DNA of 64,000 nt from a virus. Its lineage: Duplodnaviria > Caudoviricetes. Location of the stretch: the IMG/VR virus record IMGVR_UViG_2816332575_000002, positions 1 to 64,000 of that record; one strand, written 5' to 3'. The notes beneath the pieces were generated by a model. That model did not search any database. It was not told the DNA's origin and saw only the letters and a list, made by a program, of their open reading frames with translations. Numbering within the stretch: position 1 is the stretch's first letter; every line of letters begins with the position of its first letter. Below are positions 1 to 64,000 of the stretch, piece after piece. The position numbers and the translations under genes were made by a program.

Positions 1-294
1 TCAAGCGGTGGCCGCGAGCCAGTTCTGCGGCTCTTCCTGACCCCAGTAGTTCGGCTCCCAGCCGCACACCGACAGTCCGTAGTCCGTAGTCAGAACACCG
101 GCCGCCCAGACCTGCGCTGCCTCCACCTGCTCAGGGCCCAGCGCATCGTTGAAGGCGAAGATCAGTGTTTCCATCCCGAGGCCATGACGCAGCCTCCATT
201 CTCCTAGCTCGCCGTCCTCGTCCTCGTATGCGATGCCCCAGCGTGCCTCCGCGGCTGCCGCCGCAGTCATGCCATCTCCGGGAACCCCGCTCAT
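1..294 (-). CDS. hypothetical protein
   Basis: 97-aa ORF whose start overlaps the stop of 291..671; same leftward operon. Confidence 0.55.
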   Translation of the reverse strand: MSGVPGDGMTAAAAAEARWGIAYEDEDGELGEWRLRHGLGMETLIFAFNDALGPEQVEAAQVWAAGVLTTDYGLSVCGWEPNYWGQEEPQNWLAATA

Positions 295-671
295 TCCCTC
301 TCTCCATCATCCGGTGAAACCGCACCCTGAGTGCGTGCCATCTCCTCATACGTCTCGAACAATGGTGGCCAGTCTTCACCAGGCCGCAACGCGTGCGCCG
401 GAATCCGGCCTTGCGTCCATGCCAGACGCACCGCCAGGTTCTGCCCACCAGCAACAGCCAAGAAGCCGGCGCACGCCTCCTCGCGCCCGACCGAACTCTT
501 GTGGCAGGCAAACAGTGGTTGTTCCACCACATCACTCACTGTCTGCGGCTGGCTGTGCTGCACCGTGTTCTTCAGTGCTTCGAAGCGCTCGGCAGGGAAC
601 TGCCCAGGGGCCACGTCCCGTCGCCAAGGGCACTCCGCACAAGGGCGCCGACGGTGCGGTAGGTAACTCAA
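291..671 (-). CDS. Cys-rich DUF6283-like protein
   Basis: PCAECPWRRD...FACHKS...CAGFL motifs typical of this actinophage/plasmid family. Confidence 0.65.
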   Translation of the reverse strand: MSYLPHRRRPCAECPWRRDVAPGQFPAERFEALKNTVQHSQPQTVSDVVEQPLFACHKSSVGREEACAGFLAVAGGQNLAVRLAWTQGRIPAHALRPGEDWPPLFETYEEMARTQGAVSPDDGERE

Positions 672-698
672 TGGTCACGTCCTTCTCGATAACTGCGG

Positions 699-1088
699 TC
701 ACTGCACTCGATCCAGGCGACTCAGTCTTTCCTCGCCGCCGCCTTCGTGATTATCCCGGAGCACGTTGAGCCCTGGGGCCGAAACGACGCCTTTGCACAC
801 GTCACAGTCGCAGTCATGCGTCATGCAGGGGCACATGATGTCGTCGCAGTACTGACCAGGGCCGTGGAATTCGTGCGACGGATCAGGGTCCGGGCACCCC
901 CACGTCTCGCAGGAGCGATCTCTGCCCCAGGTGGGGTACACGATGTGCTCCCGTCGAAATCCGTGTGGCAACGGCACCCGCGGACAGTCGAACTTCGACG
1001 CCGCTGCGTTCTCCTCGGATACGAAAGCGGCCCGACAGCCGGTGCATTGCCACCGACCCTCGGGCCGCTTGCGAACGGTGTGCCTCAC
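699..1088 (-). CDS. Cys/His-rich hypothetical protein
   Basis: 129-aa ORF with several CxxC motifs, co-oriented with neighbours. Confidence 0.5.
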   Translation of the reverse strand: MRHTVRKRPEGRWQCTGCRAAFVSEENAAASKFDCPRVPLPHGFRREHIVYPTWGRDRSCETWGCPDPDPSHEFHGPGQYCDDIMCPCMTHDCDCDVCKGVVSAPGLNVLRDNHEGGGEERLSRLDRVQ

Positions 1089-1125
1089 GAGCGCAGATGC
1101 TTGTAGTCAGGCATCATCGGAGTGC

Positions 1126-1482
1126 TCACGCGCTGGCCTTCCCGTACGCCTCGCGGATCTCCGCCGGCACCCGGCCGCGGTCGTTGACGTTGTAGCCGTT
1201 CTCCTTGGCCCAAGCGCGGATCTTCGCGGTGTCCGAGCTGCCACCATTCTTGGAGGCAGAAGAGCTGGTTGCCTTGGAAGTACCTGCCGTACCGCGGACA
1301 GCGCGGCCACCGGTCTTGCGTCCTGCCTTCACGAACTCGGCGAGGGCCTCGCGCAGCTTCGCCGCGTGCTTCTTAGACAGGTCGATCTCGTACGACTTGC
1401 CGTCGAGCCCGAACGTCACGGTCTCGTCAGCCTTACCGCCGTTGAGGTCATCGACGAGCAGGATCTGGACCTTCTGAGCCAT
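1126..1482 (-). CDS. lsr2: Lsr2 nucleoid-associated / xenogeneic silencer protein
   Basis: MAQKVQILLVDDLNG...YEIDLS dimerisation domain; IRAWAKENGYNVNDRGRVP with RGR AT-hook; AAGGAG RBS. Confidence 0.92.
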   Translation of the reverse strand: MAQKVQILLVDDLNGGKADETVTFGLDGKSYEIDLSKKHAAKLREALAEFVKAGRKTGGRAVRGTAGTSKATSSSASKNGGSSDTAKIRAWAKENGYNVNDRGRVPAEIREAYGKASA

Positions 1483-1563
1483 GGGTGATTCTCTCCTTGT
1501 GCTTACTGGGTTAGTGGAGGCTAGCAGTCGAGCTGCTGCCGGGGGATTGGTAATTGGCCTGAA

Positions 1564-2289
1564 TTACCTGAGCCAGGTGGCTACGCCGTGGTGGTGGCTG
1601 CACGTGCCGCGGCGGTGCTGGCTGTAGCTGTATGTACCGTCATTGCAGAGAGCCGACGCTCCGGCCGGATGACTGGTGCCTCCAGAGCCTGAGGAGCTAC
1701 TGCTGGCATTGTCGTCCGATCCCGAGTTGCTGCCTCCGTCGGAGGAGCCACCTGTCGTACTCCCACCGTCCGAACTACTGCCGGAGGCTGTGCTGACCGA
1801 GGCGCTGTCGTCCGTAGTGTCCACGGTGGGCTCCGCGGCCGGTTCTGTGGGATCGGCGCTTGTGGAGCTTTCGCCAGGCGTCCCACCGACGGCCGGCAGA
1901 CACTCCTCGCCGACCTCGACAACATCGAATGTGAGTACGGCGACCCCGTCTATGTCAGCTCCGGCTTCGGGTCGGGTGGAGCACACCTTCCAGTTGCCCT
2001 CTAGGTGTTGAGGGCGGTTGAGACCGGAGAGGTCACGACTTTCGGCAGTGGAGATCCCCAACGCCGAAGCCTTGTCCCGCGCGGCTGCAAGTGTCTCCCC
2101 GGTGAGGTCAGGGAGCGTGGAGCTTGTCTCCGTCGGCGCAGTGGCTTTCGGCTTGGACGAGGTGCCCTGGTCGCCGTCCACCAGGTTCATGCACCCGCCG
2201 ACGAGCAGCAAAAACCCTAAGATCACTGCACAACCGACTCGCGCATTCTTCTTGTCCTGCGGCGATGCCGGCTGCTGAGGTCTGGGCAC
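1564..2289 (-). CDS. membrane-anchored PASTA + DUF3761-like protein
   Basis: N-terminal TM helix; LPDLTGETL...WKVCSTRPEAG PASTA-like segment; Ser/Gly linker; C-terminal ALCNDGTYSYSQHRRGTCSHHHGV. Confidence 0.75.
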   Translation of the reverse strand: MPRPQQPASPQDKKNARVGCAVILGFLLLVGGCMNLVDGDQGTSSKPKATAPTETSSTLPDLTGETLAAARDKASALGISTAESRDLSGLNRPQHLEGNWKVCSTRPEAGADIDGVAVLTFDVVEVGEECLPAVGGTPGESSTSADPTEPAAEPTVDTTDDSASVSTASGSSSDGGSTTGGSSDGGSNSGSDDNASSSSSGSGGTSHPAGASALCNDGTYSYSQHRRGTCSHHHGVATWLR

Positions 2290-2423
2290 AGTTGGCCCCC
2301 TGAGAGTGTTGCGGCTGCACGCTCCCCTGCGTGCATGGTCCCGCCCTCCGGTCGTGAACCGTGAGCCCGGTCTCTCTCCGGAGGGGCGGGTACGCCCGTT
2401 GGGGCGGACGTGATGGGCGTAGG

Positions 2424-4346
2424 TTATCCACTCGACGAGTTGCCTGTGGCTCCTTCGGGCGTCTGCACGGTTGGTTCTGCGGCTCGTTGGCGCTCGATAC
2501 GGTCATAGAGACCGTTCATGGCGTTGATCGATGCGTTGATGAATCCCCTGTACTTGCTCGCTGGGTAGTTGAACTGCGGAATGACTGCGGCACATCTGTA
2601 TGCAGCTTCGATCAGGCGGTCTCTCTTCTCGTCGTCGCTCGCATGTGCGTCTCGGAGAATCCGGTTCCAGTCGTCCACAACTTCCAGCAGGGCAGCCTCG
2701 TCATAGTCGTCGAACGTCTTACGGCGACGCCTCCAGCACCAGCCAGGCAACTCCTCCAGGAGCTGCCTGCGAGACGGCAGGAGGGTGCCTTTCTTGTAGT
2801 TCGACAGCTGAGTTGCGGCGAAGGAGCCGATAGCATCGCCCTGAGGCGTTACGTACGTGGCCTTCGGCATTTCACCTGTGAATGTCATGTACGCCTTCAG
2901 CTTGCCGAACCGCTCCAGCCACGACTCGGTCGCGCCCTTGAGCATGTGCAGCTTCAACGCTTCATGGAGCCTGTCGTTCAGGTAGGTCTCTGCTCCCAGG
3001 ATCTCGATGGCATTCGGCAACCGCACTGCCGGCTCCCGGCCATCGGCTTCCTGCTCACCGAACGCTTGGCGCGCCATCGAGAAAGCACTGTCCATGCGTT
3101 CGTCGAAGTCCCGCAGAGACGTCAGCACAGCCCACACGTGACGAAACTCGGACGCTGCCAGCACCTGCTCCGGATTCTCGCCTGGAGCCAGGTAGACAGG
3201 CAGGACGATGACGGCGGGCTTCTCCTTCTCAGGGTGGAGGCGCAGTGCGCGACCAACAGCTTGCACGATAGCGGTCTTGCTTGTTTTCGGGTCGGCGAAA
3301 ACCACCGTGTCGACGGCAGGCACGTCCACACCTTCGGTCAGCACATGCACGTTCGAAAGTACTGTCGCGCCGTTACTGAGTGGGTGCGCCAGTCGATCAA
3401 GGGCCTGTTTGCGGGCTTCAACGGATGACGTGCCGTCGATGTGCAGAGCCTCGACAGGGACATCGGTAACGCGCGCGGCTGTGCGTCTCATGGTGTCGGT
3501 GAAGACGCGGCTGCGCTCCCGACCGGAATGGAACGCAACGATGCGTCGTGCTCCGTGCTCTTCGATGACACGCCCCACGGCTATCTGAGCTGCGATCTGC
3601 GACGTCGTAAGCTCGGAGCCGCGCGGCATCGCCTGTTGGTCCGAGAGAGCCCGGCGAACATCGTCATCGGTTACTAGAACGACGGACACGATAAAGTCAG
3701 CCAGCAACTTCCGCCGAATTGCATCACCGAAACTCAGCTCATAAACCCTTTCGCCGTACAGTTCCGGATTATCCATACTGACGACATCCTGAGTACCGTC
3801 ACCACTAGGATGTACCTTCGCAGTAGCTGTCAGGCTGATTCGAGTGAGAGCCGGAATGCGCGCGTTGTCGAGCACCACACTGAATGCTCGCCCGGCTGAC
3901 CCGGCAGTCCGGTGTGCTTCGTCCAACACCATCACGTCGAGCGGAGGGAGCGCCGGGTGCTGCGTATAAGCCTCCACGACCTTCGTCGCTGACTGGTAGG
4001 TGCACAGCAGCAGCTTGACCTGGCTGGACTTGCGACTCAAGAAGCGCGCAATGCGCCCTGGTTCAGTCGTGGCTAGCGCTCCGCCAACTGCGGTGTCCGA
4101 GTAGACGAGCAGGCCGTCCACGGGCGTCTGCCGCTGCCAGCTGTCGTACGTCTGCCGCAACAGTTCTCTGCTGGGTACCAGCAGCATGATGGAACCGGTC
4201 GTACCTACACGTTCCAGGGCAGCCATCTGCCCGACCAGCGTCTTCCCAGTACCGCACGCCATCACTGCCAACGCCCGCCCCGTAGGACCGATGCCGCGGA
4301 TGGCCTCCAGGGCGGCTAACTGATGGGGGCGCGGATTCATAACCAT
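2424..4346 (-). CDS. SF2 DEAD/DEAH (Res-like) helicase with helicase-associated domain
   Basis: MACGTGKT, DEAH, TAT, LTEGVDVP and QAVGRALR motifs; C-terminal W...LxxY...P HA repeat; start overlaps upstream stop. Confidence 0.88.
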   Translation of the reverse strand: MVMNPRPHQLAALEAIRGIGPTGRALAVMACGTGKTLVGQMAALERVGTTGSIMLLVPSRELLRQTYDSWQRQTPVDGLLVYSDTAVGGALATTEPGRIARFLSRKSSQVKLLLCTYQSATKVVEAYTQHPALPPLDVMVLDEAHRTAGSAGRAFSVVLDNARIPALTRISLTATAKVHPSGDGTQDVVSMDNPELYGERVYELSFGDAIRRKLLADFIVSVVLVTDDDVRRALSDQQAMPRGSELTTSQIAAQIAVGRVIEEHGARRIVAFHSGRERSRVFTDTMRRTAARVTDVPVEALHIDGTSSVEARKQALDRLAHPLSNGATVLSNVHVLTEGVDVPAVDTVVFADPKTSKTAIVQAVGRALRLHPEKEKPAVIVLPVYLAPGENPEQVLAASEFRHVWAVLTSLRDFDERMDSAFSMARQAFGEQEADGREPAVRLPNAIEILGAETYLNDRLHEALKLHMLKGATESWLERFGKLKAYMTFTGEMPKATYVTPQGDAIGSFAATQLSNYKKGTLLPSRRQLLEELPGWCWRRRRKTFDDYDEAALLEVVDDWNRILRDAHASDDEKRDRLIEAAYRCAAVIPQFNYPASKYRGFINASINAMNGLYDRIERQRAAEPTVQTPEGATGNSSSG

Positions 4347-4789
4347 CAGTCGTCCTCGTTCCAACGCTCGCCTGCGTACGCGGGGTCGAACCACTTCGGT
4401 GCAGTGTCGGTGTTGGGATACTTTCTCAACACCCCCCGCTTGTACCGCGCGGAGGCCGCATGGCCGGCAGGGCACCGGTAGATGAGCGTCCCGGTCCCTG
4501 CAATCGACGGCCGACCTCTTACCAGCCCGTCACAGACGTGGCCTTCCGAGTTCCTGTCTAGGCACGCCTTGGGCTGCTCCAGGAGCCCCGCCTGATGCAG
4601 ACGGACGAGCAGATCAACCTGCGCCTTTACTTGCGCCCCCATCAGGGCACGGACGGCGTTAATGGGCGCAGGCGTGTCGTCGTTGTAGTACTCCTCGACG
4701 TCCTGTGACCCCACCCCCGTGAACCCAGCTCGGTAGGGTTCCATCCATCCCGGCATCGCCCACTTCGGACGGTCAGTAATCTCAGGCAT
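4346..4789 (-). CDS. hypothetical protein
   Basis: ATG preceded by AAGGGGA RBS; coupled to helicase. Confidence 0.6.
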   Translation of the reverse strand: MPEITDRPKWAMPGWMEPYRAGFTGVGSQDVEEYYNDDTPAPINAVRALMGAQVKAQVDLLVRLHQAGLLEQPKACLDRNSEGHVCDGLVRGRPSIAGTGTLIYRCPAGHAASARYKRGVLRKYPNTDTAPKWFDPAYAGERWNEDD

Positions 4790-4804
4790 GATTCCCCTTC
4801 TTTC

Positions 4805-4836
4805 AAAAAAAAACGGGCGTAGCCTAAGCAACGCCC
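4805..4836 (-). terminator. intrinsic terminator
   Basis: GGGCGT-TGCTTAGGCT-ACGCCC hairpin followed by T9 on minus strand. Confidence 0.7.
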
Positions 4837-4858
4837 AAATCCTCATCGCATTAGCTAG

Positions 4859-5407
4859 CTAATGCGAAGCCTTTCTGTGTCCTGTTTTCCTGACAGGTTC
4901 CGTCAAGGCCCGATATACAGGCCAGCCAGATCCCTTAACGCGGTTCCGGAAAAGTTCGTAGCTCACTTCTTCGGCGCGCCGTGGGTCCTCGTACCATTGA
5001 CGGAGCGTTTTGTGTTCACCGTCGAACTCGTATGTTGTCTTGTCGACGTACGTTCCAGTCTTGCGACCCGTATTCGAGGAAAGATAGTGGCCTGCGGAGG
5101 TGGCTCTGGGCATTTCAGGAGCCTTGCCGAGGTCGTAGCATTTCTGATCGACACCTCCGTCAGGCCAGTAGATCACCTCAATCGACTGAGGGCCGTAAAG
5201 CCTCTTGCCCCGAGACGAGTCCAGTCGATCAACAGAGTCGCCGAGGCTGAGGTCAACCACAATCTTCCGGGGTGGATTCTTCCCCGGAGCGGTCTTAACG
5301 GCATTTTCTCGCAGCCAAGCGGCATCATAGTGCTTTCCCTGTGCGTACACTTCTGCCAGCACCTCGTCCACCACATCGTGGAACTCGCCAGCATCTTCGT
5401 AATTCAT
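4859..5407 (-). CDS. hypothetical protein with C-terminal DNA-binding module of the type found on phage HNH endonucleases
   Basis: YEFDGEHKTLRQW...YELFRNRVKGSGWPVYRALTEPV; no HNH catalytic motif seen. Confidence 0.6.
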   Translation of the reverse strand: MNYEDAGEFHDVVDEVLAEVYAQGKHYDAAWLRENAVKTAPGKNPPRKIVVDLSLGDSVDRLDSSRGKRLYGPQSIEVIYWPDGGVDQKCYDLGKAPEMPRATSAGHYLSSNTGRKTGTYVDKTTYEFDGEHKTLRQWYEDPRRAEEVSYELFRNRVKGSGWPVYRALTEPVRKTGHRKASH

Positions 5408-5437
5408 CGACCATGCCCTTCCTGGGCGTCAAACGTT

Positions 5438-5902
5438 TCATTTTCGATCACGCTCGAACGCCGCCAGAAACCGGTGATCCGCGTTCAGTCGGTCTTGAAG
5501 CCGCTCTCGCTCAACTCGATATGCCTCTAGTTGCTGCTTCACGCTTTCCTCTTGGTCCCTAAGCCACTTCACCCTCTTCTCGTCGTGAGGTACCCGAGAC
5601 TTGATGACTTGGTATCGTTCTTCTTTGTCAGGTCCGTGCACGCGTGCACGCTCAAGACGCTTTTCGAGAAAGGGCTCCATCTCCTCGCGGACGTAGTAGA
5701 TGTCGTAAGCTCCGTGGCCACGCTTCTCGCCATCAGGGTTCCGCTGCTTTTTGCATACCTCTTTCGGCATATCTTCGTGACGAGAACGCCACCGACTTAC
5801 CGCTGTGCGGGTATATCCAGTTCTTTCGAGGATTTCCCGCATAGAGATCAACTCATCCCAGCGATCCTTGTACTCTTCGCGGTACCACTCTGTGCGCTCC
5901 AT
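5438..5902 (-). CDS. putative HTH DNA-binding protein with coiled coil
   Basis: LISMREILERTGYTRTAVSRWRSR HTH-like segment; C-terminal heptads. Confidence 0.6.
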   Translation of the reverse strand: MERTEWYREEYKDRWDELISMREILERTGYTRTAVSRWRSRHEDMPKEVCKKQRNPDGEKRGHGAYDIYYVREEMEPFLEKRLERARVHGPDKEERYQVIKSRVPHDEKRVKWLRDQEESVKQQLEAYRVERERLQDRLNADHRFLAAFERDRK

Positions 5903-6058
5903 GGTCGGTCCTCTGGTCAGCTTCCGGAGATCACTCACCACCCTAGCTGCCCCAGGTCTACGAACACGAGGTCAGTACCCCAGCTATGGCTACTGCTGGT
6001 ACCGCGGGGAGGCGCAGCAGCTGCCGAGGAACCCGCTGCTGCGCCAGTCGTACCTAGG

Positions 6059-6568
6059 TCACCCGGAGCCGTACGTGGCCTCGATCTGCTTCAGCTCCCA
6101 GTACTTCTGGTGGAACCAGAGAGCGGCCGTGACCGGGTCGTCAACATGCCGGTCGAGCGACCACTCCGTAGGGCGCGGGTCCACGCTCTCCAGCGGGAGC
6201 ACGGCCACGATGTACTTCTCCGCTCCGTCAGCGCGCTGCCCCAGGAACAGCCGGCGCTTCGCTACGGGCTTGATCAGCTTGATGTCGTAGCCGTTGACCC
6301 GCGCTACCTCTGCGTGCTTCTTGCGTATGGTGCGCGTCCACAGCCCGCTACCGGAATCGTGATACCAGTAGAGACTGGACATTCCCCCGGGCTCCCAACC
6401 TTCGGACAGCGCGAAGCGCACTGCCGCATCCTCAAGCTGCGTCAGGTGATCTTGCGCAGCAATCACCACGGACGTGATCGGTCCGGCGGCATCGCGGATG
6501 GTCACCATGTGAGTGTCTTCCACAAGGGAATACTCCTCGATGGTCAGCTTGCCGATTACCTCGTCCAT
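6059..6568 (-). CDS. hypothetical protein
   Basis: ATG after AAGGAG RBS; GC3-biased ORF. Confidence 0.6.
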   Translation of the reverse strand: MDEVIGKLTIEEYSLVEDTHMVTIRDAAGPITSVVIAAQDHLTQLEDAAVRFALSEGWEPGGMSSLYWYHDSGSGLWTRTIRKKHAEVARVNGYDIKLIKPVAKRRLFLGQRADGAEKYIVAVLPLESVDPRPTEWSLDRHVDDPVTAALWFHQKYWELKQIEATYGSG

Positions 6569-6609
6569 CACTACTCCTTCACCCGTTAAAAAATCCCCGG
6601 CCACGTACG

Positions 6610-6780
6610 TCATCGGTCGCGGTCGCAGTCCATGCACAGGCAGAACACCGCCATGACCTTCAACGTATTCGGGTCCTCGTCCTGGTAGCAGATGTTCTGC
6701 TTGTCCCCACCACAGTCCCGGCACCGGTCGCTGTTGTCGCGCACGATGACGAAACCCTGGGCGTCGTACCTACGAGGCAT
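6610..6780 (-). CDS. small Zn-finger-like protein
   Basis: CRDCGG...CLCMDC motif; overlaps upstream stop. Confidence 0.45.
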   Translation of the reverse strand: MPRRYDAQGFVIVRDNSDRCRDCGGDKQNICYQDEDPNTLKVMAVFCLCMDCDRDR

Positions 6781-7135
6781 CGCAGGACTCACCATTCATC
6801 TGCCGAACCCAGAACTCCTGAGTGTCGCCACCAATCGCAGGCTCGGTGAAGGCCACGCTGCCTTGCCCGCCAGCACGCACCTGAGCCCACAGCTCGGCGT
6901 CCTCCAGCGAATCCATGAAACGCTCGACGTTCAGGGCCAGTGAGCACCAGCCGCACGCGCACCCGACCCACTCGGGATCGTTGCCGAAGTGAGGACACCG
7001 CTCAGCCCAGGTGTCCATCTGATCCTCCAGCAGACGCTCCAACTCCAGGCCCGCATCGTCCTTGTCGTCACAGCAGATGGCGTCCTCGACCTTCGGCTCC
7101 TGGCCGGCCAGGTTCGTTCCCACGTGGTAATGCAC
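6770..7135 (-). CDS. hypothetical protein
   Basis: 121-aa acidic ORF with AGAGGGA RBS. Confidence 0.6.
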   Translation of the reverse strand: MHYHVGTNLAGQEPKVEDAICCDDKDDAGLELERLLEDQMDTWAERCPHFGNDPEWVGCACGWCSLALNVERFMDSLEDAELWAQVRAGGQGSVAFTEPAIGGDTQEFWVRQMNGESCDAS

Positions 7136-7234
7136 TGGTAGTCCCTCTCTTTTCCCTTAGACGACCCGACGGATGACCTTCACGACGACTTCCGCAAGGG
7201 CCTGTAGCGGGTGCTCTACGGCTCCTGTAGAACC

Positions 7235-7269
7235 AAAAGGGCACTCACCGACCTGTTCGGTAAGTGCCC
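7235..7269 (-). terminator. intrinsic terminator
   Basis: GGGCACTTACCGA...TCGGTGAGTGCCC followed by TTTT. Confidence 0.75.
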
Positions 7270-7424
7270 GATGATCCGGCAGGAAGGATGCGAGACTAAG
7301 CTCCTCACGGCCCCCGAAACAACGTGATCACAACTAATTCATGCGAGTTGTTCCTCAACCTCAAGAGCGCCCGCGGTCGCGGACACGGCCGTAGGGGCGG
7401 TCTCCCTGTCTCCGGACGATGAAG

Positions 7425-7835
7425 TCAGTTACTGTCCCAGAAATCTATGAGGGCTCCTGGGGACACGATGCTTACCTCGTATCCGCAGCCGCCGGGTAGG
7501 CGGGATTCGAACTCTGTGAGGATGGAGGCAGCGACTCCAGCCGGGTAGTTGATGGGGATTCGGATGCTTCGCAACATCTGTTCGGCGGCCTGATCGTGCG
7601 TGATGCCGGCGCCAACGCCAACACTCACGACCAGCAAGCCTGTCTCTTCGTACGCCCTGCCGCATTCATGCCTTCCGGCAGGCCAACGCTGTTGCCCTGC
7701 GCGGTACCAGCGCGACGTGCTGAACAAGCGGGCCGGGAAGACAGAACCGTCCTGGGAGCGCACTTTGTAAAGCGCGCCCGTGACGAGAAGGACTCTGAGA
7801 CTGCGGTCATCTGTCATGTCGTACCTATTCCGCAC
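7425..7835 (-). CDS. hypothetical protein
   Basis: ORF overlapping the stop of 7825..8523; start may be 7817. Confidence 0.5.
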   Translation of the reverse strand: MRNRYDMTDDRSLRVLLVTGALYKVRSQDGSVFPARLFSTSRWYRAGQQRWPAGRHECGRAYEETGLLVVSVGVGAGITHDQAAEQMLRSIRIPINYPAGVAASILTEFESRLPGGCGYEVSIVSPGALIDFWDSN

Positions 7836-8523
7836 TCTGGATGCCGTGCAGGCGGCGTGCGACGTCCGTATGCTCGCGGTCCCAGCACTTCAGCAACCAG
7901 TAAGCAGCAGGGCCTGCGTTGAGAGGAAGCCACTCGCTGCGCTTCTGCACGAACTCGTCCCACTGCCAGTGCTTGCCGGCGAGCCCGTAGCGACGAGCGA
8001 AGTGCGCGAACCACACCTTGGTCGACCCGTTGTGCACCAGGTTGTACAGCTCCTGGTGCCGCGGCTCGGTCCACCCCTCCACGTCGATCCGGTCATGAAC
8101 GAGGGCGCCGTGGAAACCCTCGCGAAGGCCCTCGTAGAAGTACTGCACGGTGGCACCCCAAACCGTTCGCACATGTCGCTCCGCCGGGATGACGTGCCGG
8201 TTGCGACCGAGGTCCAGGACCACGCGATGCTCAGGCGTCACCTCCATGACGTCGCCACAGATGCTGGCCAGCCCCCAAGGCTCCTTCAACTTCTTAGTCA
8301 TCCACTGGGCCTGATAGATGACGGTGGCTGAGCGATACGTCCGCTCAAGCCCATCAATCACCGTGCGCACTAACCGGTCAGGTGTAGCCAGCGGAAGCGT
8401 ACGGACGTAGGTACCTCGATCGTCGTCAAAGATTCCCAAACGCCGCGGAGTACCATCTCGGTTCTCCAATGTCCGTACCTCATACCGTGGGTGTATCTTC
8501 CGCTCAGGCGGAGACAGAATCAC
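7825..8523 (-). CDS. hypothetical protein
   Basis: 232-aa ORF with GGAG RBS. Confidence 0.65.
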   Translation of the reverse strand: MILSPPERKIHPRYEVRTLENRDGTPRRLGIFDDDRGTYVRTLPLATPDRLVRTVIDGLERTYRSATVIYQAQWMTKKLKEPWGLASICGDVMEVTPEHRVVLDLGRNRHVIPAERHVRTVWGATVQYFYEGLREGFHGALVHDRIDVEGWTEPRHQELYNLVHNGSTKVWFAHFARRYGLAGKHWQWDEFVQKRSEWLPLNAGPAAYWLLKCWDREHTDVARRLHGIQSAE

Positions 8524-8540
8524 AGCGTTGTTCTCCGTTC

Positions 8541-9242
8541 TTACTTATCGATGGGTCGGGTGAAGAGGTAGACCGGGCGCTCGTGCGGTTCAAAACCCTC
8601 CAGGCGTCGGCCGTAGTGCTTCGTGTTGGTGTGCTCCTGGAGGCACGCCCACATCCCGATTTCCGGGCTCGGAGCTATGCCGATCGTCTGGTTTCCCACA
8701 CGGGCGTCGTATCGGCCGTCGTCGCGCTTCTGGAGGTAGCCGATGCCGGCGCCGGTGCCACGTGTGTTGAGGTCCACGAGGAAGTCACCGTTGTCCAGCG
8801 GCATGGCGTCGATGAGCACGCCGGTCTCCGGGATGAGGGAGGGCTGGACCTGGTATGTCTGCGTCGTACCAAAGCGCTGGGAGATGCGGTTCATGCCCTC
8901 GCACTCGCAGCCGTTGGTCACGCAGCAGCCGCACTGCGACATGTCGATGGCCCGCTCGTCTGACACAGGAACCCGTCGGCCGATCGGGCGGCTGCGAACT
9001 GACTGAGTCGGCGGCGCGTACCTGTACAACGCCGAGGCTGCATGCTCCTTGGAAGCGAATCCGGGCATGTCAGTGGCCGATGCGGCACCGCTCTTTCTCC
9101 AGTCGGCGACCCAGTCGCTGCCTTCGCTCTCGTAGACGGACCCCAGATACTGATCGCTGGTGTAGTGGGGAGCACGGGCCCACACGTGGAAGCGGCTAGA
9201 GCTTCGGTCGAAGCGGATGAATATGAATTCCGGTTCAGGCAT
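8541..9242 (-). CDS. hypothetical protein
   Basis: ATG after AGGAG RBS; the 438-aa track ORF is over-extended upstream. Confidence 0.6.
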   Translation of the reverse strand: MPEPEFIFIRFDRSSSRFHVWARAPHYTSDQYLGSVYESEGSDWVADWRKSGAASATDMPGFASKEHAASALYRYAPPTQSVRSRPIGRRVPVSDERAIDMSQCGCCVTNGCECEGMNRISQRFGTTQTYQVQPSLIPETGVLIDAMPLDNGDFLVDLNTRGTGAGIGYLQKRDDGRYDARVGNQTIGIAPSPEIGMWACLQEHTNTKHYGRRLEGFEPHERPVYLFTRPIDK

Positions 9243-9250
9243 GACTGCTC

Positions 9251-10129
9251 CTACTCGTAGATGCGGGTCTGAAGCTTGATGCGGCTGATGGCGCCGAACG
9301 CATCGCAGATGGCGCCGGTGGTCTCCGCCCACCCCCGCAAGCCCGGTACGTAGAGGACTTCGCTGATCCCGCCCTCGGGGGTGTAGAGGATGACCAGCTC
9401 GCGGGCGGAAACGTCCGCGTGGCCGGGCGTCCAGGTGGCGAAGTACGGCGATCCGTACTGATTGACTCTCCCGTGAAAACGGAAGACGGCCTGGTTGTAG
9501 GGGTCGAGGTCGGGGTTGACGAGGACCGGTTCGGGGCGGCCACGGTTGGGCAGCTTTACGGCTCCGAACCGGCGGTCGAGCAGGCTGTGCTGTACGGCGT
9601 ACTCGCGATCCCGGAAGGTGAAGTACGCGCCGTACGTCGCCTCGCCGACCACCCGCCAGTCCTCGATGTGCATGCCGAGATAGTCGACGGCGTAGTCCCG
9701 CCACAGACGTGCGGACTCCAGGGCCCATTCCTCGGTAGAGGCACCGTCGAACTCGCGCGGCTTGAGCAGCACGGTGATGGATTCCGGGCGTCCCTTGCAT
9801 CCGTTCGTCTGGAATCGGAACCACAGCAGGCTGCCGGCCGTGCCGCAGTCGTAGCACCGGGCTTCATGCTCGGGGTCCTTGACCAGGCGGTGCCCCTCGA
9901 TGATGCCGATGAACGCGCTCTCCGACATGTGTACGTGGAAACGCACGAGCCGGGCCCTGAACGCTGGGCGCCGGGCGTAGGACTCGCCGCAGGGCTTGCA
10001 CACCGGGTCGCGGAACGGCTCCCGGGACTCCTCGTCGGTGCGGATCGATCCGATCAGCAAGTGCGTCGCGGTGCCCTGGCACGGTTCGTCGCCGGGGCCG
10101 ACGGTGGACTGAACGGTGGAACAGCGCAT
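9251..10129 (-). CDS. hypothetical protein with Cys motifs
   Basis: GC3-biased ORF with CKPC and CYDC motifs. Confidence 0.6.
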   Translation of the reverse strand: MRCSTVQSTVGPGDEPCQGTATHLLIGSIRTDEESREPFRDPVCKPCGESYARRPAFRARLVRFHVHMSESAFIGIIEGHRLVKDPEHEARCYDCGTAGSLLWFRFQTNGCKGRPESITVLLKPREFDGASTEEWALESARLWRDYAVDYLGMHIEDWRVVGEATYGAYFTFRDREYAVQHSLLDRRFGAVKLPNRGRPEPVLVNPDLDPYNQAVFRFHGRVNQYGSPYFATWTPGHADVSARELVILYTPEGGISEVLYVPGLRGWAETTGAICDAFGAISRIKLQTRIYE

Positions 10130-10389
10130 GTTGATGTCTCCCAGGGGCAGGAATATCGGGGTGTCGGAAATTGCCGTTGCGTCCGTTCCCAGTCGAGGTC
10201 TTCGACGCTGTGCCAGGTACGGGAAGTCAGTGCCGGGTCGAGGCTCGGCTGGACGTCCCACGTGATGTAGACGTTCAGGTCGGATATGCCGCGTCCGGTG
10301 ATTGCACCCTTGGCGCCTTTGGAATGCGGCGAGCTGGAAACGACCCGTCGATCCCAGGGGAAGTTGTCCGGATCGATTGTGATGCTCAT
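10054..10389 (-). CDS. hypothetical protein
   Basis: start overlaps stop of 10386 gene; 3' end overlaps the next gene. Confidence 0.4.
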   Translation of the reverse strand: MSITIDPDNFPWDRRVVSSSPHSKGAKGAITGRGISDLNVYITWDVQPSLDPALTSRTWHSVEDLDWERTQRQFPTPRYSCPWETSTCAVPPFSPPSAPATNRARAPRRTC

Positions 10390-11009
10390 GCGGCGGCATC
10401 CAGCCAGTAGGTGTTGTAGCCGTACTCAAACCGGATGGGACCGGTCGCCTGGATCACCAGCTCGACCGCGCCGTGCCGATCGACGGTGACGCCTCGGGTC
10501 AAATGCGCCTTCGCGTTCAACTCGGTGCGGCGCAGGAAGCCCAGCAGCGCGTACTTCGCCTCGTGGAACGGCAACAGGATGGTGTGGCCGCCGCCCGGAT
10601 TTCGGTGGCCAGCGTCGGACTCGCGCCAGCCGGCCGCGAGGTGCGGTGCGCCGGGGATCTCAGGACCGGCCAGATGCCGGTCGATCGCCTCACCCACACA
10701 CTGCTCGAAAATGCGGTCCCAGACGAACGTGTCGTGGGACATCTCGACATACGCCTTCAGCGCGGCGTCGGCATTGTCCGTGGACCTGGGGCTGGCGAAG
10801 CGCTTGGAGTAGTCCCACGCTCCGCAGATGAAACCATCGTTCATGCTCTGTCCTGGGTACATGCGGCCGACGATCCACTCAGTGGTCCCGGTGTGGTCGT
10901 TCTTGCGGGTGCCGAGAAACTGGCCGTAGTACCTATCGTCGTAGTGCTTCTGTCGGGCCTGGTGGACGACCGTCCAGCCTTCAACCCCGATGGTGTCGCC
11001 GACCCTCAT
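10386..11009 (-). CDS. hypothetical protein
   Basis: ATGA coupling with 11006..11650; GGAGG RBS. Confidence 0.62.
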   Translation of the reverse strand: MRVGDTIGVEGWTVVHQARQKHYDDRYYGQFLGTRKNDHTGTTEWIVGRMYPGQSMNDGFICGAWDYSKRFASPRSTDNADAALKAYVEMSHDTFVWDRIFEQCVGEAIDRHLAGPEIPGAPHLAAGWRESDAGHRNPGGGHTILLPFHEAKYALLGFLRRTELNAKAHLTRGVTVDRHGAVELVIQATGPIRFEYGYNTYWLDAAA

Positions 11010-11650
11010 ACGGTGCCCTCCGTGAGCGTGGGGTTGAGCTGGGCGTGCTCGGTCATGAAGCTGGTGCCGCACGGCTCACACACCGGCTTTGGAATCCTGC
11101 CGATCACCAGCGGGTCGCAGGGGTCGGTCTCCAGCTTGTGCGTGGCCCAGTCGAAGCAGCCGATCGCAGAGCACCGCGGCGCAGTCAGTTCCCGCACCTG
11201 CCGGGTGGCGTAGCTGATGCTGACCCGCACGAGTCGGCCCCCGCGGGTGGGCTGACAGATCAGGCGGCCGGTGGCGTAACCGATGTCGCCGTACTCCTGG
11301 TCGACCTGCTCGTAACCGAGCACGCGGTGGTGGTGGCCAAGGAGGCGGAATAGGGTGCCGGGCTCGATACCGCAGGCACTCGTCCAACAGTCGGTGGCGT
11401 AGTAGGCCACCGTCCGGTCCGGGATCTCCCGCGGCGAGCGGTATGTGCCCTCGATACCGGCGCCGGCGACCAGGTTGGAGACATCGCCCAGAAGTCGACC
11501 GGCGGCGTCGATGACCTCCACGGCGTACGGCATTTTGCGGCACGCGCGGATTTCGGCTGCGTCCTCGGGGTCGAACTCCCACCAGGGCATGGCGTCCGGC
11601 TCGTCCGGGCGCATGATGCGGACTCGGATTTCAGGCAGCGAGCTGCGCAT
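11006..11650 (-). CDS. hypothetical protein
   Basis: AAGGAG RBS; C-terminal CxxxxC...CEPC. Confidence 0.62.
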   Translation of the reverse strand: MRSSLPEIRVRIMRPDEPDAMPWWEFDPEDAAEIRACRKMPYAVEVIDAAGRLLGDVSNLVAGAGIEGTYRSPREIPDRTVAYYATDCWTSACGIEPGTLFRLLGHHHRVLGYEQVDQEYGDIGYATGRLICQPTRGGRLVRVSISYATRQVRELTAPRCSAIGCFDWATHKLETDPCDPLVIGRIPKPVCEPCGTSFMTEHAQLNPTLTEGTV

Positions 11651-11993
11651 TCTGCTTCTCCTTGATCAGACTCACGGCCGGGTAGTCGTAGGTGTCGGCC
11701 GGGTTGCGGTACTTGGAGCGCTTCTGCTCGATCTTTGCGATGCGACCTGACCAGGCCCCGACGTGGCGCAGGCAGAAGAGGTATCGGGTGAGGGACTCCC
11801 AGTTGTGCGGGTCGATCGTCGGGCTCAATGCCTGCCAGTAGAGGCGCCACAGTCGGGCCAGTTCCTCGCACTGGGACCAGCCGTGCGACAGGTGGATGTG
11901 GCCGCCGGGGAAGTGCACGTAAATCCGGCACCCACAATTCAGCGCGTAGGTTCCGGTCTGGAACCCGAGCCTGTCAGCCTTGATGTCACCCAC
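11631..11993 (-). CDS. hypothetical protein
   Basis: GTG start after GAGGAG; overlaps both neighbours. Confidence 0.55.
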   Translation of the reverse strand: MGDIKADRLGFQTGTYALNCGCRIYVHFPGGHIHLSHGWSQCEELARLWRLYWQALSPTIDPHNWESLTRYLFCLRHVGAWSGRIAKIEQKRSKYRNPADTYDYPAVSLIKEKQNAQLAA

Positions 11994-12807
11994 GCTGGCT
12001 CTCCTCTTTGCTCGTTTCGATGAATTCGGGCTCGTCACCCTCGGGCAGGTATCCGCTTCCGACGACGTCCGTCCAGGAGTAGCCGCCTGGCCCCCGGGCG
12101 GTGTCGATGAAGAGACGGTCCGGGTTGAAGGGCAGACGTAGGCTGCCGCGCACGCGTACCGAGTGACCGGACCCGTTGAGCTGGTCAAGCACGAGCAGCT
12201 CCGGGTCGGTCCACTGCACCGTGATCTCAGGCGCTTCGGTCCACGACAGCTTGCGGACGGCCTCGTAGACCGGCTTGATGTCGCCGCGCCACAGGACGTA
12301 CAGGTCACCGCCGTAGCTGGCGTGTGCGACCAGTTCCCTCAGTGCGCCGACGTTGTCCCAGAAGTCGATGCCGGCCGCGGTGCCGAGCGTTCGTGCTGCG
12401 TCCTCGGTCTCCTTCTCGGAGAAACGCCACGGATCCGGTGCCGCCTCGGCGTCGAGCCGGTAGCGGAAGAGTTTCGATCCGGTCCCGCGCATCAGCTCGC
12501 TGATCGGGTCTGACTCGTCGCGCTCTTCGATCGCTTGGACTATTCGATCCAGAACGTCGTGCTCCTCCAGGAAGTCCCGTGCATTCTGATCCAGCAGGTC
12601 ATGCAGCACATATTTCACGCCCTGCCATCGGTTCTCGTCCCACCAGTCCAGGTCCAACGCCTCCTCTCCGGCAAACAGCTTCCGAATCTGTTCGTCTGTG
12701 AGGCAGTCACCGCGCTCGATGTGGACCAGTACGTATTTCTCATCGAGGCGCGATATCACCAGATCCGCCGCAGCCTGCGCGAGATCGGGTAACAGGATGT
12801 CGGTCAC
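11986..12807 (-). CDS. hypothetical protein
   Basis: 273-aa acidic ORF with RBS; TTA at codon 6. Confidence 0.65.
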   Translation of the reverse strand: MTDILLPDLAQAAADLVISRLDEKYVLVHIERGDCLTDEQIRKLFAGEEALDLDWWDENRWQGVKYVLHDLLDQNARDFLEEHDVLDRIVQAIEERDESDPISELMRGTGSKLFRYRLDAEAAPDPWRFSEKETEDAARTLGTAAGIDFWDNVGALRELVAHASYGGDLYVLWRGDIKPVYEAVRKLSWTEAPEITVQWTDPELLVLDQLNGSGHSVRVRGSLRLPFNPDRLFIDTARGPGGYSWTDVVGSGYLPEGDEPEFIETSKEESQRG

Positions 12808-12844
12808 ATACTTCCCTCTCTGTTTTCAGGGCCGAAATGTTTAG

Positions 12845-12914
12845 TGCCCGGTGCGGGAATCGAACCCGCTGGATACTGCATGGGGGAACAGCACCCACTA
12901 CTCGTCGACCGGGC
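12845..12914 (-). ncRNA. tRNA-like element (acceptor stem + T arm, no D stem)
   Basis: 7-bp stem GCCCGGU/ACCGGGC plus A; T arm GCGGG-UUCGAUU-CCCGC; 8-bp central stem with 10-nt loop; intergenic. Confidence 0.65.
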
Positions 12915-12921
12915 GTGCCTT

Positions 12922-13602
12922 TCAGATTTCCCAGCCGATTTGGCCCTTCACCTGGGCCTGATGCGAGTGCTTGCTGTCGGCTGGCACGGTCGTGCCGCAG
13001 GTGTCACAGACGAACAGGTGCTTCTCCCATGGCTGTTCGCAGTAGAAGCACGATTCGTTGTCGTACCTAGGCGTGGGCGACAGCACGATGCGCTGCGGGT
13101 TTCCCTCGGCGTGCACGGTGGCGTAGTCGTGCGGGAACATCGCGGCGGCCTGGCGGACGTTGTCCTCCGTGATGAACTCCGGGTGCGAGAGCCCCCACCG
13201 CCGCAGTTCGCCGGCGATCTGCTTGGCCAGGGCTCGGGGCAACTCGTGCTCGCCGCGGACCCACCCGGTCAGCACGGCCTCGCTTGGCGACTTCTCACCG
13301 AGGACCAGCCACTTCCCGCACTTGTAGCCGGTGCACCGCTCGTCAGAGATGACCCTAAGCTCTCCGTCCGGCAGCTCGGTCAGCTCGGTCTCGCACATCT
13401 CCTCCATGACCGGCTTGGGGAAGTCGCCGGAGTCGTAGGAGCGCTCGTCGTCGAAATCGATGCCGAGGTTCTTCGCCGCGCGACGGACCGCGTCCTCGTG
13501 CGGCTTACCCCGCTGCACCTTGATGCCGTTCGCGCGCATCGCTTTCAGCGTGCAGCTCGGGCACAGGTTCTCGGCTTGGTAGCTGTAGCCGACGATGCTC
13601 AT
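12922..13602 (-). CDS. Cys-rich hypothetical protein
   Basis: CPSC, CFYC and CDTC motifs; SYDSGDFPK. Confidence 0.65.
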   Translation of the reverse strand: MSIVGYSYQAENLCPSCTLKAMRANGIKVQRGKPHEDAVRRAAKNLGIDFDDERSYDSGDFPKPVMEEMCETELTELPDGELRVISDERCTGYKCGKWLVLGEKSPSEAVLTGWVRGEHELPRALAKQIAGELRRWGLSHPEFITEDNVRQAAAMFPHDYATVHAEGNPQRIVLSPTPRYDNESCFYCEQPWEKHLFVCDTCGTTVPADSKHSHQAQVKGQIGWEI

Positions 13603-13603
13603 C

Positions 13604-13942
13604 TCAATCCCGCTTGCTCTCGTTGGCCGGCGCGGCTGCTGTGCCGCCCGCGCGGGGCAGAGGAAGGTTCAGTCGCGCAGCCTCGCGCTCGGCCAACGCC
13701 ACTCCGGACGCGTACTTGCCGTCCTCCCAGGTGCGCGGGTCCACGTGCTCCTTGAGCGTGTGCAGAGAACCGTGTTCCTGGGTCAGGGCGAACGGCCAGG
13801 TGTGCGCGATGCCGATCACCTGCTCGCGCTCGATCACCAGTACGTCACCGTCACGGATCTCATCGCGGCACTGGACGGCGCCGTACGCTTCGCCTGTGCT
13901 GTAGAAGGTCCACACCTTCGGCTCGTTGTTCTCGCTGCTCAT
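13604..13942 (-). CDS. hypothetical protein
   Basis: 112-aa GC3-biased ORF. Confidence 0.6.
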   Translation of the reverse strand: MSSENNEPKVWTFYSTGEAYGAVQCRDEIRDGDVLVIEREQVIGIAHTWPFALTQEHGSLHTLKEHVDPRTWEDGKYASGVALAEREAARLNLPLPRAGGTAAAPANESKRD

Positions 13943-14027
13943 CAGTACGCCCCAATTCCAGATTCTTGTTCGTGCACTTCAGGCAGAGGTGCTGGCCGTC
14001 TTCGTCCTCTAAAAGTGCGTGGGGTAT

Positions 14028-14597
14028 TCAAGCCCAGTCGCCTGGAGTGAGTTCCGTGCCGACCTCGACGTCGTATGACGACCAGCGGACTACCGTGTCA
14101 CGGTCGCCGACGATGTTGTAGAGGCTCTGCTTTCGCCGACCGCTATCCGGGTACTCGTGGTACTCCTCGGCGTACTCACGAGCCATTTCGATGGCGGGGA
14201 ACGGAATCTCGACTGGTCGGCCGTGCTCATGGTGTGAGGTCGAAGTTCCGACGATCGGCATGATGCGAAACCGCTCACCTTCCGGTGGCATCTGACCTTC
14301 GAAGAGCCAACCATCGGTCGTGTACCAACCACTGCCGGCCTTGCCGTAGTACTCCTCTTCAGCCGCCGCGCGTGTTTCATACGTGGTGAGCGTCGCCTTA
14401 CGCCACTCGCGCTTGGGGTGGCGGCAGGAGTCCGACCAGCCGGGGGTGCGCACGTAGTACGGCTTCGACCGCGGCACATAACCGGGCTCTGTCTTCTCGC
14501 AGCACGGCTCCAGGATGCAGACCGTGAATAACGACGGTCGACTCATTCGTCCCTCGACGTCCTCGTAGAGTTGTGTACTGTCGTTCCGCTCAGTCAT
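14028..14597 (-). CDS. hypothetical protein
   Basis: AAAGGA RBS directly downstream of repeat copy 1. Confidence 0.6.
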   Translation of the reverse strand: MTERNDSTQLYEDVEGRMSRPSLFTVCILEPCCEKTEPGYVPRSKPYYVRTPGWSDSCRHPKREWRKATLTTYETRAAAEEEYYGKAGSGWYTTDGWLFEGQMPPEGERFRIMPIVGTSTSHHEHGRPVEIPFPAIEMAREYAEEYHEYPDSGRRKQSLYNIVGDRDTVVRWSSYDVEVGTELTPGDWA

Positions 14598-14619
14598 ACG
14601 TGTTCCTTTGCTCGCTGAC

Positions 14620-14783
14620 GGACACTAGCCGTCGAGATCAGGGAGCGCACTAAGGGAGCAACCAATTCCTACTAGTTGCTCCCCAAGCGCTTCTGGGCAT
14701 GAAAAACCCCGGCTGTTGAGACCGGGGCGATGTCGTACCTATGCGTAGCTGTAGCGCAGGCGAGCGTCAGATATCTCGAATAT
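14620..14783. repeat. ~165-bp intergenic regulatory cassette, copy 1
   Basis: highly similar to 16223-16387; contains TAGGTACGAC, a terminator-like hairpin and a second hairpin. Confidence 0.85.
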
Positions 14784-14808
14784 CTGGTTCAGTCGCTGTG
14801 CCGGCTAT

Positions 14809-15597
14809 CTATGCCTTGGAGATCCAGTCGGAATGCCAGCGGTCCTCGCGCGTCCGGCCGTCGGGGAACTTGACCTCGACGCGCCACTCCCACGTCCACA
14901 GCGGCGGCAGCTCGTAGTGTCTCTGCATCGAACGCCGCTTCCACTCGACCGACGTCACCTCGGCCGTCCAGAGGCTGTAGCCGTCCGGCATGGCAGAGAC
15001 CGTGTCCCCGACCTGGACCGGCTGTCGTGTGGGCTTGGGCGCCTCATACGCACCGCGCTCCAACCAGTCCAGTACAGGCACCGGTTTGCCGGTCACGGCC
15101 TGAAGAAATACCTCGCGAACCGTGCGCGGGCCGTCGAGACCATGATTCAAGGTGCGCCGGGTGCGGGCGGCAACACGCAGCGGGTTGCCTGCCCGGTCGG
15201 GCACCTCATAGATCCAAACCTCGTCGTTCATGCTGTTTACGACCGTGCCGCGGATGCGAATGTTCGCCTCGGCTCCGGTCATGTTCTCTGTCGAGAAGGC
15301 ATCCTCTGCCGGTATCTCGAACCGTGTCACCTCGTGATCCACTGTCTTCCCCTTTCTATGAGAACTGGCGCGCACGGGTTGTCGTACGGGCCTTTCGGAA
15401 TGTCCCGGGGCGTCCGGATAATCTGGGCCGGTCCGGTGACCTTCGCAGTACGCGGTTGAAAGCCAACGCTTGATCGCCCAGCGCTCCCAGTCCTCCCACC
15501 AGGCAGCGAGCTTTCCGCAGCCCATCTGATAACAGAGGACTTCGCCGTTCGGTCCCCGGTTGGCGTGGACCACGTGGCTTTTCGTCGGTCGCCCCAC
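14809..15597 (-). CDS. hypothetical protein (possible internal start at 15342)
   Basis: 262-aa ORF; internal RBS and GTG at 15342. Confidence 0.55.
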   Translation of the reverse strand: MGRPTKSHVVHANRGPNGEVLCYQMGCGKLAAWWEDWERWAIKRWLSTAYCEGHRTGPDYPDAPGHSERPVRQPVRASSHRKGKTVDHEVTRFEIPAEDAFSTENMTGAEANIRIRGTVVNSMNDEVWIYEVPDRAGNPLRVAARTRRTLNHGLDGPRTVREVFLQAVTGKPVPVLDWLERGAYEAPKPTRQPVQVGDTVSAMPDGYSLWTAEVTSVEWKRRSMQRHYELPPLWTWEWRVEVKFPDGRTREDRWHSDWISKA

Positions 15598-15600
15598 GGA

Positions 15601-16122
15601 TCAGGCGGCCTTGAGTCGGCAGTTCTCCAGGTCGTCCATCGAGCTGACGTGCCACGGCGCGGCGACGTAGCCGGGCAGCCTGCGGACGGCCGCACCCTGG
15701 AGCGCCATGCAGTAGCGATACGCCTCGGACTTCTCCCACTCCGGGTGCTCGCAGGACTGGTATTCGTAGCAGGACAGTGCCGAGAGCACTGCCACCGGAT
15801 CGAACGACATGTGCAGCCTTCGGTAGACGTAGGGCTGCTCCCACTCCTTCTCGGCGTAGCGGTGATTGACCGAACGCCGGTTCTCCGCCCAGAGCATTGC
15901 GCCGACGTAGCCTGCTGACTTGTCGGTCAACTCCCGGAAGAGGTTCCCATAGGTGTTGATCGCACCATCGCCCCACGGAGCTCCCTCCTGGAACACCCCC
16001 TGCTTCTCCTCGTCCGTCAGCTCACGGACCAGCCAACGGAGCGAGTCGCCGGGGTGGACGAACTGGAGCCCAGCGTTGACCAGCAGGTCAATGTGCGTCT
16101 TGCCAACCTCGAATGCGGGCAC
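15601..16122 (-). CDS. hypothetical protein
   Basis: AGGAGG RBS; ENRRSVNHRY...CYEYQSCEHPEWEKSEA segment resembles phage/plasmid hypotheticals. Confidence 0.7.
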   Translation of the reverse strand: MPAFEVGKTHIDLLVNAGLQFVHPGDSLRWLVRELTDEEKQGVFQEGAPWGDGAINTYGNLFRELTDKSAGYVGAMLWAENRRSVNHRYAEKEWEQPYVYRRLHMSFDPVAVLSALSCYEYQSCEHPEWEKSEAYRYCMALQGAAVRRLPGYVAAPWHVSSMDDLENCRLKAA

Positions 16123-16222
16123 TTTCGCCTCCTAAATTGCACGGAAGATTGCGGTTGAATCCCTGCCGCCCCAGATGCCGGCCGATACGTAGTCCGCCCA
16201 TGCGCAGATCGCGCACAGCCAT

Positions 16223-16387
16223 GGACACTAGCCGTCGAGATCAGGCAGTGCACCAAGGGAGCAACCAATTCCTATTAGTTGCTCCCCAAAGCGCTTCTGG
16301 CATGAAAAAACCCCGGCTAGTGAAACCGGGGCGACGTCGTACCTAGGGATGGCTGTAGCTCAAGCGAGCGTCAGCTATTGCGATGAT
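16223..16387. repeat. ~165-bp intergenic regulatory cassette, copy 2
   Basis: highly similar to 14620-14783. Confidence 0.85.
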
Positions 16388-16420
16388 TTTCGGGACCAGG
16401 TACATGTAGCACCTAGCCGG

Positions 16421-16506
16421 CGGACCGGTGAGGAATCGAACCTCTACCCTCGTGACGACGGGCAACCGCTTCGGCCCAGCGCTTACGGCGCTACTCGTTC
16501 CAGACC
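16421..16506 (-). ncRNA. degenerate tRNA-like element
   Basis: T arm GAGG-UUCGAUU-CCUC; 3' strand CCGGUCC can pair with upstream GGUCUGG or GGGCCG; shares ACGAGUAG with the 12845 element. Confidence 0.5.
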
Positions 16507-16549
16507 TCACAGGGATAGCATCTCTGCTCCACATCCCTGATGTTCTTGG

Positions 16550-17194
16550 TCAGACTCCTCGGATGGTGTAGACGACCGCGGCGATGCGGATGTAGTTCTG
16601 GTCCAGGCCCTCATCATCCCGCAGTGCCTGAGCGCGAGTCTCCAGCTCGTCAGGGTCACCGTCGGAGTCGAGGCAACGCCAGGCCCCGGTTTCCGGCGCC
16701 CAGACGAGGAGCTGGTGGACTACGCCGGCCGCGTCAGCCTCACCAGGCTTGTGGTCCAGGACAATGTTCACCGCGTGGTCGTCCCGACTCTGATCGGTCC
16801 CAGCTCCCCGCTCGAAGCCCCCGACCGCCGTGTGCTGCCTTGCTATCGCCATAGGACAGCAGGTGGTGGTAGCAAGGCGGCACAGAGCATCGTCGGGGGC
16901 GTTGATCGCTGCCACGACGGCGCGGAGGGTGTTGGGGAAAGTGCGGTCGTATTTCGTCACTGCGAGACCCAGCGCGCGGGCAAGAGTGGCACCAAAGCGC
17001 ATATCGAACGCGTCGATCTGGTTGGCCGAACTGTCGAGGATGAAGACGTGAGACCATATCGGCGGTCGCAGTTGGTCAATCTGTTCCAGATATGGCACAG
17101 CCAGCTTCAAGATGCCTTCCCGTTCCAGCTGCGACTTGCCGGCCAGCGCGTGGAGGGCGTGCCGGATGTGTGCCTGGTTGGTGGTTCGGATCAT
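16550..17194 (-). CDS. hypothetical protein
   Basis: GGAGG RBS; 214 aa. Confidence 0.6.
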   Translation of the reverse strand: MIRTTNQAHIRHALHALAGKSQLEREGILKLAVPYLEQIDQLRPPIWSHVFILDSSANQIDAFDMRFGATLARALGLAVTKYDRTFPNTLRAVVAAINAPDDALCRLATTTCCPMAIARQHTAVGGFERGAGTDQSRDDHAVNIVLDHKPGEADAAGVVHQLLVWAPETGAWRCLDSDGDPDELETRAQALRDDEGLDQNYIRIAAVVYTIRGV

Positions 17195-17305
17195 TAGTCA
17201 GGTCCCTCCCGTGTCCAACCACCGGACCCTACTGTCCGTGCGGCTCGATTTGGGGGACGGACGACGCTTCCACATCGTCCGTCCGACCAGACAAACCCAC
17301 TCCAA

Positions 17306-17650
17306 TCAAATCGTGGTCATGAATGCGCTGACGGTAGCTATACAGGCCGCGATGTCCTCGGCAAGAGTCATACCGTCCGCGCCCTGGTAGATGAAGGTGC
17401 AGACCTCCGGAAGCTCAGGATCGGGCAGGTGGGCGATCACCAAGGGGCCAATGTGCTCATCGACGGGTTCATGCACGCTGAAATGCGGGTCGGTGACGTA
17501 GAGAACGCTGCCGTCGCTGAGATCGATGACCACGACGGAGTACAGAACGTCGGTGTAGTGAAGGCGGGGAGCGTATCCGGCCTCCTGAAATGCGCTGATA
17601 ATGGTGTCGGAGACACGGGACTTGTCATTGACGTTGTCTCGTTCGGACAT
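17306..17650 (-). CDS. hypothetical protein
   Basis: AGGAAGG RBS; 114 aa. Confidence 0.6.
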   Translation of the reverse strand: MSERDNVNDKSRVSDTIISAFQEAGYAPRLHYTDVLYSVVVIDLSDGSVLYVTDPHFSVHEPVDEHIGPLVIAHLPDPELPEVCTFIYQGADGMTLAEDIAACIATVSAFMTTI

Positions 17651-17652
17651 GA

Positions 17653-17895
17653 TCAGGCGTTGCCTTCCTTGCGAGGGTCGGATGCGTAGTAGGAGTAAAG
17701 GGCCGGCCCCGACGTCACACCGCAGATCATCCGCACCTCCATGCGGTCATGCAAGAAGGCGAAGCTGACGTTGAGGCCCCGCATGTACTCCTTGATGTCC
17801 GCAACTGTGACCGGGACCGTGAGGGAGTTGGTGATCGCTATCTTCGACGTAACGTGCGTCGTGGCGTAGCGGAATGTCGAAGGGAACATTTTCAC
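17653..17895 (-). CDS. hypothetical protein
   Basis: AAGGAG RBS; 80 aa. Confidence 0.55.
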   Translation of the reverse strand: MKMFPSTFRYATTHVTSKIAITNSLTVPVTVADIKEYMRGLNVSFAFLHDRMEVRMICGVTSGPALYSYYASDPRKEGNA

Positions 17896-17925
17896 TCCTT
17901 AGGGATAGGTGAATGGTTGGCTGAG

Positions 17926-17977
17926 TGCCCGGCGGCGGATTGCGCACCGCTACACCCTGTAAATCTCGGGCCGGGAC
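17926..17977 (-). ncRNA. minimal tRNA-like (acceptor + T-arm-like) element
   Basis: CCCGGC/GCCGGG stem; GCGG-UGCGCAAU-CCGC arm; ends GGGCACU like the 12845 element. Confidence 0.35.
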
Positions 17978-18914
17978 CAAAGTGCAAGGCGTGCTTGACC
18001 TCTCTGTTCTTATGGGAAGGGTCATCGATCAAGACACGCATGTGCAGGTGGGTTGGTGCCCAGACAAGTTGCGTCGCGGAAGACTCCCGTAGTCCGCCCT
18101 GCACTTCGTTCTCGTGCCGTCCAGTCCTCCCAGCCCGCTAAGCCTGGGGAGTACGGAATCTCAGGTAACCCGGCCGTCGCCCATACACGCCCCGAATGCT
18201 GACGCGCGGTACTTCCCGGACCCTTGAAACGCTCTAGGACCTTATACACGTTTTATTTTTCGACGGTTGCTGTACACCTACCCCTGCCCTATTACCCATC
18301 GGGTTTCGAGCGCTAGGGGCGGCTATGCGTGCTCGCTTACTCCGGCTCAGGCTGAAATTTGGTTGCCTTACCTTCGTCGCTCGCGGCACGTTTCCACCGT
18401 CGGCAGTTCCGTTTGTCATCACGGAACAGACTTTCTCTGTTAAGCGTCAGTAGTAACGTCTCACGACGGACCACGGACTATGTCAAGTAACAGCGCCATG
18501 CGTCATATCCGCAGCACGTCAGCTTTTGCCTATCGAGCGCGCTAGGTACAAAGGTGGCCTAGCTACGTCTAGCCGATAGGGACGGATAGCCTGATCCGTC
18601 GTGGTCCCACTGATCACGGATTCATGCTTCGCATTTCCCAGAACTGCACAGTACGCACCGCATGACTACGAGGGCGACTTACTTAACCCCTACTCACGAT
18701 GCGCCATGTCCTTTCGGACTCTGGAATACACGCATGGTTCCCGAAGGAACAGCGTTCCGAAATAACGCCATGGATGTGCCCGATATCGCTGGACACGGTT
18801 TGCCTTTGGTGCACCCAAAAGTACGGGCGCAAGTAGGCGTCATTCCGGCACGCTGTTGAGTTCTCAAAGTCCCGCCTTGGGTCAAGCCCTTGACGGCTAA
18901 CGCTGACCAGGCTA

Positions 18915-19310
18915 GTGAAGCTGTGGTCAGTTGGTGCATAAGGCGAACCGCTTGCCGACCGTAAGGGCTCGGTGCCTTTCCGCCTGGCTCACCCTACCAG
19001 ACCGACCCAAGCTGTGAAGCTGTGGTCAGTTGGTCGGTGACGCCCCCTTTCAGTTCGCGCCGTGGAGGCCGCTTGCTGATCGGTGGCCCGACTCTACCAC
19101 ACCGACACGAGCTGTGAGGCTGTGGTCAGTGCAGCAATTGAGTCACCCTTTCCGGCGCCTCCGTCGGGGAGTTCGCCCGCTCCGTGCGGGTTACTCGCCC
19201 CTTTGGTTCGCGCCTTCCTGGGTGTTCCTCCGCTCCGCCGTGGTGGCCGGTGCGGTGGAACGACGGCAACACTAGGGAGAGTGCCCCGTCGTGTCAACCC
19301 GTGGTCAGTT
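18915..19310 (-). promoter_or_regulatory. tandem leftward promoters with an ACTGACCAC upstream box
   Basis: GTGA(A/G)GCTGTGGTCAGT at 18915, 19014 and 19114; TTGACA(19297-19292)-17 bp-TAGTGT preceded by the same box. Confidence 0.65.
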
Positions 19311-20465
19311 GCGCGATGTCGAGTGACGCCAAAACCCCTGCTCTCACACGGAAATCCGGGGTTGGGGATGGCGCCTCAAGTGGCCCGTAGTGCCGCCTGA
19401 AAGCACCCGTGCGGCGCCGTGAGTCGCAACGCCGCCCCTGCTGGCCATCGATGGCTATGCGCGCACCCAGGCCCTTTGGGGGGCCTTGGCGCTCCACGTC
19501 GCGTGGTTGCCGACTGATGCCCCACCGGCGGGTGGCCGGCCCCCCGAAACCTGACTGGCAGTCAGTTGATCACAGGCGAGGCTGCCATAGCTGTGCGTGA
19601 GGTGGGGGTGGGCGACTGATCCTGAGTGGTCTACCTCGGTACGCGATTGAACGACCATGCCGCTACGCCTACGGTGCGTGAAAGGTCGGCGCGCGAAAGA
19701 TTTCGGGGGTAGGGGGGAAAGTGTCCCTCTACCTCTACCTATACCCATAGAGAGGGAGTGCGGCCCGTGCCGGTGCCCGGTGCCCCACTGGTCGCGCTGT
19801 GTGTGTAGTTGCTCCCCGTGATGTCTGATGGTCCGTTCGCTAGGGGTGATGCCTAGCTGACGATCTTTCAGGTACGGCAGTATCAGCGACTTTCCGTGAC
19901 TGAGGGCACCCTTACCTGAAAGCCTGTCAGTTTCGCTGTGTGTAGTCACCTCTCGTGGCCATTCGTGAGCGCGCTAGCACGAAGCGTAGGAACTGAAGGG
20001 GCGTCAGCTTGACACGGGGGAGTGGTGCGGCTAGCCCGTTCCGTGAACTATCTCCAAACCCTGGTTTGGTGGCAGTCATACGCGATGTAAGCGGGCATTG
20101 CTGGCTTTCCGGCTAAGGCAACTGACGTTGCGTCACCTAGTGATGTGTGCCACTAAGGCTGACCTAAGGTTGCACAAAGTCACCCCCCACCCTTAAACGA
20201 TCTTGCCGAGCGAGGCCCCCCTGACCTCTCCCGCAGCGGGCGGTTCTACGCAGCGAGGCAGTATCGGCACGCTCCGTCAGTAATGCGCAGGGTGACGTCC
20301 GCGCAAACGATTGCGGTAACAGAAAGCTGCCGACGGCCCGTCAGTTATCGCTGCCCTGTGATCGGGGTGGAAAGTCAAGAACTACTTTCTGCGACGACAA
20401 ACTGAGGGGCAGTCAGGTCAACGGAAAGTCGCTGAAAGCGTTTTGGGGAGCCGTAGGCTGCGGTC

Positions 20466-20666
20466 ATGGCGGATCAAGAAGTCGCCGACCAGCAGGCGGT
20501 CGAGGCCCTGGAGGAGCGGCGCCGGCAGAGCGCACAGGCCCACGCCGACTGGCTCGCGCGCAGACCGAGCTGGCACGACTGGGGCCCCCGGCAGGCCACC
20601 GACCCGCGGAAGCGGCGGGCCATGGAGGGTACGGGGAGGTACGCCGATGGGCGCCGTGACGTCTGA
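20466..20666 (+). CDS. hypothetical protein
   Basis: 66-aa ORF, first rightward gene after the strand switch. Confidence 0.4.
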   Translation: MADQEVADQQAVEALEERRRQSAQAHADWLARRPSWHDWGPRQATDPRKRRAMEGTGRYADGRRDV

Positions 20667-21063
20667 GATGCGGGCGGAGATCGAGGCCCAACAGGAGCAG
20701 CGGCTGCTGCCTTGCTCGGAAACCCCGTTCCGCTCGGTGCCGGCTTGGGCGCAGTACGCTCCGGCTATGAGTGACACCGCGGACTGGCCAACCACCACGA
20801 CTGAAAAGATCCTCGCAGAAGTCGAAGGAGGCGCAGCTTGGAGGGCACGCCACGAGGAGATCGTGGGACGCCTGGCAGACTCGATCGACTCGGCTTGCGA
20901 TGCCATCTACGAGCTGCTCTTGAGGGGCCACACGGATGCCGACCGGACAACGACCGCTGCCCTGATGGCCCCCCAGCTCGTCAGGAACGTCGTGGAGGCA
21001 AGGCTCGCTGATCAGGTGTCGCGGCTGTCGGCAGCAGCCCGCGGCGAGTTGTCGAAGCAGTAG
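20647..21063 (+). CDS. hypothetical protein
   Basis: GGAGG RBS; followed by a hairpin. Confidence 0.55.
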   Translation: MGAVTSEMRAEIEAQQEQRLLPCSETPFRSVPAWAQYAPAMSDTADWPTTTTEKILAEVEGGAAWRARHEEIVGRLADSIDSACDAIYELLLRGHTDADRTTTAALMAPQLVRNVVEARLADQVSRLSAAARGELSKQ

Positions 21064-21070
21064 ACAGCAC

Positions 21071-21100
21071 AAAGGCCCGGCCGCACACGGCCGGGCCTTC
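21071..21100. terminator. bidirectional terminator
   Basis: AAGGCCCGGCCG-CACA-CGGCCGGGCCTT between convergent genes. Confidence 0.7.
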
Positions 21101-21111
21101 AGCATGTGCAG

Positions 21112-21405
21112 TTACTGCGGGGTGTACTTGGCGAAGAAGTGCTGGGCGGCCTCGCGCTGGAACGTGTCCAGCTTGTGCGTCGGCTGGCCGGCCAGTTGCA
21201 GGATGTCCCACACGAACGGCGGGACGTCGAACCTCCTGCTGGGCGGCGTTCGGTCGATGATCTTTTGGCCGAGCTGGAGCAGCTCCTTGGGGTACTCCAT
21301 GCGCCGGTTGATGACGGCCTGGTCCCACCCGTGCTTGGGCGCTTCTTCCACCAGCCAGTCGATGAACGCCGCGGCGTCTAAGGGCCTTTCGTGTGCTTCA
21401 GACAT
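21112..21405 (-). CDS. hypothetical protein
   Basis: AGGAG RBS; 97 aa; one TTA codon. Confidence 0.55.
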   Translation of the reverse strand: MSEAHERPLDAAAFIDWLVEEAPKHGWDQAVINRRMEYPKELLQLGQKIIDRTPPSRRFDVPPFVWDILQLAGQPTHKLDTFQREAAQHFFAKYTPQ

Positions 21406-21472
21406 AGCTATCGAGTACTCCTGTCGGGGATCGATCAGCGTGCACGGCTAGCCTTCGGGCAGAACACATCCC

Positions 21473-22168
21473 CTACGGTTGCTCAACGTGTTCTTCCGCC
21501 ACTGCTTGATCCTCTTCATCCGTCCGCTCCGGCAGTCGATCGAGCAGTTCAGCCATGGCGGCACCGAGAACGTGTAGCCGGTCCCAACGGTGCTCGCAGT
21601 GCTGAACGACGGCCCAGTGCAACTTCCTCAGAGCCGCCGAGTGCTCTTTACCCCGGCACATGGCCGTGCGTCCCAGGTTGAGAAGTGCGGGGTGCAGACG
21701 GCGGTAGTCCCACTTTTGGACGTGCTGGTGCAGGCGTCCCCCTATGCGCACATCAAACTGCGTCATCTCCGTCCTGGTCGGCGTCGGCCACAGGTGTGTG
21801 ATGACACCCCGCACGCCGTCGACCAGTTCCGCGTCGGCTCGGGCCGTGTCGTCTGCCAGGCAGGTGGCGAGCACGGACTGGGCGGCCACATGGCCGGCCA
21901 GCAGGTGTACTCCCACGTAGGAGGCCAGGTTGCCGCAGAGCCCCACCGCACAGCCCTTCCTATGCGCTAGTGCGGCCAGGGCGTCGTATCGCGGCTCTTC
22001 GAACGTGCCATGCGCGTGGTTATCACCAGCGAGGGCCATGGTCAGCAGCGTGGTACCGGTCCAGTACCCGTCTAAGAGCTGCCCTCCCGGCTGGCCTGGA
22101 TGAAGCCGCGGCGAGAGCCTGCTTAGCTGGCCACTCGTCTGTTGGAGACGGAAGATGTCGACGCCCAT
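21473..22168 (-). CDS. hypothetical protein
   Basis: 231 aa, coupled to upstream gene; one TTA codon. Confidence 0.6.
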   Translation of the reverse strand: MGVDIFRLQQTSGQLSRLSPRLHPGQPGGQLLDGYWTGTTLLTMALAGDNHAHGTFEEPRYDALAALAHRKGCAVGLCGNLASYVGVHLLAGHVAAQSVLATCLADDTARADAELVDGVRGVITHLWPTPTRTEMTQFDVRIGGRLHQHVQKWDYRRLHPALLNLGRTAMCRGKEHSAALRKLHWAVVQHCEHRWDRLHVLGAAMAELLDRLPERTDEEDQAVAEEHVEQP

Positions 22169-22171
22169 TTT

Positions 22172-23221
22172 CTAGGCTCCCTGGTCGTCGGGTGCACGGA
22201 TCTCGTCCACATCCCGCTCGCCCAGCAGAGCCGTCAGGTGCTGCCGCACGACCTCGTCCTCGGCGACGGCCCGCACCAGGCCGGGCGACAGGGGCTCGTC
22301 GGTCCCGTCCGCAGTCCCGGACTCGGCCGGCTGCGGGACGCCCCCGCAGATTTCTCGCCGGGCTCGGTCCAGAAGCTGCTCCATCTCCGCCTGAAGTTCG
22401 TCGCGCCGCCGGGCGAGACCGGCGATGCGGATGGCGGTCCGGTCGGCCTCCTCGCTGCCGTGGACGTAGCGCCCCTCCTCCCACGCGGCGGCGTAGCGCT
22501 CGCCCAGGACAGCGTTCTTCGTCGCGGTGGTTTCGGCCTTCGAGCGGCGCTCGGCTTCGGCGACCAGGTCGGGATCGAGGTCGGCGATGGCGTCATCGCC
22601 GCGGAGCCGGAACTGGGTGAGTTGCGCGGCGACAACGTCCAGGTGCTGAGCCACCGTCTGTGCGTATGGGGAGTCGCCTCCGGAGCGCTGGATGCGGCCC
22701 TCGTCGAGGTAGCTCGTGCCCGCCCGCAAGCCAGCCGCCTGACGACGTGCACGCGCCGCCAGCTCCTGGATCTCAGCATCTCCGCCGGGGCCAGGCACCT
22801 TGCGCACCGAGTCCGCGATGCCGTGGAGGGCCAAGGCTACCGTGCGGTCGTTCGTCCGCTCGGCCTTCGTGGCTTTGCCCGCGGCCTGCTGCCGCAGTCG
22901 ATCGGCTTGCGCATCGAGCACGTGGGCGTACAGCAGCATGTCGGGGAAGTGGTCTTCAGTGACCTCCGGCAGGTCTGCGCCGGCGACCTGGATGCGGTCG
23001 ATCGTTGTCCCCGCGATGCCGGTTGCGCGGTGGATCACGGCCCGGCCGGCCATCCCCTCCTCCTTGAAAGCCCTGAGGGCCCCGCGGATCAGCGGATCAC
23101 GACGGTCGCTTACCGCGGCAGCGTCGTCTGCGTAGCGAAGGCACGCGTCATAGGCGGCGTCAGCGTCAGGGAAGTAGAGCGCGGGATCTCCGCTCCACTC
23201 CTGCAACGAAGTGTTGTCCAT
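22172..23221 (-). CDS. hypothetical protein with N-terminal HTH-like segment and coiled coils
   Basis: RAVIHRATGIAGTTIDRI; Ala-rich helices. Confidence 0.65.
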   Translation of the reverse strand: MDNTSLQEWSGDPALYFPDADAAYDACLRYADDAAAVSDRRDPLIRGALRAFKEEGMAGRAVIHRATGIAGTTIDRIQVAGADLPEVTEDHFPDMLLYAHVLDAQADRLRQQAAGKATKAERTNDRTVALALHGIADSVRKVPGPGGDAEIQELAARARRQAAGLRAGTSYLDEGRIQRSGGDSPYAQTVAQHLDVVAAQLTQFRLRGDDAIADLDPDLVAEAERRSKAETTATKNAVLGERYAAAWEEGRYVHGSEEADRTAIRIAGLARRRDELQAEMEQLLDRARREICGGVPQPAESGTADGTDEPLSPGLVRAVAEDEVVRQHLTALLGERDVDEIRAPDDQGA

Positions 23222-23451
23222 GCTCGGCGACGCTAGCAGAGGAGTAGCGCGCGCTACAGTAAAATGGTAGCGATCGCTACTATGTGCGGGCGGTGGAGTC
23301 AGGGGTCGGATGGCCGGCCCCGTCCAGTCGCCGCTCCCTCGGGTGTCTGGGACCGGTGGGAGCAGACCGCACGCCGTCTCCAGGAGTTCCGCGCCGTGCC
23401 GTCAAAGAGCCCCCGTCCTGGGGGCGGAGGCTCTTCGTGCGTGCCGGGGTA

Positions 23452-24240
23452 TCAGACTGACTGCTGTTGCTTCTGGCGCTTCTCTCCGCGGATCTCCTTG
23501 AGCATCCGGATCGCCGGCATGGTCAGGCCCACGAAGAGGAACGCGATGGAGAGGCCGGCGAGTGCGGGGGAGACCTTTTCTTCGAGCTTGAGGTCCCAGG
23601 CCGAGCCCATGGTGTAGGCGATGAGGTAGCCGCCGCGGCTGATGGTGTAGGCGACGCCGAGGATGGCGGCGACGGTCGAGAAAGAGAATCCGAGGACGAC
23701 GCCGGAAAGCGGCGGGTAGATGCCTCGTGCGGTCTTGGCGCACATGAAGGCCAGCTCGCAGCTGGTGATGAACGTGTAGCCAAGGTAGAGCAGCAGGTAC
23801 ACGCGCACCTGTGCGTTGTCGGCCTGGGCGGTGATGAACTCGACGCCGGGCTTGGTGGCGCTGATCCAGACCGGGACCATGGCGGCGAGGACGGCGACCG
23901 CGAGCACGATCCGCTGGTAGATGGCTCTGCGGAGATAGTCCGTGGAGTAGGCGATGTCCACCATGCAGATCTGGAGCGAGAGGCACCAGAGGACGGCGCA
24001 GATATGTGCCAGCAACTTGGCCAGGTTGTCGACGCCGGTGAGATCTTCGGTGGCTTCGGCGATGGCGGGGATGGCAAAGAAGACCCCTACGGTGCATACG
24101 CCGAAAGCAAAGGTGATCGCCCGGTTCGTGACGTTTGGTGCGCGGCGGGCTCGGTAGTAGCAAAGCGCGGTGACAATGGCCCCGAGCGCAGTTACGGAGC
24201 CGAATATCGCGCCGTCGAGCGGTGTAGCGGTGCTGTTCAT
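23452..24240 (-). CDS. MAB_1171c-like multi-pass membrane protein
   Basis: about 7 TM helices; TGVDNLAKLLAH and YLLLYLGY motifs. Confidence 0.75.
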   Translation of the reverse strand: MNSTATPLDGAIFGSVTALGAIVTALCYYRARRAPNVTNRAITFAFGVCTVGVFFAIPAIAEATEDLTGVDNLAKLLAHICAVLWCLSLQICMVDIAYSTDYLRRAIYQRIVLAVAVLAAMVPVWISATKPGVEFITAQADNAQVRVYLLLYLGYTFITSCELAFMCAKTARGIYPPLSGVVLGFSFSTVAAILGVAYTISRGGYLIAYTMGSAWDLKLEEKVSPALAGLSIAFLFVGLTMPAIRMLKEIRGEKRQKQQQSV

Positions 24241-24758
24241 TGAGCGGGCTTGCGACCTTCCAGAGAATCCGCGGCGTACCTCGCCGCTTGCTTCATAGTC
24301 CGCTTTCGGCGACGCGGAGCGGTATCGGATTCTGGACTCGGATCGGTTTCGATCTCTTCCAGCGGTACGGCCGGCGCGAGGCCGAGCTGCTCCCTGCGCT
24401 CCTGGAGGTGCTGGACCAGGGCGTCGAGGTCGTCGAGGGGCAAGCCATCGAGATGTCGGAGGACGTCGCGGGCTCGCGGGCTGTGCTGGATGACGGTGAG
24501 GGCCTGGATGTCGTCCCAGCCGGGCAGGAGGAACGGTGCCGGAGCGTCGAGGACCGTGGCGAGCTGTTCGACGGTGGTCAGGGTGGGGTTGGTGTCTTCG
24601 CCCTTGCGCAGGTTCGCCAGCGACTGCACAGAGCCGCCTCGCGCGTGGCCGGGCAGGCTTCTGATTGCTTCTGACAGGGCGCGGGTGGAGATCGGCTTGC
24701 CGTCGGGTCCTGGGCGGCGTTTGAGCAGGTGAGCCAGCTTGGCCGTGAAGGTCAGCAT
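24237..24758 (-). CDS. XRE-family HTH regulator
   Basis: FTAKLAHL...LANLRKGEDTNPTLTTVEQLA; coupled to the membrane gene. Confidence 0.8.
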   Translation of the reverse strand: MLTFTAKLAHLLKRRPGPDGKPISTRALSEAIRSLPGHARGGSVQSLANLRKGEDTNPTLTTVEQLATVLDAPAPFLLPGWDDIQALTVIQHSPRARDVLRHLDGLPLDDLDALVQHLQERREQLGLAPAVPLEEIETDPSPESDTAPRRRKRTMKQAARYAADSLEGRKPAQ

Positions 24759-25104
24759 CGGACTCCTGGTCGACTGACGAGGATGTCAGTCCTCCTCGAT
24801 ACCTTCACAAGATCCCCCTGGCTCGCTCACTCGTGTTCCGCTGAACACTTTAGTTGACACTGCTGCCACGGCCCGTAGATGATCCGGGCGTGGTCGTATG
24901 GCGTGATCTATCGCCAGTGGCCTGTATGTCGGTTGTGTGCCCTCTCGTCGAACCGGGGGGAGGGGTCGTTCAGCGCCAGGGGGGAGTCATGGGAGAAAAA
25001 CGTGAGGAACGTTCGCATTTTTTCCGTGACCTGGGGTTGGGGTTGGGGGAGTCTGCTGGCTGGTGCGGCTGGCCGGCAGGCCGAAGTTCGCGAGGAGAGG
25101 CGTG

Positions 25105-25404
25105 ATGGACGGTGTCAGCATGGGGGCGGCGAAGGTCCCTCAGCTTGTGGAGAGCAAGGTCGTAGGTGACAAGGCGCCAAGGCAGCCTCAGGGAGGCGGC
25201 CGGAAGTCACGACCGGAGCCGATGGTCGAGTTGAGTCTGTGCTCCGTCGAGGCCGAGCTGGCGTACGTGTGTGGCAAGCTCCCGGCGGACGGGTACCGAA
25301 TGAACACCGTCACGGGCGAAGTGACCGTACTCGTGCCTGAACGTGATCTTGAGGACATGCTCGGAATGAAACAGACGTTCGGAGATGCGCTCGATGCGGC
25401 ATGA
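25105..25404 (+). CDS. hypothetical protein
   Basis: GGAGAGG RBS. Confidence 0.5.
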   Translation: MDGVSMGAAKVPQLVESKVVGDKAPRQPQGGGRKSRPEPMVELSLCSVEAELAYVCGKLPADGYRMNTVTGEVTVLVPERDLEDMLGMKQTFGDALDAA

Positions 25405-25638
25405 CGCAGCGCTGTGAGCAGGGCCTTTGGTTGCCCCTTCCGGCTCGGTGGGCAACCGAGGGGTCCTGCTTCCGTTCTATGTGACACCTTGCCTGCCGTA
25501 CTGGATTTGTGCAGGAGCACATTTGTTGGGTATCAACTGCACATCACTTGTACTGTTGTTTCCAGGACAGGCGCCCGTCGGAAGGTTGCTGAGTCAGCGA
25601 GCCCCAGAGTCGCCGTCTGGTCGGAGAGGTTGAGGACG

Positions 25639-26265
25639 ATGGCACTGAGGAAGACCTGCAAAGCCGAACTGCCAGGCGGTGGCATCTGCGGCAAGCCTGT
25701 CGTCGGGCGCGTGAATGTCCTCAACATGAACCACAGCGTGGTGCGAAGCGTCTGGCGCTGTGGCCCTTGCGGTATCGCACTGGAGCAGGCGTTTTTGGCC
25801 CTGGCCCCGGACGGAGAAGAGGGCGAGCCTCTGCGTGCGACGCTCTACCGAGATGAGGTAGGGGTCCTGGCGAGCAGTGAAGATATCCGGGAGTGGCTGG
25901 AGCGAGTCTTCAAGAAGAGCCCGAAGCAGTTCTCCGTCAAGGAGAGGCAGCTCATCAAGGACATGCTCAAGGCGGAGGGGAAGGCTACGTCGGGAGCGCG
26001 CCGCGGCCGAGTCCCCAAGGACTTGATCAACGCGTGGAAGACCTTGCGCCCCCGTCTTGACGAGGCAGGGAACTGGCAGGAGACATCCGCGGCCGAGGCG
26101 CGAGCGGGGCTGCGTGATGTGCTCGTGGCTGCGCCGGAGAGGCTCTCGGCGGAGGAGCGGAGGATGATCATGGACCTGCCTAGCGCCGGAGCCTTGGACC
26201 CGAAGGCAATGCTGCTGTGGGGACGGCTGGAGTCCCAGCGCCAGCAGGTCGAGCAGCCCTCCTGA
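25639..26265 (+). CDS. divergent Lsr2-like protein with N-terminal Cys (Zn) motif
   Basis: C...CGK...CGPC N-terminus; DIREWL...ARRGRVPKDLINAWK resembles the Lsr2 DNA-binding domain. Confidence 0.55.
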   Translation: MALRKTCKAELPGGGICGKPVVGRVNVLNMNHSVVRSVWRCGPCGIALEQAFLALAPDGEEGEPLRATLYRDEVGVLASSEDIREWLERVFKKSPKQFSVKERQLIKDMLKAEGKATSGARRGRVPKDLINAWKTLRPRLDEAGNWQETSAAEARAGLRDVLVAAPERLSAEERRMIMDLPSAGALDPKAMLLWGRLESQRQQVEQPS

Positions 26266-26279
26266 GCCACTGGACCGTC

Positions 26280-26313
26280 CGGGCCTCGCTCCACTGGAGT
26301 GGGGCCCGTTTTT
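26280..26313 (+). terminator. intrinsic terminator
   Basis: CGGGCCTCGCTCC-ACT-GGAGTGGGGCCCG followed by TTTTT. Confidence 0.7.
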
Positions 26314-26451
26314 CGTAGCTCAACAAGAGCACATCAGTTGCAGTGCAGGTGCACGAAAGTTATTGTGCTCTTGTTGCTACTGGTTGGTCGGCCGTGTGGG
26401 GCTGAGGACGGCTCGGGCTCACCGCCCGTCGATCTAGGGGCGGAGGGGTGC

Positions 26452-27441
26452 GTGGACACCACAGTGCCGGTGAAGAAGAAGGCGGCGCGGGCCGTAGCGG
26501 AGTGGCTGGGCTCGAAGGGGGAGGGCACCCGGAAGGAGTACCAGCGGGACATCGACCGGTACGTGGAGTACTGCGTGGGGCGCGGAGTCAACCCGCTGAA
26601 AGCCAAACCCGACAACGTCCGCGGATTCCTGGACGTGCTGCGGGTCGAGTACCGCCTCAAGGCACGTACCCGCCTCAGGGCCTACAAGGCGCTCAGCTCG
26701 TTCTACAGCTACGCCGCCGACTGGGACTTCCTGAAGAAGGGGCGCCCCAACCCGATGCGGTACGTCGATCCACCAAAAATCGACGACGACGAGCCCCGGC
26801 TGGGCATGACGATGGAGGAAGCCGTCGCCTTTCTGCGCGAGGCATTCTTCACCTCCACCCGGCTCTACGCCCTGGTGACCACACTCCTGCTGCTGGGCCT
26901 GCGGATCAGCGAGCTGCTCACGGCCGACATCGAGGACATAGGCATCGTCCACGGGCAGCGGGTCCTATGGGTGCAGCGCAAAGGCAAGCAGTCGAAGACG
27001 GCAATGCCCTTACCCGATATGGCATTTGCCGCTCTGGTCGTCTACATCGGTGATCGGCGCTCCGGCCCGATTTTCATCACCAGAACCGGCCGGCGGCTGA
27101 ACCGCCACGGCGCCTACGACACCATCACGCGCCTCGCCCGCCGCGCTGGCGTACCGCACGTCCACCCGCACCTGATCCGGGCGACCACCACCACCCTGCT
27201 GCTCGGGCTGGGCCAGGCCCTGGAGCGCGTCCAGGTCGTCATGGGACACAGCGACCCGAAGACCACGATCGCCTACAACAAGGTTCTGGAGAGGCTGCTC
27301 TACAGCCCGATCCACGTACTTGAAATCGCCCTGAAGGGAAGGGTCGATGAATCTCCACTCCCCGCGCTATCGCGTGATTTCAACGCCGCGGTCCACCGCG
27401 ATCCAGGCGAGCTGCGCCTGCTCCTGGACACAGCAGCTTGA
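26452..27441 (+). CDS. tyrosine recombinase (XerC/D-like integrase or resolvase)
   Basis: GLRISE, RKGK, HPHLIR, MGHSD and TIAY catalytic set; SAM-like N-domain; TTA at 27010. Confidence 0.9.
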   Translation: MDTTVPVKKKAARAVAEWLGSKGEGTRKEYQRDIDRYVEYCVGRGVNPLKAKPDNVRGFLDVLRVEYRLKARTRLRAYKALSSFYSYAADWDFLKKGRPNPMRYVDPPKIDDDEPRLGMTMEEAVAFLREAFFTSTRLYALVTTLLLLGLRISELLTADIEDIGIVHGQRVLWVQRKGKQSKTAMPLPDMAFAALVVYIGDRRSGPIFITRTGRRLNRHGAYDTITRLARRAGVPHVHPHLIRATTTTLLLGLGQALERVQVVMGHSDPKTTIAYNKVLERLLYSPIHVLEIALKGRVDESPLPALSRDFNAAVHRDPGELRLLLDTAA

Positions 27442-27558
27442 TGTACGCGGCGGCAGTCAGGTACAGGCGTACCTCGCCTATGCCGACCACCTGCGAGACG
27501 AGGCCGCCGCAGCTTCTCGGGGTAGACGAACTGACGACATAGACGACAGGAGAGCCGC

Positions 27559-28002
27559 ATGACGTATGAACCCATGGCAATGGTCCGCGAGTTCCACGAT
27601 GCTTTCGGCGTCGACCGCGAGACCGATGTGCCCTCGTCACAGCGGCCGGCGCTCGTCGAGCTGCGCCAGCGGCTCATCAAGGAGGAATGCCGGGAAGCTG
27701 CCGTGGAGCTGACTCGTCTGAGCCGACGCATCCAGTGGCCCCGATCAGGACGCTCGGCGCGGATCGCGCTGGCCAAGGAACTCGCCGACATCCTCTACGT
27801 CGTCTACGGCACCGCGGACGTCCTCAGCATCCCGCTGGAGGAGGTCTTCGAAGAAGTGCACCGCAGCAACATGAGCAAGCTGGGGCTCGACGGCCACCCC
27901 GTCCGGCGCCACGATGGCAAGGTGCTGAAAGGGCCGGGTTACCGTGAGGCTGATGTCGAAGCGATCGTTTTTCGGGATGAGGAGCGGAGGCGTGCTGCAT
28001 GA
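27559..28002 (+). CDS. MazG-like / PRA-PH nucleoside triphosphate pyrophosphohydrolase
   Basis: VREFH...EECREA...KELADILYVVYG...EVHRSNMSKL...DGKVLKGP. Confidence 0.88.
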   Translation: MTYEPMAMVREFHDAFGVDRETDVPSSQRPALVELRQRLIKEECREAAVELTRLSRRIQWPRSGRSARIALAKELADILYVVYGTADVLSIPLEEVFEEVHRSNMSKLGLDGHPVRRHDGKVLKGPGYREADVEAIVFRDEERRRAA

Positions 28003-28217
28003 AGCAGATTAAGCGGTTGGACCTATACACGAGCTACGCCGCGGCGGCGGATGACCTGCACGCATGGGCGAAGCGCGTCAAGGACTTGGGTATGACGCCT
28101 CGCTACGGCGTGCGTATCGGCAAGAAAGTTTTCGTGCGGAATCGGTGGCGGTACCCCATATACCTCTGCGATGAACAGCCGGATGAGATGCCCCGCCTCA
28201 TTAAGCGCAGTGCCTAA
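27999..28217 (+). CDS. hypothetical protein
   Basis: ATGA overlap with the MazG-like gene. Confidence 0.5.
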   Translation: MKQIKRLDLYTSYAAAADDLHAWAKRVKDLGMTPRYGVRIGKKVFVRNRWRYPIYLCDEQPDEMPRLIKRSA

Positions 28218-28232
28218 TTGACTAACCTTGCC

Positions 28233-28264
28233 AGCCCCTGTTCTCTGTGGAGCAGGGGCTCTTT
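28233..28264 (+). terminator. intrinsic terminator
   Basis: AGCCCCTGTTC...GAGCAGGGGCT followed by CTTT. Confidence 0.6.
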
Positions 28265-28329
28265 GCTACCTGCCTCCGCTGGCGACTCCTTAAAATCGTG
28301 CTGTACACCTCAGCTCGTAAGGAGCCGTC

Positions 28330-28767
28330 ATGGCGAAGAAGTATGCCAAGCCGAAGCCGCTCCCGCGGGCGGGAAAGAACTTCGAGAGCGCGAGTCCCTA
28401 CACCAAGCGGGTCATTGACCGGCTTGGTGCTCAGTCCCGTAAGAACGCCAGCCCGAAGATGAAGGCCCGGCTGGACGCCTTTGAGGACAGCGGGGACGCA
28501 TCGGCGCTGCTCACCTTCGCCACCTACCCGGACCACACGGTGAACCCGCGCCGGCCGCGCACGGTGGCTGCTGGGTACGACTACAAGACACACACGTTGC
28601 GACTCCAGTTCCGCAATGGCGAGGACGGCCGCGGCTCCCCCGGCGGGCCGGTGTACGAGTACTACCGCGTGTCCGAGAACCAGTGGAGGCATGTACGCAA
28701 GGCCACCTCGGAGGGCCGGTACATCAACTCCACCCTGAACGGCCACCCCTACCGCCGGATCGCCTAG
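28330..28767 (+). CDS. KTSC-domain protein
   Basis: AGYDYKTHTLRLQFRNG...YEYYRVSENQW...ATSEGRYINSTL. Confidence 0.8.
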   Translation: MAKKYAKPKPLPRAGKNFESASPYTKRVIDRLGAQSRKNASPKMKARLDAFEDSGDASALLTFATYPDHTVNPRRPRTVAAGYDYKTHTLRLQFRNGEDGRGSPGGPVYEYYRVSENQWRHVRKATSEGRYINSTLNGHPYRRIA

Positions 28768-28774
28768 GAGTCCC

Positions 28775-29065
28775 ATGTCGCCCGAGATACTTGCCGCCTT
28801 CTTCGGTGGCGGTGGCATCGCGTCCCTGGCAACCTGGGCCACCGTGTGGCAGGCCCGCCGGTCGGCCGTTCAGCAGGAGCAGCGCGACCTCCGGCAGGAA
28901 CAGGAAAACGCGCTCAACCAACTGCGGCGCTACGTGCGTGAGCTGGAGGAGCTGCTGCGCTTCTACCGCGAAAGCAGCATTGACTACTCCGTGCAGCTCC
29001 GCTCTCACGGTATCGAGCCGCAGACGACGGCGCGTATGCCATCTTCGCTGCTGAACCAGGAATAA
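28775..29065 (+). CDS. small membrane + coiled-coil protein
   Basis: N-terminal hydrophobic GGGG helix then coiled coil; AGGAG RBS. Confidence 0.6.
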   Translation: MSPEILAAFFGGGGIASLATWATVWQARRSAVQQEQRDLRQEQENALNQLRRYVRELEELLRFYRESSIDYSVQLRSHGIEPQTTARMPSSLLNQE

Positions 29066-29099
29066 CAGCTTGGTCATGGCTCCAGCTAGCTTGCGGGGC

Positions 29100-29330
29100 A
29101 TGACCAATTTCTTCTGTCGCATAGTCGGCGTGAATCGGGGGCAGAGGCCCTTCTTCACCACCTGGACCCAGGAAATGTCAGCGCCCTACCGGCGCAGCGA
29201 CAGGACGTACGTCGTCCGCGTCGGCTTCCTCAAAGGTATTGCCGTCGGTCGGTACAACCGAATGCTGGCCGGCGAAGACGCCGCGATGCTGTCTGTCTTC
29301 CGGATGGAGGGCGCAGACGGTGGAGCCTGA
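29100..29330 (+). CDS. hypothetical protein (possibly leaderless)
   Basis: ATG 7 nt after putative -10 TAGCTT. Confidence 0.5.
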   Translation: MTNFFCRIVGVNRGQRPFFTTWTQEMSAPYRRSDRTYVVRVGFLKGIAVGRYNRMLAGEDAAMLSVFRMEGADGGA

Positions 29331-29439
29331 GGAGGTCTACGAGATCATCACGGACACGGTGCGGCACATGGTCGCCGAGGCCGCAGTCGACATCGACGAC
29401 GAGTGGCAGCTCCTCCAGATCCTGGGGGTGGAGCAGTGA
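29320..29439 (+). CDS. small acidic hypothetical protein
   Basis: GGAGG RBS + GTG; overlaps neighbours. Confidence 0.45.
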   Translation: MEPEEVYEIITDTVRHMVAEAAVDIDDEWQLLQILGVEQ

Positions 29440-29714
29440 AGCGAACCCGGAAGCGTCTACGGGAACTGCTCAACCGCCTGCGGGAACAGGTGCCTGGCCA
29501 GCGCCTCCAGGATCGCGTGGCCAGTCGCAGCGCGGCTTTGCCGACGCCGGATGTCGTCGAATGGGCCGACCAGGGCGTCACCCAGCTCTCCCGCGCCGTC
29601 AGCGAGCTGCGCAGGGCGGTGGACCAGGAGCAGCTCGACCAGGCCGTGGAGGGCCTGGTCGTGGTCGCTGCGACGGTAGAAGAGCTAACGCGTCGAGCTA
29701 CCGGCCGGCGGTGA
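29436..29714 (+). CDS. hypothetical protein
   Basis: GTGA coupling; helical. Confidence 0.55.
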   Translation: MKRTRKRLRELLNRLREQVPGQRLQDRVASRSAALPTPDVVEWADQGVTQLSRAVSELRRAVDQEQLDQAVEGLVVVAATVEELTRRATGRR

Positions 29715-30285
29715 CGCTGGAGATGTCCAGGCCGCGGTACAGGGCGTCAGCCAAGGCACCCTGATACATGCCGGTGTGAAGGCGGGGCCAGGGCACGAAA
29801 CCGGTGGCCAGACACCCGACGGTGCCCCACGCGGCATACAGAGGTTGGGACATGGAGCGGGCCACGTACTCGGCGGCTGACTGGGACCGCGCCGCGGGGT
29901 CCTCCAGCATGGTGAGTGCCATGGCGCGTGCGATCAGGCGCCCGGTGCGCAGACTGACGACCAGGTAGAGGGGGGACGCCGCCAGGGCGGTGTAGACGCC
30001 GATCATCATGACGACACGAGCGCCGCTGCCTTCCTCGCCGCCGCCGGCGAGTGCGCCGATGAACCCGAAGGCGAACATGCCGAGGACGAGCACGTAGGAG
30101 AGCCGGGCCAGGGTCAGACGGGCGGGGGAGTAGGGGGAGTACTGCCGGGCCTGCTGCTCGGCGTCGCGACGTCTCCGGGCGACGGCCTCTGGGCCCTGCT
30201 CCTGTAAGTCCCGCCAGTAGTCGGCCTCCTTGGCGCCGATCTGCACCGCGGCTGACGCCCAGCTCGCTCTCTGAAGGTCGTCCAT
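29698..30285 (-). CDS. membrane protein (moron-like, opposite strand)
   Basis: 2-3 TM segments; GGAGG RBS; one TTA codon. Confidence 0.65.
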   Translation of the reverse strand: MDDLQRASWASAAVQIGAKEADYWRDLQEQGPEAVARRRRDAEQQARQYSPYSPARLTLARLSYVLVLGMFAFGFIGALAGGGEEGSGARVVMMIGVYTALAASPLYLVVSLRTGRLIARAMALTMLEDPAARSQSAAEYVARSMSQPLYAAWGTVGCLATGFVPWPRLHTGMYQGALADALYRGLDISSVTAGR

Positions 30286-30467
30286 GGCCCCTCCCCGATC
30301 CCCTAGACACCCGAGTGTGTTCGGGCAGAATACCCCGCCGCATCCACACGGTCAGGTAATAACCGTCGCGCGCCAGTTGACCCGGTGCCGGCGGGCTGGC
30401 AGTAACTCTTTTTCTGGGCTCGCTCATAGCCTCAATTCCGGAAATCTGGAATTGAGGAGCGGGTCTT

Positions 30468-32009
30468 ATGGGCATAGCCGTCGAAGAGCAGGACGAGTTG
30501 GCTGGCTATGTTCCTGAGACGTTCCAGAATGAGGTCAGCCAGGAAACCGTAGACCAGATCATCGACAAGATGCTGCTGGTGGTCGACGAGCTGTCCGGTC
30601 ACCCGCTGAGGCACTACCAGGAGCCGCTGGCACGGCGAATCCTTGAGTCGATGATTCTCGGCGATGCCAAGACCATCACGTCCTGCATGGCCCGGCAGTC
30701 CGGCAAGACCGAGACCATTGTGAACACCATCGCGGCAGCGATGATCATGTTCCCGAAGCTCGCCCGAATCTTTCCCACCCTCATGGGCCGCTTCGCAGAG
30801 GGTGTATGGGTGGGAGCTTTCGCACCGGTCGACGACATGGCGGACAACCTGTATTCCCGGTTCGTCACCCGGCTCACGTCGGAGCGCGCCCAGGAAATCA
30901 TGCAGGACCCCGAAGTCGACGACAAGGTCACAGGCAAGGGGCGCGAACTCAAGCTGGTCAAGTCCGGCTCCCTGGTGCGCAAACAGACGTGTCATCCGCG
31001 GGCACAGATCGAAGGCCGTACCTACCACGTCGTGTTGGTCGACGAGGCACAGGTCGCCGACGAGCGGGTCATCAACAAGTCGATCTCTCCGATGCTTTCC
31101 AGCACCCGAGGCACAATGGTGCTCACAGGAACACCCACGTATTCCAAGGGCATCTTCTACAAGATCATCCAGCAGAACAAGCGGATGGCCAACAAGCGGG
31201 GACAGCGGCAGAACCACTTCGAGGCCACCTGGAAAGACGTCGCCAAGGCTCATCCGGACTATGGCATCTACATCGAGGCCGAGAAGCTCAAGATCGGTGA
31301 GGACAGCGACGAATTCAAGCTGAGCTACAGGCTCATCTGGATGCTCGACCGCGGAATGCTCACCACCGGGGAAAAGTTCGAGGCGCTGTGCGACAGCTCC
31401 ATGCAGGTGGTCAAGGCGTGGAATCACACCCCGGTCCTCGTGGGCATCGACCCAGCCCGGAAGCAGGACTCCACCATCGTCACCGTGACCTGGATCGACT
31501 GGGACCATCCCGATGAGTTCGGTACGTACGAGCACCGCGTCCTCAACTGGCTCGACTTGAGTGGGCTGGAGTGGGAGGAGCAGTACTACCGCATCGTCGA
31601 CTGGCTCTCCGCGTACAACATCTGGGCCATCTGCATCGACGTCGGCGGTGTCGGCGACGTGGTCGCATCCCGCCTCAAGGTGCTCATGCCCCACGTCGAA
31701 ATCGTGGAATGCAACTCCGACCTCGGCGCTCAGTCGAAGCGATGGAAGCACCTCATGGAGTTGATGCGGCAGGGCAAGATCGCCTGGCCGGGGCATTCGA
31801 AGGCTCGGCGCCTCAAGGTCTGGCAGCGGTTCCAGACGCAGATGGAAGACGCGGAGCTGCGCTTCCAGGGTCCAAACGTGATCGTCGAAGCACCCGACGA
31901 AACCGGCGCGCACGACGACTACGTGGACTCGCTCGCCCTGTCGGTATGGGCGTCGGCGGAGATGTCCATGCCGGAAATCCAGACGCAAGACAATTTCTTC
32001 TACCGATGA
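30468..32009 (+). CDS. terL: terminase large subunit
   Basis: ARQSGKT Walker A, LVDEAQ Walker B, GTP motif; nuclease GIDPA...D...HDDYVDS. Confidence 0.93.
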   Translation: MGIAVEEQDELAGYVPETFQNEVSQETVDQIIDKMLLVVDELSGHPLRHYQEPLARRILESMILGDAKTITSCMARQSGKTETIVNTIAAAMIMFPKLARIFPTLMGRFAEGVWVGAFAPVDDMADNLYSRFVTRLTSERAQEIMQDPEVDDKVTGKGRELKLVKSGSLVRKQTCHPRAQIEGRTYHVVLVDEAQVADERVINKSISPMLSSTRGTMVLTGTPTYSKGIFYKIIQQNKRMANKRGQRQNHFEATWKDVAKAHPDYGIYIEAEKLKIGEDSDEFKLSYRLIWMLDRGMLTTGEKFEALCDSSMQVVKAWNHTPVLVGIDPARKQDSTIVTVTWIDWDHPDEFGTYEHRVLNWLDLSGLEWEEQYYRIVDWLSAYNIWAICIDVGGVGDVVASRLKVLMPHVEIVECNSDLGAQSKRWKHLMELMRQGKIAWPGHSKARRLKVWQRFQTQMEDAELRFQGPNVIVEAPDETGAHDDYVDSLALSVWASAEMSMPEIQTQDNFFYR

Positions 32010-32057
32010 AGAAACGTTTCTGCGGATAATCCAAGAACCCGCAATCTTGGAGGACGC

Positions 32058-32600
32058 ATGACCACACCGCCCGAGCCCACCGTCGAAGAACTCAAGCGTC
32101 GGATCGCCGAACTCACGGCAGAGAACACTCAACTGAAGACCGACAAGACCAAGCTGGCCGCGGAACGCGACAAGGCGCTGCTCGGATGGCGGCCGACCGA
32201 CTTCTACGACCTCCAGGGCCGGGCGGCCGACGACCCGTTCCTCACCCGGAGCTGGCAGGCCCTGACGCCGGACACCCGGCCGCCGGCCTACCCCACGGTC
32301 TTCACCGGCACCTTCAACGGCACTCAGGCAGGCCCCACCCCGGCGATCACCTTCACCTGGAAGAAGCCCGCCGCCGGCGCCCCCGCTTCCTACGAGCTTC
32401 AGCGGCACGAGGGCGAGATCGACGTGAACCCGTCCGACCCCAGCCGGGTCTTCCTCTTCCAGCTCCCCGGCGACCTCACCACCTACAAGCTCGACCTCAC
32501 CGGCCACAAGATCCGCGCAAGGCAGTACCGCTTCACCCTGACCGCCATCGACGCGAGCGGGCGCCGGTCGACGCCGGCCATCGCCGTCGTGGCGGCCTGA
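32058..32600 (+). CDS. coiled-coil + Fn3/Ig-like protein
   Basis: TFTWKKP...SYEL...YRFTLTAIDASGRRS Fn3 signature. Confidence 0.65.
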   Translation: MTTPPEPTVEELKRRIAELTAENTQLKTDKTKLAAERDKALLGWRPTDFYDLQGRAADDPFLTRSWQALTPDTRPPAYPTVFTGTFNGTQAGPTPAITFTWKKPAAGAPASYELQRHEGEIDVNPSDPSRVFLFQLPGDLTTYKLDLTGHKIRARQYRFTLTAIDASGRRSTPAIAVVAA

Positions 32601-32604
32601 GCCG

Positions 32605-33114
32605 ATGGGCTTCCCCTACGAGCACCCGCCGCGCGGCTGGGAGACCGAGCCCTGGTGGATACCCGGCTGGACGGCACAACGTCCCCTCGACCGCGACCAG
32701 GTCCCGCCAGACAGGCCCCGATTCCCTGAGCACATCGACCAGGTGAGGCTCGGGGCGACGTACCTGTGGGGGAGCGAGGCAGAGGTCTACCGGGCCAGCG
32801 TCCTGGTCCGCGCAGCAGCACCTCTGGTCGACACCGTCACCGGCACCCGCGTCCTGCCGCACACCACCCGTATCCCGATCCGCGGTGGCCAGCTCGCCCT
32901 CACCCTGCCCGCATCCACCGGACCGACCCTGGCGGCGCCCTTCTCCTACTCGGTGTGGGAGGTCATGCCGGGCGGCCGACGCTTCATGATCCGGGTGCCG
33001 GCCGGAGTGGGCGAGACGGTGCAGCAGCTGCACGCCCTGGAGGTCGACGAGCCCTACCAGCCCATCCCGGTACCGCGGCTGACCAGCCGCAACTACAACT
33101 GGATCTACCAGTAA
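32605..33114 (+). CDS. hypothetical, possibly structural protein
   Basis: 169-aa ORF; GQLALTLPAS...FSYSVWE beta-rich segment. Confidence 0.6.
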   Translation: MGFPYEHPPRGWETEPWWIPGWTAQRPLDRDQVPPDRPRFPEHIDQVRLGATYLWGSEAEVYRASVLVRAAAPLVDTVTGTRVLPHTTRIPIRGGQLALTLPASTGPTLAAPFSYSVWEVMPGGRRFMIRVPAGVGETVQQLHALEVDEPYQPIPVPRLTSRNYNWIYQ

Positions 33115-33146
33115 GAGCCGCGAGGCCGGACCGTAAACTGCTGCGC

Positions 33147-33761
33147 ATGAGGAGCATTCGTGTAGCAGCACCCGGCGACGGCCTGGCCGTCGCTCGCCTC
33201 ATGTCGTACGTCGCGAACGACGAAGTGCGGCCTGACTCCCCGATGATTCGAGCGATCGAGAAGCGCGGGGGCGTCGTGCCGGTGCGCTACGGCCAGGTGG
33301 CTTGCCTGGTAGCTGAGGTCGAAGGGGAAGTCGTCGGGATGGTGCACACCGCTCCTCCGGTTGACTGGCTGGCGACCTTCCCCAAGAACCGCGCACGGGC
33401 CCTGGCGCAGCGCATCCTCCAAATCGAGCTGCTGGCGGTGGACCCCGAGCACCGCGGCCAAGGAGTGGGACAGGCGCTTCTTGAGTCCGCGGAGAACCGG
33501 CTGCTCGATCAGCGCGGACACTTGGTCTATGCGAAGGTCCGTGCCGGTGACTATCCGGTGATGCGTTGGTACCGGCGCCGTGGCTACACCATCGCCGCGC
33601 AGGGCCAATCAGTTCTCATAAATACGACGCAGGGCCTTACCGGAATCGAGGACTGCGGAGATGGCTACCAACTAGCCGCGAAAGCCGTGCAACCCGGCAC
33701 CAAAATCGAGCGGTTCCAGGACCAGGGGAGCGAGCACCTTATCGCTGCCCGCAGTGCGTGA
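33147..33761 (+). CDS. GNAT acetyltransferase
   Basis: LAVDPEHRGQGVGQALL acetyl-CoA motif; WYRRRGY. Confidence 0.85.
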   Translation: MRSIRVAAPGDGLAVARLMSYVANDEVRPDSPMIRAIEKRGGVVPVRYGQVACLVAEVEGEVVGMVHTAPPVDWLATFPKNRARALAQRILQIELLAVDPEHRGQGVGQALLESAENRLLDQRGHLVYAKVRAGDYPVMRWYRRRGYTIAAQGQSVLINTTQGLTGIEDCGDGYQLAAKAVQPGTKIERFQDQGSEHLIAARSA

Positions 33762-33827
33762 CCTAACAGCGTTTATAGCTGCGGCTGGACCATGGGAGAA
33801 GTGCACTCTCATGAATGAGGTACCGAT

Positions 33828-34229
33828 ATGCCTTCCAGCCCGCTCGCCCCCGTCCCGCACAACCCGGAACGGGGCCGCCCCGAATACACTGCCAAGACCG
33901 GCTCCAACACTGCCCGCAAGGGCCGCCTCCGCTTCGAGGAGGGCGTCGGCACCGACACGGACGTACCGCGCGACTTCGGCGTTGGCGTCCTCTCCGGGTA
34001 CGAGACCGCTCCCGGACGCCCGAATCACAACAAGGTCATCTGGAAGAAGCCGGCGGAGGAGACGCTGAAGGCTCGGGCGCATGTCGGGTCCGCTTCCTGG
34101 CCCGAGGCTCCTGAGTTCCTCCAGCCTTTCGCCGACGGCGCTGGCTCCGGCGCGGAGCTGAAATTCCAGATGGCTGTGAGGGATGGCGGTCACCAGTTCC
34201 GGCGCAACTACGCCAAGGTCACCGAGTAG
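33828..34229 (+). CDS. conserved head-module hypothetical protein
   Basis: GRLRFEEGVGTDTDVPRDF...RAHVGSASWPEAP; directly upstream of portal. Confidence 0.7.
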   Translation: MPSSPLAPVPHNPERGRPEYTAKTGSNTARKGRLRFEEGVGTDTDVPRDFGVGVLSGYETAPGRPNHNKVIWKKPAEETLKARAHVGSASWPEAPEFLQPFADGAGSGAELKFQMAVRDGGHQFRRNYAKVTE

Positions 34230-34237
34230 CCGCGGCG

Positions 34238-34292
34238 CACAGAAATCCTCTCAGCTACCGTTCTCTGCGGAGCCGCTGAGAGGATTTCTGTG
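34238..34292. terminator. 18-bp perfect inverted repeat (terminator or processing hairpin)
   Basis: CACAGAAATCCTCTCAGC / GCTGAGAGGATTTCTGTG. Confidence 0.7.
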
Positions 34293-34354
34293 TAATTCGC
34301 AGTCGTGCTCCGAGGGTCGCCTCCTGCACGTAGCAGCATTGGAGGTGATGCCGG

Positions 34355-36075
34355 ATGTCCGTCGCGTTCTACCCCCCGAGTATGCGCGCCGCCTCGTCAG
34401 ACCTTGCCATATCCATCTCCCCTCTGGGGCTGGTTGAGCTGTCTGACGAGGAGTAGCTCCGCTTGAGTTTGAAATACACGGCCAGCGGTTGAGCCGGTAT
34501 TCCACCAACTGGGCCTTCTACCTTGGCTACCACCACAGCTACCGTCGCGAAGCCGGTGAAACCCAGAACGCGATCAACTACACCGGCGCGCTCGCCCGGT
34601 ACATCAACCACTTCGTGCTCGGCCGCGGCATCCACTTCGAGACGAAGAAGAAGTACGACCACATCATCCCAGCCCTGCTGCGTCGCGCATGGGAAGAGGA
34701 CAACGACAAAAAGAGCCTCCTCTACGAGATCGGCGAGCACAGCGGCGTCACCGGGGACGCCTTCGTCAAGGTGGCGTACGAGAAGCCCTACCAGGACAAG
34801 GCCGGCCGCAACCACCCCGGTCGCGTACGCATCCTCCCGCTGTCGAGCGCCCACGTGTTCCCGGAGTTCCACCCCCATTCGCGCGACAAGCTCCAGCGCG
34901 TGAAAATCAAGTACAAGTTTTTCGGCACCAACACCGATGGAACGCGTCAGACCTACGTCTACACCGAGATCCTCACAGACGACCGGATCGCGGAGTACAT
35001 CAACGACGACCTGGTGGACGAGCGCGACAATCCACTCGGGGTCATACCGGTCGTCCATATCAAGAACATCGCCGTGAGCGGTTCCCCATGGGGACTGAGC
35101 GACGTCAATGATGTCATCCCGCTGAACCGTGAGTACAACAACATCACGAACGACATCGCCGACATCATCGCGTACCACGCAGCCCCCGTCACTGTGGTGC
35201 AGGGGGCCAAAGCGACCAACCTTGAGAAGTCGCCCAAGAAGGTTTGGTCGGGCCTTCCCAAGGACTCCAAGGTGTACAACCTTGAGTCTGCCGTGAATCT
35301 CCAGGGGCCTTTGGAGTACCTGGCGATCCTCAAGAACTCCATGCACGAGCTGAGTGGCGTCCCCGAAACCGCTCTGGGTAAGACGCAGCCGGTCAGCAAC
35401 ACCAGCGGCGTTGCCCTCGCCATTCAGCACATGCCGCTGGTTCAGCGTGCCACCTTGAAGCAGATGCAGTACTCCATCGGGTTCAAGCGGATCAACGAGC
35501 TGGTTCTGCTGACACTGTACGTCCACGAGCCGAAGACGCTGATATACGACCCCGAATCCGAGGGCATCAAGAAGGACGACTCGCAGCCCGATGTCATCGA
35601 CATCCAGGACCCCGAGGCATACCAGGCCGACGTGGTCTGGCCCAGCCCCCTGCCCGTCGACAACATCGTCAAGCTCAACGAAATCCAGCTCAAGATGGCC
35701 CTCGGCCTGGAGAGTAAGCGCTCTGCCCTCAACGAACTTGGCGAGGAGTTCGCCGACGAGAAGCTCGCTGAGATCGAGGAAGAGCAGAAGCAAGACGCTG
35801 TCGCCCAGGGAGCGCTGGACTTTATCAAGGCGAGCATCGACGCGGGTATTTTGAACGCCGTGGGAATGCCGCCGCAGGAATCCCATGCCGACAAGAAAAC
35901 CACGCCGACGACAACCTCGGGGAAGGGCACCCCCGAATCGTCCGGCATGGCTCTGAAGCTCGGAATGGACACCAAGAAGATATTCGATCAGGTCGTCACG
36001 AAGGCGCACGGCACGAAATTGCCTCAGCGCTCCGTCGCCGCCGACACCACCGTAAGGACAGACAATGCCGACTGA
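34355..36075 (+). CDS. portal protein with a 14-nt coding gap at 34454-34467 (recoding or lesion)
   Basis: GGAGG + ATG 34355 gives MSVAFYPPS...LVELSDEE-stop; resumes FEIHGQRLSRYSTNW in the 34489..36075 frame; portal motifs VTGDAFVKV, GVIPVVHIKN, SGVAL. Confidence 0.85.
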
Positions 36076-36847
36076 AACTGAGACGCAGCAGCAGCCGACC
36101 GCTACGCCCCCTGCCGCGCCGCCGGCCGCTCCGGCTGAGACCCCTCCGACCGCCGCGCCGCCGACCACGGAGCAGCCGGCCACGACCACCAGCTCGAAGT
36201 CGACAGAGCAGGAAAGCCTCCTGCCGCGGCTGGAGTCCCAGCAGGAGGTGCTCGACCGCCTCCAGGCCGACCTGGACGCCCGCGAGGCTGAGCGGAAGGC
36301 CAAGGAGGAGGAAGAGGCAGAGGCCGCCGCCAAGGCCGCTGAGGAGAACGAGAAGCAGCGTCGTTCGACGCTCTCGGCCAAGGCCCTGCTTGCAGAGAAG
36401 GAGGCCGAATGGGAGGCGAAGCTGGCCGACCTTCAGCGTCAAATCGCTGAACGTGACGCGTTGGCGGCGAAGGAGAAGGAGTACGTCGAGCTTCAGCAGT
36501 ACCAGGCGCAGGCCCTGGCCGCGGCGGCGGACGAGATAGCCCCCGAGCTGCACGACCTCGTCAAGGGCGGCAGCCGCGAGGAGATCGACGCCTCTGTAGC
36601 CGCGATGAAGCAGAAGTCCGCCGCGATCGTTGCCAGCCTCCAGGCCGCGCAGACGCAGGCCCGCGCCGCCATGCGTGGTACTGCCCCGACGGGTTATGGG
36701 ATTGGGCCGGAGGGAGCGATGGGGGACGTGACCACGCTGACCCCTGAACAGATCGCTGACATGCCTATGTCCGAGTACGCGGCGTGGCGCATGAAGCAGG
36801 GACGGCCGGGCGCTCCGCGTCCACAGAACCGCGGCTTCATTAACTGA
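36065..36847 (+). CDS. capsid scaffolding protein
   Basis: Pro/Ala-rich N-terminus, long coiled coil, C-terminal IADMPMSEYAAWR; lies between portal and capsid. Confidence 0.8.
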   Translation: MPTETETQQQPTATPPAAPPAAPAETPPTAAPPTTEQPATTTSSKSTEQESLLPRLESQQEVLDRLQADLDAREAERKAKEEEEAEAAAKAAEENEKQRRSTLSAKALLAEKEAEWEAKLADLQRQIAERDALAAKEKEYVELQQYQAQALAAAADEIAPELHDLVKGGSREEIDASVAAMKQKSAAIVASLQAAQTQARAAMRGTAPTGYGIGPEGAMGDVTTLTPEQIADMPMSEYAAWRMKQGRPGAPRPQNRGFIN

Positions 36848-36858
36848 TGTGAGGCCAT

Positions 36859-36897
36859 GAGACCCCCGATTCACCATCGTGCAGTCGGGGGTTTTCT
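36859..36897 (+). terminator. intrinsic terminator
   Basis: GACCCCCGAT...GTCGGGGGTTTT. Confidence 0.6.
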
Positions 36898-37015
36898 GTT
36901 GGGCAGTAACACTATTCCTGGTTGGTGAAGAGACTGGGGAGCAACGGCAAAAGTACGTACCGGCTTTCTGGTGCGTACGACCGCGGTCCCTGTCGTCACA
37001 CCAGAAGGAATGCAC

Positions 37016-38644
37016 ATGCCCTCTGCTATCACCGGTACGGGGATGCTGTCCCCGACTCCGACCGCCTATCCAGGCACCAATACGCAGCTCACTCCGGCGA
37101 TTCAGACCATCTGGTCGAAGGAGATCCTGTTCCAGTCCATGCCGATCCTCAGGTTCGAGCAGTTCGCGGTCTGACTTGGCCGCCTGCCGGAGTGATCTGG
37201 CAGTGATAATTCCGAGAATTGCTGGGATATCCTGCAAGACTCCAGCGCCACAGCGTAGCGGGAAACCGCAAGCGCGAAGGCTTGAAAAGCTGGAGGTAGG
37301 GACAATCAGCAGCCGAGCCCGCCTGGTGCAATCCGACGGGAAGGTTCAGAGACTATGTACGGGACACCCCACGCGGGTGAAGATATAGTCCGAACTGCGC
37401 GGAGACGCGTAGAGGCTGGCAGAAATGACCAGCCCGCCCTGGGATATTCCGGGGAGGTAACAGATTGCAAGAAGACTGAACTCGGGGTGGCCCCCGGACT
37501 TTCGATCAACTTCCTACGCTATAACAATCTGGAAGGTGCCAAGCAGCTCGTCGAAGGCGTCCGCATGGAAACTCAGGCGCTCTCGGCGTCTCAGTTCTCC
37601 ATTACCGTCGCTGAACATGGGGCTGCCGTGGCCGTGTCGGAACTCCTGCTCAATGCGTCCTTCGACGACGTTATGGCGAGCGCCTCGCGGCTCCTCGGCC
37701 GCAACATGGCCATGTACCTGGATGGCCAGTGTCGATCAGTTCTCCTGGGCGCTACCAGCGTGCTGTACGGGTACGACAAGTTCGGCGCTAACGCCGTCTC
37801 GACTGATGGCAAGCCGGGTAACCCGATCACGCGCCTGAGCCCCTATGACAAGGGAGTGCCGGCGACCGGGCGGGACGCTCTGACCGAGCACTACCTAACG
37901 TCCGCGGTCATCAAAGACGGCGTGGAGACACTCGCGGCGAAGAACATTCCCCGCATTTCCGATACCTATGTGTGCTTCATACACCCACATCAGAGCCGCT
38001 GGCTTCGGGAAGACCCGAGTTGGATTGAAGCGACCAAATACGCGGCGCCAGGGAATTTCTCAATTGGGGAAATCGGTAGGATCGATGACGTGATCTTCGT
38101 GGAATCCACGCAGGTCCGCCCGATCGCGAACTCGACGAATAAGAAGGTCTACCAGGCGACCATGATCGGTGACAATGCGTACGGTCATGCGATCAGCCTT
38201 CCGGTGGAACTCCGCGACGGCGGTGTGCTCGATTTCGGTTTCTCTGCGAAGCGTCAGGACAGCTTCGCTCTGGCCGCCTGACGGAGCAATCCGTCAGTGA
38301 AAACCCCGAGAATTGCTGGGACATTCTGCAAGACTCCAGCGCCACAGCGTAGCGGGAAACCGCAAGCGCGAAGGCTTGAAAAGCTGGAGGTAGGGACAAT
38401 CAGCAGCCGAGCCCGCCTGGCACAGGCCGACGGGAAGGTTCACAGACTAGGCACGGGGAGCCCCACGAGGGCTAAGGGATAGTCGGGTCTGCATGGAGAC
38501 ATGCAGAGGCTGGCAGAAATGACCAGCCCGCCCTGGGAAATCCGGGGAGGTAACAGAGCGCGTGAGCACGCACTTGCTTGGTACAGCATCTACGGAATGG
38601 GGATGATTACGGATCAGTCCGTGGTCACCCTGGAGACCAACTGA
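37016..38644 (+). CDS. major capsid protein (N4-gp56-like), spliced from 37016-37170, 37468-38239 and 38561-38644; 336 aa
   Basis: joined exons give 1011 nt in frame, restoring ...LRFEQFAV|KKTELGVAPG... and ...GGVLDFG|REHALAWYSIYG...; internal YVCFIHPHQ and GEIGRIDDVIFVES motifs. Confidence 0.9.
37171..37467 (+). ncRNA. group I self-splicing intron 1 (297 nt, no ORF)
   Basis: 5' exon ends in U, intron ends in G; P AAUUGCUGGGA, Q AAUCAGCAGCC, R GUUCAGAGACUA, S AAGAUAUAGUCC; P1 GCGGU/GCCGC; P10 CUUG/CAAG. Confidence 0.92.
38240..38560 (+). ncRNA. group I self-splicing intron 2 (321 nt, no ORF)
   Basis: paralog of intron 1; 5' exon ends in U, intron ends in G; R GUUCACAGACUA, S AAGGGAUAGUCG; compensatory changes in P2, P3, P7, P8 and P9. 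Confidence 0.92.
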
Positions 38645-38648
38645 ACGA

Positions 38649-38680
38649 AGACCCCCGGCGAGAGAATTCGCCGGGGGTCT
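38649..38680. terminator. bidirectional terminator after capsid gene
   Basis: AGACCCCCGGCGA / TCGCCGGGGGTCT. Confidence 0.75.
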
Positions 38681-38697
38681 CGTCTCTGCACCCAGAA

Positions 38698-39570
38698 TCA
38701 CGAAGTGTCGAATCGGGTACGCAGTCCTTCTGGGCTAACCGAGACCTCAATCTGGTTCCATTCGGGCCATCCGAGGTCGGCGTACCGGCGGCGCTCGCGT
38801 TGGCCGCGGAGCTTCATGAAGAGCAGGCCGTCGTGCAACCTCCCCTGGGCAGAGCCGCGGCCGTCACAGACGAGCCGGAGCAGGCCGTCACAGCCAAATG
38901 GTGTGTCGATCGGCGTGATGATCACTGTGCCTTCGTGGGCTTGGTGCAGCCACGCTTGTGGCACCTCCCGTACGGCCGCGGTGGAGATGATGCGGTCGTA
39001 CGGGCCCCGATCCGCGTAGCCCTCTTCACCGTCTCCGGCCACGACGAGTGGGTGAAGGTCGAGTTGGTGCAGCTTGTCTCTCGCGGTTTGTGCGAGGCCC
39101 TCGTCGATCTCGATGCTGACTACGTTGCTCGCGCCGGCCCGGTGACACAGGAGGGCAGTGCTGTAGCCGGTGCCCGTACCGATCTCCAGCACCTGGCCCC
39201 CTGGCTGAGGCGCCAGGTAGTGGAGCATGTCGACGACGACGGCAGGGCAGGAGATCGAGGAGGTGAATATGTCTGCCTCGGTGACCTCGTCGCCAGGATG
39301 TACGCGACCGTCGGCGATCTGCGTGACGAGGAGCTGCTTCGAGCGGTAGACGGCCTGCAACCACTCCCGCGGCTGTTCAGCCCGATTCAGAACTGCGACT
39401 CTGTCCTCCTCCTCGATCCACACCTGAGCCGGCACGAAGTGTTCTCGTGGGACGTCGAGGAACGCTTCACGCAGCCATGGACAGTCGTTGAAGTGTCCGC
39501 GCGTGCGTTTGTCGATCCTCTTCGCACAGGCGTTACGTAGTGCCGATGCGTCCGGATCAGCTGTCGTCAT
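38698..39570 (-). CDS. PIMT/PCMT-like (isoaspartyl-type) methyltransferase
   Basis: AFLDVPREHF, TSSISCP, VLEIGTGTGYSTALL, YDRIISTAAV, FMKLRGQR. Confidence 0.88.
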   Translation of the reverse strand: MTTADPDASALRNACAKRIDKRTRGHFNDCPWLREAFLDVPREHFVPAQVWIEEEDRVAVLNRAEQPREWLQAVYRSKQLLVTQIADGRVHPGDEVTEADIFTSSISCPAVVVDMLHYLAPQPGGQVLEIGTGTGYSTALLCHRAGASNVVSIEIDEGLAQTARDKLHQLDLHPLVVAGDGEEGYADRGPYDRIISTAAVREVPQAWLHQAHEGTVIITPIDTPFGCDGLLRLVCDGRGSAQGRLHDGLLFMKLRGQRERRRYADLGWPEWNQIEVSVSPEGLRTRFDTS

Positions 39571-39685
39571 CGTCTTGGGTGTCGTCGTCTTGATCGTCTT
39601 CGTTCTCGGGTGCCGGGTTCCCGGGGTCGCCGGGGGAGCTGAAGTCTCCGCCTACCTGCCCGTTGCCGTCTCGTCGGTGTCCCAC
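39557..39685 (-). CDS. 42-aa Asp-rich peptide, putative RiPP precursor (absent from ORF track)
   Basis: GAGGAGG RBS + GTG; MGHRRDGNGQVGGDFSSPGDPGNPAPENEDDQDDDTQDDDDS; overlaps PIMT start. Confidence 0.75.
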   Translation of the reverse strand: MGHRRDGNGQVGGDFSSPGDPGNPAPENEDDQDDDTQDDDDS

Positions 39686-39751
39686 GTCTGCCTCCTCAGC
39701 AGCTGAGTGGTGTCAGTGTGCTGAGCCGCAGGGCTTAATCACCAGCTCGCA

Positions 39752-41038
39752 TCATGGCGAAAGGGTGACAGCGGCCGTCAGCTCGCGTACTCCGGCCGCG
39801 CGGGGGTGTTGCTGGGCCAGGTCGGTGACGATCTGGCGGATGGCGGGCCGGTCGCGGACTTCGCCGCGCGAGGCCCGTACGGCGTGCAGCAGGGCGTCGG
39901 CGGCCGGTTCGGGCTTGGCCATCTGCCACCACGCGCGCGCGAGGTCGGTGTGCATTCGGGCCTTGCGCTCGGGCGTGGGGAACTGACCCTCGCGCAGGTC
40001 CGTACCGGCTTCCAGGGCAGCGCCGGCGTCGCCCAGTGCCCAGTGGACGCCGACGGCGTACAGGGCGACGGCCGCCGGGGTCAGCGGGAACAGGCGCTCG
40101 GGCGGGGCCTGCTCGGGCAGGAGGCGGCCAGCACGCTGGGCTTCGCCGATCGCGGCCAGGGCCTGACCGCGGTCTCCTGCGCGGGCCGCGCTGTACGCCT
40201 GGGTGCAGAGCATCTGGGCGTACGCGGAGGTCTGAGGGCTGTTGGTGAGTCCGGTCGCTTCGACCTGGGCCGCGGCCTGGAGGATCAGGCGTTGGGCGGC
40301 GGCGGGCTGGTCCTGGTGACGCAGGACGATGCTCATCTCGCGCGCGGCGGCCGCGGCGGCGAGCGGAGAGCCGGACAGGTCCGCGTAAACGGTGGCGCGG
40401 TCGGCGGCCTGCCGGGACTGCTCGTAGCGGCCGATTTTCGTGAGGACTTGGGAGAGCAGGCTGTACGTGGTCGACAGGCGGGCCAGGGCCAGTTCCTGCC
40501 GGGAGCGGGCTGCCACGTGCGCGTCACCCAGCAGGCCGGGCAGCACCTCTAGGAGCCGGGCGTGCTGGCCGGCGTCGAACAGGCCGCGGGCGAGGCTCAG
40601 GCGCTGGTCGAGGGGGGCTGCGGAGCCGCTGGGATCGGGGACGCCCGCCAGCGCGGCATCGACGCCGATCAGGAACTGCGCGGGGGCCGCGAGTCCGGCG
40701 GCGGCGAGCAGGGTACGGCGGCGCATCGGGTCCTCCTCGACTCGTGGACCATCGAGCGCCACCCTAGTGGCCGGTGAGCCGCCGAGGGCGAGCGACGCCG
40801 TCAGAACATCCGTCGGGATACCCACCTCTTCGGCGGCGCGTCGCAGCAGACACAGGTCGGAGGGGCAGCGGCGGGCTTCGAGCCGGGAGACCGTGGAGGG
40901 CGAGCACCCCAGGCGCCCGCCAAGGTCCTCCTGGCGCCACCCCCGGGCGGTGCGTCCGATCTTGACGAGCCCGCCGGCGTGCCGGGCGGCGACGAGGGAG
41001 CGGACCTTGTCGGAGCACCACAGGGTGTCACCGGACAT
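39752..41038 (-). CDS. XRE HTH regulator with helical (TPR-like) C-terminus
   Basis: RTARGWRQEDLGGRLGCSPSTVSRLE; MRRRTLL; PTPERKARMHTDLARAW. Confidence 0.85.
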   Translation of the reverse strand: MSGDTLWCSDKVRSLVAARHAGGLVKIGRTARGWRQEDLGGRLGCSPSTVSRLEARRCPSDLCLLRRAAEEVGIPTDVLTASLALGGSPATRVALDGPRVEEDPMRRRTLLAAAGLAAPAQFLIGVDAALAGVPDPSGSAAPLDQRLSLARGLFDAGQHARLLEVLPGLLGDAHVAARSRQELALARLSTTYSLLSQVLTKIGRYEQSRQAADRATVYADLSGSPLAAAAAAREMSIVLRHQDQPAAAQRLILQAAAQVEATGLTNSPQTSAYAQMLCTQAYSAARAGDRGQALAAIGEAQRAGRLLPEQAPPERLFPLTPAAVALYAVGVHWALGDAGAALEAGTDLREGQFPTPERKARMHTDLARAWWQMAKPEPAADALLHAVRASRGEVRDRPAIRQIVTDLAQQHPRAAGVRELTAAVTLSP

Positions 41039-41230
41039 AGCGCCTCCCGTACGCCAGGGGCCGGGGCCCGTTCCACGGTAGTGACTTTCCGTGTGCGCGT
41101 CGATGCCGTGTGCAGCATCTGCAAACGGCGTGCACAGCGCGCAAGTTGACCTCCGGCCCGGCCCGCCCGGTGGTGTCGTGGTCGTACGGCCCACGGCGGG
41201 CCGGACAGTCGCAGCACGCGGGAGGACACG

Positions 41231-41677
41231 ATGGTGACAGCGATCGAGACCAAGACGCAGGTCCGCGATCCGCGGGACTACGTGACGCGCGAGGTGTGGG
41301 ACCGGGAGATCCAGCTGCTGATGCGGGATCACCCGGTGGACGAGGTGATGGCCAACCGGCTGTTCGGGGCCGCGGTCTCGTACCTGATCACCGCGATGGA
41401 GAAGTGGGGCCAGCACCTGGAGCTGTGCTGCGGCCGCCTCGTCGACCTGGCGGTCCACGTGTTCATCCTGGACACGAAGAACTACCGCGAGTTCTGCCAC
41501 CGGCACTTCGGCGGCCGGTTCCTGGAACACATCCCGGAGATTGCGTTCAAGTACGACGGCAGTGTGGAGCGCACCGCCAAGGTGATCGCCGCCGCGGGCT
41601 TCGAGGTGGACTGGAAGCTGTGGGAGCGCGACTACGCGGCGTGCGGCCCGTGCCGCCCTGGGGAGGAGTGCCACTGA
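41231..41677 (+). CDS. glycine-rich-domain (DUF1399-like) protein
   Basis: VDLAVHVFILDTKNYREFC...FLEHIP motif; GGAGG RBS. Confidence 0.7.
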   Translation: MVTAIETKTQVRDPRDYVTREVWDREIQLLMRDHPVDEVMANRLFGAAVSYLITAMEKWGQHLELCCGRLVDLAVHVFILDTKNYREFCHRHFGGRFLEHIPEIAFKYDGSVERTAKVIAAAGFEVDWKLWERDYAACGPCRPGEECH

Positions 41678-41819
41678 CCGCCTGCACACCCTCGGCCCCG
41701 GGAGCGCTTGACGGTGTTCCTGGGGCCGAGGGCTGCTCGGGTGACTTCGCGGCAAACCGCCGCAGACGGCCGGGCGGGCCGGTACGGTGCCAGGTCCCGC
41801 CGTCCTCCCGAGGAGACGT

Positions 41820-42488
41820 ATGCCCCGCGCGCCACAGACCCCGGCCGAATACTGGGACAAGTACAAGCCGCACCGGGGCGCCGGCCCGCAGCCTCGGCCC
41901 GAGACCGGCCGGTTCGAGTGGACCCAGTACCTTGGCCACGGCCCCGGGGCCGAACTCCTCGGCTCCCCCCACCGTGCCCTGGACCTCGGGGCGGCCGAGG
42001 GCAAGGAGGCCGCGCACCTTGCCGAGCGCGGCGTCCGGGTGACCGGCGTGGACCTCTCCGCCGTCCAGGTCACCCGCGCCCGCGCCTGGTGGCACGACAT
42101 CGCGAACCTGGACTTCGTCCACGCCGAGGTGTGCGCCTACCTCTCCGACACCGAGGAGACATACGACGCGATCTACTCGGTGTGGGGCGCGGTCTGGTTC
42201 ACCGACCCCGAGCAGCTCCTCCCACTCATCGCCGCCCGCCTGGCCCCGGGCGGCACGTTCGTGTTCTCCCAGGCCGAGCCGTCACCAGACGCCTACGGTC
42301 CGCAGGCCATGCGGGGCAAGTGGCTGGAAGGCCGCGAGCGCGAGCTGACCGTACCGCGGTGGCAGTACCCGCCCGAGACCTGGGCCGACCACCTCAAGCG
42401 AGCTGGCTTCGCCCACGTGAACGCGCGCGTCCTGCCAGCACCGAACGACGAACGGTTGGGCACGCTGCTGGTCGTCTCTCACCGTTAA
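41820..42488 (+). CDS. class I SAM-dependent methyltransferase
   Basis: ALDLGAAEG, VTGVDLS, YDAIYS, LAPGG. Confidence 0.88.
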   Translation: MPRAPQTPAEYWDKYKPHRGAGPQPRPETGRFEWTQYLGHGPGAELLGSPHRALDLGAAEGKEAAHLAERGVRVTGVDLSAVQVTRARAWWHDIANLDFVHAEVCAYLSDTEETYDAIYSVWGAVWFTDPEQLLPLIAARLAPGGTFVFSQAEPSPDAYGPQAMRGKWLEGRERELTVPRWQYPPETWADHLKRAGFAHVNARVLPAPNDERLGTLLVVSHR

Positions 42489-42551
42489 CTCGGCGGCAAG
42501 TCCTGTAGGAGTGCGGGGCTAATGCCAACGGTCCTCATCGCGAGGATCGGA

Positions 42552-43391
42552 CTATGCCTTCTTTTTGAGGTGGGCGAGAACAGAATCGGGCGACTGATCA
42601 TGTTGGTCCTTGTCCTGTTCCCAGAGGTGCATGACCGACGCTGCGGCTTCTGCGAAGTCCGTGGGCAACCCTGCCTCGCGCAGCGACTCGGCGACCTCTT
42701 TCATCTCGGGCCCCCAGCGCCAGGCACGCGCGGCGACGCTGGGCAGGTAGTCCCGGCCCGAGAGGATGTCGGTCGGCATGATCCGTGCCTCGGCGGTAAG
42801 AAGGTCGCCGACCCCGTGTTCCTCAGCGAGTGCGTGAGCGACTCCGGCCAAGGTGCGGGCCGCCTTCTGGAAGCTGGCGAAACTCATCTTCAGCGCCGAG
42901 GCACTGCCGAGTGGGCCGCTCGTGGTCTTCGTGTGAACGGCAGTTCTCTCGAACAGCGACTCGGCCAGGTCGATCGCCGGCTGCGGTCCGGCCAGGTAGA
43001 GGCGCGCTGTCCGGCCCTCACTGTTGGGCGGCGGGCCGATGATCGCACCGTCCAGCACCGTGCAGGTTGCGGGGAGAGCCTGGGCGATCTGCATCATGCG
43101 TTGCGGGCTGATCGCGTTGGCGTCCAGGTACACGCCGGAGTACGCGTGCTTCGCCGCCGCGGCGGCGACCTCGTCGGCGACTTGCGGAGGGCACACCGAG
43201 AGCACCATCTCGCTCGCGGCCAGAGCGTCACCGAGGGAAGACGCGAGGGTGAGGCCGGCTGCCTCGGCGCGTTGGCGTGAACGCTCGCTTCGGCCATGCG
43301 GTACCCAGAGCACCCGGTGGCCGGCTCCTACGGCTTGGGCCGCCAGGGCGCTGCCCATGGAACCGGGACTGAGCAGGGTGATGGTGAGCAC
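42552..43391 (-). CDS. NAD(P)-dependent oxidoreductase (6PGD/3HIBDH-like, DUF1932-like C-terminus)
   Basis: LSPGSMGSALA, YLDANAISP, DGAIIGPPP, ASALKM, AWRWGPEMKEVA. Confidence 0.85.
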   Translation of the reverse strand: MLTITLLSPGSMGSALAAQAVGAGHRVLWVPHGRSERSRQRAEAAGLTLASSLGDALAASEMVLSVCPPQVADEVAAAAAKHAYSGVYLDANAISPQRMMQIAQALPATCTVLDGAIIGPPPNSEGRTARLYLAGPQPAIDLAESLFERTAVHTKTTSGPLGSASALKMSFASFQKAARTLAGVAHALAEEHGVGDLLTAEARIMPTDILSGRDYLPSVAARAWRWGPEMKEVAESLREAGLPTDFAEAAASVMHLWEQDKDQHDQSPDSVLAHLKKKA

Positions 43392-44767
43392 TATTTGCCT
43401 CCGGAGGGGAGTTCGAGCCTCAGTCGCTCTTGGTGGGCGCTGACCGCCTCCTGGAGGCTGATAGCCACCGGTGACGTGGAGCTGGGGTGTCGGTCAAGAA
43501 TTCTCGTGAAGTGCTCCAGGCGTTTCCGGACGCTGTCCGTACCTCGGCGGGCGCTGACCTGGAGCACGGCGTGCACCTGGGGAGCGGCCCCGTCGAGGTC
43601 GCCACGGCCAAGCCGTGCCACGGCCAGGTCCATGCGAGCGAGGGCCATCTCGCCGAGGCGCCGTTGGCCGGGGGGCACGGATTCGAACCTGTTCACGGCC
43701 TCGTCCGCAGCAGCTTCAGCGTCGCTCAGGTGTTCACTGCCGCCGAGCCAGAGGTGGGTCGTGCTCGTGTAGAACATTTGCTTTTCGATGGGGAACGCCA
43801 TCATTCCGCCCGGCAGGTCATCAGCTGCTGTGAGCTGGTCCCGTAGGCGTTCGGCTTCGCGGAGCGAGGCGAGAGCATCGGCGGGCTGGTTGAGCTGGCC
43901 GTACGCGCGGGCTTTGATGCTGTGGAGGCGAATGAGGGAAGTGCCCTGTTCAGGGACGAATTCGGCGCCGCCCTCGGCCAGCCGGACCGCGTCCATGGGC
44001 CGCCCGTCCCAGTAGGCGATCAGCGCTTGCAGGCCCCGGACCCAGACCCGCAGACCGTTGTGCCGGGCCAGCTCGCCGCACATGAAGGCGGTACGCGCCT
44101 GCGTTTCTGCCGCCGGAAATTTGCCCAGGTCGAAGCTGGCATTCGCCAGTACACCGCACAGCACGCCGGCCGCAACGTACAAGTCGTGCGTCATGCCTGG
44201 TGGCTGCCGCCCCTCCAGCAGCTCGAAGGCTCGGTCTCGGAGCGCTCGAACTTCGTGGAAGACCGGCCATACGGGCCGGTTCGGGTAAGTCGTCACTATC
44301 CGGCGGATGTCGGCCTCCAACTGTTCCATCGTCGTGGGACCGCAGTTGCTGCTCTCCGCCCACGCCGCGAAGTCGGCTGATTCGCTCGCCGCTGCCATCA
44401 CCACGTCCTCAGATAGGTCCCCATTCCCGCCGTTCGCCTGCGGTTCCCATTCTGGCGAGCTGGTGCCGATGGGAGCGGTCGGGGGGGTGCTCGGTGCAGG
44501 AGCGAAGAGGGTTTGAACCGAGGAAGGGCAGAACATCGCCTCCAAGATGCGGCGAGCCTCGTTGCGGGGAAGCCCCTTCATCTCGCCGTGAGCCCATCGC
44601 AGGAACTGCCGCTTCTCGATCGTCGCCGTTGCCAGCCCAGCAGGCCCTTCCGTGTCGGCGAGCTGCTGCGCTGTGGCCCGGTAGCGGTCACGGAACACCT
44701 CGTACTTCGTCCACTTGCGGTGCTGGATGAGCAACTGAAACAGGGTGATTGGACTCATCGGTGCCAC
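43391..44767 (-). CDS. XRE-like regulator with TPR-like domain
   Basis: IEKRQFLRWAHGEMKGLPR...LEAMF N-terminus; helical repeats. Confidence 0.8.
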   Translation of the reverse strand: MAPMSPITLFQLLIQHRKWTKYEVFRDRYRATAQQLADTEGPAGLATATIEKRQFLRWAHGEMKGLPRNEARRILEAMFCPSSVQTLFAPAPSTPPTAPIGTSSPEWEPQANGGNGDLSEDVVMAAASESADFAAWAESSNCGPTTMEQLEADIRRIVTTYPNRPVWPVFHEVRALRDRAFELLEGRQPPGMTHDLYVAAGVLCGVLANASFDLGKFPAAETQARTAFMCGELARHNGLRVWVRGLQALIAYWDGRPMDAVRLAEGGAEFVPEQGTSLIRLHSIKARAYGQLNQPADALASLREAERLRDQLTAADDLPGGMMAFPIEKQMFYTSTTHLWLGGSEHLSDAEAAADEAVNRFESVPPGQRRLGEMALARMDLAVARLGRGDLDGAAPQVHAVLQVSARRGTDSVRKRLEHFTRILDRHPSSTSPVAISLQEAVSAHQERLRLELPSGGK

Positions 44768-45035
44768 GACTCCCTTTGGTCCTCGTCTGCGGTGCCACCC
44801 ACGCTAAGGCGCTAACGCGGCGTGCGAACAGCGTTGTTGGCGCCAGTGCCCTAACAAGGGAAGAGAAGACATCAACAAGACATCACAAGGCAGTAGAAGA
44901 CATCGTTAGGGCACTGGTTAAGACACATCTGCCCGTCCAAACTGCGGCCTCAGCGCCACCGGAAACTGTCGGCGCGTCGCTTCCTCCACCCACCCGCTGC
45001 CGTGGCTGACACCGTCAGATTCTGGAGACCAGCAG

Positions 45036-45554
45036 ATGACCAGCGCCCACAGAGACCAGCAACCGTCCAGCCTCCTGCCGCTTACGGTGGCCGAGCGGGG
45101 CCTGTACACCCCCTGCACCAGGCTGCTCGTACGGCCGCTGTCCGGGGATGGCAAGGGACTGTCCCTGGACGAGCTCAGGGTGTGTGGCCGGGCGAGCGCG
45201 GAGGATGTCTGCCCGTACGTGCACGAGTACGGCGACGCGGCAGAACTGGTCACCTCGGAGCTGGTCACCAACGCCCTGACGCACGGGGCCAGAGGCGACG
45301 AGCCGGTGTACGTTGAGTTCCCCTCGTCTCCGTGGTCGTGGAAAATCCGGGTGCTGGACCCGTCCCCGGAGCCGCCCCGGGAAGTCGTTGCGTACGACGA
45401 CGACACGAGCGGGCGTGGCCTGTTCCTCGTGCACTTCTTCGCTGGCCAGTACGACGGTCACCTGGACGTGGAGATCACCGGTGCTGGCAAGGCCGTCACC
45501 TGCACGCTCCCCATCCCCGCACCCAACCGCGTCGCCGATGAGGTGAGCGCGTGA
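45036..45554 (+). CDS. HATPase (RsbW-like) ATP-binding protein
   Basis: ELVTSELVTNALTHG, VLDP, SGRGLFLV, GKAV. Confidence 0.85.
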   Translation: MTSAHRDQQPSSLLPLTVAERGLYTPCTRLLVRPLSGDGKGLSLDELRVCGRASAEDVCPYVHEYGDAAELVTSELVTNALTHGARGDEPVYVEFPSSPWSWKIRVLDPSPEPPREVVAYDDDTSGRGLFLVHFFAGQYDGHLDVEITGAGKAVTCTLPIPAPNRVADEVSA

Positions 45555-46087
45555 TGCTCGGCTTCACCTGGGGGCGCCCCTCAAGGGCTTCTCGCCGGGC
45601 TCGGCCCGCGGCCGAGGACCCGAACCGTACGGCGCCGCCGCCTGAGGCCCCGCCGGTGCAGGTCAGCGGGCGTGGCGTCAGCGTCGAGTGGGGCGAGCCG
45701 CTGGAGCTGCCCGATGGGGAGCGTCTGCTGACGTGGTGGGTGGGGTACGCGCAGTCGGCCTGCGGGTGGCCGGAGAGCTACCTGGACCGTGACGACGGCA
45801 AGGCGCAGCACGTGACGCACGCCGTGGACTGGCTGTACCAGTCGCTGCGTCGGCTCGACGTGTCCGGCGAGCATCCGCTGCACCTGGAGCTGGAGCACTT
45901 ACGGCAGGCCCGTACCCGGCAGCAGTACGCCGAGCACCTGTCCGGCCGGCGCTCGTCCCTGACCATCAGCGTCGCCACCGGCGACGAGTACCACGTGTTC
46001 ACGGTGCGGTGCCGCGCCGTCGCCCTCCCGGCCTCCGTCCCGAGCGCTGACACGCCCGAGGCTGTGCTCGTCGGAGGTGCGGTGTGA
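45551..46087 (+). CDS. hypothetical protein
   Basis: GTGA coupling; one TTA codon. Confidence 0.6.
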   Translation: MMLGFTWGRPSRASRRARPAAEDPNRTAPPPEAPPVQVSGRGVSVEWGEPLELPDGERLLTWWVGYAQSACGWPESYLDRDDGKAQHVTHAVDWLYQSLRRLDVSGEHPLHLELEHLRQARTRQQYAEHLSGRRSSLTISVATGDEYHVFTVRCRAVALPASVPSADTPEAVLVGGAV

Positions 46088-46536
46088 GGGGGCCGGAGGC
46101 GATTCGGCGCGGGCTGTGCTGGCTGGCCTGCAAACCGTCGAGCCCGCGTCCGCTGGTGTGGGCCGGAGTCGCCCGGTCCTGGGGCCAGACCGTGTCGCTG
46201 TACTCGTGCGAGCCGTGCCTGCGGCTGTGCATCCAGCGCGCCCTGGCGGGTGTCAGCGACGAACTGTGCTGGCTGTGGTGCGGCCGGCGCGACGTGCCCA
46301 CCGATCCGGTCGGCGTGTTCGAGGTCGCGGTGCGGACCTGGCGCACCGTGCCCGGCCGGCCGCCGGTTCTGGTCTCGTGCTGGGAGTACCGGGCCACCCT
46401 GTACGGCTGCGCGATGTGCACCACCCCGTTCCAGCGTTTCGTCCGCAAGGGCCCGGTGGTGGAGCAACCGCCCGACGCCCTGGGTCCTCACCGCCCCCTC
46501 ATCTCCCTCTCCGCCCTCGCGGCTGACGCCGCCTGA
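46084..46536 (+). CDS. Cys-rich duplicated Zn-ribbon-like protein
   Basis: two CWLxC...LYxCxxC units. Confidence 0.6.
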   Translation: MRGPEAIRRGLCWLACKPSSPRPLVWAGVARSWGQTVSLYSCEPCLRLCIQRALAGVSDELCWLWCGRRDVPTDPVGVFEVAVRTWRTVPGRPPVLVSCWEYRATLYGCAMCTTPFQRFVRKGPVVEQPPDALGPHRPLISLSALAADAA

Positions 46537-46540
46537 CCTC

Positions 46541-47041
46541 TTGGAGATCCCTGTGGCTCCCCCCGCCACCTCTCTTCCCGCATCGCTGACCGTCTGTTCG
46601 GCTCTGGTCGTGAGCCGCACGCCGGACGGCACCCGGACCGCCCTGCTGGTGCGCACGCGGGACATGCCGAAGGGCCTGTACCGGCTGCCCGTCGGCCAGC
46701 CGAACCGCCACGGCATCGTCGATCATTTCGACCTGCGCGACGCCGTACGGTCCGGGACCGGACTGGGCGTCATCGTCGGCCGGGTGCTGGTCAGGGACCA
46801 GGTCTCGGGTGCCACCGGCGTCGTCCATCACTACGCGCGGCTGTGCTCGATCGACGGCGAGAACCAGACGGTCCGCCTCGGCGGCGCCCTGGCCGACTAC
46901 CTGTGGGCCACCGAGGACGACTTGGTCCTGTGCGGGCCCGATCTGTCCCCGGTCGTCAAGGCGGCCCTGCGGGCCCTGAGCGAGGGCACCCGCGCCGAGC
47001 TTGCCGACGGCCAGCCTGCCGGCGCCTGCACGGGGGTGTGA
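46541..47041 (+). CDS. degenerate NUDIX-fold protein
   Basis: LLVR...YRLPVG...LRDAVRSGTGL; Nudix-box glutamates absent; start uncertain. Confidence 0.5.
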   Translation: MEIPVAPPATSLPASLTVCSALVVSRTPDGTRTALLVRTRDMPKGLYRLPVGQPNRHGIVDHFDLRDAVRSGTGLGVIVGRVLVRDQVSGATGVVHHYARLCSIDGENQTVRLGGALADYLWATEDDLVLCGPDLSPVVKAALRALSEGTRAELADGQPAGACTGV

Positions 47042-47658
47042 CGGTGTCCGACCTCCTCACCCTCCCCCAAGCGTGCAAGGCCGATGCCGCACCGCCACGC
47101 TACGTCGCCCGGCCCGCCGAGCGGGAAGCCGACGCGCAGAACATGATCCACCTCATCCAGGCCCACCGCGCATGGCGGGACCAGCACGGCGCCGCCGTGA
47201 ACGAGCCGCCGGTGCCCGCAGTGCTGGGCCTGGTCGGCGAGATCGACCAGTTGGGGCACCCGATGTCGTGGGTGCTGTACGCGGGGGACCGGCTGCGGGC
47301 GTGCTATTTGCTGGCGGTCGACTGCGACCAGCGCAGGGTGCAGGCCGCCGACATCCACGTCAACCCCGACGCATCCCGGACGGGCGTCGGCCAGCCCGCG
47401 GCGAGGCTCGGCCTCACCCCCAGCACCCCGGTGATCGAGGTGCTGCTTACCTACTGGCTGGTGCACTACGCATTCGACGGCGGCGCGCGCGAAGCAGTCG
47501 TCACGATCGGCGACCGCAGCGAACCCTTTCCCCCCGCGCGCATCGCCTGGATGGACCAGACGGTGGACACCCGGATACCCGACGACGCGCACCTGGCCCG
47601 CTGCTGGGACCGGCAGCCCCGCCCGCGCGCCTCGCCAGAGTTTCCCCCGCCGGGCTGA
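47038..47658 (+). CDS. GNAT-like hypothetical protein
   Basis: IHVNPDASRTGVG degenerate GNAT motif. Confidence 0.45.
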   Translation: MTVSDLLTLPQACKADAAPPRYVARPAEREADAQNMIHLIQAHRAWRDQHGAAVNEPPVPAVLGLVGEIDQLGHPMSWVLYAGDRLRACYLLAVDCDQRRVQAADIHVNPDASRTGVGQPAARLGLTPSTPVIEVLLTYWLVHYAFDGGAREAVVTIGDRSEPFPPARIAWMDQTVDTRIPDDAHLARCWDRQPRPRASPEFPPPG

Positions 47659-48217
47659 GACCGCAGTCCCGGGGGAAGGCGCGGGCCCCGTGACCCGCGC
47701 CGGGTACGGCCGGCCGGGACCGGCCGTACCCACCGCCTTCCCTGCCATCGTGCCGCTCCCGCCCTTTCTCCTGCGGGGTGGAACGGCGCGGCGGGGAAGG
47801 CGCCGTGCGGCTGCTCTTCTCCGAGCGGAGTTCCGTGAGCAGCCGGGCCGACCGAGGGGGCGGCCTGTCGGCTCGCCGGGCGTTGGGCCTCACCCGGCGA
47901 GCCGCCACGGTGCCCCCGCACGCCATGCCCGTACAAGCCCTCCCGGCGGGGCGCTGGTTACCGAGTTGTCCAGCGCCCCGCCGGGAGATGCGGTGCCACG
48001 GCACCGCAACCGCGCGGCTCCTCCAGGGGCTGGTCCCCCTTGGAAGTCGGAGCCAGCCCGCACTCCAGCGGCCAGCAAAAGGGGCGGGTGCGCGGGGCCG
48101 CCGGGCCCGTCCCGTGGAGCCCGGCGGCCACACAATCCACTCCGGCCGTGGAGACAGCGGGTCCTGCGGCCGGAGTGCACGACCGATCCACGTCCGAAGT
48201 CCAACGCAGGCAGAGAG

Positions 48218-48907
48218 ATGCTCACCAACACCACCGCCTCACCCCGTCTTCCTGGACACCGCGTGCACCAGGAGCCACGAGAGAAATCCGTCGTCCCGTA
48301 CATCGCGCTGCGCGTCGGTGAAAGCCCGGTCGCCAAGCAATTGGACCTGGAACTGCGCGGCGGCCCCGGCACGTGGGGGCTGGCCTACGCCGATGAGGTC
48401 CCCGACGACCGCGACAGCCACGATGTCCTGTGGCAGCGCTATCACGAGACCCGCGACTGTGCGGGCAGGGTGACCGGCGCCCCGGTGGCCGGACGAGTGC
48501 ACCCCGGCCGGCTCCGGGAGACGGTGAGCCGCCTTACCTGCCCGGTTTGCAACCACCCCGCCGACAAGACCGACGACGGTTACCTCTTCCTGGTGCCGCG
48601 CGCCAAGAGCCGCATCGAAGCACCGCTGACCACGTGGCCCCCGGTGTGCCGGGAACACGCCACCGTCCACGCCCGCGACCGCCCCGACCTGCGGGACGGG
48701 TACACCGCGATTCGGTCGGCCGACCCCACTCTGCACGGCGTGCGTGGACGCCAGTACCGCCGCGCCGGCACCGCCTTCGAGGTCGCCAGGCGCGATGCCC
48801 GCATGCCCTACGGGCACGCCCAACAGCGCTGGATCGTCGCTTATCGGCTCGTCCGCAGGCTGACACACCCGACCGTCGCGATCGAGGCCGCCGACGCCGC
48901 CCGGTGA
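48218..48907 (+). CDS. conserved Cys-motif hypothetical protein, paralog A
   Basis: VPYI...LAYADE..DRD..VLW...CPVC..PAD..DGYLFL...PPVC. Confidence 0.65.
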   Translation: MLTNTTASPRLPGHRVHQEPREKSVVPYIALRVGESPVAKQLDLELRGGPGTWGLAYADEVPDDRDSHDVLWQRYHETRDCAGRVTGAPVAGRVHPGRLRETVSRLTCPVCNHPADKTDDGYLFLVPRAKSRIEAPLTTWPPVCREHATVHARDRPDLRDGYTAIRSADPTLHGVRGRQYRRAGTAFEVARRDARMPYGHAQQRWIVAYRLVRRLTHPTVAIEAADAAR

Positions 48908-48967
48908 CCCGCGCCGCACGGCAGCGGCCTCACCGCCCTTCCGACCACAGCCTCCAAGGAGTGCTTC

Positions 48968-49396
48968 GTGCCCCTTCGCACCCGGTATGACCAGTTGACG
49001 GCCACTGAGGCCCGGTGTCTGACCTACCTCGCCGACGGTCTGAGCACGACCGACACGGCCGACAAGATGGGCACCAAGCCCCAAACGGTCCAAAGTCACC
49101 TGCGGCGCATTCGCATCAAGTTGGGGGACGGTCCGCGCGCGTTCGTGCTGCATCGCGCCTACGTCAAACGCCAACTCCCGCTTCCTTTGGCCGCCAAGGC
49201 GCCGGTCCGCTTCACCCACGAAGACCTGCGGATATGGAACCTGGTCGCCACCGGCAAGGTCCCTGCGGGGGCAGCCGGGACCACCACCCGGACCGCCATC
49301 AAAGCGCTCATGCAGAAGGCGGGAGCCGAGACCGAAACGCACCTGATCCAGCTCGGCCACACCTACCGGCTGCTGACCGGGCCCGAAGAGACCTGA
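48968..49396 (+). CDS. LuxR-type HTH regulator (tandem HTH)
   Basis: LTATEARCLTYLADGLS...TVQSHLRRIRIKLG. Confidence 0.8.
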   Translation: MPLRTRYDQLTATEARCLTYLADGLSTTDTADKMGTKPQTVQSHLRRIRIKLGDGPRAFVLHRAYVKRQLPLPLAAKAPVRFTHEDLRIWNLVATGKVPAGAAGTTTRTAIKALMQKAGAETETHLIQLGHTYRLLTGPEET

Positions 49397-49732
49397 GCCA
49401 CCGGACACGTATCCAGCCCTGACCAGGCCGAGAGGCCCATGAGCAACACGCCAACCGCGCGGGCCCCGCCAGCCATCCCGCTCACACCGGCCACCGTCGA
49501 CCCTCCCGTCCCGTAGAGAGAACCGGTTGACCAACCACTTCCTGCCACCGGCGCCAGCGGCCCACCGGTCGCTGCCCCGCCAGCCCGGCACCTACTACTG
49601 CGGGGACACCCACATACGCATCGACGGAACCACGGCATTCACCGTGCCCGTGCGCCTGTCCGTCCCCCCGCCTGGCCAAAAAGACCGCGTGCCGGCCCCC
49701 GGCACCTCCCCGCTGCCACCGGAGCACACCCC

Positions 49733-50611
49733 ATGACCACGCCCGAGACCCCCGAGACCCCGATCTGCGAAGTACGGCAGGAAGCCGGCCGCGAGCACGA
49801 CGCGCTCGGCGCCCGGATCGCGGCCCTCGCCGAAACCGCCGCTCCCGTTGTGGAAGCCGTCACCGGCCTTCCGCTGCCCGTCCGGCCGTTGCTCCGCCTC
49901 GTGACTGTCGAGGCCCTGATCGCCACCCGCCGGGAGCACACCGACGCGATGATGCACCGCCTGCGCGGTGAGGGCTACGGCCAGCAGTTGGTCGACGAGG
50001 CGGAGTTCGCCAGGGCGCGCGAGCGCTTCGACAACGGCGAGCGGGGCCTCGCCGCGAACTGGAAGAACATCCAGGCGATCAGCTACGAGGACGCCCGGAT
50101 GCGCCCGCAGATCCTCATCATCGCGCGCTCCGTCGTCCACCATGGCCACGACGACGACCAGCTCCTGCGCACGATCGCCCACGAGCTGACCCACCTCGCC
50201 CAACACCGGGCCACCGGCGGACGTGCGCTCGATTTCGTCATGTCGCCCTACGGCTACGGCATGCGAATGCCCGGTACCAAGGAACTCGCCCACTGCGCGG
50301 CGCGGTTCCTGATCGAAGGCCACGCATCCTGGGCCGACCACCAGGTGACCACCCAACTCATCGGCCAGCCTCTGGGCTGGCACACCGACCCCACCACCGA
50401 CGAGCAGCGCGCGACCAAGCGGCTCTACGACGACGGCTGCGCGTTCGTCGCAACCGCCATCGACCAGGTCGGCCTGGAGTCCTTCAACGCCACATGGCGC
50501 CATCTGCGCACCTCCTGCCCGGTCGAGACCGAGGTGGACGATGTCACCGGCTGGCTGCGCCGCAACTACATCCCCACCCCGACCATGGCCGCCAGCCCAC
50601 CCCGTGAGTAA
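49733..50611 (+). CDS. zincin-like metallopeptidase
   Basis: IAHELTHLAQ plus downstream IEGHASW. Confidence 0.8.
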   Translation: MTTPETPETPICEVRQEAGREHDALGARIAALAETAAPVVEAVTGLPLPVRPLLRLVTVEALIATRREHTDAMMHRLRGEGYGQQLVDEAEFARARERFDNGERGLAANWKNIQAISYEDARMRPQILIIARSVVHHGHDDDQLLRTIAHELTHLAQHRATGGRALDFVMSPYGYGMRMPGTKELAHCAARFLIEGHASWADHQVTTQLIGQPLGWHTDPTTDEQRATKRLYDDGCAFVATAIDQVGLESFNATWRHLRTSCPVETEVDDVTGWLRRNYIPTPTMAASPPRE

Positions 50612-50745
50612 CCGAGCCCGGTGACCTGCGCCCCGCCCCCACACCGGGCGCAGGCCGCCGACCGCACGGACTGCCCCACTCACCGGTGCCCGGCGGCCAC
50701 GCCTCCCCGCACACCGCCGGGCACCTCCACCCCGGGAAGCACCTC

Positions 50746-51417
50746 ATGGACACCACCCCCACCCCAGCCGGACGCCCCCTCGCCGTCTGGAAGGGACTAA
50801 CCGTCTCGTACGTCACTCCCTGGGCCGGCGAACGCAACATCTCCCGCGACCACCTGCTCCTCGACAATGGCGGGCTGCGTTACAGCGACGAACACTCGGA
50901 AGACCGAGATCCGCGAGGCGGGCTGTGGGAACGCTGGGACGGCACCTACGGTGACGGCGCCCCCCAGTTCGGTCCGTTCAACTCCGAGCGCCAGCACACC
51001 GCGATGGAGCACCTGCTGTGCCAGGTGTGCGCCCGTCCCGCCGACCGAACCACCAAGGGCTACCTGTTCCTGGAGCCGGGGCGTGCGACCGTCAGCAAAC
51101 TGGAAGGCAGCCGCACCGTGCAGCCGCCGCTGTGCCTGCCCTGCGCCCTCATCGCCCGCGCACAATGCCCCCGGCTGCGGAACTACGTTGCGCTGCGGGC
51201 ACGCAAGCCCAGCGTGTGGGGACTGTACGGCACCGCATACGTCTCATGCCCCCGCCTCGCCCAGCGCCCCACCAGCTCACTCGCAGTGGACCGGGAGTGC
51301 TCGGTCGCGTACGGGACGCCGGAGCTGCCGTACGTGCTCGGCAACCAGCTCGTCCGGGAATATCGCCGTGTCACCATTGTCAACCTCGACGAGGAAGCAG
51401 CCCGACATACGGCCTAA
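50746..51417 (+). CDS. conserved Cys-motif hypothetical protein, paralog B
   Basis: VSYVTPW...LRYSDE..DRD..LW...CQVC..PAD..KGYLFL...PPLCLPC...CPRL. Confidence 0.7.
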   Translation: MDTTPTPAGRPLAVWKGLTVSYVTPWAGERNISRDHLLLDNGGLRYSDEHSEDRDPRGGLWERWDGTYGDGAPQFGPFNSERQHTAMEHLLCQVCARPADRTTKGYLFLEPGRATVSKLEGSRTVQPPLCLPCALIARAQCPRLRNYVALRARKPSVWGLYGTAYVSCPRLAQRPTSSLAVDRECSVAYGTPELPYVLGNQLVREYRRVTIVNLDEEAARHTA

Positions 51418-51465
51418 CCGTAGTCCTTACGAAAGGCCAGAAAGCTGGCTTCCCTAACGCCTCCG

Positions 51466-51508
51466 AAGAATCCCTTGTCAGTATCTGTGGCAAGGGATTC
51501 TTTTATTT
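51466..51508 (+). terminator. intrinsic terminator ending the cargo block (overlaps a putative late promoter)
   Basis: AAGAATCCCTTG...CAAGGGATTCTT followed by TTATTT. Confidence 0.7.
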
Positions 51509-51519
51509 GAGGAGTACGT

Positions 51520-51876
51520 ATGCCGACTGCCGAGACGAGCCCGCGGGACACGACCGGCCGCGTGCAGCAGCAGCTCGTAAAGGACCGAGAAGTCGCCGAA
51601 AAGGAGGCTGCCAAGTCACAGCTCCGCGATGCGCAGGTAGCCGAGGCGGCTCGTGCCGAGCCGGTGGACCTCGCAGCTCCCCAGGTCGTAGAGGTCGAAG
51701 AGTCGCCCGTCGTCGTCAGCGAGAAGCTGTACGAAATGCGGGTCACCGAGGATCTCGAAGACGTCACCATCGGCTACGGAAACGTATACAACTTCGAGGC
51801 AGGTCGTACCTACAAGAACGTGCCCGGCCTGGTCTACAACCACCTCCGCGAAAAGGGCTACGTGTGGGGCGCCTGA
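51520..51876 (+). CDS. putative head-associated structural protein
   Basis: GAGGAG RBS; MRVTEDLEDVTIGYGNVYNFEAGRTYKNVP...HLREKGYV. Confidence 0.7.
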   Translation: MPTAETSPRDTTGRVQQQLVKDREVAEKEAAKSQLRDAQVAEAARAEPVDLAAPQVVEVEESPVVVSEKLYEMRVTEDLEDVTIGYGNVYNFEAGRTYKNVPGLVYNHLREKGYVWGA

Positions 51877-52187
51877 CATCGGTTGCAGCTGGCCGCCCGT
51901 ATCAGCTCACGTCTCCCGAGGGGATCGGTGTCGGGTACGGGCGGCTGGAGCCAGGAAGCGTGGTCGATGTCCTTTCCGTGGCGTCGGCTGGTGTGACCTT
52001 CGCTCTTCCCGCCGGCCGTACTTCTCCGCCGCCGCGGCTCATCCGCTACCCCGAGCCCTTCTTCGAGGAGCACTTTGCGCCGTACACGCCGCCAGTGATC
52101 ACGCCGCCCGACCCGGAGCCCGAGCCCAAGCCGCAACCGCCGGAGGAACTGCCCAGCCCGGATGAGATCGCACAGGAGGTGCAGTGA
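51864..52187 (+). CDS. hypothetical Pro-rich protein
   Basis: GTG start overlapping upstream gene; coupled to 52184. Confidence 0.5.
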   Translation: MGRLTSVAAGRPYQLTSPEGIGVGYGRLEPGSVVDVLSVASAGVTFALPAGRTSPPPRLIRYPEPFFEEHFAPYTPPVITPPDPEPEPKPQPPEELPSPDEIAQEVQ

Positions 52188-52789
52188 CGGTGCCGTCCTA
52201 CGTCCCCATCCAGACCAGCGCAGACCTGACGCGCGCCATGGTGGCCTCGCCGGACCTGCCGGCCACAGTGACGGACAGCCTGCACACAGCCTGGGCTGCT
52301 CGACCGGATCGTGCCTCGATGATGGGCCGTCTGCCGAAAGGTTTCCTCCAGGAGCTGGTGACTTCAGCCTCCACCCCAGAGGGTCTGGCAGCGCTGCGCA
52401 CCGAGATTGAGGCGGTACCGGACCGTACGATCACCCGGCACGTGCATCTGCTGACCCGCGATCCCGGCCGAACGGTCACGCTGGCGACGTTGCCGCAGAG
52501 CGAGGTCAGCGCTGACGGCTACCTGCCACAGCTCATGGACCTGGGCGAGGCCGTGGTCGACGACCAGAACCGGGCGACCGTCTCGAACCTGTCGGAGGTC
52601 ACTTTCGGGCCACTGCTGCCGGGCCCCGGCACTGCGGTCATCACCGTCACCCATGTCGCCGTCACGCTCACAGCATCGGACGGCACCGGCCGGGTCGTCA
52701 GCGTCATCGAGCTGGCCGACCGGCACGACATGCGAGCAGGGGAGTCGGTATCCATCCGTGCCGGAGCCCTGAGCTGCGGGGTGGGCTGA
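52184..52789 (+). CDS. putative virion protein
   Basis: AGGAGG RBS; VSNLSEVTFGP...VTHVAV...GESVSIRAGAL beta-sandwich tail-associated pattern. Confidence 0.65.
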   Translation: MTVPSYVPIQTSADLTRAMVASPDLPATVTDSLHTAWAARPDRASMMGRLPKGFLQELVTSASTPEGLAALRTEIEAVPDRTITRHVHLLTRDPGRTVTLATLPQSEVSADGYLPQLMDLGEAVVDDQNRATVSNLSEVTFGPLLPGPGTAVITVTHVAVTLTASDGTGRVVSVIELADRHDMRAGESVSIRAGALSCGVG

Positions 52790-53607
52790 TGGTTGACCAG
52801 ACACACATGCTCGCCCGCGTCCGCTCCCTGCTCGGCGATTTCGGCACGGAGTTCCGCGACGTGCTGACCGGTACAGGCGACCTGTCCGAGTACGACCTCT
52901 CCCAGACGCGCGTCACGGTCACCAAGGCCCTGCTCGTCCAGGAAGGCCAGAGCCGCGAGCTGATCGCCGGCACGGACTACACCCTGCTCTCCCGAGAAGG
53001 CCGACTGCTCTTCCGAGAGCGCCTGGGCCCGCTGCCGCTGGGCGCCGTCGTGATCGTGGAAGGCCGCTCCGGCGGCATGGTCGACGACCAAGAGCTGGCC
53101 ATCCACCTCCAGGACGCCGTGCTCCAGCACTGCTCGGACCGAGTCATCACAGTCCGCTACCGGTCCGCGGAGGGCTTCTACCGGTACGAGGACGAGCCGG
53201 TGACCCTGGCGACGCTGCCGGAGATCGAGGAACTGCCCCTCGCCATCCTGGCAGCCGTCAACTTTCTGTGGGCGGTAGCAACGGACGCCTCCATGGAACC
53301 CAACATTCATACGGCAGAGGGCACCCACATCGACCGCGGGCAGATATACGCCCAGGTCATGGCGCAGATCGAAAATCTTGAGGCGCGGTATCGGGACCTG
53401 TGTCAGCAGCTCAACGTGGGCCTGTACCGCATCGAAATGGCGACACTGCGCCGCGTCTCTCCGTACAACAACCGCCTCGTGCCCATCTTCACGCCGCGCG
53501 AGTACGACGACTCTGCCTACCCAACGCGCCAGCTCCCGCCCATCGACCGCCGCAACGAAGACCCCTCTGGCATCGCATCGCCCATCATCAGCGGGTTGAC
53601 CGGATGA
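52789..53607 (+). CDS. head-tail adaptor / neck protein
   Basis: position; LPEIEELPLAILA...LWAVATDAS...NVGLYRIE...YDD. Confidence 0.65.
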   Translation: MVDQTHMLARVRSLLGDFGTEFRDVLTGTGDLSEYDLSQTRVTVTKALLVQEGQSRELIAGTDYTLLSREGRLLFRERLGPLPLGAVVIVEGRSGGMVDDQELAIHLQDAVLQHCSDRVITVRYRSAEGFYRYEDEPVTLATLPEIEELPLAILAAVNFLWAVATDASMEPNIHTAEGTHIDRGQIYAQVMAQIENLEARYRDLCQQLNVGLYRIEMATLRRVSPYNNRLVPIFTPREYDDSAYPTRQLPPIDRRNEDPSGIASPIISGLTG

Positions 53608-54143
53608 GGGCCGACTGGAAGCACGGGCGTTTCAGCACCGCCTATCACGCGGCCCGTATCGATGCTGGGCTGCGTGCCTGGCAGCACCGCAAGGGAGACG
53701 TCGTCACGTGGTTCCGGGCCGCGCCGGCGCAGTCCCACGCCCATGACGTATATGACGAGGGCGCAGCTGCTGGCGGCCGGGCCTACCATCCACCGATCAC
53801 GGTGCCAGTGCTGGACGTCTCTCGCGACCAGGGCGCCGTCGAGCGCACCGCGCAGGGCCTGTACCAGGTGGCTCCGCTGTACGTGACGGCCGCGGCGCGC
53901 CAGCTCGCCCGCGTCGGCATCTCCCAGCCGGACATCGACACCCACCAGTACCTGCGGGACTGGATCGGCTACGACGGCCGCCTGCACCGCATCGACGAAC
54001 TCCAGGCCCTGGGTCGGCTCCGCCGGCACGACTTCGTGGTCTCGCTGAAGCTCACGGAAATCAAGCCCGACGAAATCACCGCGGACACACAGCTCGACGA
54101 ATACCGGCGCTTCGGCCTGCGCCACATACGCCAGCCACGGTGA
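53604..54143 (+). CDS. head closure / neck protein
   Basis: ATGA coupling; HDVYDEG...GLYQ...IGYDGRLHRI. Confidence 0.6.
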   Translation: MRADWKHGRFSTAYHAARIDAGLRAWQHRKGDVVTWFRAAPAQSHAHDVYDEGAAAGGRAYHPPITVPVLDVSRDQGAVERTAQGLYQVAPLYVTAAARQLARVGISQPDIDTHQYLRDWIGYDGRLHRIDELQALGRLRRHDFVVSLKLTEIKPDEITADTQLDEYRRFGLRHIRQPR

Positions 54144-54207
54144 GCTAACACCCTGCGCAATACCGGTGTGAATCTTGACCTGACGGAATTCCTGAGAGGT
54201 CGAATCC

Positions 54208-54816
54208 ATGCCGTGGCTGCTGAATGAAGACGCCGCACTGCGGAAAAAGCTCCAGGGCCTCACCGTGAAAGATGGAGCCCTGGAGCTTCCCGTCGGCGTG
54301 CGCTTCTCCTACCCGGAAAGCGAACTGGCCGACCAGACATTCCCCCTCATCATCCTGGAACGCACGCGAGCCGTCCGTGACCCACGCCGGGAGGCCCGGG
54401 GCGTGGTGCAACTCGGGTACGCACCAGAAGGCCGCGCGTCTTGGCCTGGCATGGAAGACGGAACGGCCTCTCCGTACTACACGGACAACCCGATTCCGTA
54501 CCGCATCGAGTACCAGGTCAACGTCCTGTGCCGGAAGCAGGCCCACCTCACCGACCTGGTGGCCCGGCTCAGCGCCGTCGACTTCCTGCCAGTGCGCTTC
54601 GGATACCTAGAGGTCCCGGAGGACGGCACGGTCCGCAGCCTCGAACTGGAAGGGCCCGAATTCCACACCGGGTGGGACGAGAATCAGAAGCGGCTCGTGA
54701 CCGCGGTCTACCTCGTCAGCGTCACCTCCGAAGTGCTCGGGACGGTGTCCACGCCCACGCCGGTCAAGAAGGTCATCACCGACCTGCATGACACCCAACC
54801 CCAGTGGCCCGCATAA
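54208..54816 (+). CDS. tail terminator / completion protein
   Basis: MPWLLNEDAAL...FPLI...PIPYRIEYQV...PVRFGYL; precedes sheath. Confidence 0.65.
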   Translation: MPWLLNEDAALRKKLQGLTVKDGALELPVGVRFSYPESELADQTFPLIILERTRAVRDPRREARGVVQLGYAPEGRASWPGMEDGTASPYYTDNPIPYRIEYQVNVLCRKQAHLTDLVARLSAVDFLPVRFGYLEVPEDGTVRSLELEGPEFHTGWDENQKRLVTAVYLVSVTSEVLGTVSTPTPVKKVITDLHDTQPQWPA

Positions 54817-54824
54817 GGAGAAGC

Positions 54825-56396
54825 ATGGCGACCACCACCTACAAGCGCCCAGGCATATTCGTCGACGAGACCCTCAACCCGATCGTGGTGAACGAGCCGC
54901 CGGCCGGGGAGTTCGTCGCGGCCTTCGTGGGGGCACACGATTTCGGGCCGTCCAAGCCGACTCTGATCCGGAGCTGGGCCGAATTCGTTTCCCTCTACGC
55001 CGGATTCAGCGGCGGCATGCTGCCCTTCGCGGTACACCAGTTTTTCAGCAACGGTGGCCGGGCCTGTTACATCGTGCGAGCCGTCGCGGCTGACGCGAAG
55101 ACCGCGTCGCTTGTGCTGAAGGACCGCCAGGCCGGCACAGGCGAAAACTCTGGCGCTAAGGACGTGCTGCGACTCGTCGCCACTGCGGCGGGCACCTTCG
55201 CCAACACCATCGCCATCAGCGTGACCGACGCCGGCACCGGACCGGGACGTTTCAACCTGACGGTTAAGGCGGGCGGAGACACTGCTGGCGGCGCAGTCGA
55301 GCGCTACACCGACGTCAGCCTCGACCCCACCGACGCCCGCAATGCGGTCGCGCTCGTCAACGCGCCCCAATCCGGCTCCAAGTTCGTCACCCTCACCTAC
55401 CTTGGCCCCACCACCTGGAAGATCGACAATACCCCCGCAGTGACGGTCGACCAGATGCTGGCCGGGGGCACCAACGGCGTTGCGGCCCCCGACCTTTCGG
55501 CGGCTGCCCAGTCGCTGGAATCCACCAACGTCGTCCTGAACATCAACCTTCCCGGAGTGTCCGATACCGCAGTCCTCAATCCGGTCATCGACTGGTGTGA
55601 GCGCTACGGCTATGCCTTCCTCGTCGTCGACAGCCCGCAGATCACCGAGGGCACGCCGACTGAAGTTGCGGTGTCGAAGCTCAAGGAAATGAGCCCGCTG
55701 GTCAACGGAGGAACCACGCCGGCGCCCCTGCGCGCTTCTTCCTACGCTGCCGTCTACGGCCCGTGGATTCAGACCGCCGATCCCGCAGTGGCGGCTGTTG
55801 GTGCGACGCGGCTCCTGCCGCCGGGTGGTGCCCTGCTGGGTCAGTTCGCAAGGTTCGACGTCGACCACGGCCCGCACCGTACGCCTGCCGGGCAGGACGC
55901 CGTTCTCCGAGGGGTGTACAGCGCGCAGTATCGATTCACCGACGCCCAGCTCGACGAGCTGAATGTGGCAGGCATCAACGTCATCAGATTCGTACCGAAC
56001 GCAGGCTATTGCCCGATGGGCGGGCGGACCGTCAAGGCCGGTTACCCGGACCGGTACATCGCCGTACGCCGCTTCCTCATCCACGTGCGCAAGCTGCTGG
56101 TCGAGTCGACCAACTACGCCGTTTTCCAGCCCAACACCCCGGACCTGTGGGCGTCGCTGACTGCGGTTGTCACTCAGCGGCTTACCGAGATGACGCAGGC
56201 GGGACAGCTCAAGGGCGGCAGCCCTGAGACGGCTTTCCGGGTGGTGTGCAACGAGACCAACAACTCTGCGCAGAGCGTCGCCAACGGCGAAGTCCACCTC
56301 GACATCGGCCTTGCGTTGATGCGTCCGGCTGAGTTCATCGCCATCCACATCGGTCAGTGGGAGGGCGGCAGCTCGTCCTCTGAGGCCCTTCAGTAA
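54825..56396 (+). CDS. contractile tail sheath protein
   Basis: YKRPGIFVDE, FFSNGGRACYIVR, AAVYGPWI, YIAVRR, VFQPNTPDLW, PAEFI. Confidence 0.95.
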   Translation: MATTTYKRPGIFVDETLNPIVVNEPPAGEFVAAFVGAHDFGPSKPTLIRSWAEFVSLYAGFSGGMLPFAVHQFFSNGGRACYIVRAVAADAKTASLVLKDRQAGTGENSGAKDVLRLVATAAGTFANTIAISVTDAGTGPGRFNLTVKAGGDTAGGAVERYTDVSLDPTDARNAVALVNAPQSGSKFVTLTYLGPTTWKIDNTPAVTVDQMLAGGTNGVAAPDLSAAAQSLESTNVVLNINLPGVSDTAVLNPVIDWCERYGYAFLVVDSPQITEGTPTEVAVSKLKEMSPLVNGGTTPAPLRASSYAAVYGPWIQTADPAVAAVGATRLLPPGGALLGQFARFDVDHGPHRTPAGQDAVLRGVYSAQYRFTDAQLDELNVAGINVIRFVPNAGYCPMGGRTVKAGYPDRYIAVRRFLIHVRKLLVESTNYAVFQPNTPDLWASLTAVVTQRLTEMTQAGQLKGGSPETAFRVVCNETNNSAQSVANGEVHLDIGLALMRPAEFIAIHIGQWEGGSSSSEALQ

Positions 56397-56408
56397 AGGA
56401 GTTGGGGC

Positions 56409-56987
56409 ATGGCAGGTAAGACTAGGGCGACGGTTGAGCAGAAGTCCAGCCTCGCCTCGATAGCAACAGATCCTCTTCGCTCGTTCAAGTTTCACGTCCA
56501 GATATCCGGCCCGCAGGGGCTTCAGGGTGCCTATCCGAAGCTCGGCTTCATGGCGGTTTCCGGGTTGAGCATGACCACGGATGTTATCGCGTACCGGACC
56601 GGTGGAATGAATGTCTCGACCCAGAAGCTCCCGGGGCAGAGTGACTTCAGTCCCATCACGCTGTCCAAGGGGCTGTGCCCAGGAGATCAGCAGCTTCTTG
56701 ACTGGATGGGTCAGCTCTTCAATGTGATGCAGGGCGTCGGTAAGACTTACGACACCAATACCGATTTCCGGGCCACGGTCGACATCATGCTGATTGAGCA
56801 TCCGGTCACCAAGTCCACGGCCAAGGTTCAGGCGGTGTGGCGGCTGTACAACGCTTGGCCCACCTCCGTTGCCTTCGGTGATTTGGACGCCGGCCAGAAC
56901 ATGTACGCCGTCCATCAGATGACCCTCGCGCACGAGGGATTCGATTTCAAGGTCGCCCCGAACGCTAAGTCCAGCGTCACACTCTAA
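56409..56987 (+). CDS. tail tube protein (T4 gp19-like)
   Basis: DPLRSFKF, GFMAVSGL, YRTGG, KLPG, ITLSKG, LYNAWP, LAHEG. Confidence 0.92.
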   Translation: MAGKTRATVEQKSSLASIATDPLRSFKFHVQISGPQGLQGAYPKLGFMAVSGLSMTTDVIAYRTGGMNVSTQKLPGQSDFSPITLSKGLCPGDQQLLDWMGQLFNVMQGVGKTYDTNTDFRATVDIMLIEHPVTKSTAKVQAVWRLYNAWPTSVAFGDLDAGQNMYAVHQMTLAHEGFDFKVAPNAKSSVTL

Positions 56988-56996
56988 GGAAACGCT

Positions 56997-57863
56997 ATGA
57001 CCACCGAAAACCTCGCCTACGACTGGACTTACGACCAGGCCGCCGCTCCGGCCATCGACCCTGCCTCCGACACCGCAGCAGCCAACCGTGCAATGCAGCA
57101 GGTTCTGGCGGACAGTACGGGGCCGGCACCGAAGCCGCCTTTCCCCGGCAGTACGGCAGTTGTGCTCCCGGTGGACCTGGACATCGACGGGCAGTCCGTG
57201 ACCAGCGCCCGCGTACGGGAGCTGACCGGCGCCGACGAAGAAGCCCTCGCCGCAGTGCCACGCGCCTCGCTGGAGTTCTTCGACACCATCCTGCGCCGCG
57301 GAGTCACCGAGCTGGGCTCTGCCGCCCCTACCGAGCAGCAGCTCCAGGACATGCTCGTCGGCGACCGCGACAGCCTGCTCCTGGCCGTGCGCTGCGCAAC
57401 CTTCGGGCCCAGCCTGGAGCTGCACGGCGTGAGTTGTCCCGGCTGTGACGAGCGCATGGACGTCACTATCGACCTGTCCACGGTCGAGTGCCGCGGCCTG
57501 CCGGAGGGCGAGCACACCGTGCGGCTGCGGGACGGTCGAATCGTGCACCTACGGTTTCCGACTGGCGCGGATCAGAAGTACATCCTCGCGGAGAAGAACG
57601 CCAGTCCGGCGCGCGTGAATTCCAGGCTTCTGGAGCGCTGCATGCGCTATATCAGCACCACTGAGCAGGCCCCGGCGGCGCTGGTGGAGGACGGCGCTGC
57701 CCTCGCCCAGAGCCTGGGGATTGCCGATCGCCGCACGCTGCTGATGTACCTCGCCGACCATGCTCCCGGCCCGCAGCTTGCCGACCTGTCAGTGGAGCAC
57801 GACGGATGCGGGGAGGAGGTTCCGCTGCCGCTCTCGGTGGCGGACATCTTTCTCGATCTCTGA
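56997..57863 (+). CDS. tail / baseplate hub assembly chaperone
   Basis: VRELTGADEE, LVGDRDSLLLAVR, CPGC, LRFPTGADQ. Confidence 0.8.
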   Translation: MTTENLAYDWTYDQAAAPAIDPASDTAAANRAMQQVLADSTGPAPKPPFPGSTAVVLPVDLDIDGQSVTSARVRELTGADEEALAAVPRASLEFFDTILRRGVTELGSAAPTEQQLQDMLVGDRDSLLLAVRCATFGPSLELHGVSCPGCDERMDVTIDLSTVECRGLPEGEHTVRLRDGRIVHLRFPTGADQKYILAEKNASPARVNSRLLERCMRYISTTEQAPAALVEDGAALAQSLGIADRRTLLMYLADHAPGPQLADLSVEHDGCGEEVPLPLSVADIFLDL

Positions 57864-57864
57864 T

Positions 57865-58020
57865 ATCGAAGCGACGCTCCTCGACACGGAATCGCTCGTG
57901 TTCGCCTATCGCTGGCCACCGAGCGAAATCAAGGCCCTGACCGTCCGGGAGCGGCAGTACTGGCGCGACCTCGCGCTCTGGAACAAGGAACGAAAGGAGG
58001 CACTGAATGGCGTCCAGTGA
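57865..58020 (+). CDS. GpE/GT-like chaperone extension (probably reached by recoding)
   Basis: YRWPPSEIKALTVRERQYW in the +1 frame with no own start. Confidence 0.6.
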   Translation: MEATLLDTESLVFAYRWPPSEIKALTVRERQYWRDLALWNKERKEALNGVQ

Positions 58021-61000
58021 ACGCAGCGAACCGAACATCGCTGGACGCCTGCTTGGCGTATCCAGGCTGGAGCACGAGGTCGATGACCTGGAGCGCCAGA
58101 TCAGAGTGCTCGGCCAGAACGTGAGCCGGTTGAACCGGGCCTTCGGTGCACTGCCGACCGGGCTGGGTTCAGGCATGGGGGTCGCCGGGGCTTTTCCCGC
58201 GGCCAACCGGCCGACACCGGCCGGGACGGCACAAGCCACCTCCAATCCCAGCGGCACTGGCACTGCCGTTCAGCAGGCGGCAGCCATCATGCGGCAGCGC
58301 ATGGAGGCGCGGCGAGCCCAGCAGAACGAAGCGGTCACTCGCGCCGCGGAGCAGCGTCGCCAGCAGGAGGAGGAGCGACGCCGGCAACGGGACCAGGCCC
58401 AGCGTGACCGCCAGGAGGCCAATGCCCGTCACGCTGCCGCCGCCGAGGCTCAGCAGCAGGCAATGCGTGAGGCGCAGGAACGGGCACGGCAGGATCGGGA
58501 GCGCGCAGATGCCAGTGCCCGCGCCCGGATCACCGCTCGGCTGGGCGGAGCCGGCGGGGTTCCGCCGCGGCCTACGGTTCCGCCGACCGTAGGAGCGGGC
58601 CAGCCCGGCCGCGGCGGCCGAGTCATTGACGGGGAGCGGCTGGCGTTTGGAGCGGGGCAGCTCGCCAGTCGAGCGGTTTCGTGGGGCGCTGGAAAGGTCC
58701 GGTCGCGCGTCGACCACATGACGGACCAGGCGTACGAGATGGATCGCTACGCCGCGTTCGCCTACAGCTCCTGGGCTGACCCGAAGGCTGGCTACTGGTC
58801 GCAGAAGAATCGTTTCCGCAACGACGCGATGCAGTCCTCTACCGCGCTCTCGACGGAGGACCTGAACACCGGTCTGTTCGAGGTCGACCGGCGACTCGGT
58901 ATGGGCCGCAGCGAGGCTGAGCGAAGGCTGCTGCACCAGCAGGCATCGGGGTACGCGCTGCTCGATCCGACGATGGGTGTCGCTGATTCCGCGCGGATGA
59001 TGACGGCGATGTACACGCCGCAGGCGTCCATGCTCTACCAGGCGATGGGCCTCGGCCCGACCATCGGTGCCGGCGGCAAGCGGATATCACAGGGCCAGCT
59101 CAACCAGAACCTTCTGGACCGGGTTTTCCAGCGCGGCTACCGGCTGAAAAATGTGCTGGCTGCCTCCGAGCAGGGCGGGTCGCTGCGAACCACGCTGGAG
59201 GGGCAGGCCCGGCAGCTCGGCATGGGCCAGGACTGGGTGGAAAACCGGCTGACCCAGATCCAATCCCAGGCCCGGTGGCGCGAGCAGACCGGCGGTTCGG
59301 TCGACGAGTACGAGCGGCTGCTGCGCGATGCCGGCGGCACGGGGGAGAAAGCGGAGCAGGCCCGCGAGAGGCTGCAAAAGGGCGGCCTCGACGTCGACAA
59401 CCTCCTCAATCAGAAGAAGCGCCGGGAGGGCGAGGAGCGCCGTCACGACAGCCAGATGATGGATGCCTTCGCCCCGGCAATGCAGGCCGCCACCGATGTC
59501 GTCATTGATTTCAAAGAGGCGCTGAACGCCATTTTGGAGCTGCCCGGCGTCAAGCACGTTGTCGGCGGCTACCAGGGAGTGGATGCAGGTACCGGGGGAC
59601 GACTGACGGGTGCGCTGAAGGGCGCGGGGGTCGGTGCGCTGACCGGCCTGGCGGCAGGCAGCGTTATCCCCGGCATTGGCAATGGCGTTGGCGCCTTGGC
59701 CGGCGGCATCATCGGCGGTATCGGCGGCCTGATCGGCGGAGGCGCGGCTGGTGGTGGCTCGATCGGTGGGGGAGCGGCCGGAGGTTCGGGCGGCTCGAAG
59801 ACGCGGGCGAACTTGCATCAGGGCAGTGCCAACTCCGCTATCAAGGCGGCGCTGTCCCAGATCGGTGTCGACTACTCGTGGGGCGGCGGCGGGCCGGAAG
59901 GCCCATCCCGTGGCTTTGCGCAGGGCGCGAGAACGGTTGGCTTCGACTGCTCCAGCCTGATGCAGTACGCCTTCAGCAAGGTCGGGGTCCGGCTGGGGCG
60001 TACGACTTACGAGCAGCTGAAGGCGGGAAAGGGCGTAGCGTACAAGGACCGCCGTCCTGGGGACTTGATGTTCCCCAACAGCGGGCATGTGGTGATGTAC
60101 CTCGGCAACGGCAAAATTGTCCACGCGCCGCGCACCGGGCAGAAAATCCGTGTCGACTCGGAAGACCATTTCGGGAAGTACATGGCGGTCCGCCGAGTGG
60201 TCGCCGGCGGAGGGGACACTTTCTCGTCGGACGAGCCGGGATCGACCTCCTCGGAGGCGGGCGCAGGAAACGACAACTCCGCGGCGACCGGAGCCAGTAC
60301 GACCGGCACCATCACCAATGCGTACGGCTCCGTGAACGAGGTGGAGGCGCTGGCTGCCGCTCTTTCCGCAGGAGGCCGGGGAGCGGCCGGGGCAGGCGGA
60401 GGCAGCAAGAAGAGCGGCGAGGATGGCAGGGATGACCCAGCCGGTGCTGATGTGGACACCGGCGGATATTCCTGGGGCGCTATCAACGGCCGTTACACGA
60501 AGGTGCCGGCGCCGCCCGGCTGGGTCAAGGCCGCGATTCAGCGTGGCATGGCGGCGAAGGGCGTCTCGGGTGCTGCCTGGGCGCGGGGCCTGACCACCAT
60601 CGCCTACCGGGAATCGGGCTACCGTCGCGACGCTCGAAACGACTGGGACTCCAATGCCAAGAACGGCGATCCGTCGGTGGGCCTGTTCCAGGTGATCGGC
60701 TCGACGTTTAAGGCGTACCGGGCGAAGTCGCTGCCCAATGACCAAACGGACCCGGCAGCATCGGCGGCTGCCGCTATCGGCTGGATCAAGGCCCGCTACG
60801 GAAGCATCGGCAAGGTCCAGCAGGCTGACCCCAATAAGCCCAGCAAGGGCTATGAGATCGGCGCTTGGGACCTGCCGGAGGATGAGATCACGCAGGTCCA
60901 CAAGGGCGAGATGATCGTGCCCAAGCGGACCGCGCAGACGATCCGCAACGCCCTGATGCAGGAATCCATCCCGGTCAAGTCCACGACGGCCGCAGCCCTG

Positions 61001-61186
61001 GAAGGCCCGAAACGTGCTTCGGCGGCCGGCGGCGGTGGGGGAGTGACGGTTCAGTTCGGGCAGGGTGCCATCAGCATTACTGTTCAGGGCGCGATGAGCA
61101 GCAGCGCTGCCATGCAGGCGGGCCGCCAGATCGTGGACGCTATCGCTGCGGACAAGCGGCTCAAAGAAATCGGAGCGGGGGTCTAA
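58007..61186 (+). CDS. tape measure protein with NlpC/P60 and lytic transglycosylase domains
   Basis: coiled coils and Gly-rich hydrophobic stretch; YSWGGG...GFDCSSL...HVVMY...IVHAP; IAYRESG...NDWDSNA...GLFQ. Confidence 0.9.
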   Translation: MASSERSEPNIAGRLLGVSRLEHEVDDLERQIRVLGQNVSRLNRAFGALPTGLGSGMGVAGAFPAANRPTPAGTAQATSNPSGTGTAVQQAAAIMRQRMEARRAQQNEAVTRAAEQRRQQEEERRRQRDQAQRDRQEANARHAAAAEAQQQAMREAQERARQDRERADASARARITARLGGAGGVPPRPTVPPTVGAGQPGRGGRVIDGERLAFGAGQLASRAVSWGAGKVRSRVDHMTDQAYEMDRYAAFAYSSWADPKAGYWSQKNRFRNDAMQSSTALSTEDLNTGLFEVDRRLGMGRSEAERRLLHQQASGYALLDPTMGVADSARMMTAMYTPQASMLYQAMGLGPTIGAGGKRISQGQLNQNLLDRVFQRGYRLKNVLAASEQGGSLRTTLEGQARQLGMGQDWVENRLTQIQSQARWREQTGGSVDEYERLLRDAGGTGEKAEQARERLQKGGLDVDNLLNQKKRREGEERRHDSQMMDAFAPAMQAATDVVIDFKEALNAILELPGVKHVVGGYQGVDAGTGGRLTGALKGAGVGALTGLAAGSVIPGIGNGVGALAGGIIGGIGGLIGGGAAGGGSIGGGAAGGSGGSKTRANLHQGSANSAIKAALSQIGVDYSWGGGGPEGPSRGFAQGARTVGFDCSSLMQYAFSKVGVRLGRTTYEQLKAGKGVAYKDRRPGDLMFPNSGHVVMYLGNGKIVHAPRTGQKIRVDSEDHFGKYMAVRRVVAGGGDTFSSDEPGSTSSEAGAGNDNSAATGASTTGTITNAYGSVNEVEALAAALSAGGRGAAGAGGGSKKSGEDGRDDPAGADVDTGGYSWGAINGRYTKVPAPPGWVKAAIQRGMAAKGVSGAAWARGLTTIAYRESGYRRDARNDWDSNAKNGDPSVGLFQVIGSTFKAYRAKSLPNDQTDPAASAAAAIGWIKARYGSIGKVQQADPNKPSKGYEIGAWDLPEDEITQVHKGEMIVPKRTAQTIRNALMQESIPVKSTTAAALEGPKRASAAGGGGGVTVQFGQGAISITVQGAMSSSAAMQAGRQIVDAIAADKRLKEIGAGV

Positions 61187-61187
61187 G

Positions 61188-61901
61188 GTGTTTTCGCGTC
61201 TTCACAAGGAGCTGGACGCTAGCCAGCACACTAACGGCCAGATCGACCCAAGGCAGCTTCCGGCCGGCGGCGTCGGCTGGTGGGGCGGCGGGATCGGTAG
61301 CGGCCAGGACGACCACCTCACTTTTCTCCAGGGCTACATCGTCAGCGACACCCGAGGATTGCCGAAGAAGGAGAAGCCGTACTACTTCAAATTCCATTAC
61401 AACCCCTCCACCGTGAGTATGTCGCACGGACTGGATCAGGCGACCATGCAGCCGGCGCAGTGGCAGCGCGCCGAGGCCGACACGGGTACCGCTCTGCTGC
61501 CGATCAACAGCTCGTGCAGCTTCAGCCTGTTCTTCGACCGTACTTACGACATCCTGGCGCGAAAGAGCACGCCGCAGTCCAAGTACGGCGTGATGTACGA
61601 CGTGAACGCCCTGTACAACCTGGTCGGCATCAACTCCACCTCTCGTACGGGCGGATCGACTGGAACCAGTACCGACCCGAACAGTGAGCCGTCCCCTGAC
61701 GCAGCGGAGATTCCCGAGACGGTGACCGGGCCCATGCAGATGAGACCTTGCACCGTGTTTTTCGGCGGCCAGGACAGGGCCCTCTTCTATTACGGATTCA
61801 TCAGCAGCGTCGAGACGCAATGGGTGCACTGGACGCAGGACATGACTACTCAACGCGTCTCGGTCAGCATTACGATGACAGGACTTCCCCAGCCGAAATA
61901 G
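61188..61901 (+). CDS. baseplate tube-initiator-like protein
   Basis: FKFHYNPSTV, FSLFFDRT, FYYGFISSV. Confidence 0.7.
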   Translation: MFSRLHKELDASQHTNGQIDPRQLPAGGVGWWGGGIGSGQDDHLTFLQGYIVSDTRGLPKKEKPYYFKFHYNPSTVSMSHGLDQATMQPAQWQRAEADTGTALLPINSSCSFSLFFDRTYDILARKSTPQSKYGVMYDVNALYNLVGINSTSRTGGSTGTSTDPNSEPSPDAAEIPETVTGPMQMRPCTVFFGGQDRALFYYGFISSVETQWVHWTQDMTTQRVSVSITMTGLPQPK

Positions 61902-61908
61902 GAGACGC

Positions 61909-62187
61909 ATGATCAGCAGTGGCTCACGCTACGCCGACCACTCGGTGGAAATTGTCACCGACTCTGCGGGAGCCACGCGCCGGGTCCTGATTCCCGCAGC
62001 GCCGAAAACACTGCGCGTGCGCGCTGTTACCTATAGGTGGCAGGAGGGGGATCGCGTGGATACGGTCGCCACCGACTTCTACCGTGACCCCACTCAGTGG
62101 TGGCGCATCGCCGAAGTCAACCCAGAGATTCTGGACTGGACCGAGATAGCGCCCGGCACCGTCATCAGGATTCCCCATGCCGATTAA
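61909..62187 (+). CDS. LysM / tail-X-like baseplate protein
   Basis: EGDRVDTVA..FY.DP..WWRIAEVNP...PGTVIRIP. Confidence 0.85.
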   Translation: MISSGSRYADHSVEIVTDSAGATRRVLIPAAPKTLRVRAVTYRWQEGDRVDTVATDFYRDPTQWWRIAEVNPEILDWTEIAPGTVIRIPHAD

Positions 62188-63355
62188 GCAATTCGCGCCG
62201 CACGCCCGCCTCGTCTACCCCGCCGTGCCCACGAGCCGCCACTACATCACCCACGTCGCCATACACCAGGCCGAAGCGGCACACGAAGTCGCCGAGGTCG
62301 CTGTGGCGTTCAGCGTGCCGCGTACGGACAGCGTTCGGTCTTGGGCCATGTCCTATGGTCTTCTGCTGCCTGAGCAAACACCGGTCCACCTGCGTTACGG
62401 CTCAGGGCCACACCAGGAAGCCGACTTCTACGGCTACGTGCACTCCTACCGCGTCACCACGAGCCAGGACGACGCCCGCCTCCAGCGGAACACCGAGGTC
62501 ACCCTCACCTACACCCTGACGGGCGCGACCAGCAGCAGTATGCAGTCCCAGCGCAGCGCCGCCTGGAACCTGTCGAGCATCTCCGGCATTGCCCGCAGCA
62601 TCTGCCGCAGCCACCGAATGGCCTGCGTCACCGAGCGCACGCCGACGAGACTGACCAAGATGCAGGCCAGCCAGTCCGATTTCGCTTTCCTGCGGGACGT
62701 GGCCGCGGAGTACGGGCTGCGACTGGTCGCCGACGGCACCACCGTTTACCTCACCTCCCCGCTGACGACGCTGCGACGAAGCCACGCCATCCCCTCCGCG
62801 CACATGACGAAGCTCCCGGGCCTGCACGACACGATCTACGAATTCGATGCTCTGAACGGGGCACTGGAGCCCGAGGGCGGGCGCCGCACCCGCGTGGAGG
62901 GCTACGCCTACAACCGCAGCACCCGGCACCTGGCGCGTACGGTCGCAGCCCGCACCTCGACCGCGGCGCACCGCACCTACGCCACCGCTCTACCTGCCGG
63001 CTCCCGCAGCGAGGCCGACGAGCGCGTAGGAGCCGCGGCAGCCAGCTCGGCCCTCTGGGTGGCGGCCACCGCCAGCGTGCGCGGCGACGCCCGGCTCAAG
63101 GTCGGCCACGAAATCTGGCTCCAGGGCTCAGGGCTCGGGCCCCACACGGTCGGCACCTGGATGATCCGTACGGCCAGCCACCACATGACCCTGCACCCCA
63201 CTCAGCCCGCACAGAGCACCTACGTCACCGACCTGACCTTGGGCCGCAACCGGCCAGAGGGCCTGGACGCGCACCGCCTGTCTCTGCCCCAGCCTGCCGG
63301 CACCACGCTGTCCGCGCAGCGCTGGTGCGCCCAGCACATCGGAGGCCCTGCATGA
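62177..63355 (+). CDS. baseplate hub (gpD/VgrG-like)
   Basis: FYGYV, QSDFAFLRDVAAEYG, GDARLKVG, GTWMI. Confidence 0.8.
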   Translation: MPIKQFAPHARLVYPAVPTSRHYITHVAIHQAEAAHEVAEVAVAFSVPRTDSVRSWAMSYGLLLPEQTPVHLRYGSGPHQEADFYGYVHSYRVTTSQDDARLQRNTEVTLTYTLTGATSSSMQSQRSAAWNLSSISGIARSICRSHRMACVTERTPTRLTKMQASQSDFAFLRDVAAEYGLRLVADGTTVYLTSPLTTLRRSHAIPSAHMTKLPGLHDTIYEFDALNGALEPEGGRRTRVEGYAYNRSTRHLARTVAARTSTAAHRTYATALPAGSRSEADERVGAAAASSALWVAATASVRGDARLKVGHEIWLQGSGLGPHTVGTWMIRTASHHMTLHPTQPAQSTYVTDLTLGRNRPEGLDAHRLSLPQPAGTTLSAQRWCAQHIGGPA

Positions 63356-64000
63356 CCGGCACCTACCAGGCCGTGGTGGCGGGCACCACCGACCCGCAGC
63401 GCCGCGGCCGAGTCCGGCTCCAGGTGCCACAGGTCTCCGGAGGCGCCATGACCCTATGGGCCGAACCCGCGGTGCGCGGTCGCGTCCCGGCCGTGGGCGA
63501 AACGGTGTGGGTGACCTACGAGGGCGGGGACGAGTCCCGGCCGGTCTATCTCGTCGCTGACCCGGCGGTCGTCGAGCGGGACTACGAGCCGATCGAGCCG
63601 CTGGTTTCCGCGCAGCGCGGCGCGCCCCAGTGGGTGACGACACGTACATTCGTGCTCTGGGACGAAGCGGCGTGGCCGTCGATCGAGCTGGTGGTGCCGC
63701 AGTCCGGGGCTTTGTTCGTGTCGGTCTCGGGCAGGGTGTTTCCGGGGCGTACGCAGACGTCGGTTAGTGCGCTGTCCTGGGGCATTTACGACCTGGACAC
63801 CCGCACCTATCTGTACGCGGATGCTGGACGCGTCAGCCTGCAACGGCAGGGCAGCAGGCCCGGGGCGCTGGGTGCGGGCACCGTGGCAGCCACGCGCCGG
63901 CACTTGGTACAGGGGCTGCCGCCGGGCCACCGCGTCAGTGTTCGGCCCGCCTACGCCTACAACGGCATCGACACCGCCGACCTGGAACGGCTGTTCACCG
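63352..64000 (+). CDS. baseplate spike (gpV/gp5 OB-fold), truncated by window end
   Basis: MTGTYQAVVAGTTDPQRRGRVRLQVPQVSG...WAEP...PAVGETVWVTYEGGDESRPVY. Confidence 0.85.
   Translation, partial: MTGTYQAVVAGTTDPQRRGRVRLQVPQVSGGAMTLWAEPAVRGRVPAVGETVWVTYEGGDESRPVYLVADPAVVERDYEPIEPLVSAQRGAPQWVTTRTFVLWDEAAWPSIELVVPQSGALFVSVSGRVFPGRTQTSVSALSWGIYDLDTRTYLYADAGRVSLQRQGSRPGALGAGTVAATRRHLVQGLPPGHRVSVRPAYAYNGIDTADLERLFT

Follow-up and report, generated by a model that had tools for sequence, protein, structure and literature searches.

A 14-nt break near the start of a Streptomyces prophage portal gene and its possible crossing by translational bypassing

The window analysed here is a 64,000-nt stretch of viral DNA, belonging to a ~100-kb Borockvirus-like Streptomyces prophage. 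Its portal gene lies with the terminase large subunit gene (TerL, 30468-32009) on one side and the major capsid protein gene (MCP, from ~37016) on the other, and is present in a single copy in the host genome (9.6 Mb, draft, 292 contigs). The main open frame of this gene matched Pfam PF05133 at 9.4e-31 and phrog_64 at 1.2e-42, and tblastn against six phage records gave 50-52% identity to phage portals across 97-99% of the length. The segment preceding it was 81% identical to the N-termini of the six phage portal records and 88-97% identical to those of the related loci L014-L017. Judged from these matches, the interrupted gene is that of an SPP1 Gp6-like portal protein. The features of the locus are as follows.

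34241..34291, + strand: perfect inverted repeat (arms of 16 bp, spacer of 19 nt) that may act as a terminator or processing hairpin, read from the sequence in the interval separating the upstream gene (33828-34229) from the portal start
34342..34350, + strand: strong Shine-Dalgarno sequence GGAGGTGAT serving ATG 34355, with GGAGG at 34342-34346
34355..34453, + strand: portal N-terminal segment of 33 codons, the last being the take-off codon GAG 34451-34453 (translation; homology)
34450..34460, + strand: possible mini-hairpin GGAG / UAG loop / CUCC, with arms 34450-53 and 34457-60 (fold centroid)
34454..34456, + strand: UAG stop codon, the proposed slow-to-decode trigger, occupying the A site while the P site holds GAG 34451-53
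34454..34467, + strand: 14 nt skipped in the bypass model (alignment with four phages; homologous gap in L016)
34468..36075, + strand: portal body (SPP1 Gp6-like), from the codon after the landing GAG to TGA 36073-36075 (Pfam, PHROG, homology)

The 33-codon segment from ATG 34355 closes with GAC GAG GAG (34445-34453), and TAG follows directly. The 14 nt comprise an 11-nt untranslated gap (34454-34464), which contains neither GAG nor GAA in any frame, and the landing codon GAG (34465-34467). This second GAG and the portal body are in one frame, -1 relative to the N-terminal piece, and that frame is open from 34447, where it follows TGA 34444-34446. The insert is bounded by GAGT at both ends. 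The GC3 values were 0.79 for the N-terminal segment and 0.84 for the portal body. The first-pass annotation of this DNA had placed the GGAGG, the start, the 33 codons, the stop and the landing GAG at the same positions; all of them hold on re-reading, and the open -1 frame and the GAGT duplication that it described were likewise read again in the sequence.

The Shine-Dalgarno motif at the portal start is common to the window and nine relatives (L016, L009, L010, L011, L012, L013, L040, L055 and L118). A promoter and terminator scan of the + strand gave nothing useful, and the consensus terminator scan left the 34241..34291 repeat unflagged, its loop exceeding the limit of the scan. The ORFs between TerL and the portal encoded a GNAT acetyltransferase or had no family in Pfam and PHROGs, Rfam had no match at the gap, and no tRNA genes were found within the window. 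A search for an integrase in samples of the left end of the element turned up a helicase and a DUF3761/PASTA protein only.

When the gene was aligned with the portals of Alone3, BRock, pSt2308 and GiJojo, a single clean 14-column gap appeared and nothing else. The tblastn match of the N-terminal piece ends on the very Glu codon at which that of the body begins in 6/6 matched phage records, and the spacing between the two parts, taken from tblastn coordinates, was identical in 134 of the 137 intact unique loci described below. The insert interrupts a junction that shows no length variation among homologues. Skipping it would give ...SDEE/FEIHGQRL..., which is the junction of the intact relatives by both alignment and tblastn, as had been supposed in the first-pass annotation. 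Among the loci compared, the exact 14-nt gap occurs only in the window's genome. The 14-mer and the 11-mer each occur once in the 9.6-Mb genome, and on this ground an origin from a repeat element was rejected.

A ribosome could also reach the portal frame by a -1 (or +2) frameshift within 34447-34456, where that frame is open and the stop codon could serve as a pause. Such a shift would leave about five extra residues (VAPLE) at the junction, and given the constant spacing in the intact loci, extra residues at this place are not seen in nature. Moreover, there is no slippery heptamer, and tRNA(Glu) would have to re-pair from GAG onto GGA; the same argument against frameshifting is made for the terminase in the text of PMC10732093. 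We regard a frameshift as improbable, and the comparison with a sister gap weighs further against it.

This sister gap was found in L016, a related prophage whose portal has 73% amino-acid identity to that of the window and which shares the upstream region and the N-terminal piece. At the same site, L016 carries a homologous 16-nt gap, in the order GAG, then 13 nt opening on the rare codon AGA, and then GAG. Roughly half of the aligned gap positions are different between the two, compared with just 9 of the 33 codons of the 99-nt N-terminal piece; the gap thus appears to be free of constraint inside but preserved at its ends. Frameshifting would have to run in opposite directions for the 14-nt and the 16-nt gap, with L016 requiring a +1 shift, whereas one hop model covers both. 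The L016 gap also bears on the idea that an assembly or sequencing error created the 14 nt. The window's genome is indeed a draft of 292 contigs, but a non-repetitive insert of unique sequence is an atypical error, the homologous L016 gap comes from a separate assembly, and gaps of the same design recur in other, independently assembled genomes, some of them in a single contig (G149, for instance). An artefact is thus the least probable of the explanations considered, and very improbable in itself.

The homologous portal set comprised 176 loci, 149 of them unique, with 12 gapped and 137 intact. The short gaps of the 12 unique loci lie within roughly codons 29-58 and represent 14 gap designs at ~8 sites, with hops of 4 to 22 nt. 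The first codon of the gap was TTA in 11 of the 14 designs, TAG in two and AGA in one. In-frame TTA is otherwise nearly absent from the high-GC portal bodies (2 in 11,160 codons). The last triplet of the gap was identical to the preceding codon in 8/14 designs and synonymous with it in 4/14; the two designs of L011 and L102 are without a matching landing triplet. Gapped loci made up 12 of the 47 loci with a portal GC of at least 0.57 and none of the 102 below it; as these loci are related, the p-value makes this contrast look stronger than it is. In a metagenome scan, the single portal protein retrieved no relative, and the portal alignment retrieved 80 loci, none closer than 61%.

Thus, a gap with matched codons does recur among homologues (12/149 unique loci, 12/14 designs matched), which was the check put forward in the first-pass annotation. 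Besides the window and L016, ten further unique loci have slow-codon-led gaps with matched codons nearby. By sequence comparison, chance does not account for the 11 other unique loci in which the gap design recurs, while the window site taken alone would be weak evidence.

In view of the similarly built breaks in related prophages, ribosomes most likely hop over the 14-nt break. We give a probability of roughly 60% to the reading that the 14 nt are a coding gap crossed by a UAG-triggered, GAG-to-GAG translational bypass. This was also the reading of the first-pass annotation, and it is the best-supported explanation, as the exact junction would be restored, L016 carries a homologous gap and ten further loci have slow-codon-led gaps. 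The hopping at the window's site, its efficiency and any role are what we infer from these comparisons. Initiation would occur at ATG 34355 behind the strong Shine-Dalgarno sequence, and 33 codons would be translated until peptidyl-tRNA(Glu) sits on GAG 34451-53 with UAG in the A site. Ahead of the release factor, a fraction of the ribosomes would unpair the peptidyl-tRNA and slide 14 nt, and the tRNA would re-pair at the first cognate triplet downstream, GAG 34465-67, which would not be decoded a second time. Decoding would restart at UUU 34468, yielding a portal in which an N-terminal piece ending ...SDEE is joined to the body from FEIHGQRL.... Bypass efficiency could be very low, because the stop codon invites termination. 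A possible role of the gap would be to keep down the dose of the portal, of which each head needs 12 copies; alternatively, the bypass may serve as tolerance of a recombination scar.

The SD-like GAGGAG abuts the stop codon at the take-off site, and together with the CUCC in the gap it may assist the hop. The first-pass annotation had in addition described a GGAG-UAG-CUCC mini-hairpin. The pairing is possible, with GGAG (34450-53) and CTCC (34457-60) forming a 4-bp stem around TAG with a UAG triloop. Its stability, at ~-3.8 to -4.8 kcal/mol (centroid -3.8), did not exceed that of shuffled sequences: z was 0.55, and 146 of 200 shuffles folded at least as well. Local folds of three window stretches gave z values of -0.29 to 0.76, and the L016 fold was likewise no better than shuffles. 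The mini-hairpin was dropped as evidence for bypass after these four folds.

The 14 nt might instead separate two products, a 33-residue peptide ending at UAG and a shortened portal started from, for example, TTG 34489, possibly by termination-reinitiation. A 528-codon ORF does open at this TTG. In addition, the SPP1_portal match starts at residue 10 of the open-frame translation (from 34447), four codons past the landing codon, so the first 33 residues lie outside this domain model. However, the 20 nt upstream of TTG 34489 lack a Shine-Dalgarno sequence. The 33 N-terminal residues are found in 175 of the 176 loci and are more conserved than the body (65-97% versus 51-82% identity). In L012, which has three gaps, neither of the two inter-gap segments has its own start codon, yet both are conserved in their own frames; its first 70 codons differ from those of L013 by 30 synonymous codon differences and one non-synonymous. 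We consider a two-product arrangement highly improbable, slightly more so than a frameshift.

The most serious competitor of the bypass reading, though an unlikely one, is that the 14 nt are an inactivating lesion, possibly a recombination or repair scar, with no full-length portal made and a defective prophage. The higher similarity between the window and L016 in the upstream region and the N-terminal piece extends only to about the position of the gap, which may therefore mark a recombination junction. The gapped loci among the records examined are all genome-integrated or metagenomic, with no gap in the six isolated-phage records, which would also suit inactivation. To the same side belongs the pattern of substitutions in the window's portal. 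At positions whose residue is common to four close relatives, its private changes were 21 non-synonymous and 48 synonymous, compared with 8:61, 14:43 and 9:34 in three intact relatives (pooled Fisher p = 0.056), so non-synonymous change is modestly raised on this branch. Of 170 columns that do not vary among 13 other portals, 5 are changed in the window and 5 in L016, against 0-2 in the intact ones. From these comparisons, constraint on the window's portal appears mildly relaxed.

Nevertheless, the private ratio of 0.44 is far under the ~2.5-3 expected under neutrality, a value that is our own estimate rather than a computed one, and the portal body stays open for 542 codons. An open body of 525-567 codons was found in 12/12 gapped loci. 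The L016 gap has diverged inside, yet the slow first codon and the GAG landing triplet are kept. Random lesions would not open on TTA, TAG or AGA in 14/14 designs, nor end on the preceding codon in 12/14. We further compared L010 and L013, loci of two genomes with the same 8-nt gap, which is TTA-led and belongs to another clade than the window's gap. Of their 18 differences, 17 were synonymous and one non-synonymous, which is a clean sign, at the level of sequence, of purifying selection on a gapped relative.

The remainder of the prophage element is intact, which also speaks against inactivation. Among ORFs with matches, 36/40 from G404 and 45/51 from G402 had at least 80% of their length in one in-frame stretch of the window's genome. 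TerL is intact, and the only interruptions of MCP are two group I intron matches. On this evidence, the element does not look decayed. A frame-break scan, in which tblastn of the window's element against G404, G402 and G403 yielded many candidates that were then passed through a coding-frame filter, gave gene boundaries for the three non-portal candidates that were inspected. An apparent break at 119.9 kb of C4 was also a gene boundary. We put aside, because of its base composition, a double break at C4 67.2-68.4 kb (window ~40.5-41.7 kb) relative to a single G402 ORF. When applied to 60 kb around five other portals, the scan returned only portal breaks and gene boundaries and missed 2 of 4 known gapped portals, so its sensitivity for gaps near the 5' end of a gene is low.

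To our knowledge, natural bypassing is documented for very few genes, namely T4 gene 60 and its homologs, yeast mitochondrial genes and three Streptomyces terminase candidates. The last of these were named in the first-pass annotation, correctly so according to the text of PMC10732093 (Antonov et al. 2023; see also Smith et al. 2013, as cited there). That text describes UUA-led gaps of 7-10 nt in three terminase genes out of 100 from Streptomyces phages or prophages, with two 10-nt gaps in the phiHau3 large terminase and gaps also in the StrepC.1 and S. catenulae prophages, of 7 nt for S. catenulae. It reports that the contiguous protein was detected in Streptomyces, and that in E. coli, with the stop UAA in place of UUA, mass spectrometry revealed a junction peptide (PMC10732093).

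By analogy, the window's gap probably belongs to the same class as the bypass proposed for the phiHau3 terminase. The two share a Streptomyces host, an essential head or packaging gene and an occurrence in prophages. In both, a short non-coding block lies inside a junction conserved without length variation, with a slow A-site codon, a landing codon at the 3' end of the block and an SD-like sequence nearby. A 5' stem-loop and an internal SD-like stimulator also characterise the phiHau3 type; of these, the window offers GAGGAG next to the stop and folds no more stable than shuffles. However, the gene here is the portal, the skipped stretch is longer (14 nt), the phage lineage, Borockvirus-like with an element of ~100 kb, is unrelated, and the trigger is UAG (AGA in L016) instead of UUA. 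Since the trigger is not UUA, the proposed bldA/tRNA-Leu(UAA) sensing cannot apply at the window's site. The mechanism may still match the phiHau3 type, because UAA could replace UUA in E. coli, as reported in the text of PMC10732093.

The bypass of T4 gene 60 crosses a 50-nt gap (PMC5009743; bioRxiv 10.1101/2022.08.31.505936). Like that site, the window has matched take-off and landing codons, UAG directly after the take-off codon, an early position (codon 33 here and codon 46 there) and a potential stem-loop that includes the take-off codon, although here it is no better than shuffles; one protein from two frames is also shared, as proposed here. The differences are that 14 nt are skipped instead of 50, the codons are GAG/GAG instead of GGA/GGA, the hairpin is only 4 bp and not significant, and there is no sequence homology with the window's gap. 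In the T4 type, a nascent-peptide signal promotes take-off; the 33-residue N-terminal peptide here is highly conserved, which would be equally expected of a functional portal N-terminus. The T4 gap is linked to a homing-endonuclease (mob) cassette; no recognisable homing endonuclease was found adjoining the window's gap in Pfam and PHROGs, and the ten upstream ORFs of relatives contained no nuclease family. A 236-residue ORF without a Pfam family lies upstream of the TTA-gapped clade and is part of the clade-specific gene content.

Synthesis of release factor 2 (prfB) involves a +1 frameshift at a stop codon that is preceded by an SD-like sequence. The window resembles it in having a stop in the A site as a pause and the SD-like GAGGAG directly upstream, but the net change here is -1/+2 across 14 nt instead of +1, and there is no P-site slippery codon. 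L102, with CGA, then TAG and 4 extra nt, was the only relative compatible with a +1 shift at the stop.

Our literature search found no paper on portal-gene bypass in Streptomyces phages, and in the text of PMC10732093 the word 'portal' appears once, meaning a data portal. Read as bypassing, the locus would add a portal-gene case from a prophage integrated in a near-complete Streptomyces genome. It would also add a natural stop-codon-led form and an AGA-led sister, beside 11 TTA-led designs in the same 30-codon stretch, and the set adds the sign of purifying selection seen in the gapped pair. Such gapped genes get called truncated or pseudogenes in annotation. The loci form a ready-made allelic series for testing short hops in a high-GC Gram-positive host, with three trigger codons and with perfect, synonymous and mismatched landing triplets.

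More tentatively, and with the odds somewhat against it, the 5' end of this portal family may be a selection-maintained hotspot of interchangeable ribosome-hop cassettes, where any slow A-site codon (UUA, UAG or AGA) is tolerated if 1-19 nt and a cognate landing triplet follow. If so, the common function would not be bldA sensing; it would be attenuating the translation of a low-copy, assembly-initiating protein, or surviving recombination scars. In that case, the UAG of the window and the AGA of L016 would be the first evidence from nature that Streptomyces bypass elements can exchange their trigger codon, and a genome that looks like an isolate assembly would provide a system in which to measure efficiency against hop length, from 4 to 22 nt, in one protein context.

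The window corresponds to G000:C4:26734-90733, where the genome comprises 9.6 Mb in 292 contigs with a GC content of roughly 73%. From ~27.8 to 130 kb of contig C4 the GC content is lower (63–69%), and this region is syntenic with roughly 100-kb elements of three other Streptomyces genomes. The head genes of the element are similar to those of the Streptomyces phages BRock, Alone3, LuckySocke, pSt2308, and GiJojo (112–116 kb). The portal gene, found in one copy in the genome and located upstream of the major capsid gene, encodes an SPP1 Gp6-like protein (PF05133 at 9.4e-31, also phrog_64). The first-pass annotation had described its start as 33 codons ended by TAG with an in-frame GAG further on, which agrees with the sequence:

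Terminase and portal features (window positions)
30468-32009, terminase large subunit gene (TerL)
34355, ATG of the portal gene, preceded by GGAGGTGAT and opening 33 codons, the last three being GAC GAG GAG
34454-56, TAG directly after GAG, followed by 8 more nt
34465-67, GAG in frame with a body of 535 codons
36073-75, TGA stop of the body

In an alignment with the portal genes of four phages, the window showed a 14-column insertion as the sole indel in 230 nt. By tblastn, all six matching phage records placed the last residue of the 33-residue N-terminal piece and the body's first conserved Glu on one and the same codon, and thus a GAG-to-GAG hop would recreate the homolog junction exactly, with the N-terminal piece ending ...SDEE and the body continuing FEIHGQRL. 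No frame of the 11-nt stretch separating the GAGs contained a further Glu triplet. The 14-mer occurs once in the genome; an artefact in the sequence is highly improbable. The GGAG/UAG/CUCC hairpin that had been proposed as a bypass element folded no better than shuffled sequence. Within the gap, CTCC is complementary to GGAG at two places, the take-off site and the ribosome-binding site. An inverted repeat with perfect 16-bp arms and a 19-nt spacer (34241-34291) lies between the upstream gene and this ribosome-binding site; it was not picked up by a consensus terminator scan. Between the terminase and portal genes, 33115-33761 encodes a GNAT acetyltransferase domain (PF00583, 5e-15); blastn with this stretch gave no match in the intact portal loci L014 and L015, nor in the upstream DNA examined for L016 and L017.

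Homologous portal loci were drawn from phage records, from 401 genomes of the genus, of which 7 gave a match, from named genome contigs, which contributed 4 loci, and from IMG/VR and metagenomes, where the best 80 of 550 relatives and the best 80 of 489, respectively, were taken. Of the 176 loci collected, 175 carried the N-terminal piece together with the body. Among the 149 unique loci left after removal of duplicates, 137 were intact, 134 of them with identical spacing between the two pieces, and 12 were gapped. The gaps, of 14 designs in all, lay at ~8 sites, roughly codons 29–58.

Gap designs in the portal loci (take-off codon, intervening nucleotides, landing triplet; nucleotides skipped)
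Window: GAG, 11 nt starting TAG, GAG; 14 nt
L016: GAG, 13 nt starting AGA, GAG; 16 nt
L009: GAG, TTAA, GAG; 7 nt
L010 and L013: GAG, TTACC, GAG; 8 nt
L011: GAA, TTACC, GAC; 8 nt
L012 first: CTT, TTAC, CTC; 7 nt
L012 second, in frame: CGA, TTA, CGT; 6 nt
L012 third: CAC, TTAC, CAC; 7 nt
L035: TTC, TTAG, TTC; 7 nt
L040: GAA, TTAT, GAA; 7 nt
L055 first, in frame: CGA, TTA, CGC; 6 nt
L055 second: TAT, T, TAC, A-site codon reading TTA; 4 nt
L102: CGA, then 4 extra nt starting TAG; 4 nt
L118 and L120: GAA, 19 nt starting TTA, GAA; 22 nt

The recurrent gap with matched codons that the first-pass annotation had suggested looking for was present in homologs, 12 of the 14 designs having a cognate landing triplet (eight identical to the take-off codon, four synonymous; L011 and L102 were mismatched). 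The zero-frame codon after take-off was TTA in 11 designs, TAG in two, and AGA in one. In the 21 portal bodies whose GC was 0.60 or higher, only two of 11,160 codons were in-frame TTA, and in the 17,881 codons of the window's element TTA and AGA occurred 7 and 38 times. All gapped loci had a portal GC of at least 0.57 (12/47), compared with 0/102 among lower-GC loci, a link for which a Fisher value is too strong a statement because the loci are related. Judged from these sequences, random lesions do not explain the gap pattern across loci.

L016, the locus of a related prophage in Streptomyces sp. UNOC14_S4, has a body 73% identical to that of the window and is gapped at the same place. Unlike the intact L014, L015, and L017, it shares with the window the upstream intergenic region and N-terminal piece (window 34230-34467, L016 1250-1489), and a hairpin similar to the inverted repeat is also present. 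The two gaps were alignable; they differ by 2 nt in length and at roughly half of the aligned positions, whereas the adjoining N-terminal pieces differ in only 9/33 codons. Both gaps retain a slow codon at the start and GAG as the landing triplet. A frameshift is very unlikely, since gaps of 14 and 16 nt would require -1 and +1 shifts, respectively, while one hop fits both. The raised similarity ends at about the gap, suggesting that the gap may have formed as, or moved with, a recombination junction. Given the exact homolog junction, the recurrent design, and the L016 gap, bypass as first proposed is supported and ranks as the best explanation, and we put the probability that the 14-nt gap is crossed in this way at about 0.6.

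The body was open in all 12 gapped loci (525–567 codons). L010 and L013, from two different genomes, have an identical gap, indicating that their divergence came after it; their portal genes differ at 18 positions, 17 synonymous and one a conservative replacement. L012 would require three successive hops and has no start codon in either inter-gap segment; for the window, a separate start is a shade less probable than a frameshift. In the first 70 codons, L012 and L013 differ by 30 synonymous and one non-synonymous codon changes, although some of this divergence may be older than the gaps.

Where four relatives agree, private changes on the window branch numbered 21 non-synonymous to 48 synonymous, compared with 8:61, 14:43, and 9:34 for the intact relatives (p = 0.056 against these pooled) and 44:59 for L016. 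Of 170 columns that do not vary among 13 other portals, the window also departed at 5 (F>L, G>S, D>S, G>S, and T>S), whereas intact genes departed at 0–2. Both comparisons would fit an inactivating lesion, but change in the window's portal is well below neutral expectation, and we consider such a lesion unlikely; this level still allows reduced constraint or recent loss of function.

As for the rest of the element, 36/40 conserved ORFs of G404 and 45/51 of G402, two Streptomyces genomes with related elements, were each matched by one in-frame stretch. Four of the ten exceptions were explained by capsid introns (both queries), one gene boundary, and one diverged ORF that matched weakly; in the other six, the match spans the C-terminal two-thirds or less of the stop-to-stop ORF. 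The major capsid gene (37016-38641) is divided into three pieces that share one frame (about 37016-37171, 37466-38239, and 38525-38641), whereas its orthologs in G404, G402, and the further related genome G403 are uninterrupted. RF00028, the group I intron model of Rfam, matched both inserts, and this argues against plain decay of the element:

Capsid gene inserts (window positions)
37161-37412, insert 1, RF00028 at 56.9 bits
38256-38506, insert 2, RF00028 at 47.9 bits (E = 4e-10), slightly below the gathering score of 50

PMC10732093 describes UUA-led non-coding blocks of 7–10 nt in 3 of 100 terminase genes, those of phiHau3 and two prophages, and uses junction conservation to favour bypass over frameshift. 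A contiguous product was shown there in Streptomyces; in E. coli, once UUA was replaced by UAA, mass spectrometry revealed a junction peptide. PMC5009743 names the same candidate along with T4 gene 60 bypass. No portal-gene case was found in the literature searched. The window's site resembles the phiHau3 type, but its putative trigger is a stop codon rather than UUA, which excludes bldA sensing as its rationale. Its layout is nearest to that of T4 gene 60, in a miniature version without homology; no homing endonuclease was detected beside the gap. Bypass candidates of known kind are still rare and the window's portal adds one, while the portal family forms a natural series open to experiment.

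A conserved ORF of 236–240 residues lies directly upstream of the portal gene in L009–L013, L040, and L055, the clade that holds most TTA-led gaps; it matched no Pfam family, and its composition did not suggest a nuclease. The in-frame 6-nt inserts of L012 and L055 (CGA TTA CGT and CGA TTA CGC) occupy the same site, ~125–135 nt after the portal start. As they keep the frame, they could be either hopped over or read as Leu-Arg, depending on the supply of TTA-decoding tRNA. With 19 nt plus the landing codon (GAA...GAA), the gap of L118 (within 1383-1560) and L120 is the longest in the family; it contains a perfect 9-nt complement to the Shine-Dalgarno of its own gene (GGAGGTGAT), ~100 nt upstream.

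What the first reader, a model, noticed from the sequence alone, without database searches (positions are those of the whole stretch)
37016..38644. Major capsid gene split by two ORF-less group I introns
Seen: the capsid frame stops at 37172 and 38279. Removing 37171-37467 and 38240-38560 restores a 336-aa frame with junctions FAV|KKTE and DFG|REHA. Both inserts follow the group I rule (exon U, terminal G), carry P/Q/R/S elements, and form P1 with a U-G wobble and an adjacent P10. The two copies covary: P2 (CUGCCGGA-GUGA-UCUGGCAG vs CUGACGGA-GCAA-UCCGUCAG), P3 (UUCCG/CGGGA vs CCCCG/CGGGG), the P7 end pair (G-C vs C-G), P8 and P9. Established: phage group I introns are best known in DNA-metabolism genes of T-even and Firmicute phages, often with homing endonucleases. 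Inference: two endonuclease-free ribozymes in the most abundant structural gene of a high-GC actinophage is unusual, and capsid synthesis would need two splicing events.
Basis: partly seen in the sequence, partly recalled or inferred. Interest (0 to 1): 0.92.

Follow-up and report, generated by a model that had tools for sequence, protein, structure and literature searches.

The report
Capsid gene split by two introns
The only major capsid gene of this Streptomyces-type prophage is interrupted by two small self-splicing-type (group I) RNA introns with no genes of their own, a real example of an intron family that is common in capsid genes of related phages.

Summary
Removing 37171-37467 (297 nt) and 38240-38560 (321 nt) gives a 336-aa N4-gp56-family capsid protein. 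It aligns without gaps across both joints with intron-less homologues.

Rfam's group I model hits both inserts. Intron 1 scores 56.9 bits, above the cut-off of 50. Intron 2 scores 47.9 bits, just below it, with E 1.3e-10.

Relatives of these introns occur in 17 of 118 related capsid loci, at 9 sites. In 14 copies of the window's type, 97.4% of cells pair and 38 of 83 pairs show compensatory changes. None of 500 shuffles reached these values. The guide sequence changes with the insertion site.

The "very unusual" reading is overstated:
- Cluster J mycobacteriophages already have spliced capsid and tail introns (PMC3706429).
- crAss-like phages have capsid genes with several introns (PMC7886860).
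- This scan noted the same thing on eight other genomes.

Two points do add something:
- The window's core type shares only its 3' third with the proven BAKA intron.
- The two copies share an exact 95-nt block, which suggests gene conversion.

P10 is clear for intron 1 only. Splicing itself is untested. Verdict: new member of a known kind.

The parts
37016..37170 (+). Capsid exon 1 (aa 1-51 plus two bases of the Val52 codon); ends in U
   Evidence: Translation and alignment to intron-less homologues; weak phrog_1357 match, E 0.015
37171..37467 (+). Group I intron 1, 297 nt, ORF-less, core type A, at site aa52. An in-frame stop (TGA 37172-37174) follows directly after the 5' splice site.
   Evidence: RF00028 56.9 bits, above the gathering score; nhmmer type-A profile 302 bits; covariation; z -5.0
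37175..37183 (+). Guide region of intron 1. CUUG pairs with the 3' exon CAAG (P10). GCCGC pairs with the 5' exon GCGGU (P1, with a U-G pair at the splice site).
   Evidence: Sequence; P1 table. The same P10 is seen in 5 of 5 copies at this site, one of them with a G-U pair.
37468..38239 (+). Capsid exon 2 (last base of codon 52, then aa 53-309); ends in U
   Evidence: TIGR04387 N4-gp56 major capsid protein, 121 bits against a cut-off of 60; phrog_1357 E 1.5e-46; 4365 homologues
38240..38560 (+). Group I intron 2, 321 nt, ORF-less, core type A, at site aa309. The exon frame runs 13 codons into it, to TGA 38279-38281.
   Evidence: RF00028 47.9 bits, E 1.3e-10, under the gathering score of 50; nhmmer type-A profile 286 bits; z -3.7
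38246..38268 (+). Extra hairpin in the P1 loop of intron 2 (GCGAAGC, 9-nt loop, GCUUCGC). It falls within the 24 extra alignment columns that account for the length difference from intron 1.
   Evidence: Sequence; alignment gap
38273..38276 (+). Guide of intron 2: GCCG pairs with the 5' exon CGGU
37232..37326 (+). 95-nt block (P5 extension, P4', start of P6) identical to 38326-38420 in intron 2
   Evidence: Longest exact match; segment identities
38326..38420 (+). Partner of the 95-nt identical block, in intron 2
38561..38644 (+). Capsid exon 3 (aa 310-336, REHALAWY...ETN, plus the stop)
   Evidence: Alignment to homologues
38650..38679 (+). GC-rich inverted repeat directly after the capsid stop; terminator-like
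   Evidence: Read from the sequence only; no terminator scan was run

Best explanation
Two related group I ribozymes without an ORF sit in the single N4-gp56-family major capsid gene of a temperate, BRock-like prophage with a contractile tail.

Likely mechanism:
- The late transcript carries both introns.
- Each intron folds into the group I core (P1-P9.2).
- Each pairs its guide (GCCGC or GCCG) with the end of the upstream exon (GCGGU or CGGU).
- Splicing runs through the usual two transesterifications started by a free guanosine.
- Only the doubly spliced mRNA encodes the 336-aa capsid protein.

Shown here: the anatomy, the conserved and covarying fold, the guide-exon match, and the exact restoration of a conserved protein. 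Inferred: catalysis itself, and its efficiency in the cell.

The introns belong to a prolific family in structural genes of soil phages. The two copies in this gene have exchanged their central 95 nt, most likely by gene conversion.
For: Rfam and protein evidence:
- The Rfam group I model matches both inserts.
- The spliced protein aligns without gaps across both joints with 15 homologues. These include intron-less ones at 84-87% identity.
- Both joints lie in invariant or nearly invariant motifs. K1, T3, E4, L5 and G6 open exon 2. D255 and G257 close it, followed by R-E-H.

Fold, on 14 type-A copies from 8 loci plus the window:
- 97.4% of 1152 cells form pairs, against 30-44% when partners are slid by 1-3 columns.
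- 38 of 83 pairs have changes on both sides.
- The covariation score is 0.364 against a shuffled mean of 0.133, reached by 0 of 500 shuffles.

Guide and exon:
- The guide tracks the exon across sites: CGGU/GCCG at six sites, UCCU/GGGA at aa38, GCCU/GGGC at aa316.
- More guide/exon combinations appear in other host genes.
- P10 tracks the 3' exon at three sites: CAAG/CUUG, UCGAG/CUCGG and CUUC/GAAG.

Genome context:
- This is the only capsid gene of this family in the 9.6-Mb genome.
- These are the only two group I hits in the genome.
- Terminase, portal, integrase, tail sheath and baseplate genes surround it.

Link to a proven intron:
- A sister core type (type B) in the same capsid family matches the BAKA intron, which RT-PCR showed to splice. 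The match is 69% identity over 76% of the query and 112.6 bits by nhmmer. The splicing evidence is in PMC3706429.
Against: - There are no RNA data, so splicing is not shown.
- Intron 2 scores 2.1 bits under Rfam's gathering score.
- Intron 2 has GG where 10 of the 13 other type-A copies have AU in the conserved J8/7 stretch. No other copy has GG there.
- Intron 2 lacks the innermost P7 pair.
- Intron 2 has no convincing P10.
- The last six bases of intron 2 (AGAGCG) are complementary to CGCUCU just 5' of its guide. This could compete with correct docking of the 3' splice site.
- Translation of unspliced RNA would run through the P1 loop and the guide of intron 2 before it stops.
- The prophage carries a 12.7-kb foreign block right after the capsid gene, so its viability is not certain.
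- The pair counts use a structure I derived from intron 1, which favours the unslid register.
Confidence: 0.88

Rival explanations
1. Decaying prophage. The inserts are group I introns by descent, but one of them (most likely intron 2) no longer splices. The capsid gene is then effectively a pseudogene.
For: - Intron 2 scores under the Rfam gathering score.
- It has a unique GG in J8/7 and has lost a P7 pair.
- Its P10 is weak.
- A 12.7-kb host-like block interrupts the head-neck gene order relative to BRock and L020.
Against: - All three exons are intact and in frame. Exon 2 is 84-95% identical to the closest homologues, with no gaps at the joints.
- All 16 helices of the model are paired in intron 2, except one P7 pair.
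- Differences between the two copies are mostly compensatory.
- The same site (aa309) is occupied by a related intron in L020, and in L147, L148, L163 and L194.
Confidence: 0.1
2. The inserts are not RNA introns. They are copies of a small DNA repeat (MITE-like) that simply disrupt the gene, and their resemblance to group I introns is incidental.
For: - There are two copies 88% identical and about 1.1 kb apart.
- They have no ORF.
Against: - Rfam E-values are 2.6e-13 and 1.3e-10.
- Covariation supports an RNA fold, not a DNA repeat.
- All 23 copies in related loci lie on the coding strand inside the capsid gene.
- Removing them at a U...G pair restores the conserved protein exactly.
- The guide sequence changes with the exon.
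Confidence: 0.01
3. The introns splice, and the phage also uses them as a control point. Capsid synthesis would be gated by GTP level, by translation, or by the order in which the two introns splice.
For: This rests on inference alone.
- Two splicing events are needed in the most abundant late protein.
- A stop codon sits right at the 5' splice site of intron 1, and 13 codons into intron 2.
- Exon skipping between tandem phage introns is reported for Twort orf142 and for the SIOphi polymerase gene (PMC11878797, passage read).
- Here, skipping exon 2 would shift the frame.
Against: - 91 of 120 related loci align as a single full-length match, that is, without an insert.
- Presence or absence is patchy among close relatives and the sites vary. 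This is the pattern of a selfish element, not of a conserved regulator.
Confidence: 0.08

Closest known systems
ORF-less 265-nt group I intron in the minor tail gene of Cluster J mycobacteriophages BAKA and Optimus (Pope et al. 2013, PMC3706429; JF937090 28186-28450)
   Same: - It is a small ORF-less group I intron in a virion structural gene of a temperate actinophage of about 110 kb.
- The exon ends in U and the intron ends in G.
- The GGCCGCC guide-region motif is the same.
- The 3' module is homologous (P7', P9, GGCAGAAAUGACC hairpin, GUAACA tail): nhmmer 36.8 bits, E 1e-11, over profile positions 205-295.
- Its core type (type B) sits in the same capsid family, at aa33-52 among the 25 mapped copies; the looser census also places type-B copies further along the gene.
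   Different: - The window's introns are type A. Their P3-P8 core, with a long P5 extension, has no detectable sequence similarity to BAKA.
- The host gene is the capsid gene, not a tail gene.
- There are two copies in one gene.
- Splicing is proven for BAKA and untested here.
Capsid-gene intron of mycobacteriophage LittleE (Cluster J; PMC3706429; JF937101 gene 13)
   Same: - It is a group I-type intron in the major capsid gene of a high-GC actinophage.
- It was spliced in vivo, shown by RT-PCR and N-terminal sequencing (passages read).
- It matches the type-B profile at 86 bits.
   Different: - It is 820 nt long and carries an endonuclease gene on the opposite strand.
- It is a single intron.
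- It sits in a different capsid family.
Capsid genes with several introns in crAss-like phages (Yutin et al. 2021, PMC7886860)
   Same: The capsid ORF is split into several fragments by group I introns, which confuses gene callers (passage read).
   Different: - The hosts are Bacteroidetes phages.
- The introns were found through their endonuclease domains, so they carry ORFs.
- No sequence relation was tested.
Three related group I introns in orf142 (tail tube gene) of Staphylococcus phage Twort
   Same: Several closely related small introns sit in one late structural gene, and exon skipping occurs. Source: PMC11878797 discussion (passage read). The number and relatedness of the introns are recalled, not read.
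   Different: - The host is a low-GC Firmicute.
- No sequence similarity was found: Twort-like phages did not appear among the blastn hits.

Membership tests
Group I intron (Rfam RF00028) | Covariance-model score at or above the curated gathering score (50 bits) | tested here: met
   Intron 1: 56.9 bits, E 8.9e-12 for the whole window
Group I intron (Rfam RF00028) | The same score criterion, for intron 2 | tested here: inconclusive
   47.9 bits, E 1.3e-10, full model length matched, 2.1 bits under the cut-off. It is 88% identical to intron 1.
Group I intron | The 5' exon ends in U, paired with G of an internal guide (P1) | tested here: met
   GCGGU/GCCGC for intron 1 and CGGU/GCCG for intron 2. 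The guide changes with the exon at other sites.
Group I intron | [quoted passage not shown] | tested here: met
   G at 37467 and at 38560. These are the only U...G choices that restore the conserved protein.
Group I intron | Conserved core helices P3-P9, including the P3/P7 pseudoknot, supported by covariation | tested here: met
   In 14 copies, 97.4% of cells pair and 38 of 83 pairs are compensatory. None of 500 shuffles reached this, and slid controls gave 30-44%.
Group I intron | Guanosine-binding G-C pair in P7 next to a bulged base (feature recalled from the literature) | tested here: met
   The G-C pair at alignment columns 211/253 is present in 14 of 14 copies, after an unpaired column 210.
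Group I intron | P10 between the guide region and the 3' exon | tested here: inconclusive
   Intron 1: CAAG/CUUG, 4 bp, adjacent to P1. Intron 2: at most 2 bp. P10 is not required in all group I introns (recalled).
Group I intron | Self-splicing with a guanosine cofactor; spliced RNA in vivo | not testable with these tools
   No RNA holder was listed for this stretch.
Cluster J (BAKA-type) intron lineage | Sequence homology along the whole ribozyme | tested here: not met
   Only the 3' third matches: type-A profile against BAKA, 36.8 bits over positions 205-295. The type-B profile against the window gives 32.5 and 20.2 bits, in the 3' part only.
Mobile group I intron with a homing endonuclease | An endonuclease ORF inside the intron | tested here: not met
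   The longest stop-free stretches are 71 and 66 aa. A relative in L120 does carry an Endonuclease VII ORF (PF02945, E 1.6e-23).
N4-gp56 family major capsid protein (TIGR04387) | Score above the curated cut-off, and full-length colinearity with family members | tested here: met
   Exon 2 alone scores 121.3 bits against a cut-off of 60. The spliced protein is colinear with 326-332-aa members.

The most novel reading that the evidence does not exclude
The window shows a snapshot of an undescribed, highly mobile family of modular group I introns without ORFs.

- A shared targeting end (guide plus P2) and a shared tail end (P9-P9.2) are combined with at least two unrelated catalytic cores, types A and B.
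- Copies spread to new sites in highly expressed phage structural mRNAs by reverse splicing, guided by a 4-5-nt guide. Six of nine capsid sites share the CGGU target.
- Copies within one gene then homogenise each other by gene conversion, which would explain the 95-nt identical block.

If true, this would be a natural system where endonuclease-independent intron transposition can be studied in bacteria.
Probability: 0.3. Interest if true: 0.7.

Novelty: new member of a known kind. Interest (0 to 1): 0.42.

Why it matters
- Annotation. Gene callers see only a truncated capsid protein. Here the ORF 37355-38281 (308 aa) starts inside intron 1. Several public homologues are about 40 aa short at the N-terminus, at the aa47/aa52 sites (P0001, P0017, P0056).
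- Biology. The finding adds a well-supported case to a large family of small introns in capsid, portal and other genes of soil-phage contigs. I found no account of this family in print.
- A test bed. Two near-identical ribozymes share one guide sequence in one mRNA. This gives a natural setting for studying splicing order, exon skipping and intron-to-intron gene conversion.
- What it does not change. The known picture stays the same: selfish group I introns colonise conserved phage genes.

Tried and rejected
Things tried that gave nothing:
- RNA evidence: the look-up of sequencing runs (kind rna) on 36950-38700 listed no RNA holder. No reads could therefore be laid, and this says nothing about expression.
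I could not inspect the contigs of the truncated homologues P0001, P0008, P0017 and P0056.
- Cultured phages: blastn of the whole region gave 5 weak records. blastn of intron 1 alone gave 51 records, none covering 80% or more of the query. The partial P4-P5 matches were in phiKZ-like, Xanthomonas jumbo and Staphylococcus epidermidis phages.
- Same genus: intron 1 DNA had no match at E <= 1e-10 in 400 sampled genomes. Only 2 candidates per genome were scored, and some bases are withheld.
- Free-standing endonucleases: Pfam on 10 ORFs between 25.4 and 34.2 kb found an integrase, a MazG-like protein, a KTSC domain and a GNAT, but no HNH or GIY-YIG. Other ORFs were not scanned.

Readings rejected:
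- Rfam's own P1 register for intron 2 (38256 onward) carries several non-standard pairs, and it would add residues that no homologue has.
- A 3' splice site at G38556 would fit the AGAGCG/CGCUCU complementarity. It gives DFG-S-A-stop and loses the conserved C-terminus.
- My automatic junction scorer failed for the two aa309 introns, because its downstream window ran past the stop codon. Those joints were set by hand from the alignment.
- My P1 finder mis-picked P4 for L023 and L020b, and an internal site for L120. I read those by eye.

Other limits:
- The subgroup (IA, IB or IC) was not determined, because no subgroup models are on hand.
- Literature searches found no paper on introns in N4-gp56-type capsid genes or in Streptomyces (pro)phages. 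The library lacks most subscription journals. Supplements were not opened and may hold more.

Full report
**What is there**

The + strand of 37016-38644 holds a capsid reading frame broken twice.
- From ATG 37016 the frame reads to ...Q-F-A-V and meets TGA at 37172.
- A second open stretch carries the bulk of the protein and ends at TGA 38279.
- A third stretch ends at the true stop, 38642-38644.
- Exon 2 alone matches the N4-gp56 major capsid family: TIGR04387 at 121 bits against a cut-off of 60, phrog_1357 at E 1.5e-46, and Pfam Phage_capsid_4 and Phage_capsid_3.
- It has 4365 database relatives at E <= 0.001. Most are 326-332 aa long.

**The joints**

I joined 37016-37170, 37468-38239 and 38561-38644 inside a script. 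This gives 336 codons plus the stop.
- The product aligns with 15 homologues without a gap at either joint: EQFAV|KKTELG and LDFG|REHALAWY.
- Both joints fall in the most conserved motifs of the family.
- Among boundary choices that leave a U at the exon end and a G at the intron end, these are the ones that restore the conserved sequence.

**The inserts are group I introns**

- Rfam's RF00028 matches 37161-37412 at 56.9 bits, above the gathering score of 50.
- It matches 38256-38506 at 47.9 bits, E 1.3e-10, just under the gathering score.
- These are the only two hits in the 9.6-Mb genome. They are also the only matches in the window to profiles of the intron family.
- The two inserts are 88% identical.
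- The extra length of intron 2 comes from 24 extra alignment columns at its 5' end, which hold a hairpin in the P1 loop (38246-38268).
- Neither has room for an endonuclease. The longest stop-free stretches are 71 and 66 aa.
- Folding energies are well below shuffled controls: z -5.0 and -3.7, with 0 of 100 shuffles as good in each case.

**Relatives, and the test of the fold**

I collected 37 loci from species genomes and 80 from viral contigs that encode this capsid family, plus phage BRock.
- 91 of 120 loci give one full-length match. That total includes two copies of the window itself.
- A profile of the introns finds 23 copies in 17 of the 118 loci that are not the window. The split is 10 of 37 genome loci, 7 of 80 viral loci, and none in BRock.
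- All 23 lie on the coding strand inside the capsid gene.
- With the window's two, the 25 copies occupy nine sites: aa33, 38, 47, 52, 138, 239, 252, 309 and 316.
- Site aa52 (intron 1) is shared with L020, L039, L089 and L105. Site aa309 (intron 2) is shared with L020.

The copies fall into two core types.
- Both types share the guide-P2 end and the P9-P9.2 tail.
- They differ throughout P3-P8.
- There are 14 type-A copies, including both window introns, and 11 type-B copies.

I wrote out a P2-P9.2 structure with the P3/P7 pseudoknot and counted pairs on the 14 type-A copies.
- 97.4% of 1152 cells pair.
- 38 of 83 pairs have changes on both sides.
- The covariation score is 0.364, against 0.133 for shuffles. 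None of 500 shuffles reached it.
- Sliding the partners by 1-3 columns drops pairing to 30-44%.
- The structure was derived from intron 1, which favours the unslid register. The number of compensatory pairs is much less sensitive to this.

**Guide sequences**

- Six sites have an exon ending in (C/G)GGU with a guide GCC(G).
- Site aa38 has UCCU with GGGA. Site aa316 has GCCU with GGGC.
- In other host genes the pairing partners change together again, for example CGAU with GUCG and UCGU with GCGA. Among 68 distinct 5' regions there, 30 carry GGCCGCC, 10 carry GGGCCC and 28 carry something else.
- P10 also follows the 3' exon at three sites.
- For intron 1 it is CAAG/CUUG, next to P1.

**How common the family is**

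A conserved type-A core motif occurs in 107 stretches of viral contigs.
- The type-A profile gives 188 hits there. 37 of them lie next to exons of this capsid family.
- I scanned ten flanking exons from other loci. Three are another major head family (phrog_10), one is a portal, three are phrog_13692 of unknown function, and three have no match.
- Some genes carry four to six copies. One capsid gene (L156) carries five.
- A looser census over all 136 capsid-bearing loci gives about 14 sites. That set includes loci chosen for having the intron, and several pieces of the same contigs, so it is not a frequency.
- One relative (L120) carries an Endonuclease VII ORF in its P1 loop.

**Relation to known introns**

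- Pope et al. 2013 showed spliced introns in the LittleE capsid gene and in the BAKA/Optimus tail gene (PMC3706429).
- A type-B copy matches BAKA at 69% identity over 76% of its length.
- The type-B profile scores 112.6 bits on BAKA and 86 bits on LittleE.
- The window's type-A introns match BAKA only in the 3' third (36.8 bits, E 1e-11).
- So they are cousins of a proven intron, not members of the same lineage along their whole length.
- No cultured phage record covers 80% or more of intron 1.
- crAss-like phages provide a precedent for capsid genes with several introns (PMC7886860).
- Twort orf142 and the SIOphi polymerase gene provide a precedent for exon skipping between tandem introns (PMC11878797).
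- Eight earlier notes of this scan describe the same phenomenon on other genomes.

**The two copies compared**

- They share an exact 95-nt block, 37232-37326 and 38326-38420.
- In that central segment they are 96% identical to each other, and at most 82% identical to any other copy.
- In the flanks they are only 82-84% alike.
- In the flanks each is closer to a copy at its own site in another genome. The 3' part of intron 1 is 89% identical to L039 at aa52. The 5' part of intron 2 is 92% identical to L020 at aa309.
- The simplest reading is gene conversion between two resident introns.

**Context**

- The gene lies in a temperate prophage with an integrase, large terminase, portal, scaffold-position gene, tail sheath, baseplate and tape-measure-like genes.
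- Compared with BRock and L020, a block of about 12.7 kb with higher GC (38.7-51.4 kb) is inserted between the capsid and neck genes.
- This is the only capsid gene of this family in the genome.

**Verdict**

The introns are almost certainly genuine, and the protein cannot be made without two splicing events. Splicing itself is untested, and intron 2 is the weaker candidate. The case is a new member of a known kind, inside a large family that I did not find described in print.

Noticed in passing
window 38698-51417: A block of about 12.7 kb with higher GC (0.67-0.74) lies between the capsid gene and the neck and tail genes. It holds a PCMT-type methyltransferase, an XRE-type regulator and several ORFs without family matches. 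In BRock and L020 the genes right after the capsid gene correspond to window 51.5-53.8 kb, so this block is an insertion.
   Followed up: partly
alignment A3 (loci L007, L010-L012, L028, L042, L046, L069, L089, L120 against the window): There are two intron core types in the same capsid family. They share the guide-P2 end and the P9-P9.2 tail but have unrelated P3-P8 cores. This looks like modular recombination between ribozymes.
   Followed up: partly
L120:1718-2444: A 727-nt relative at site aa33 carries a 150-aa Endonuclease VII (PF02945) ORF in its P1 loop. It is the only endonuclease-bearing copy among the 25 mapped.
   Followed up: partly
L156, L139, L150, L164, L189 (viral contigs): Some genes carry four to six copies of the intron family within a few kb. 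L156 has five hits inside one capsid gene. The other loci are in genes I did not identify.
   Followed up: no
window 38555-38560 against 38266-38271: The last six bases of intron 2 (AGAGCG) are complementary to CGCUCU directly 5' of its guide, which is where P10 should form. Using G38556 as the 3' splice site would truncate the protein. The role of this pairing is unexplained.
   Followed up: partly
window 37355-38281: A 308-aa ATG-started ORF begins inside intron 1 and ends inside intron 2. This is what a gene caller would report as the capsid protein. Public homologues P0001, P0017 and P0056 are truncated in the same way.
   Followed up: partly
window 26299-27441: A tyrosine integrase gene lies about 3 kb upstream of the terminase, inside the phage-like low-GC region.
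   Followed up: no
phage records OQ790161, AF399011 and others: The P4-P5 part of intron 1 is 70-77% identical over about 70-145 nt to unannotated stretches in phiKZ-like, Xanthomonas jumbo and Staphylococcus epidermidis phages. These are probably their own group I introns.
   Followed up: no
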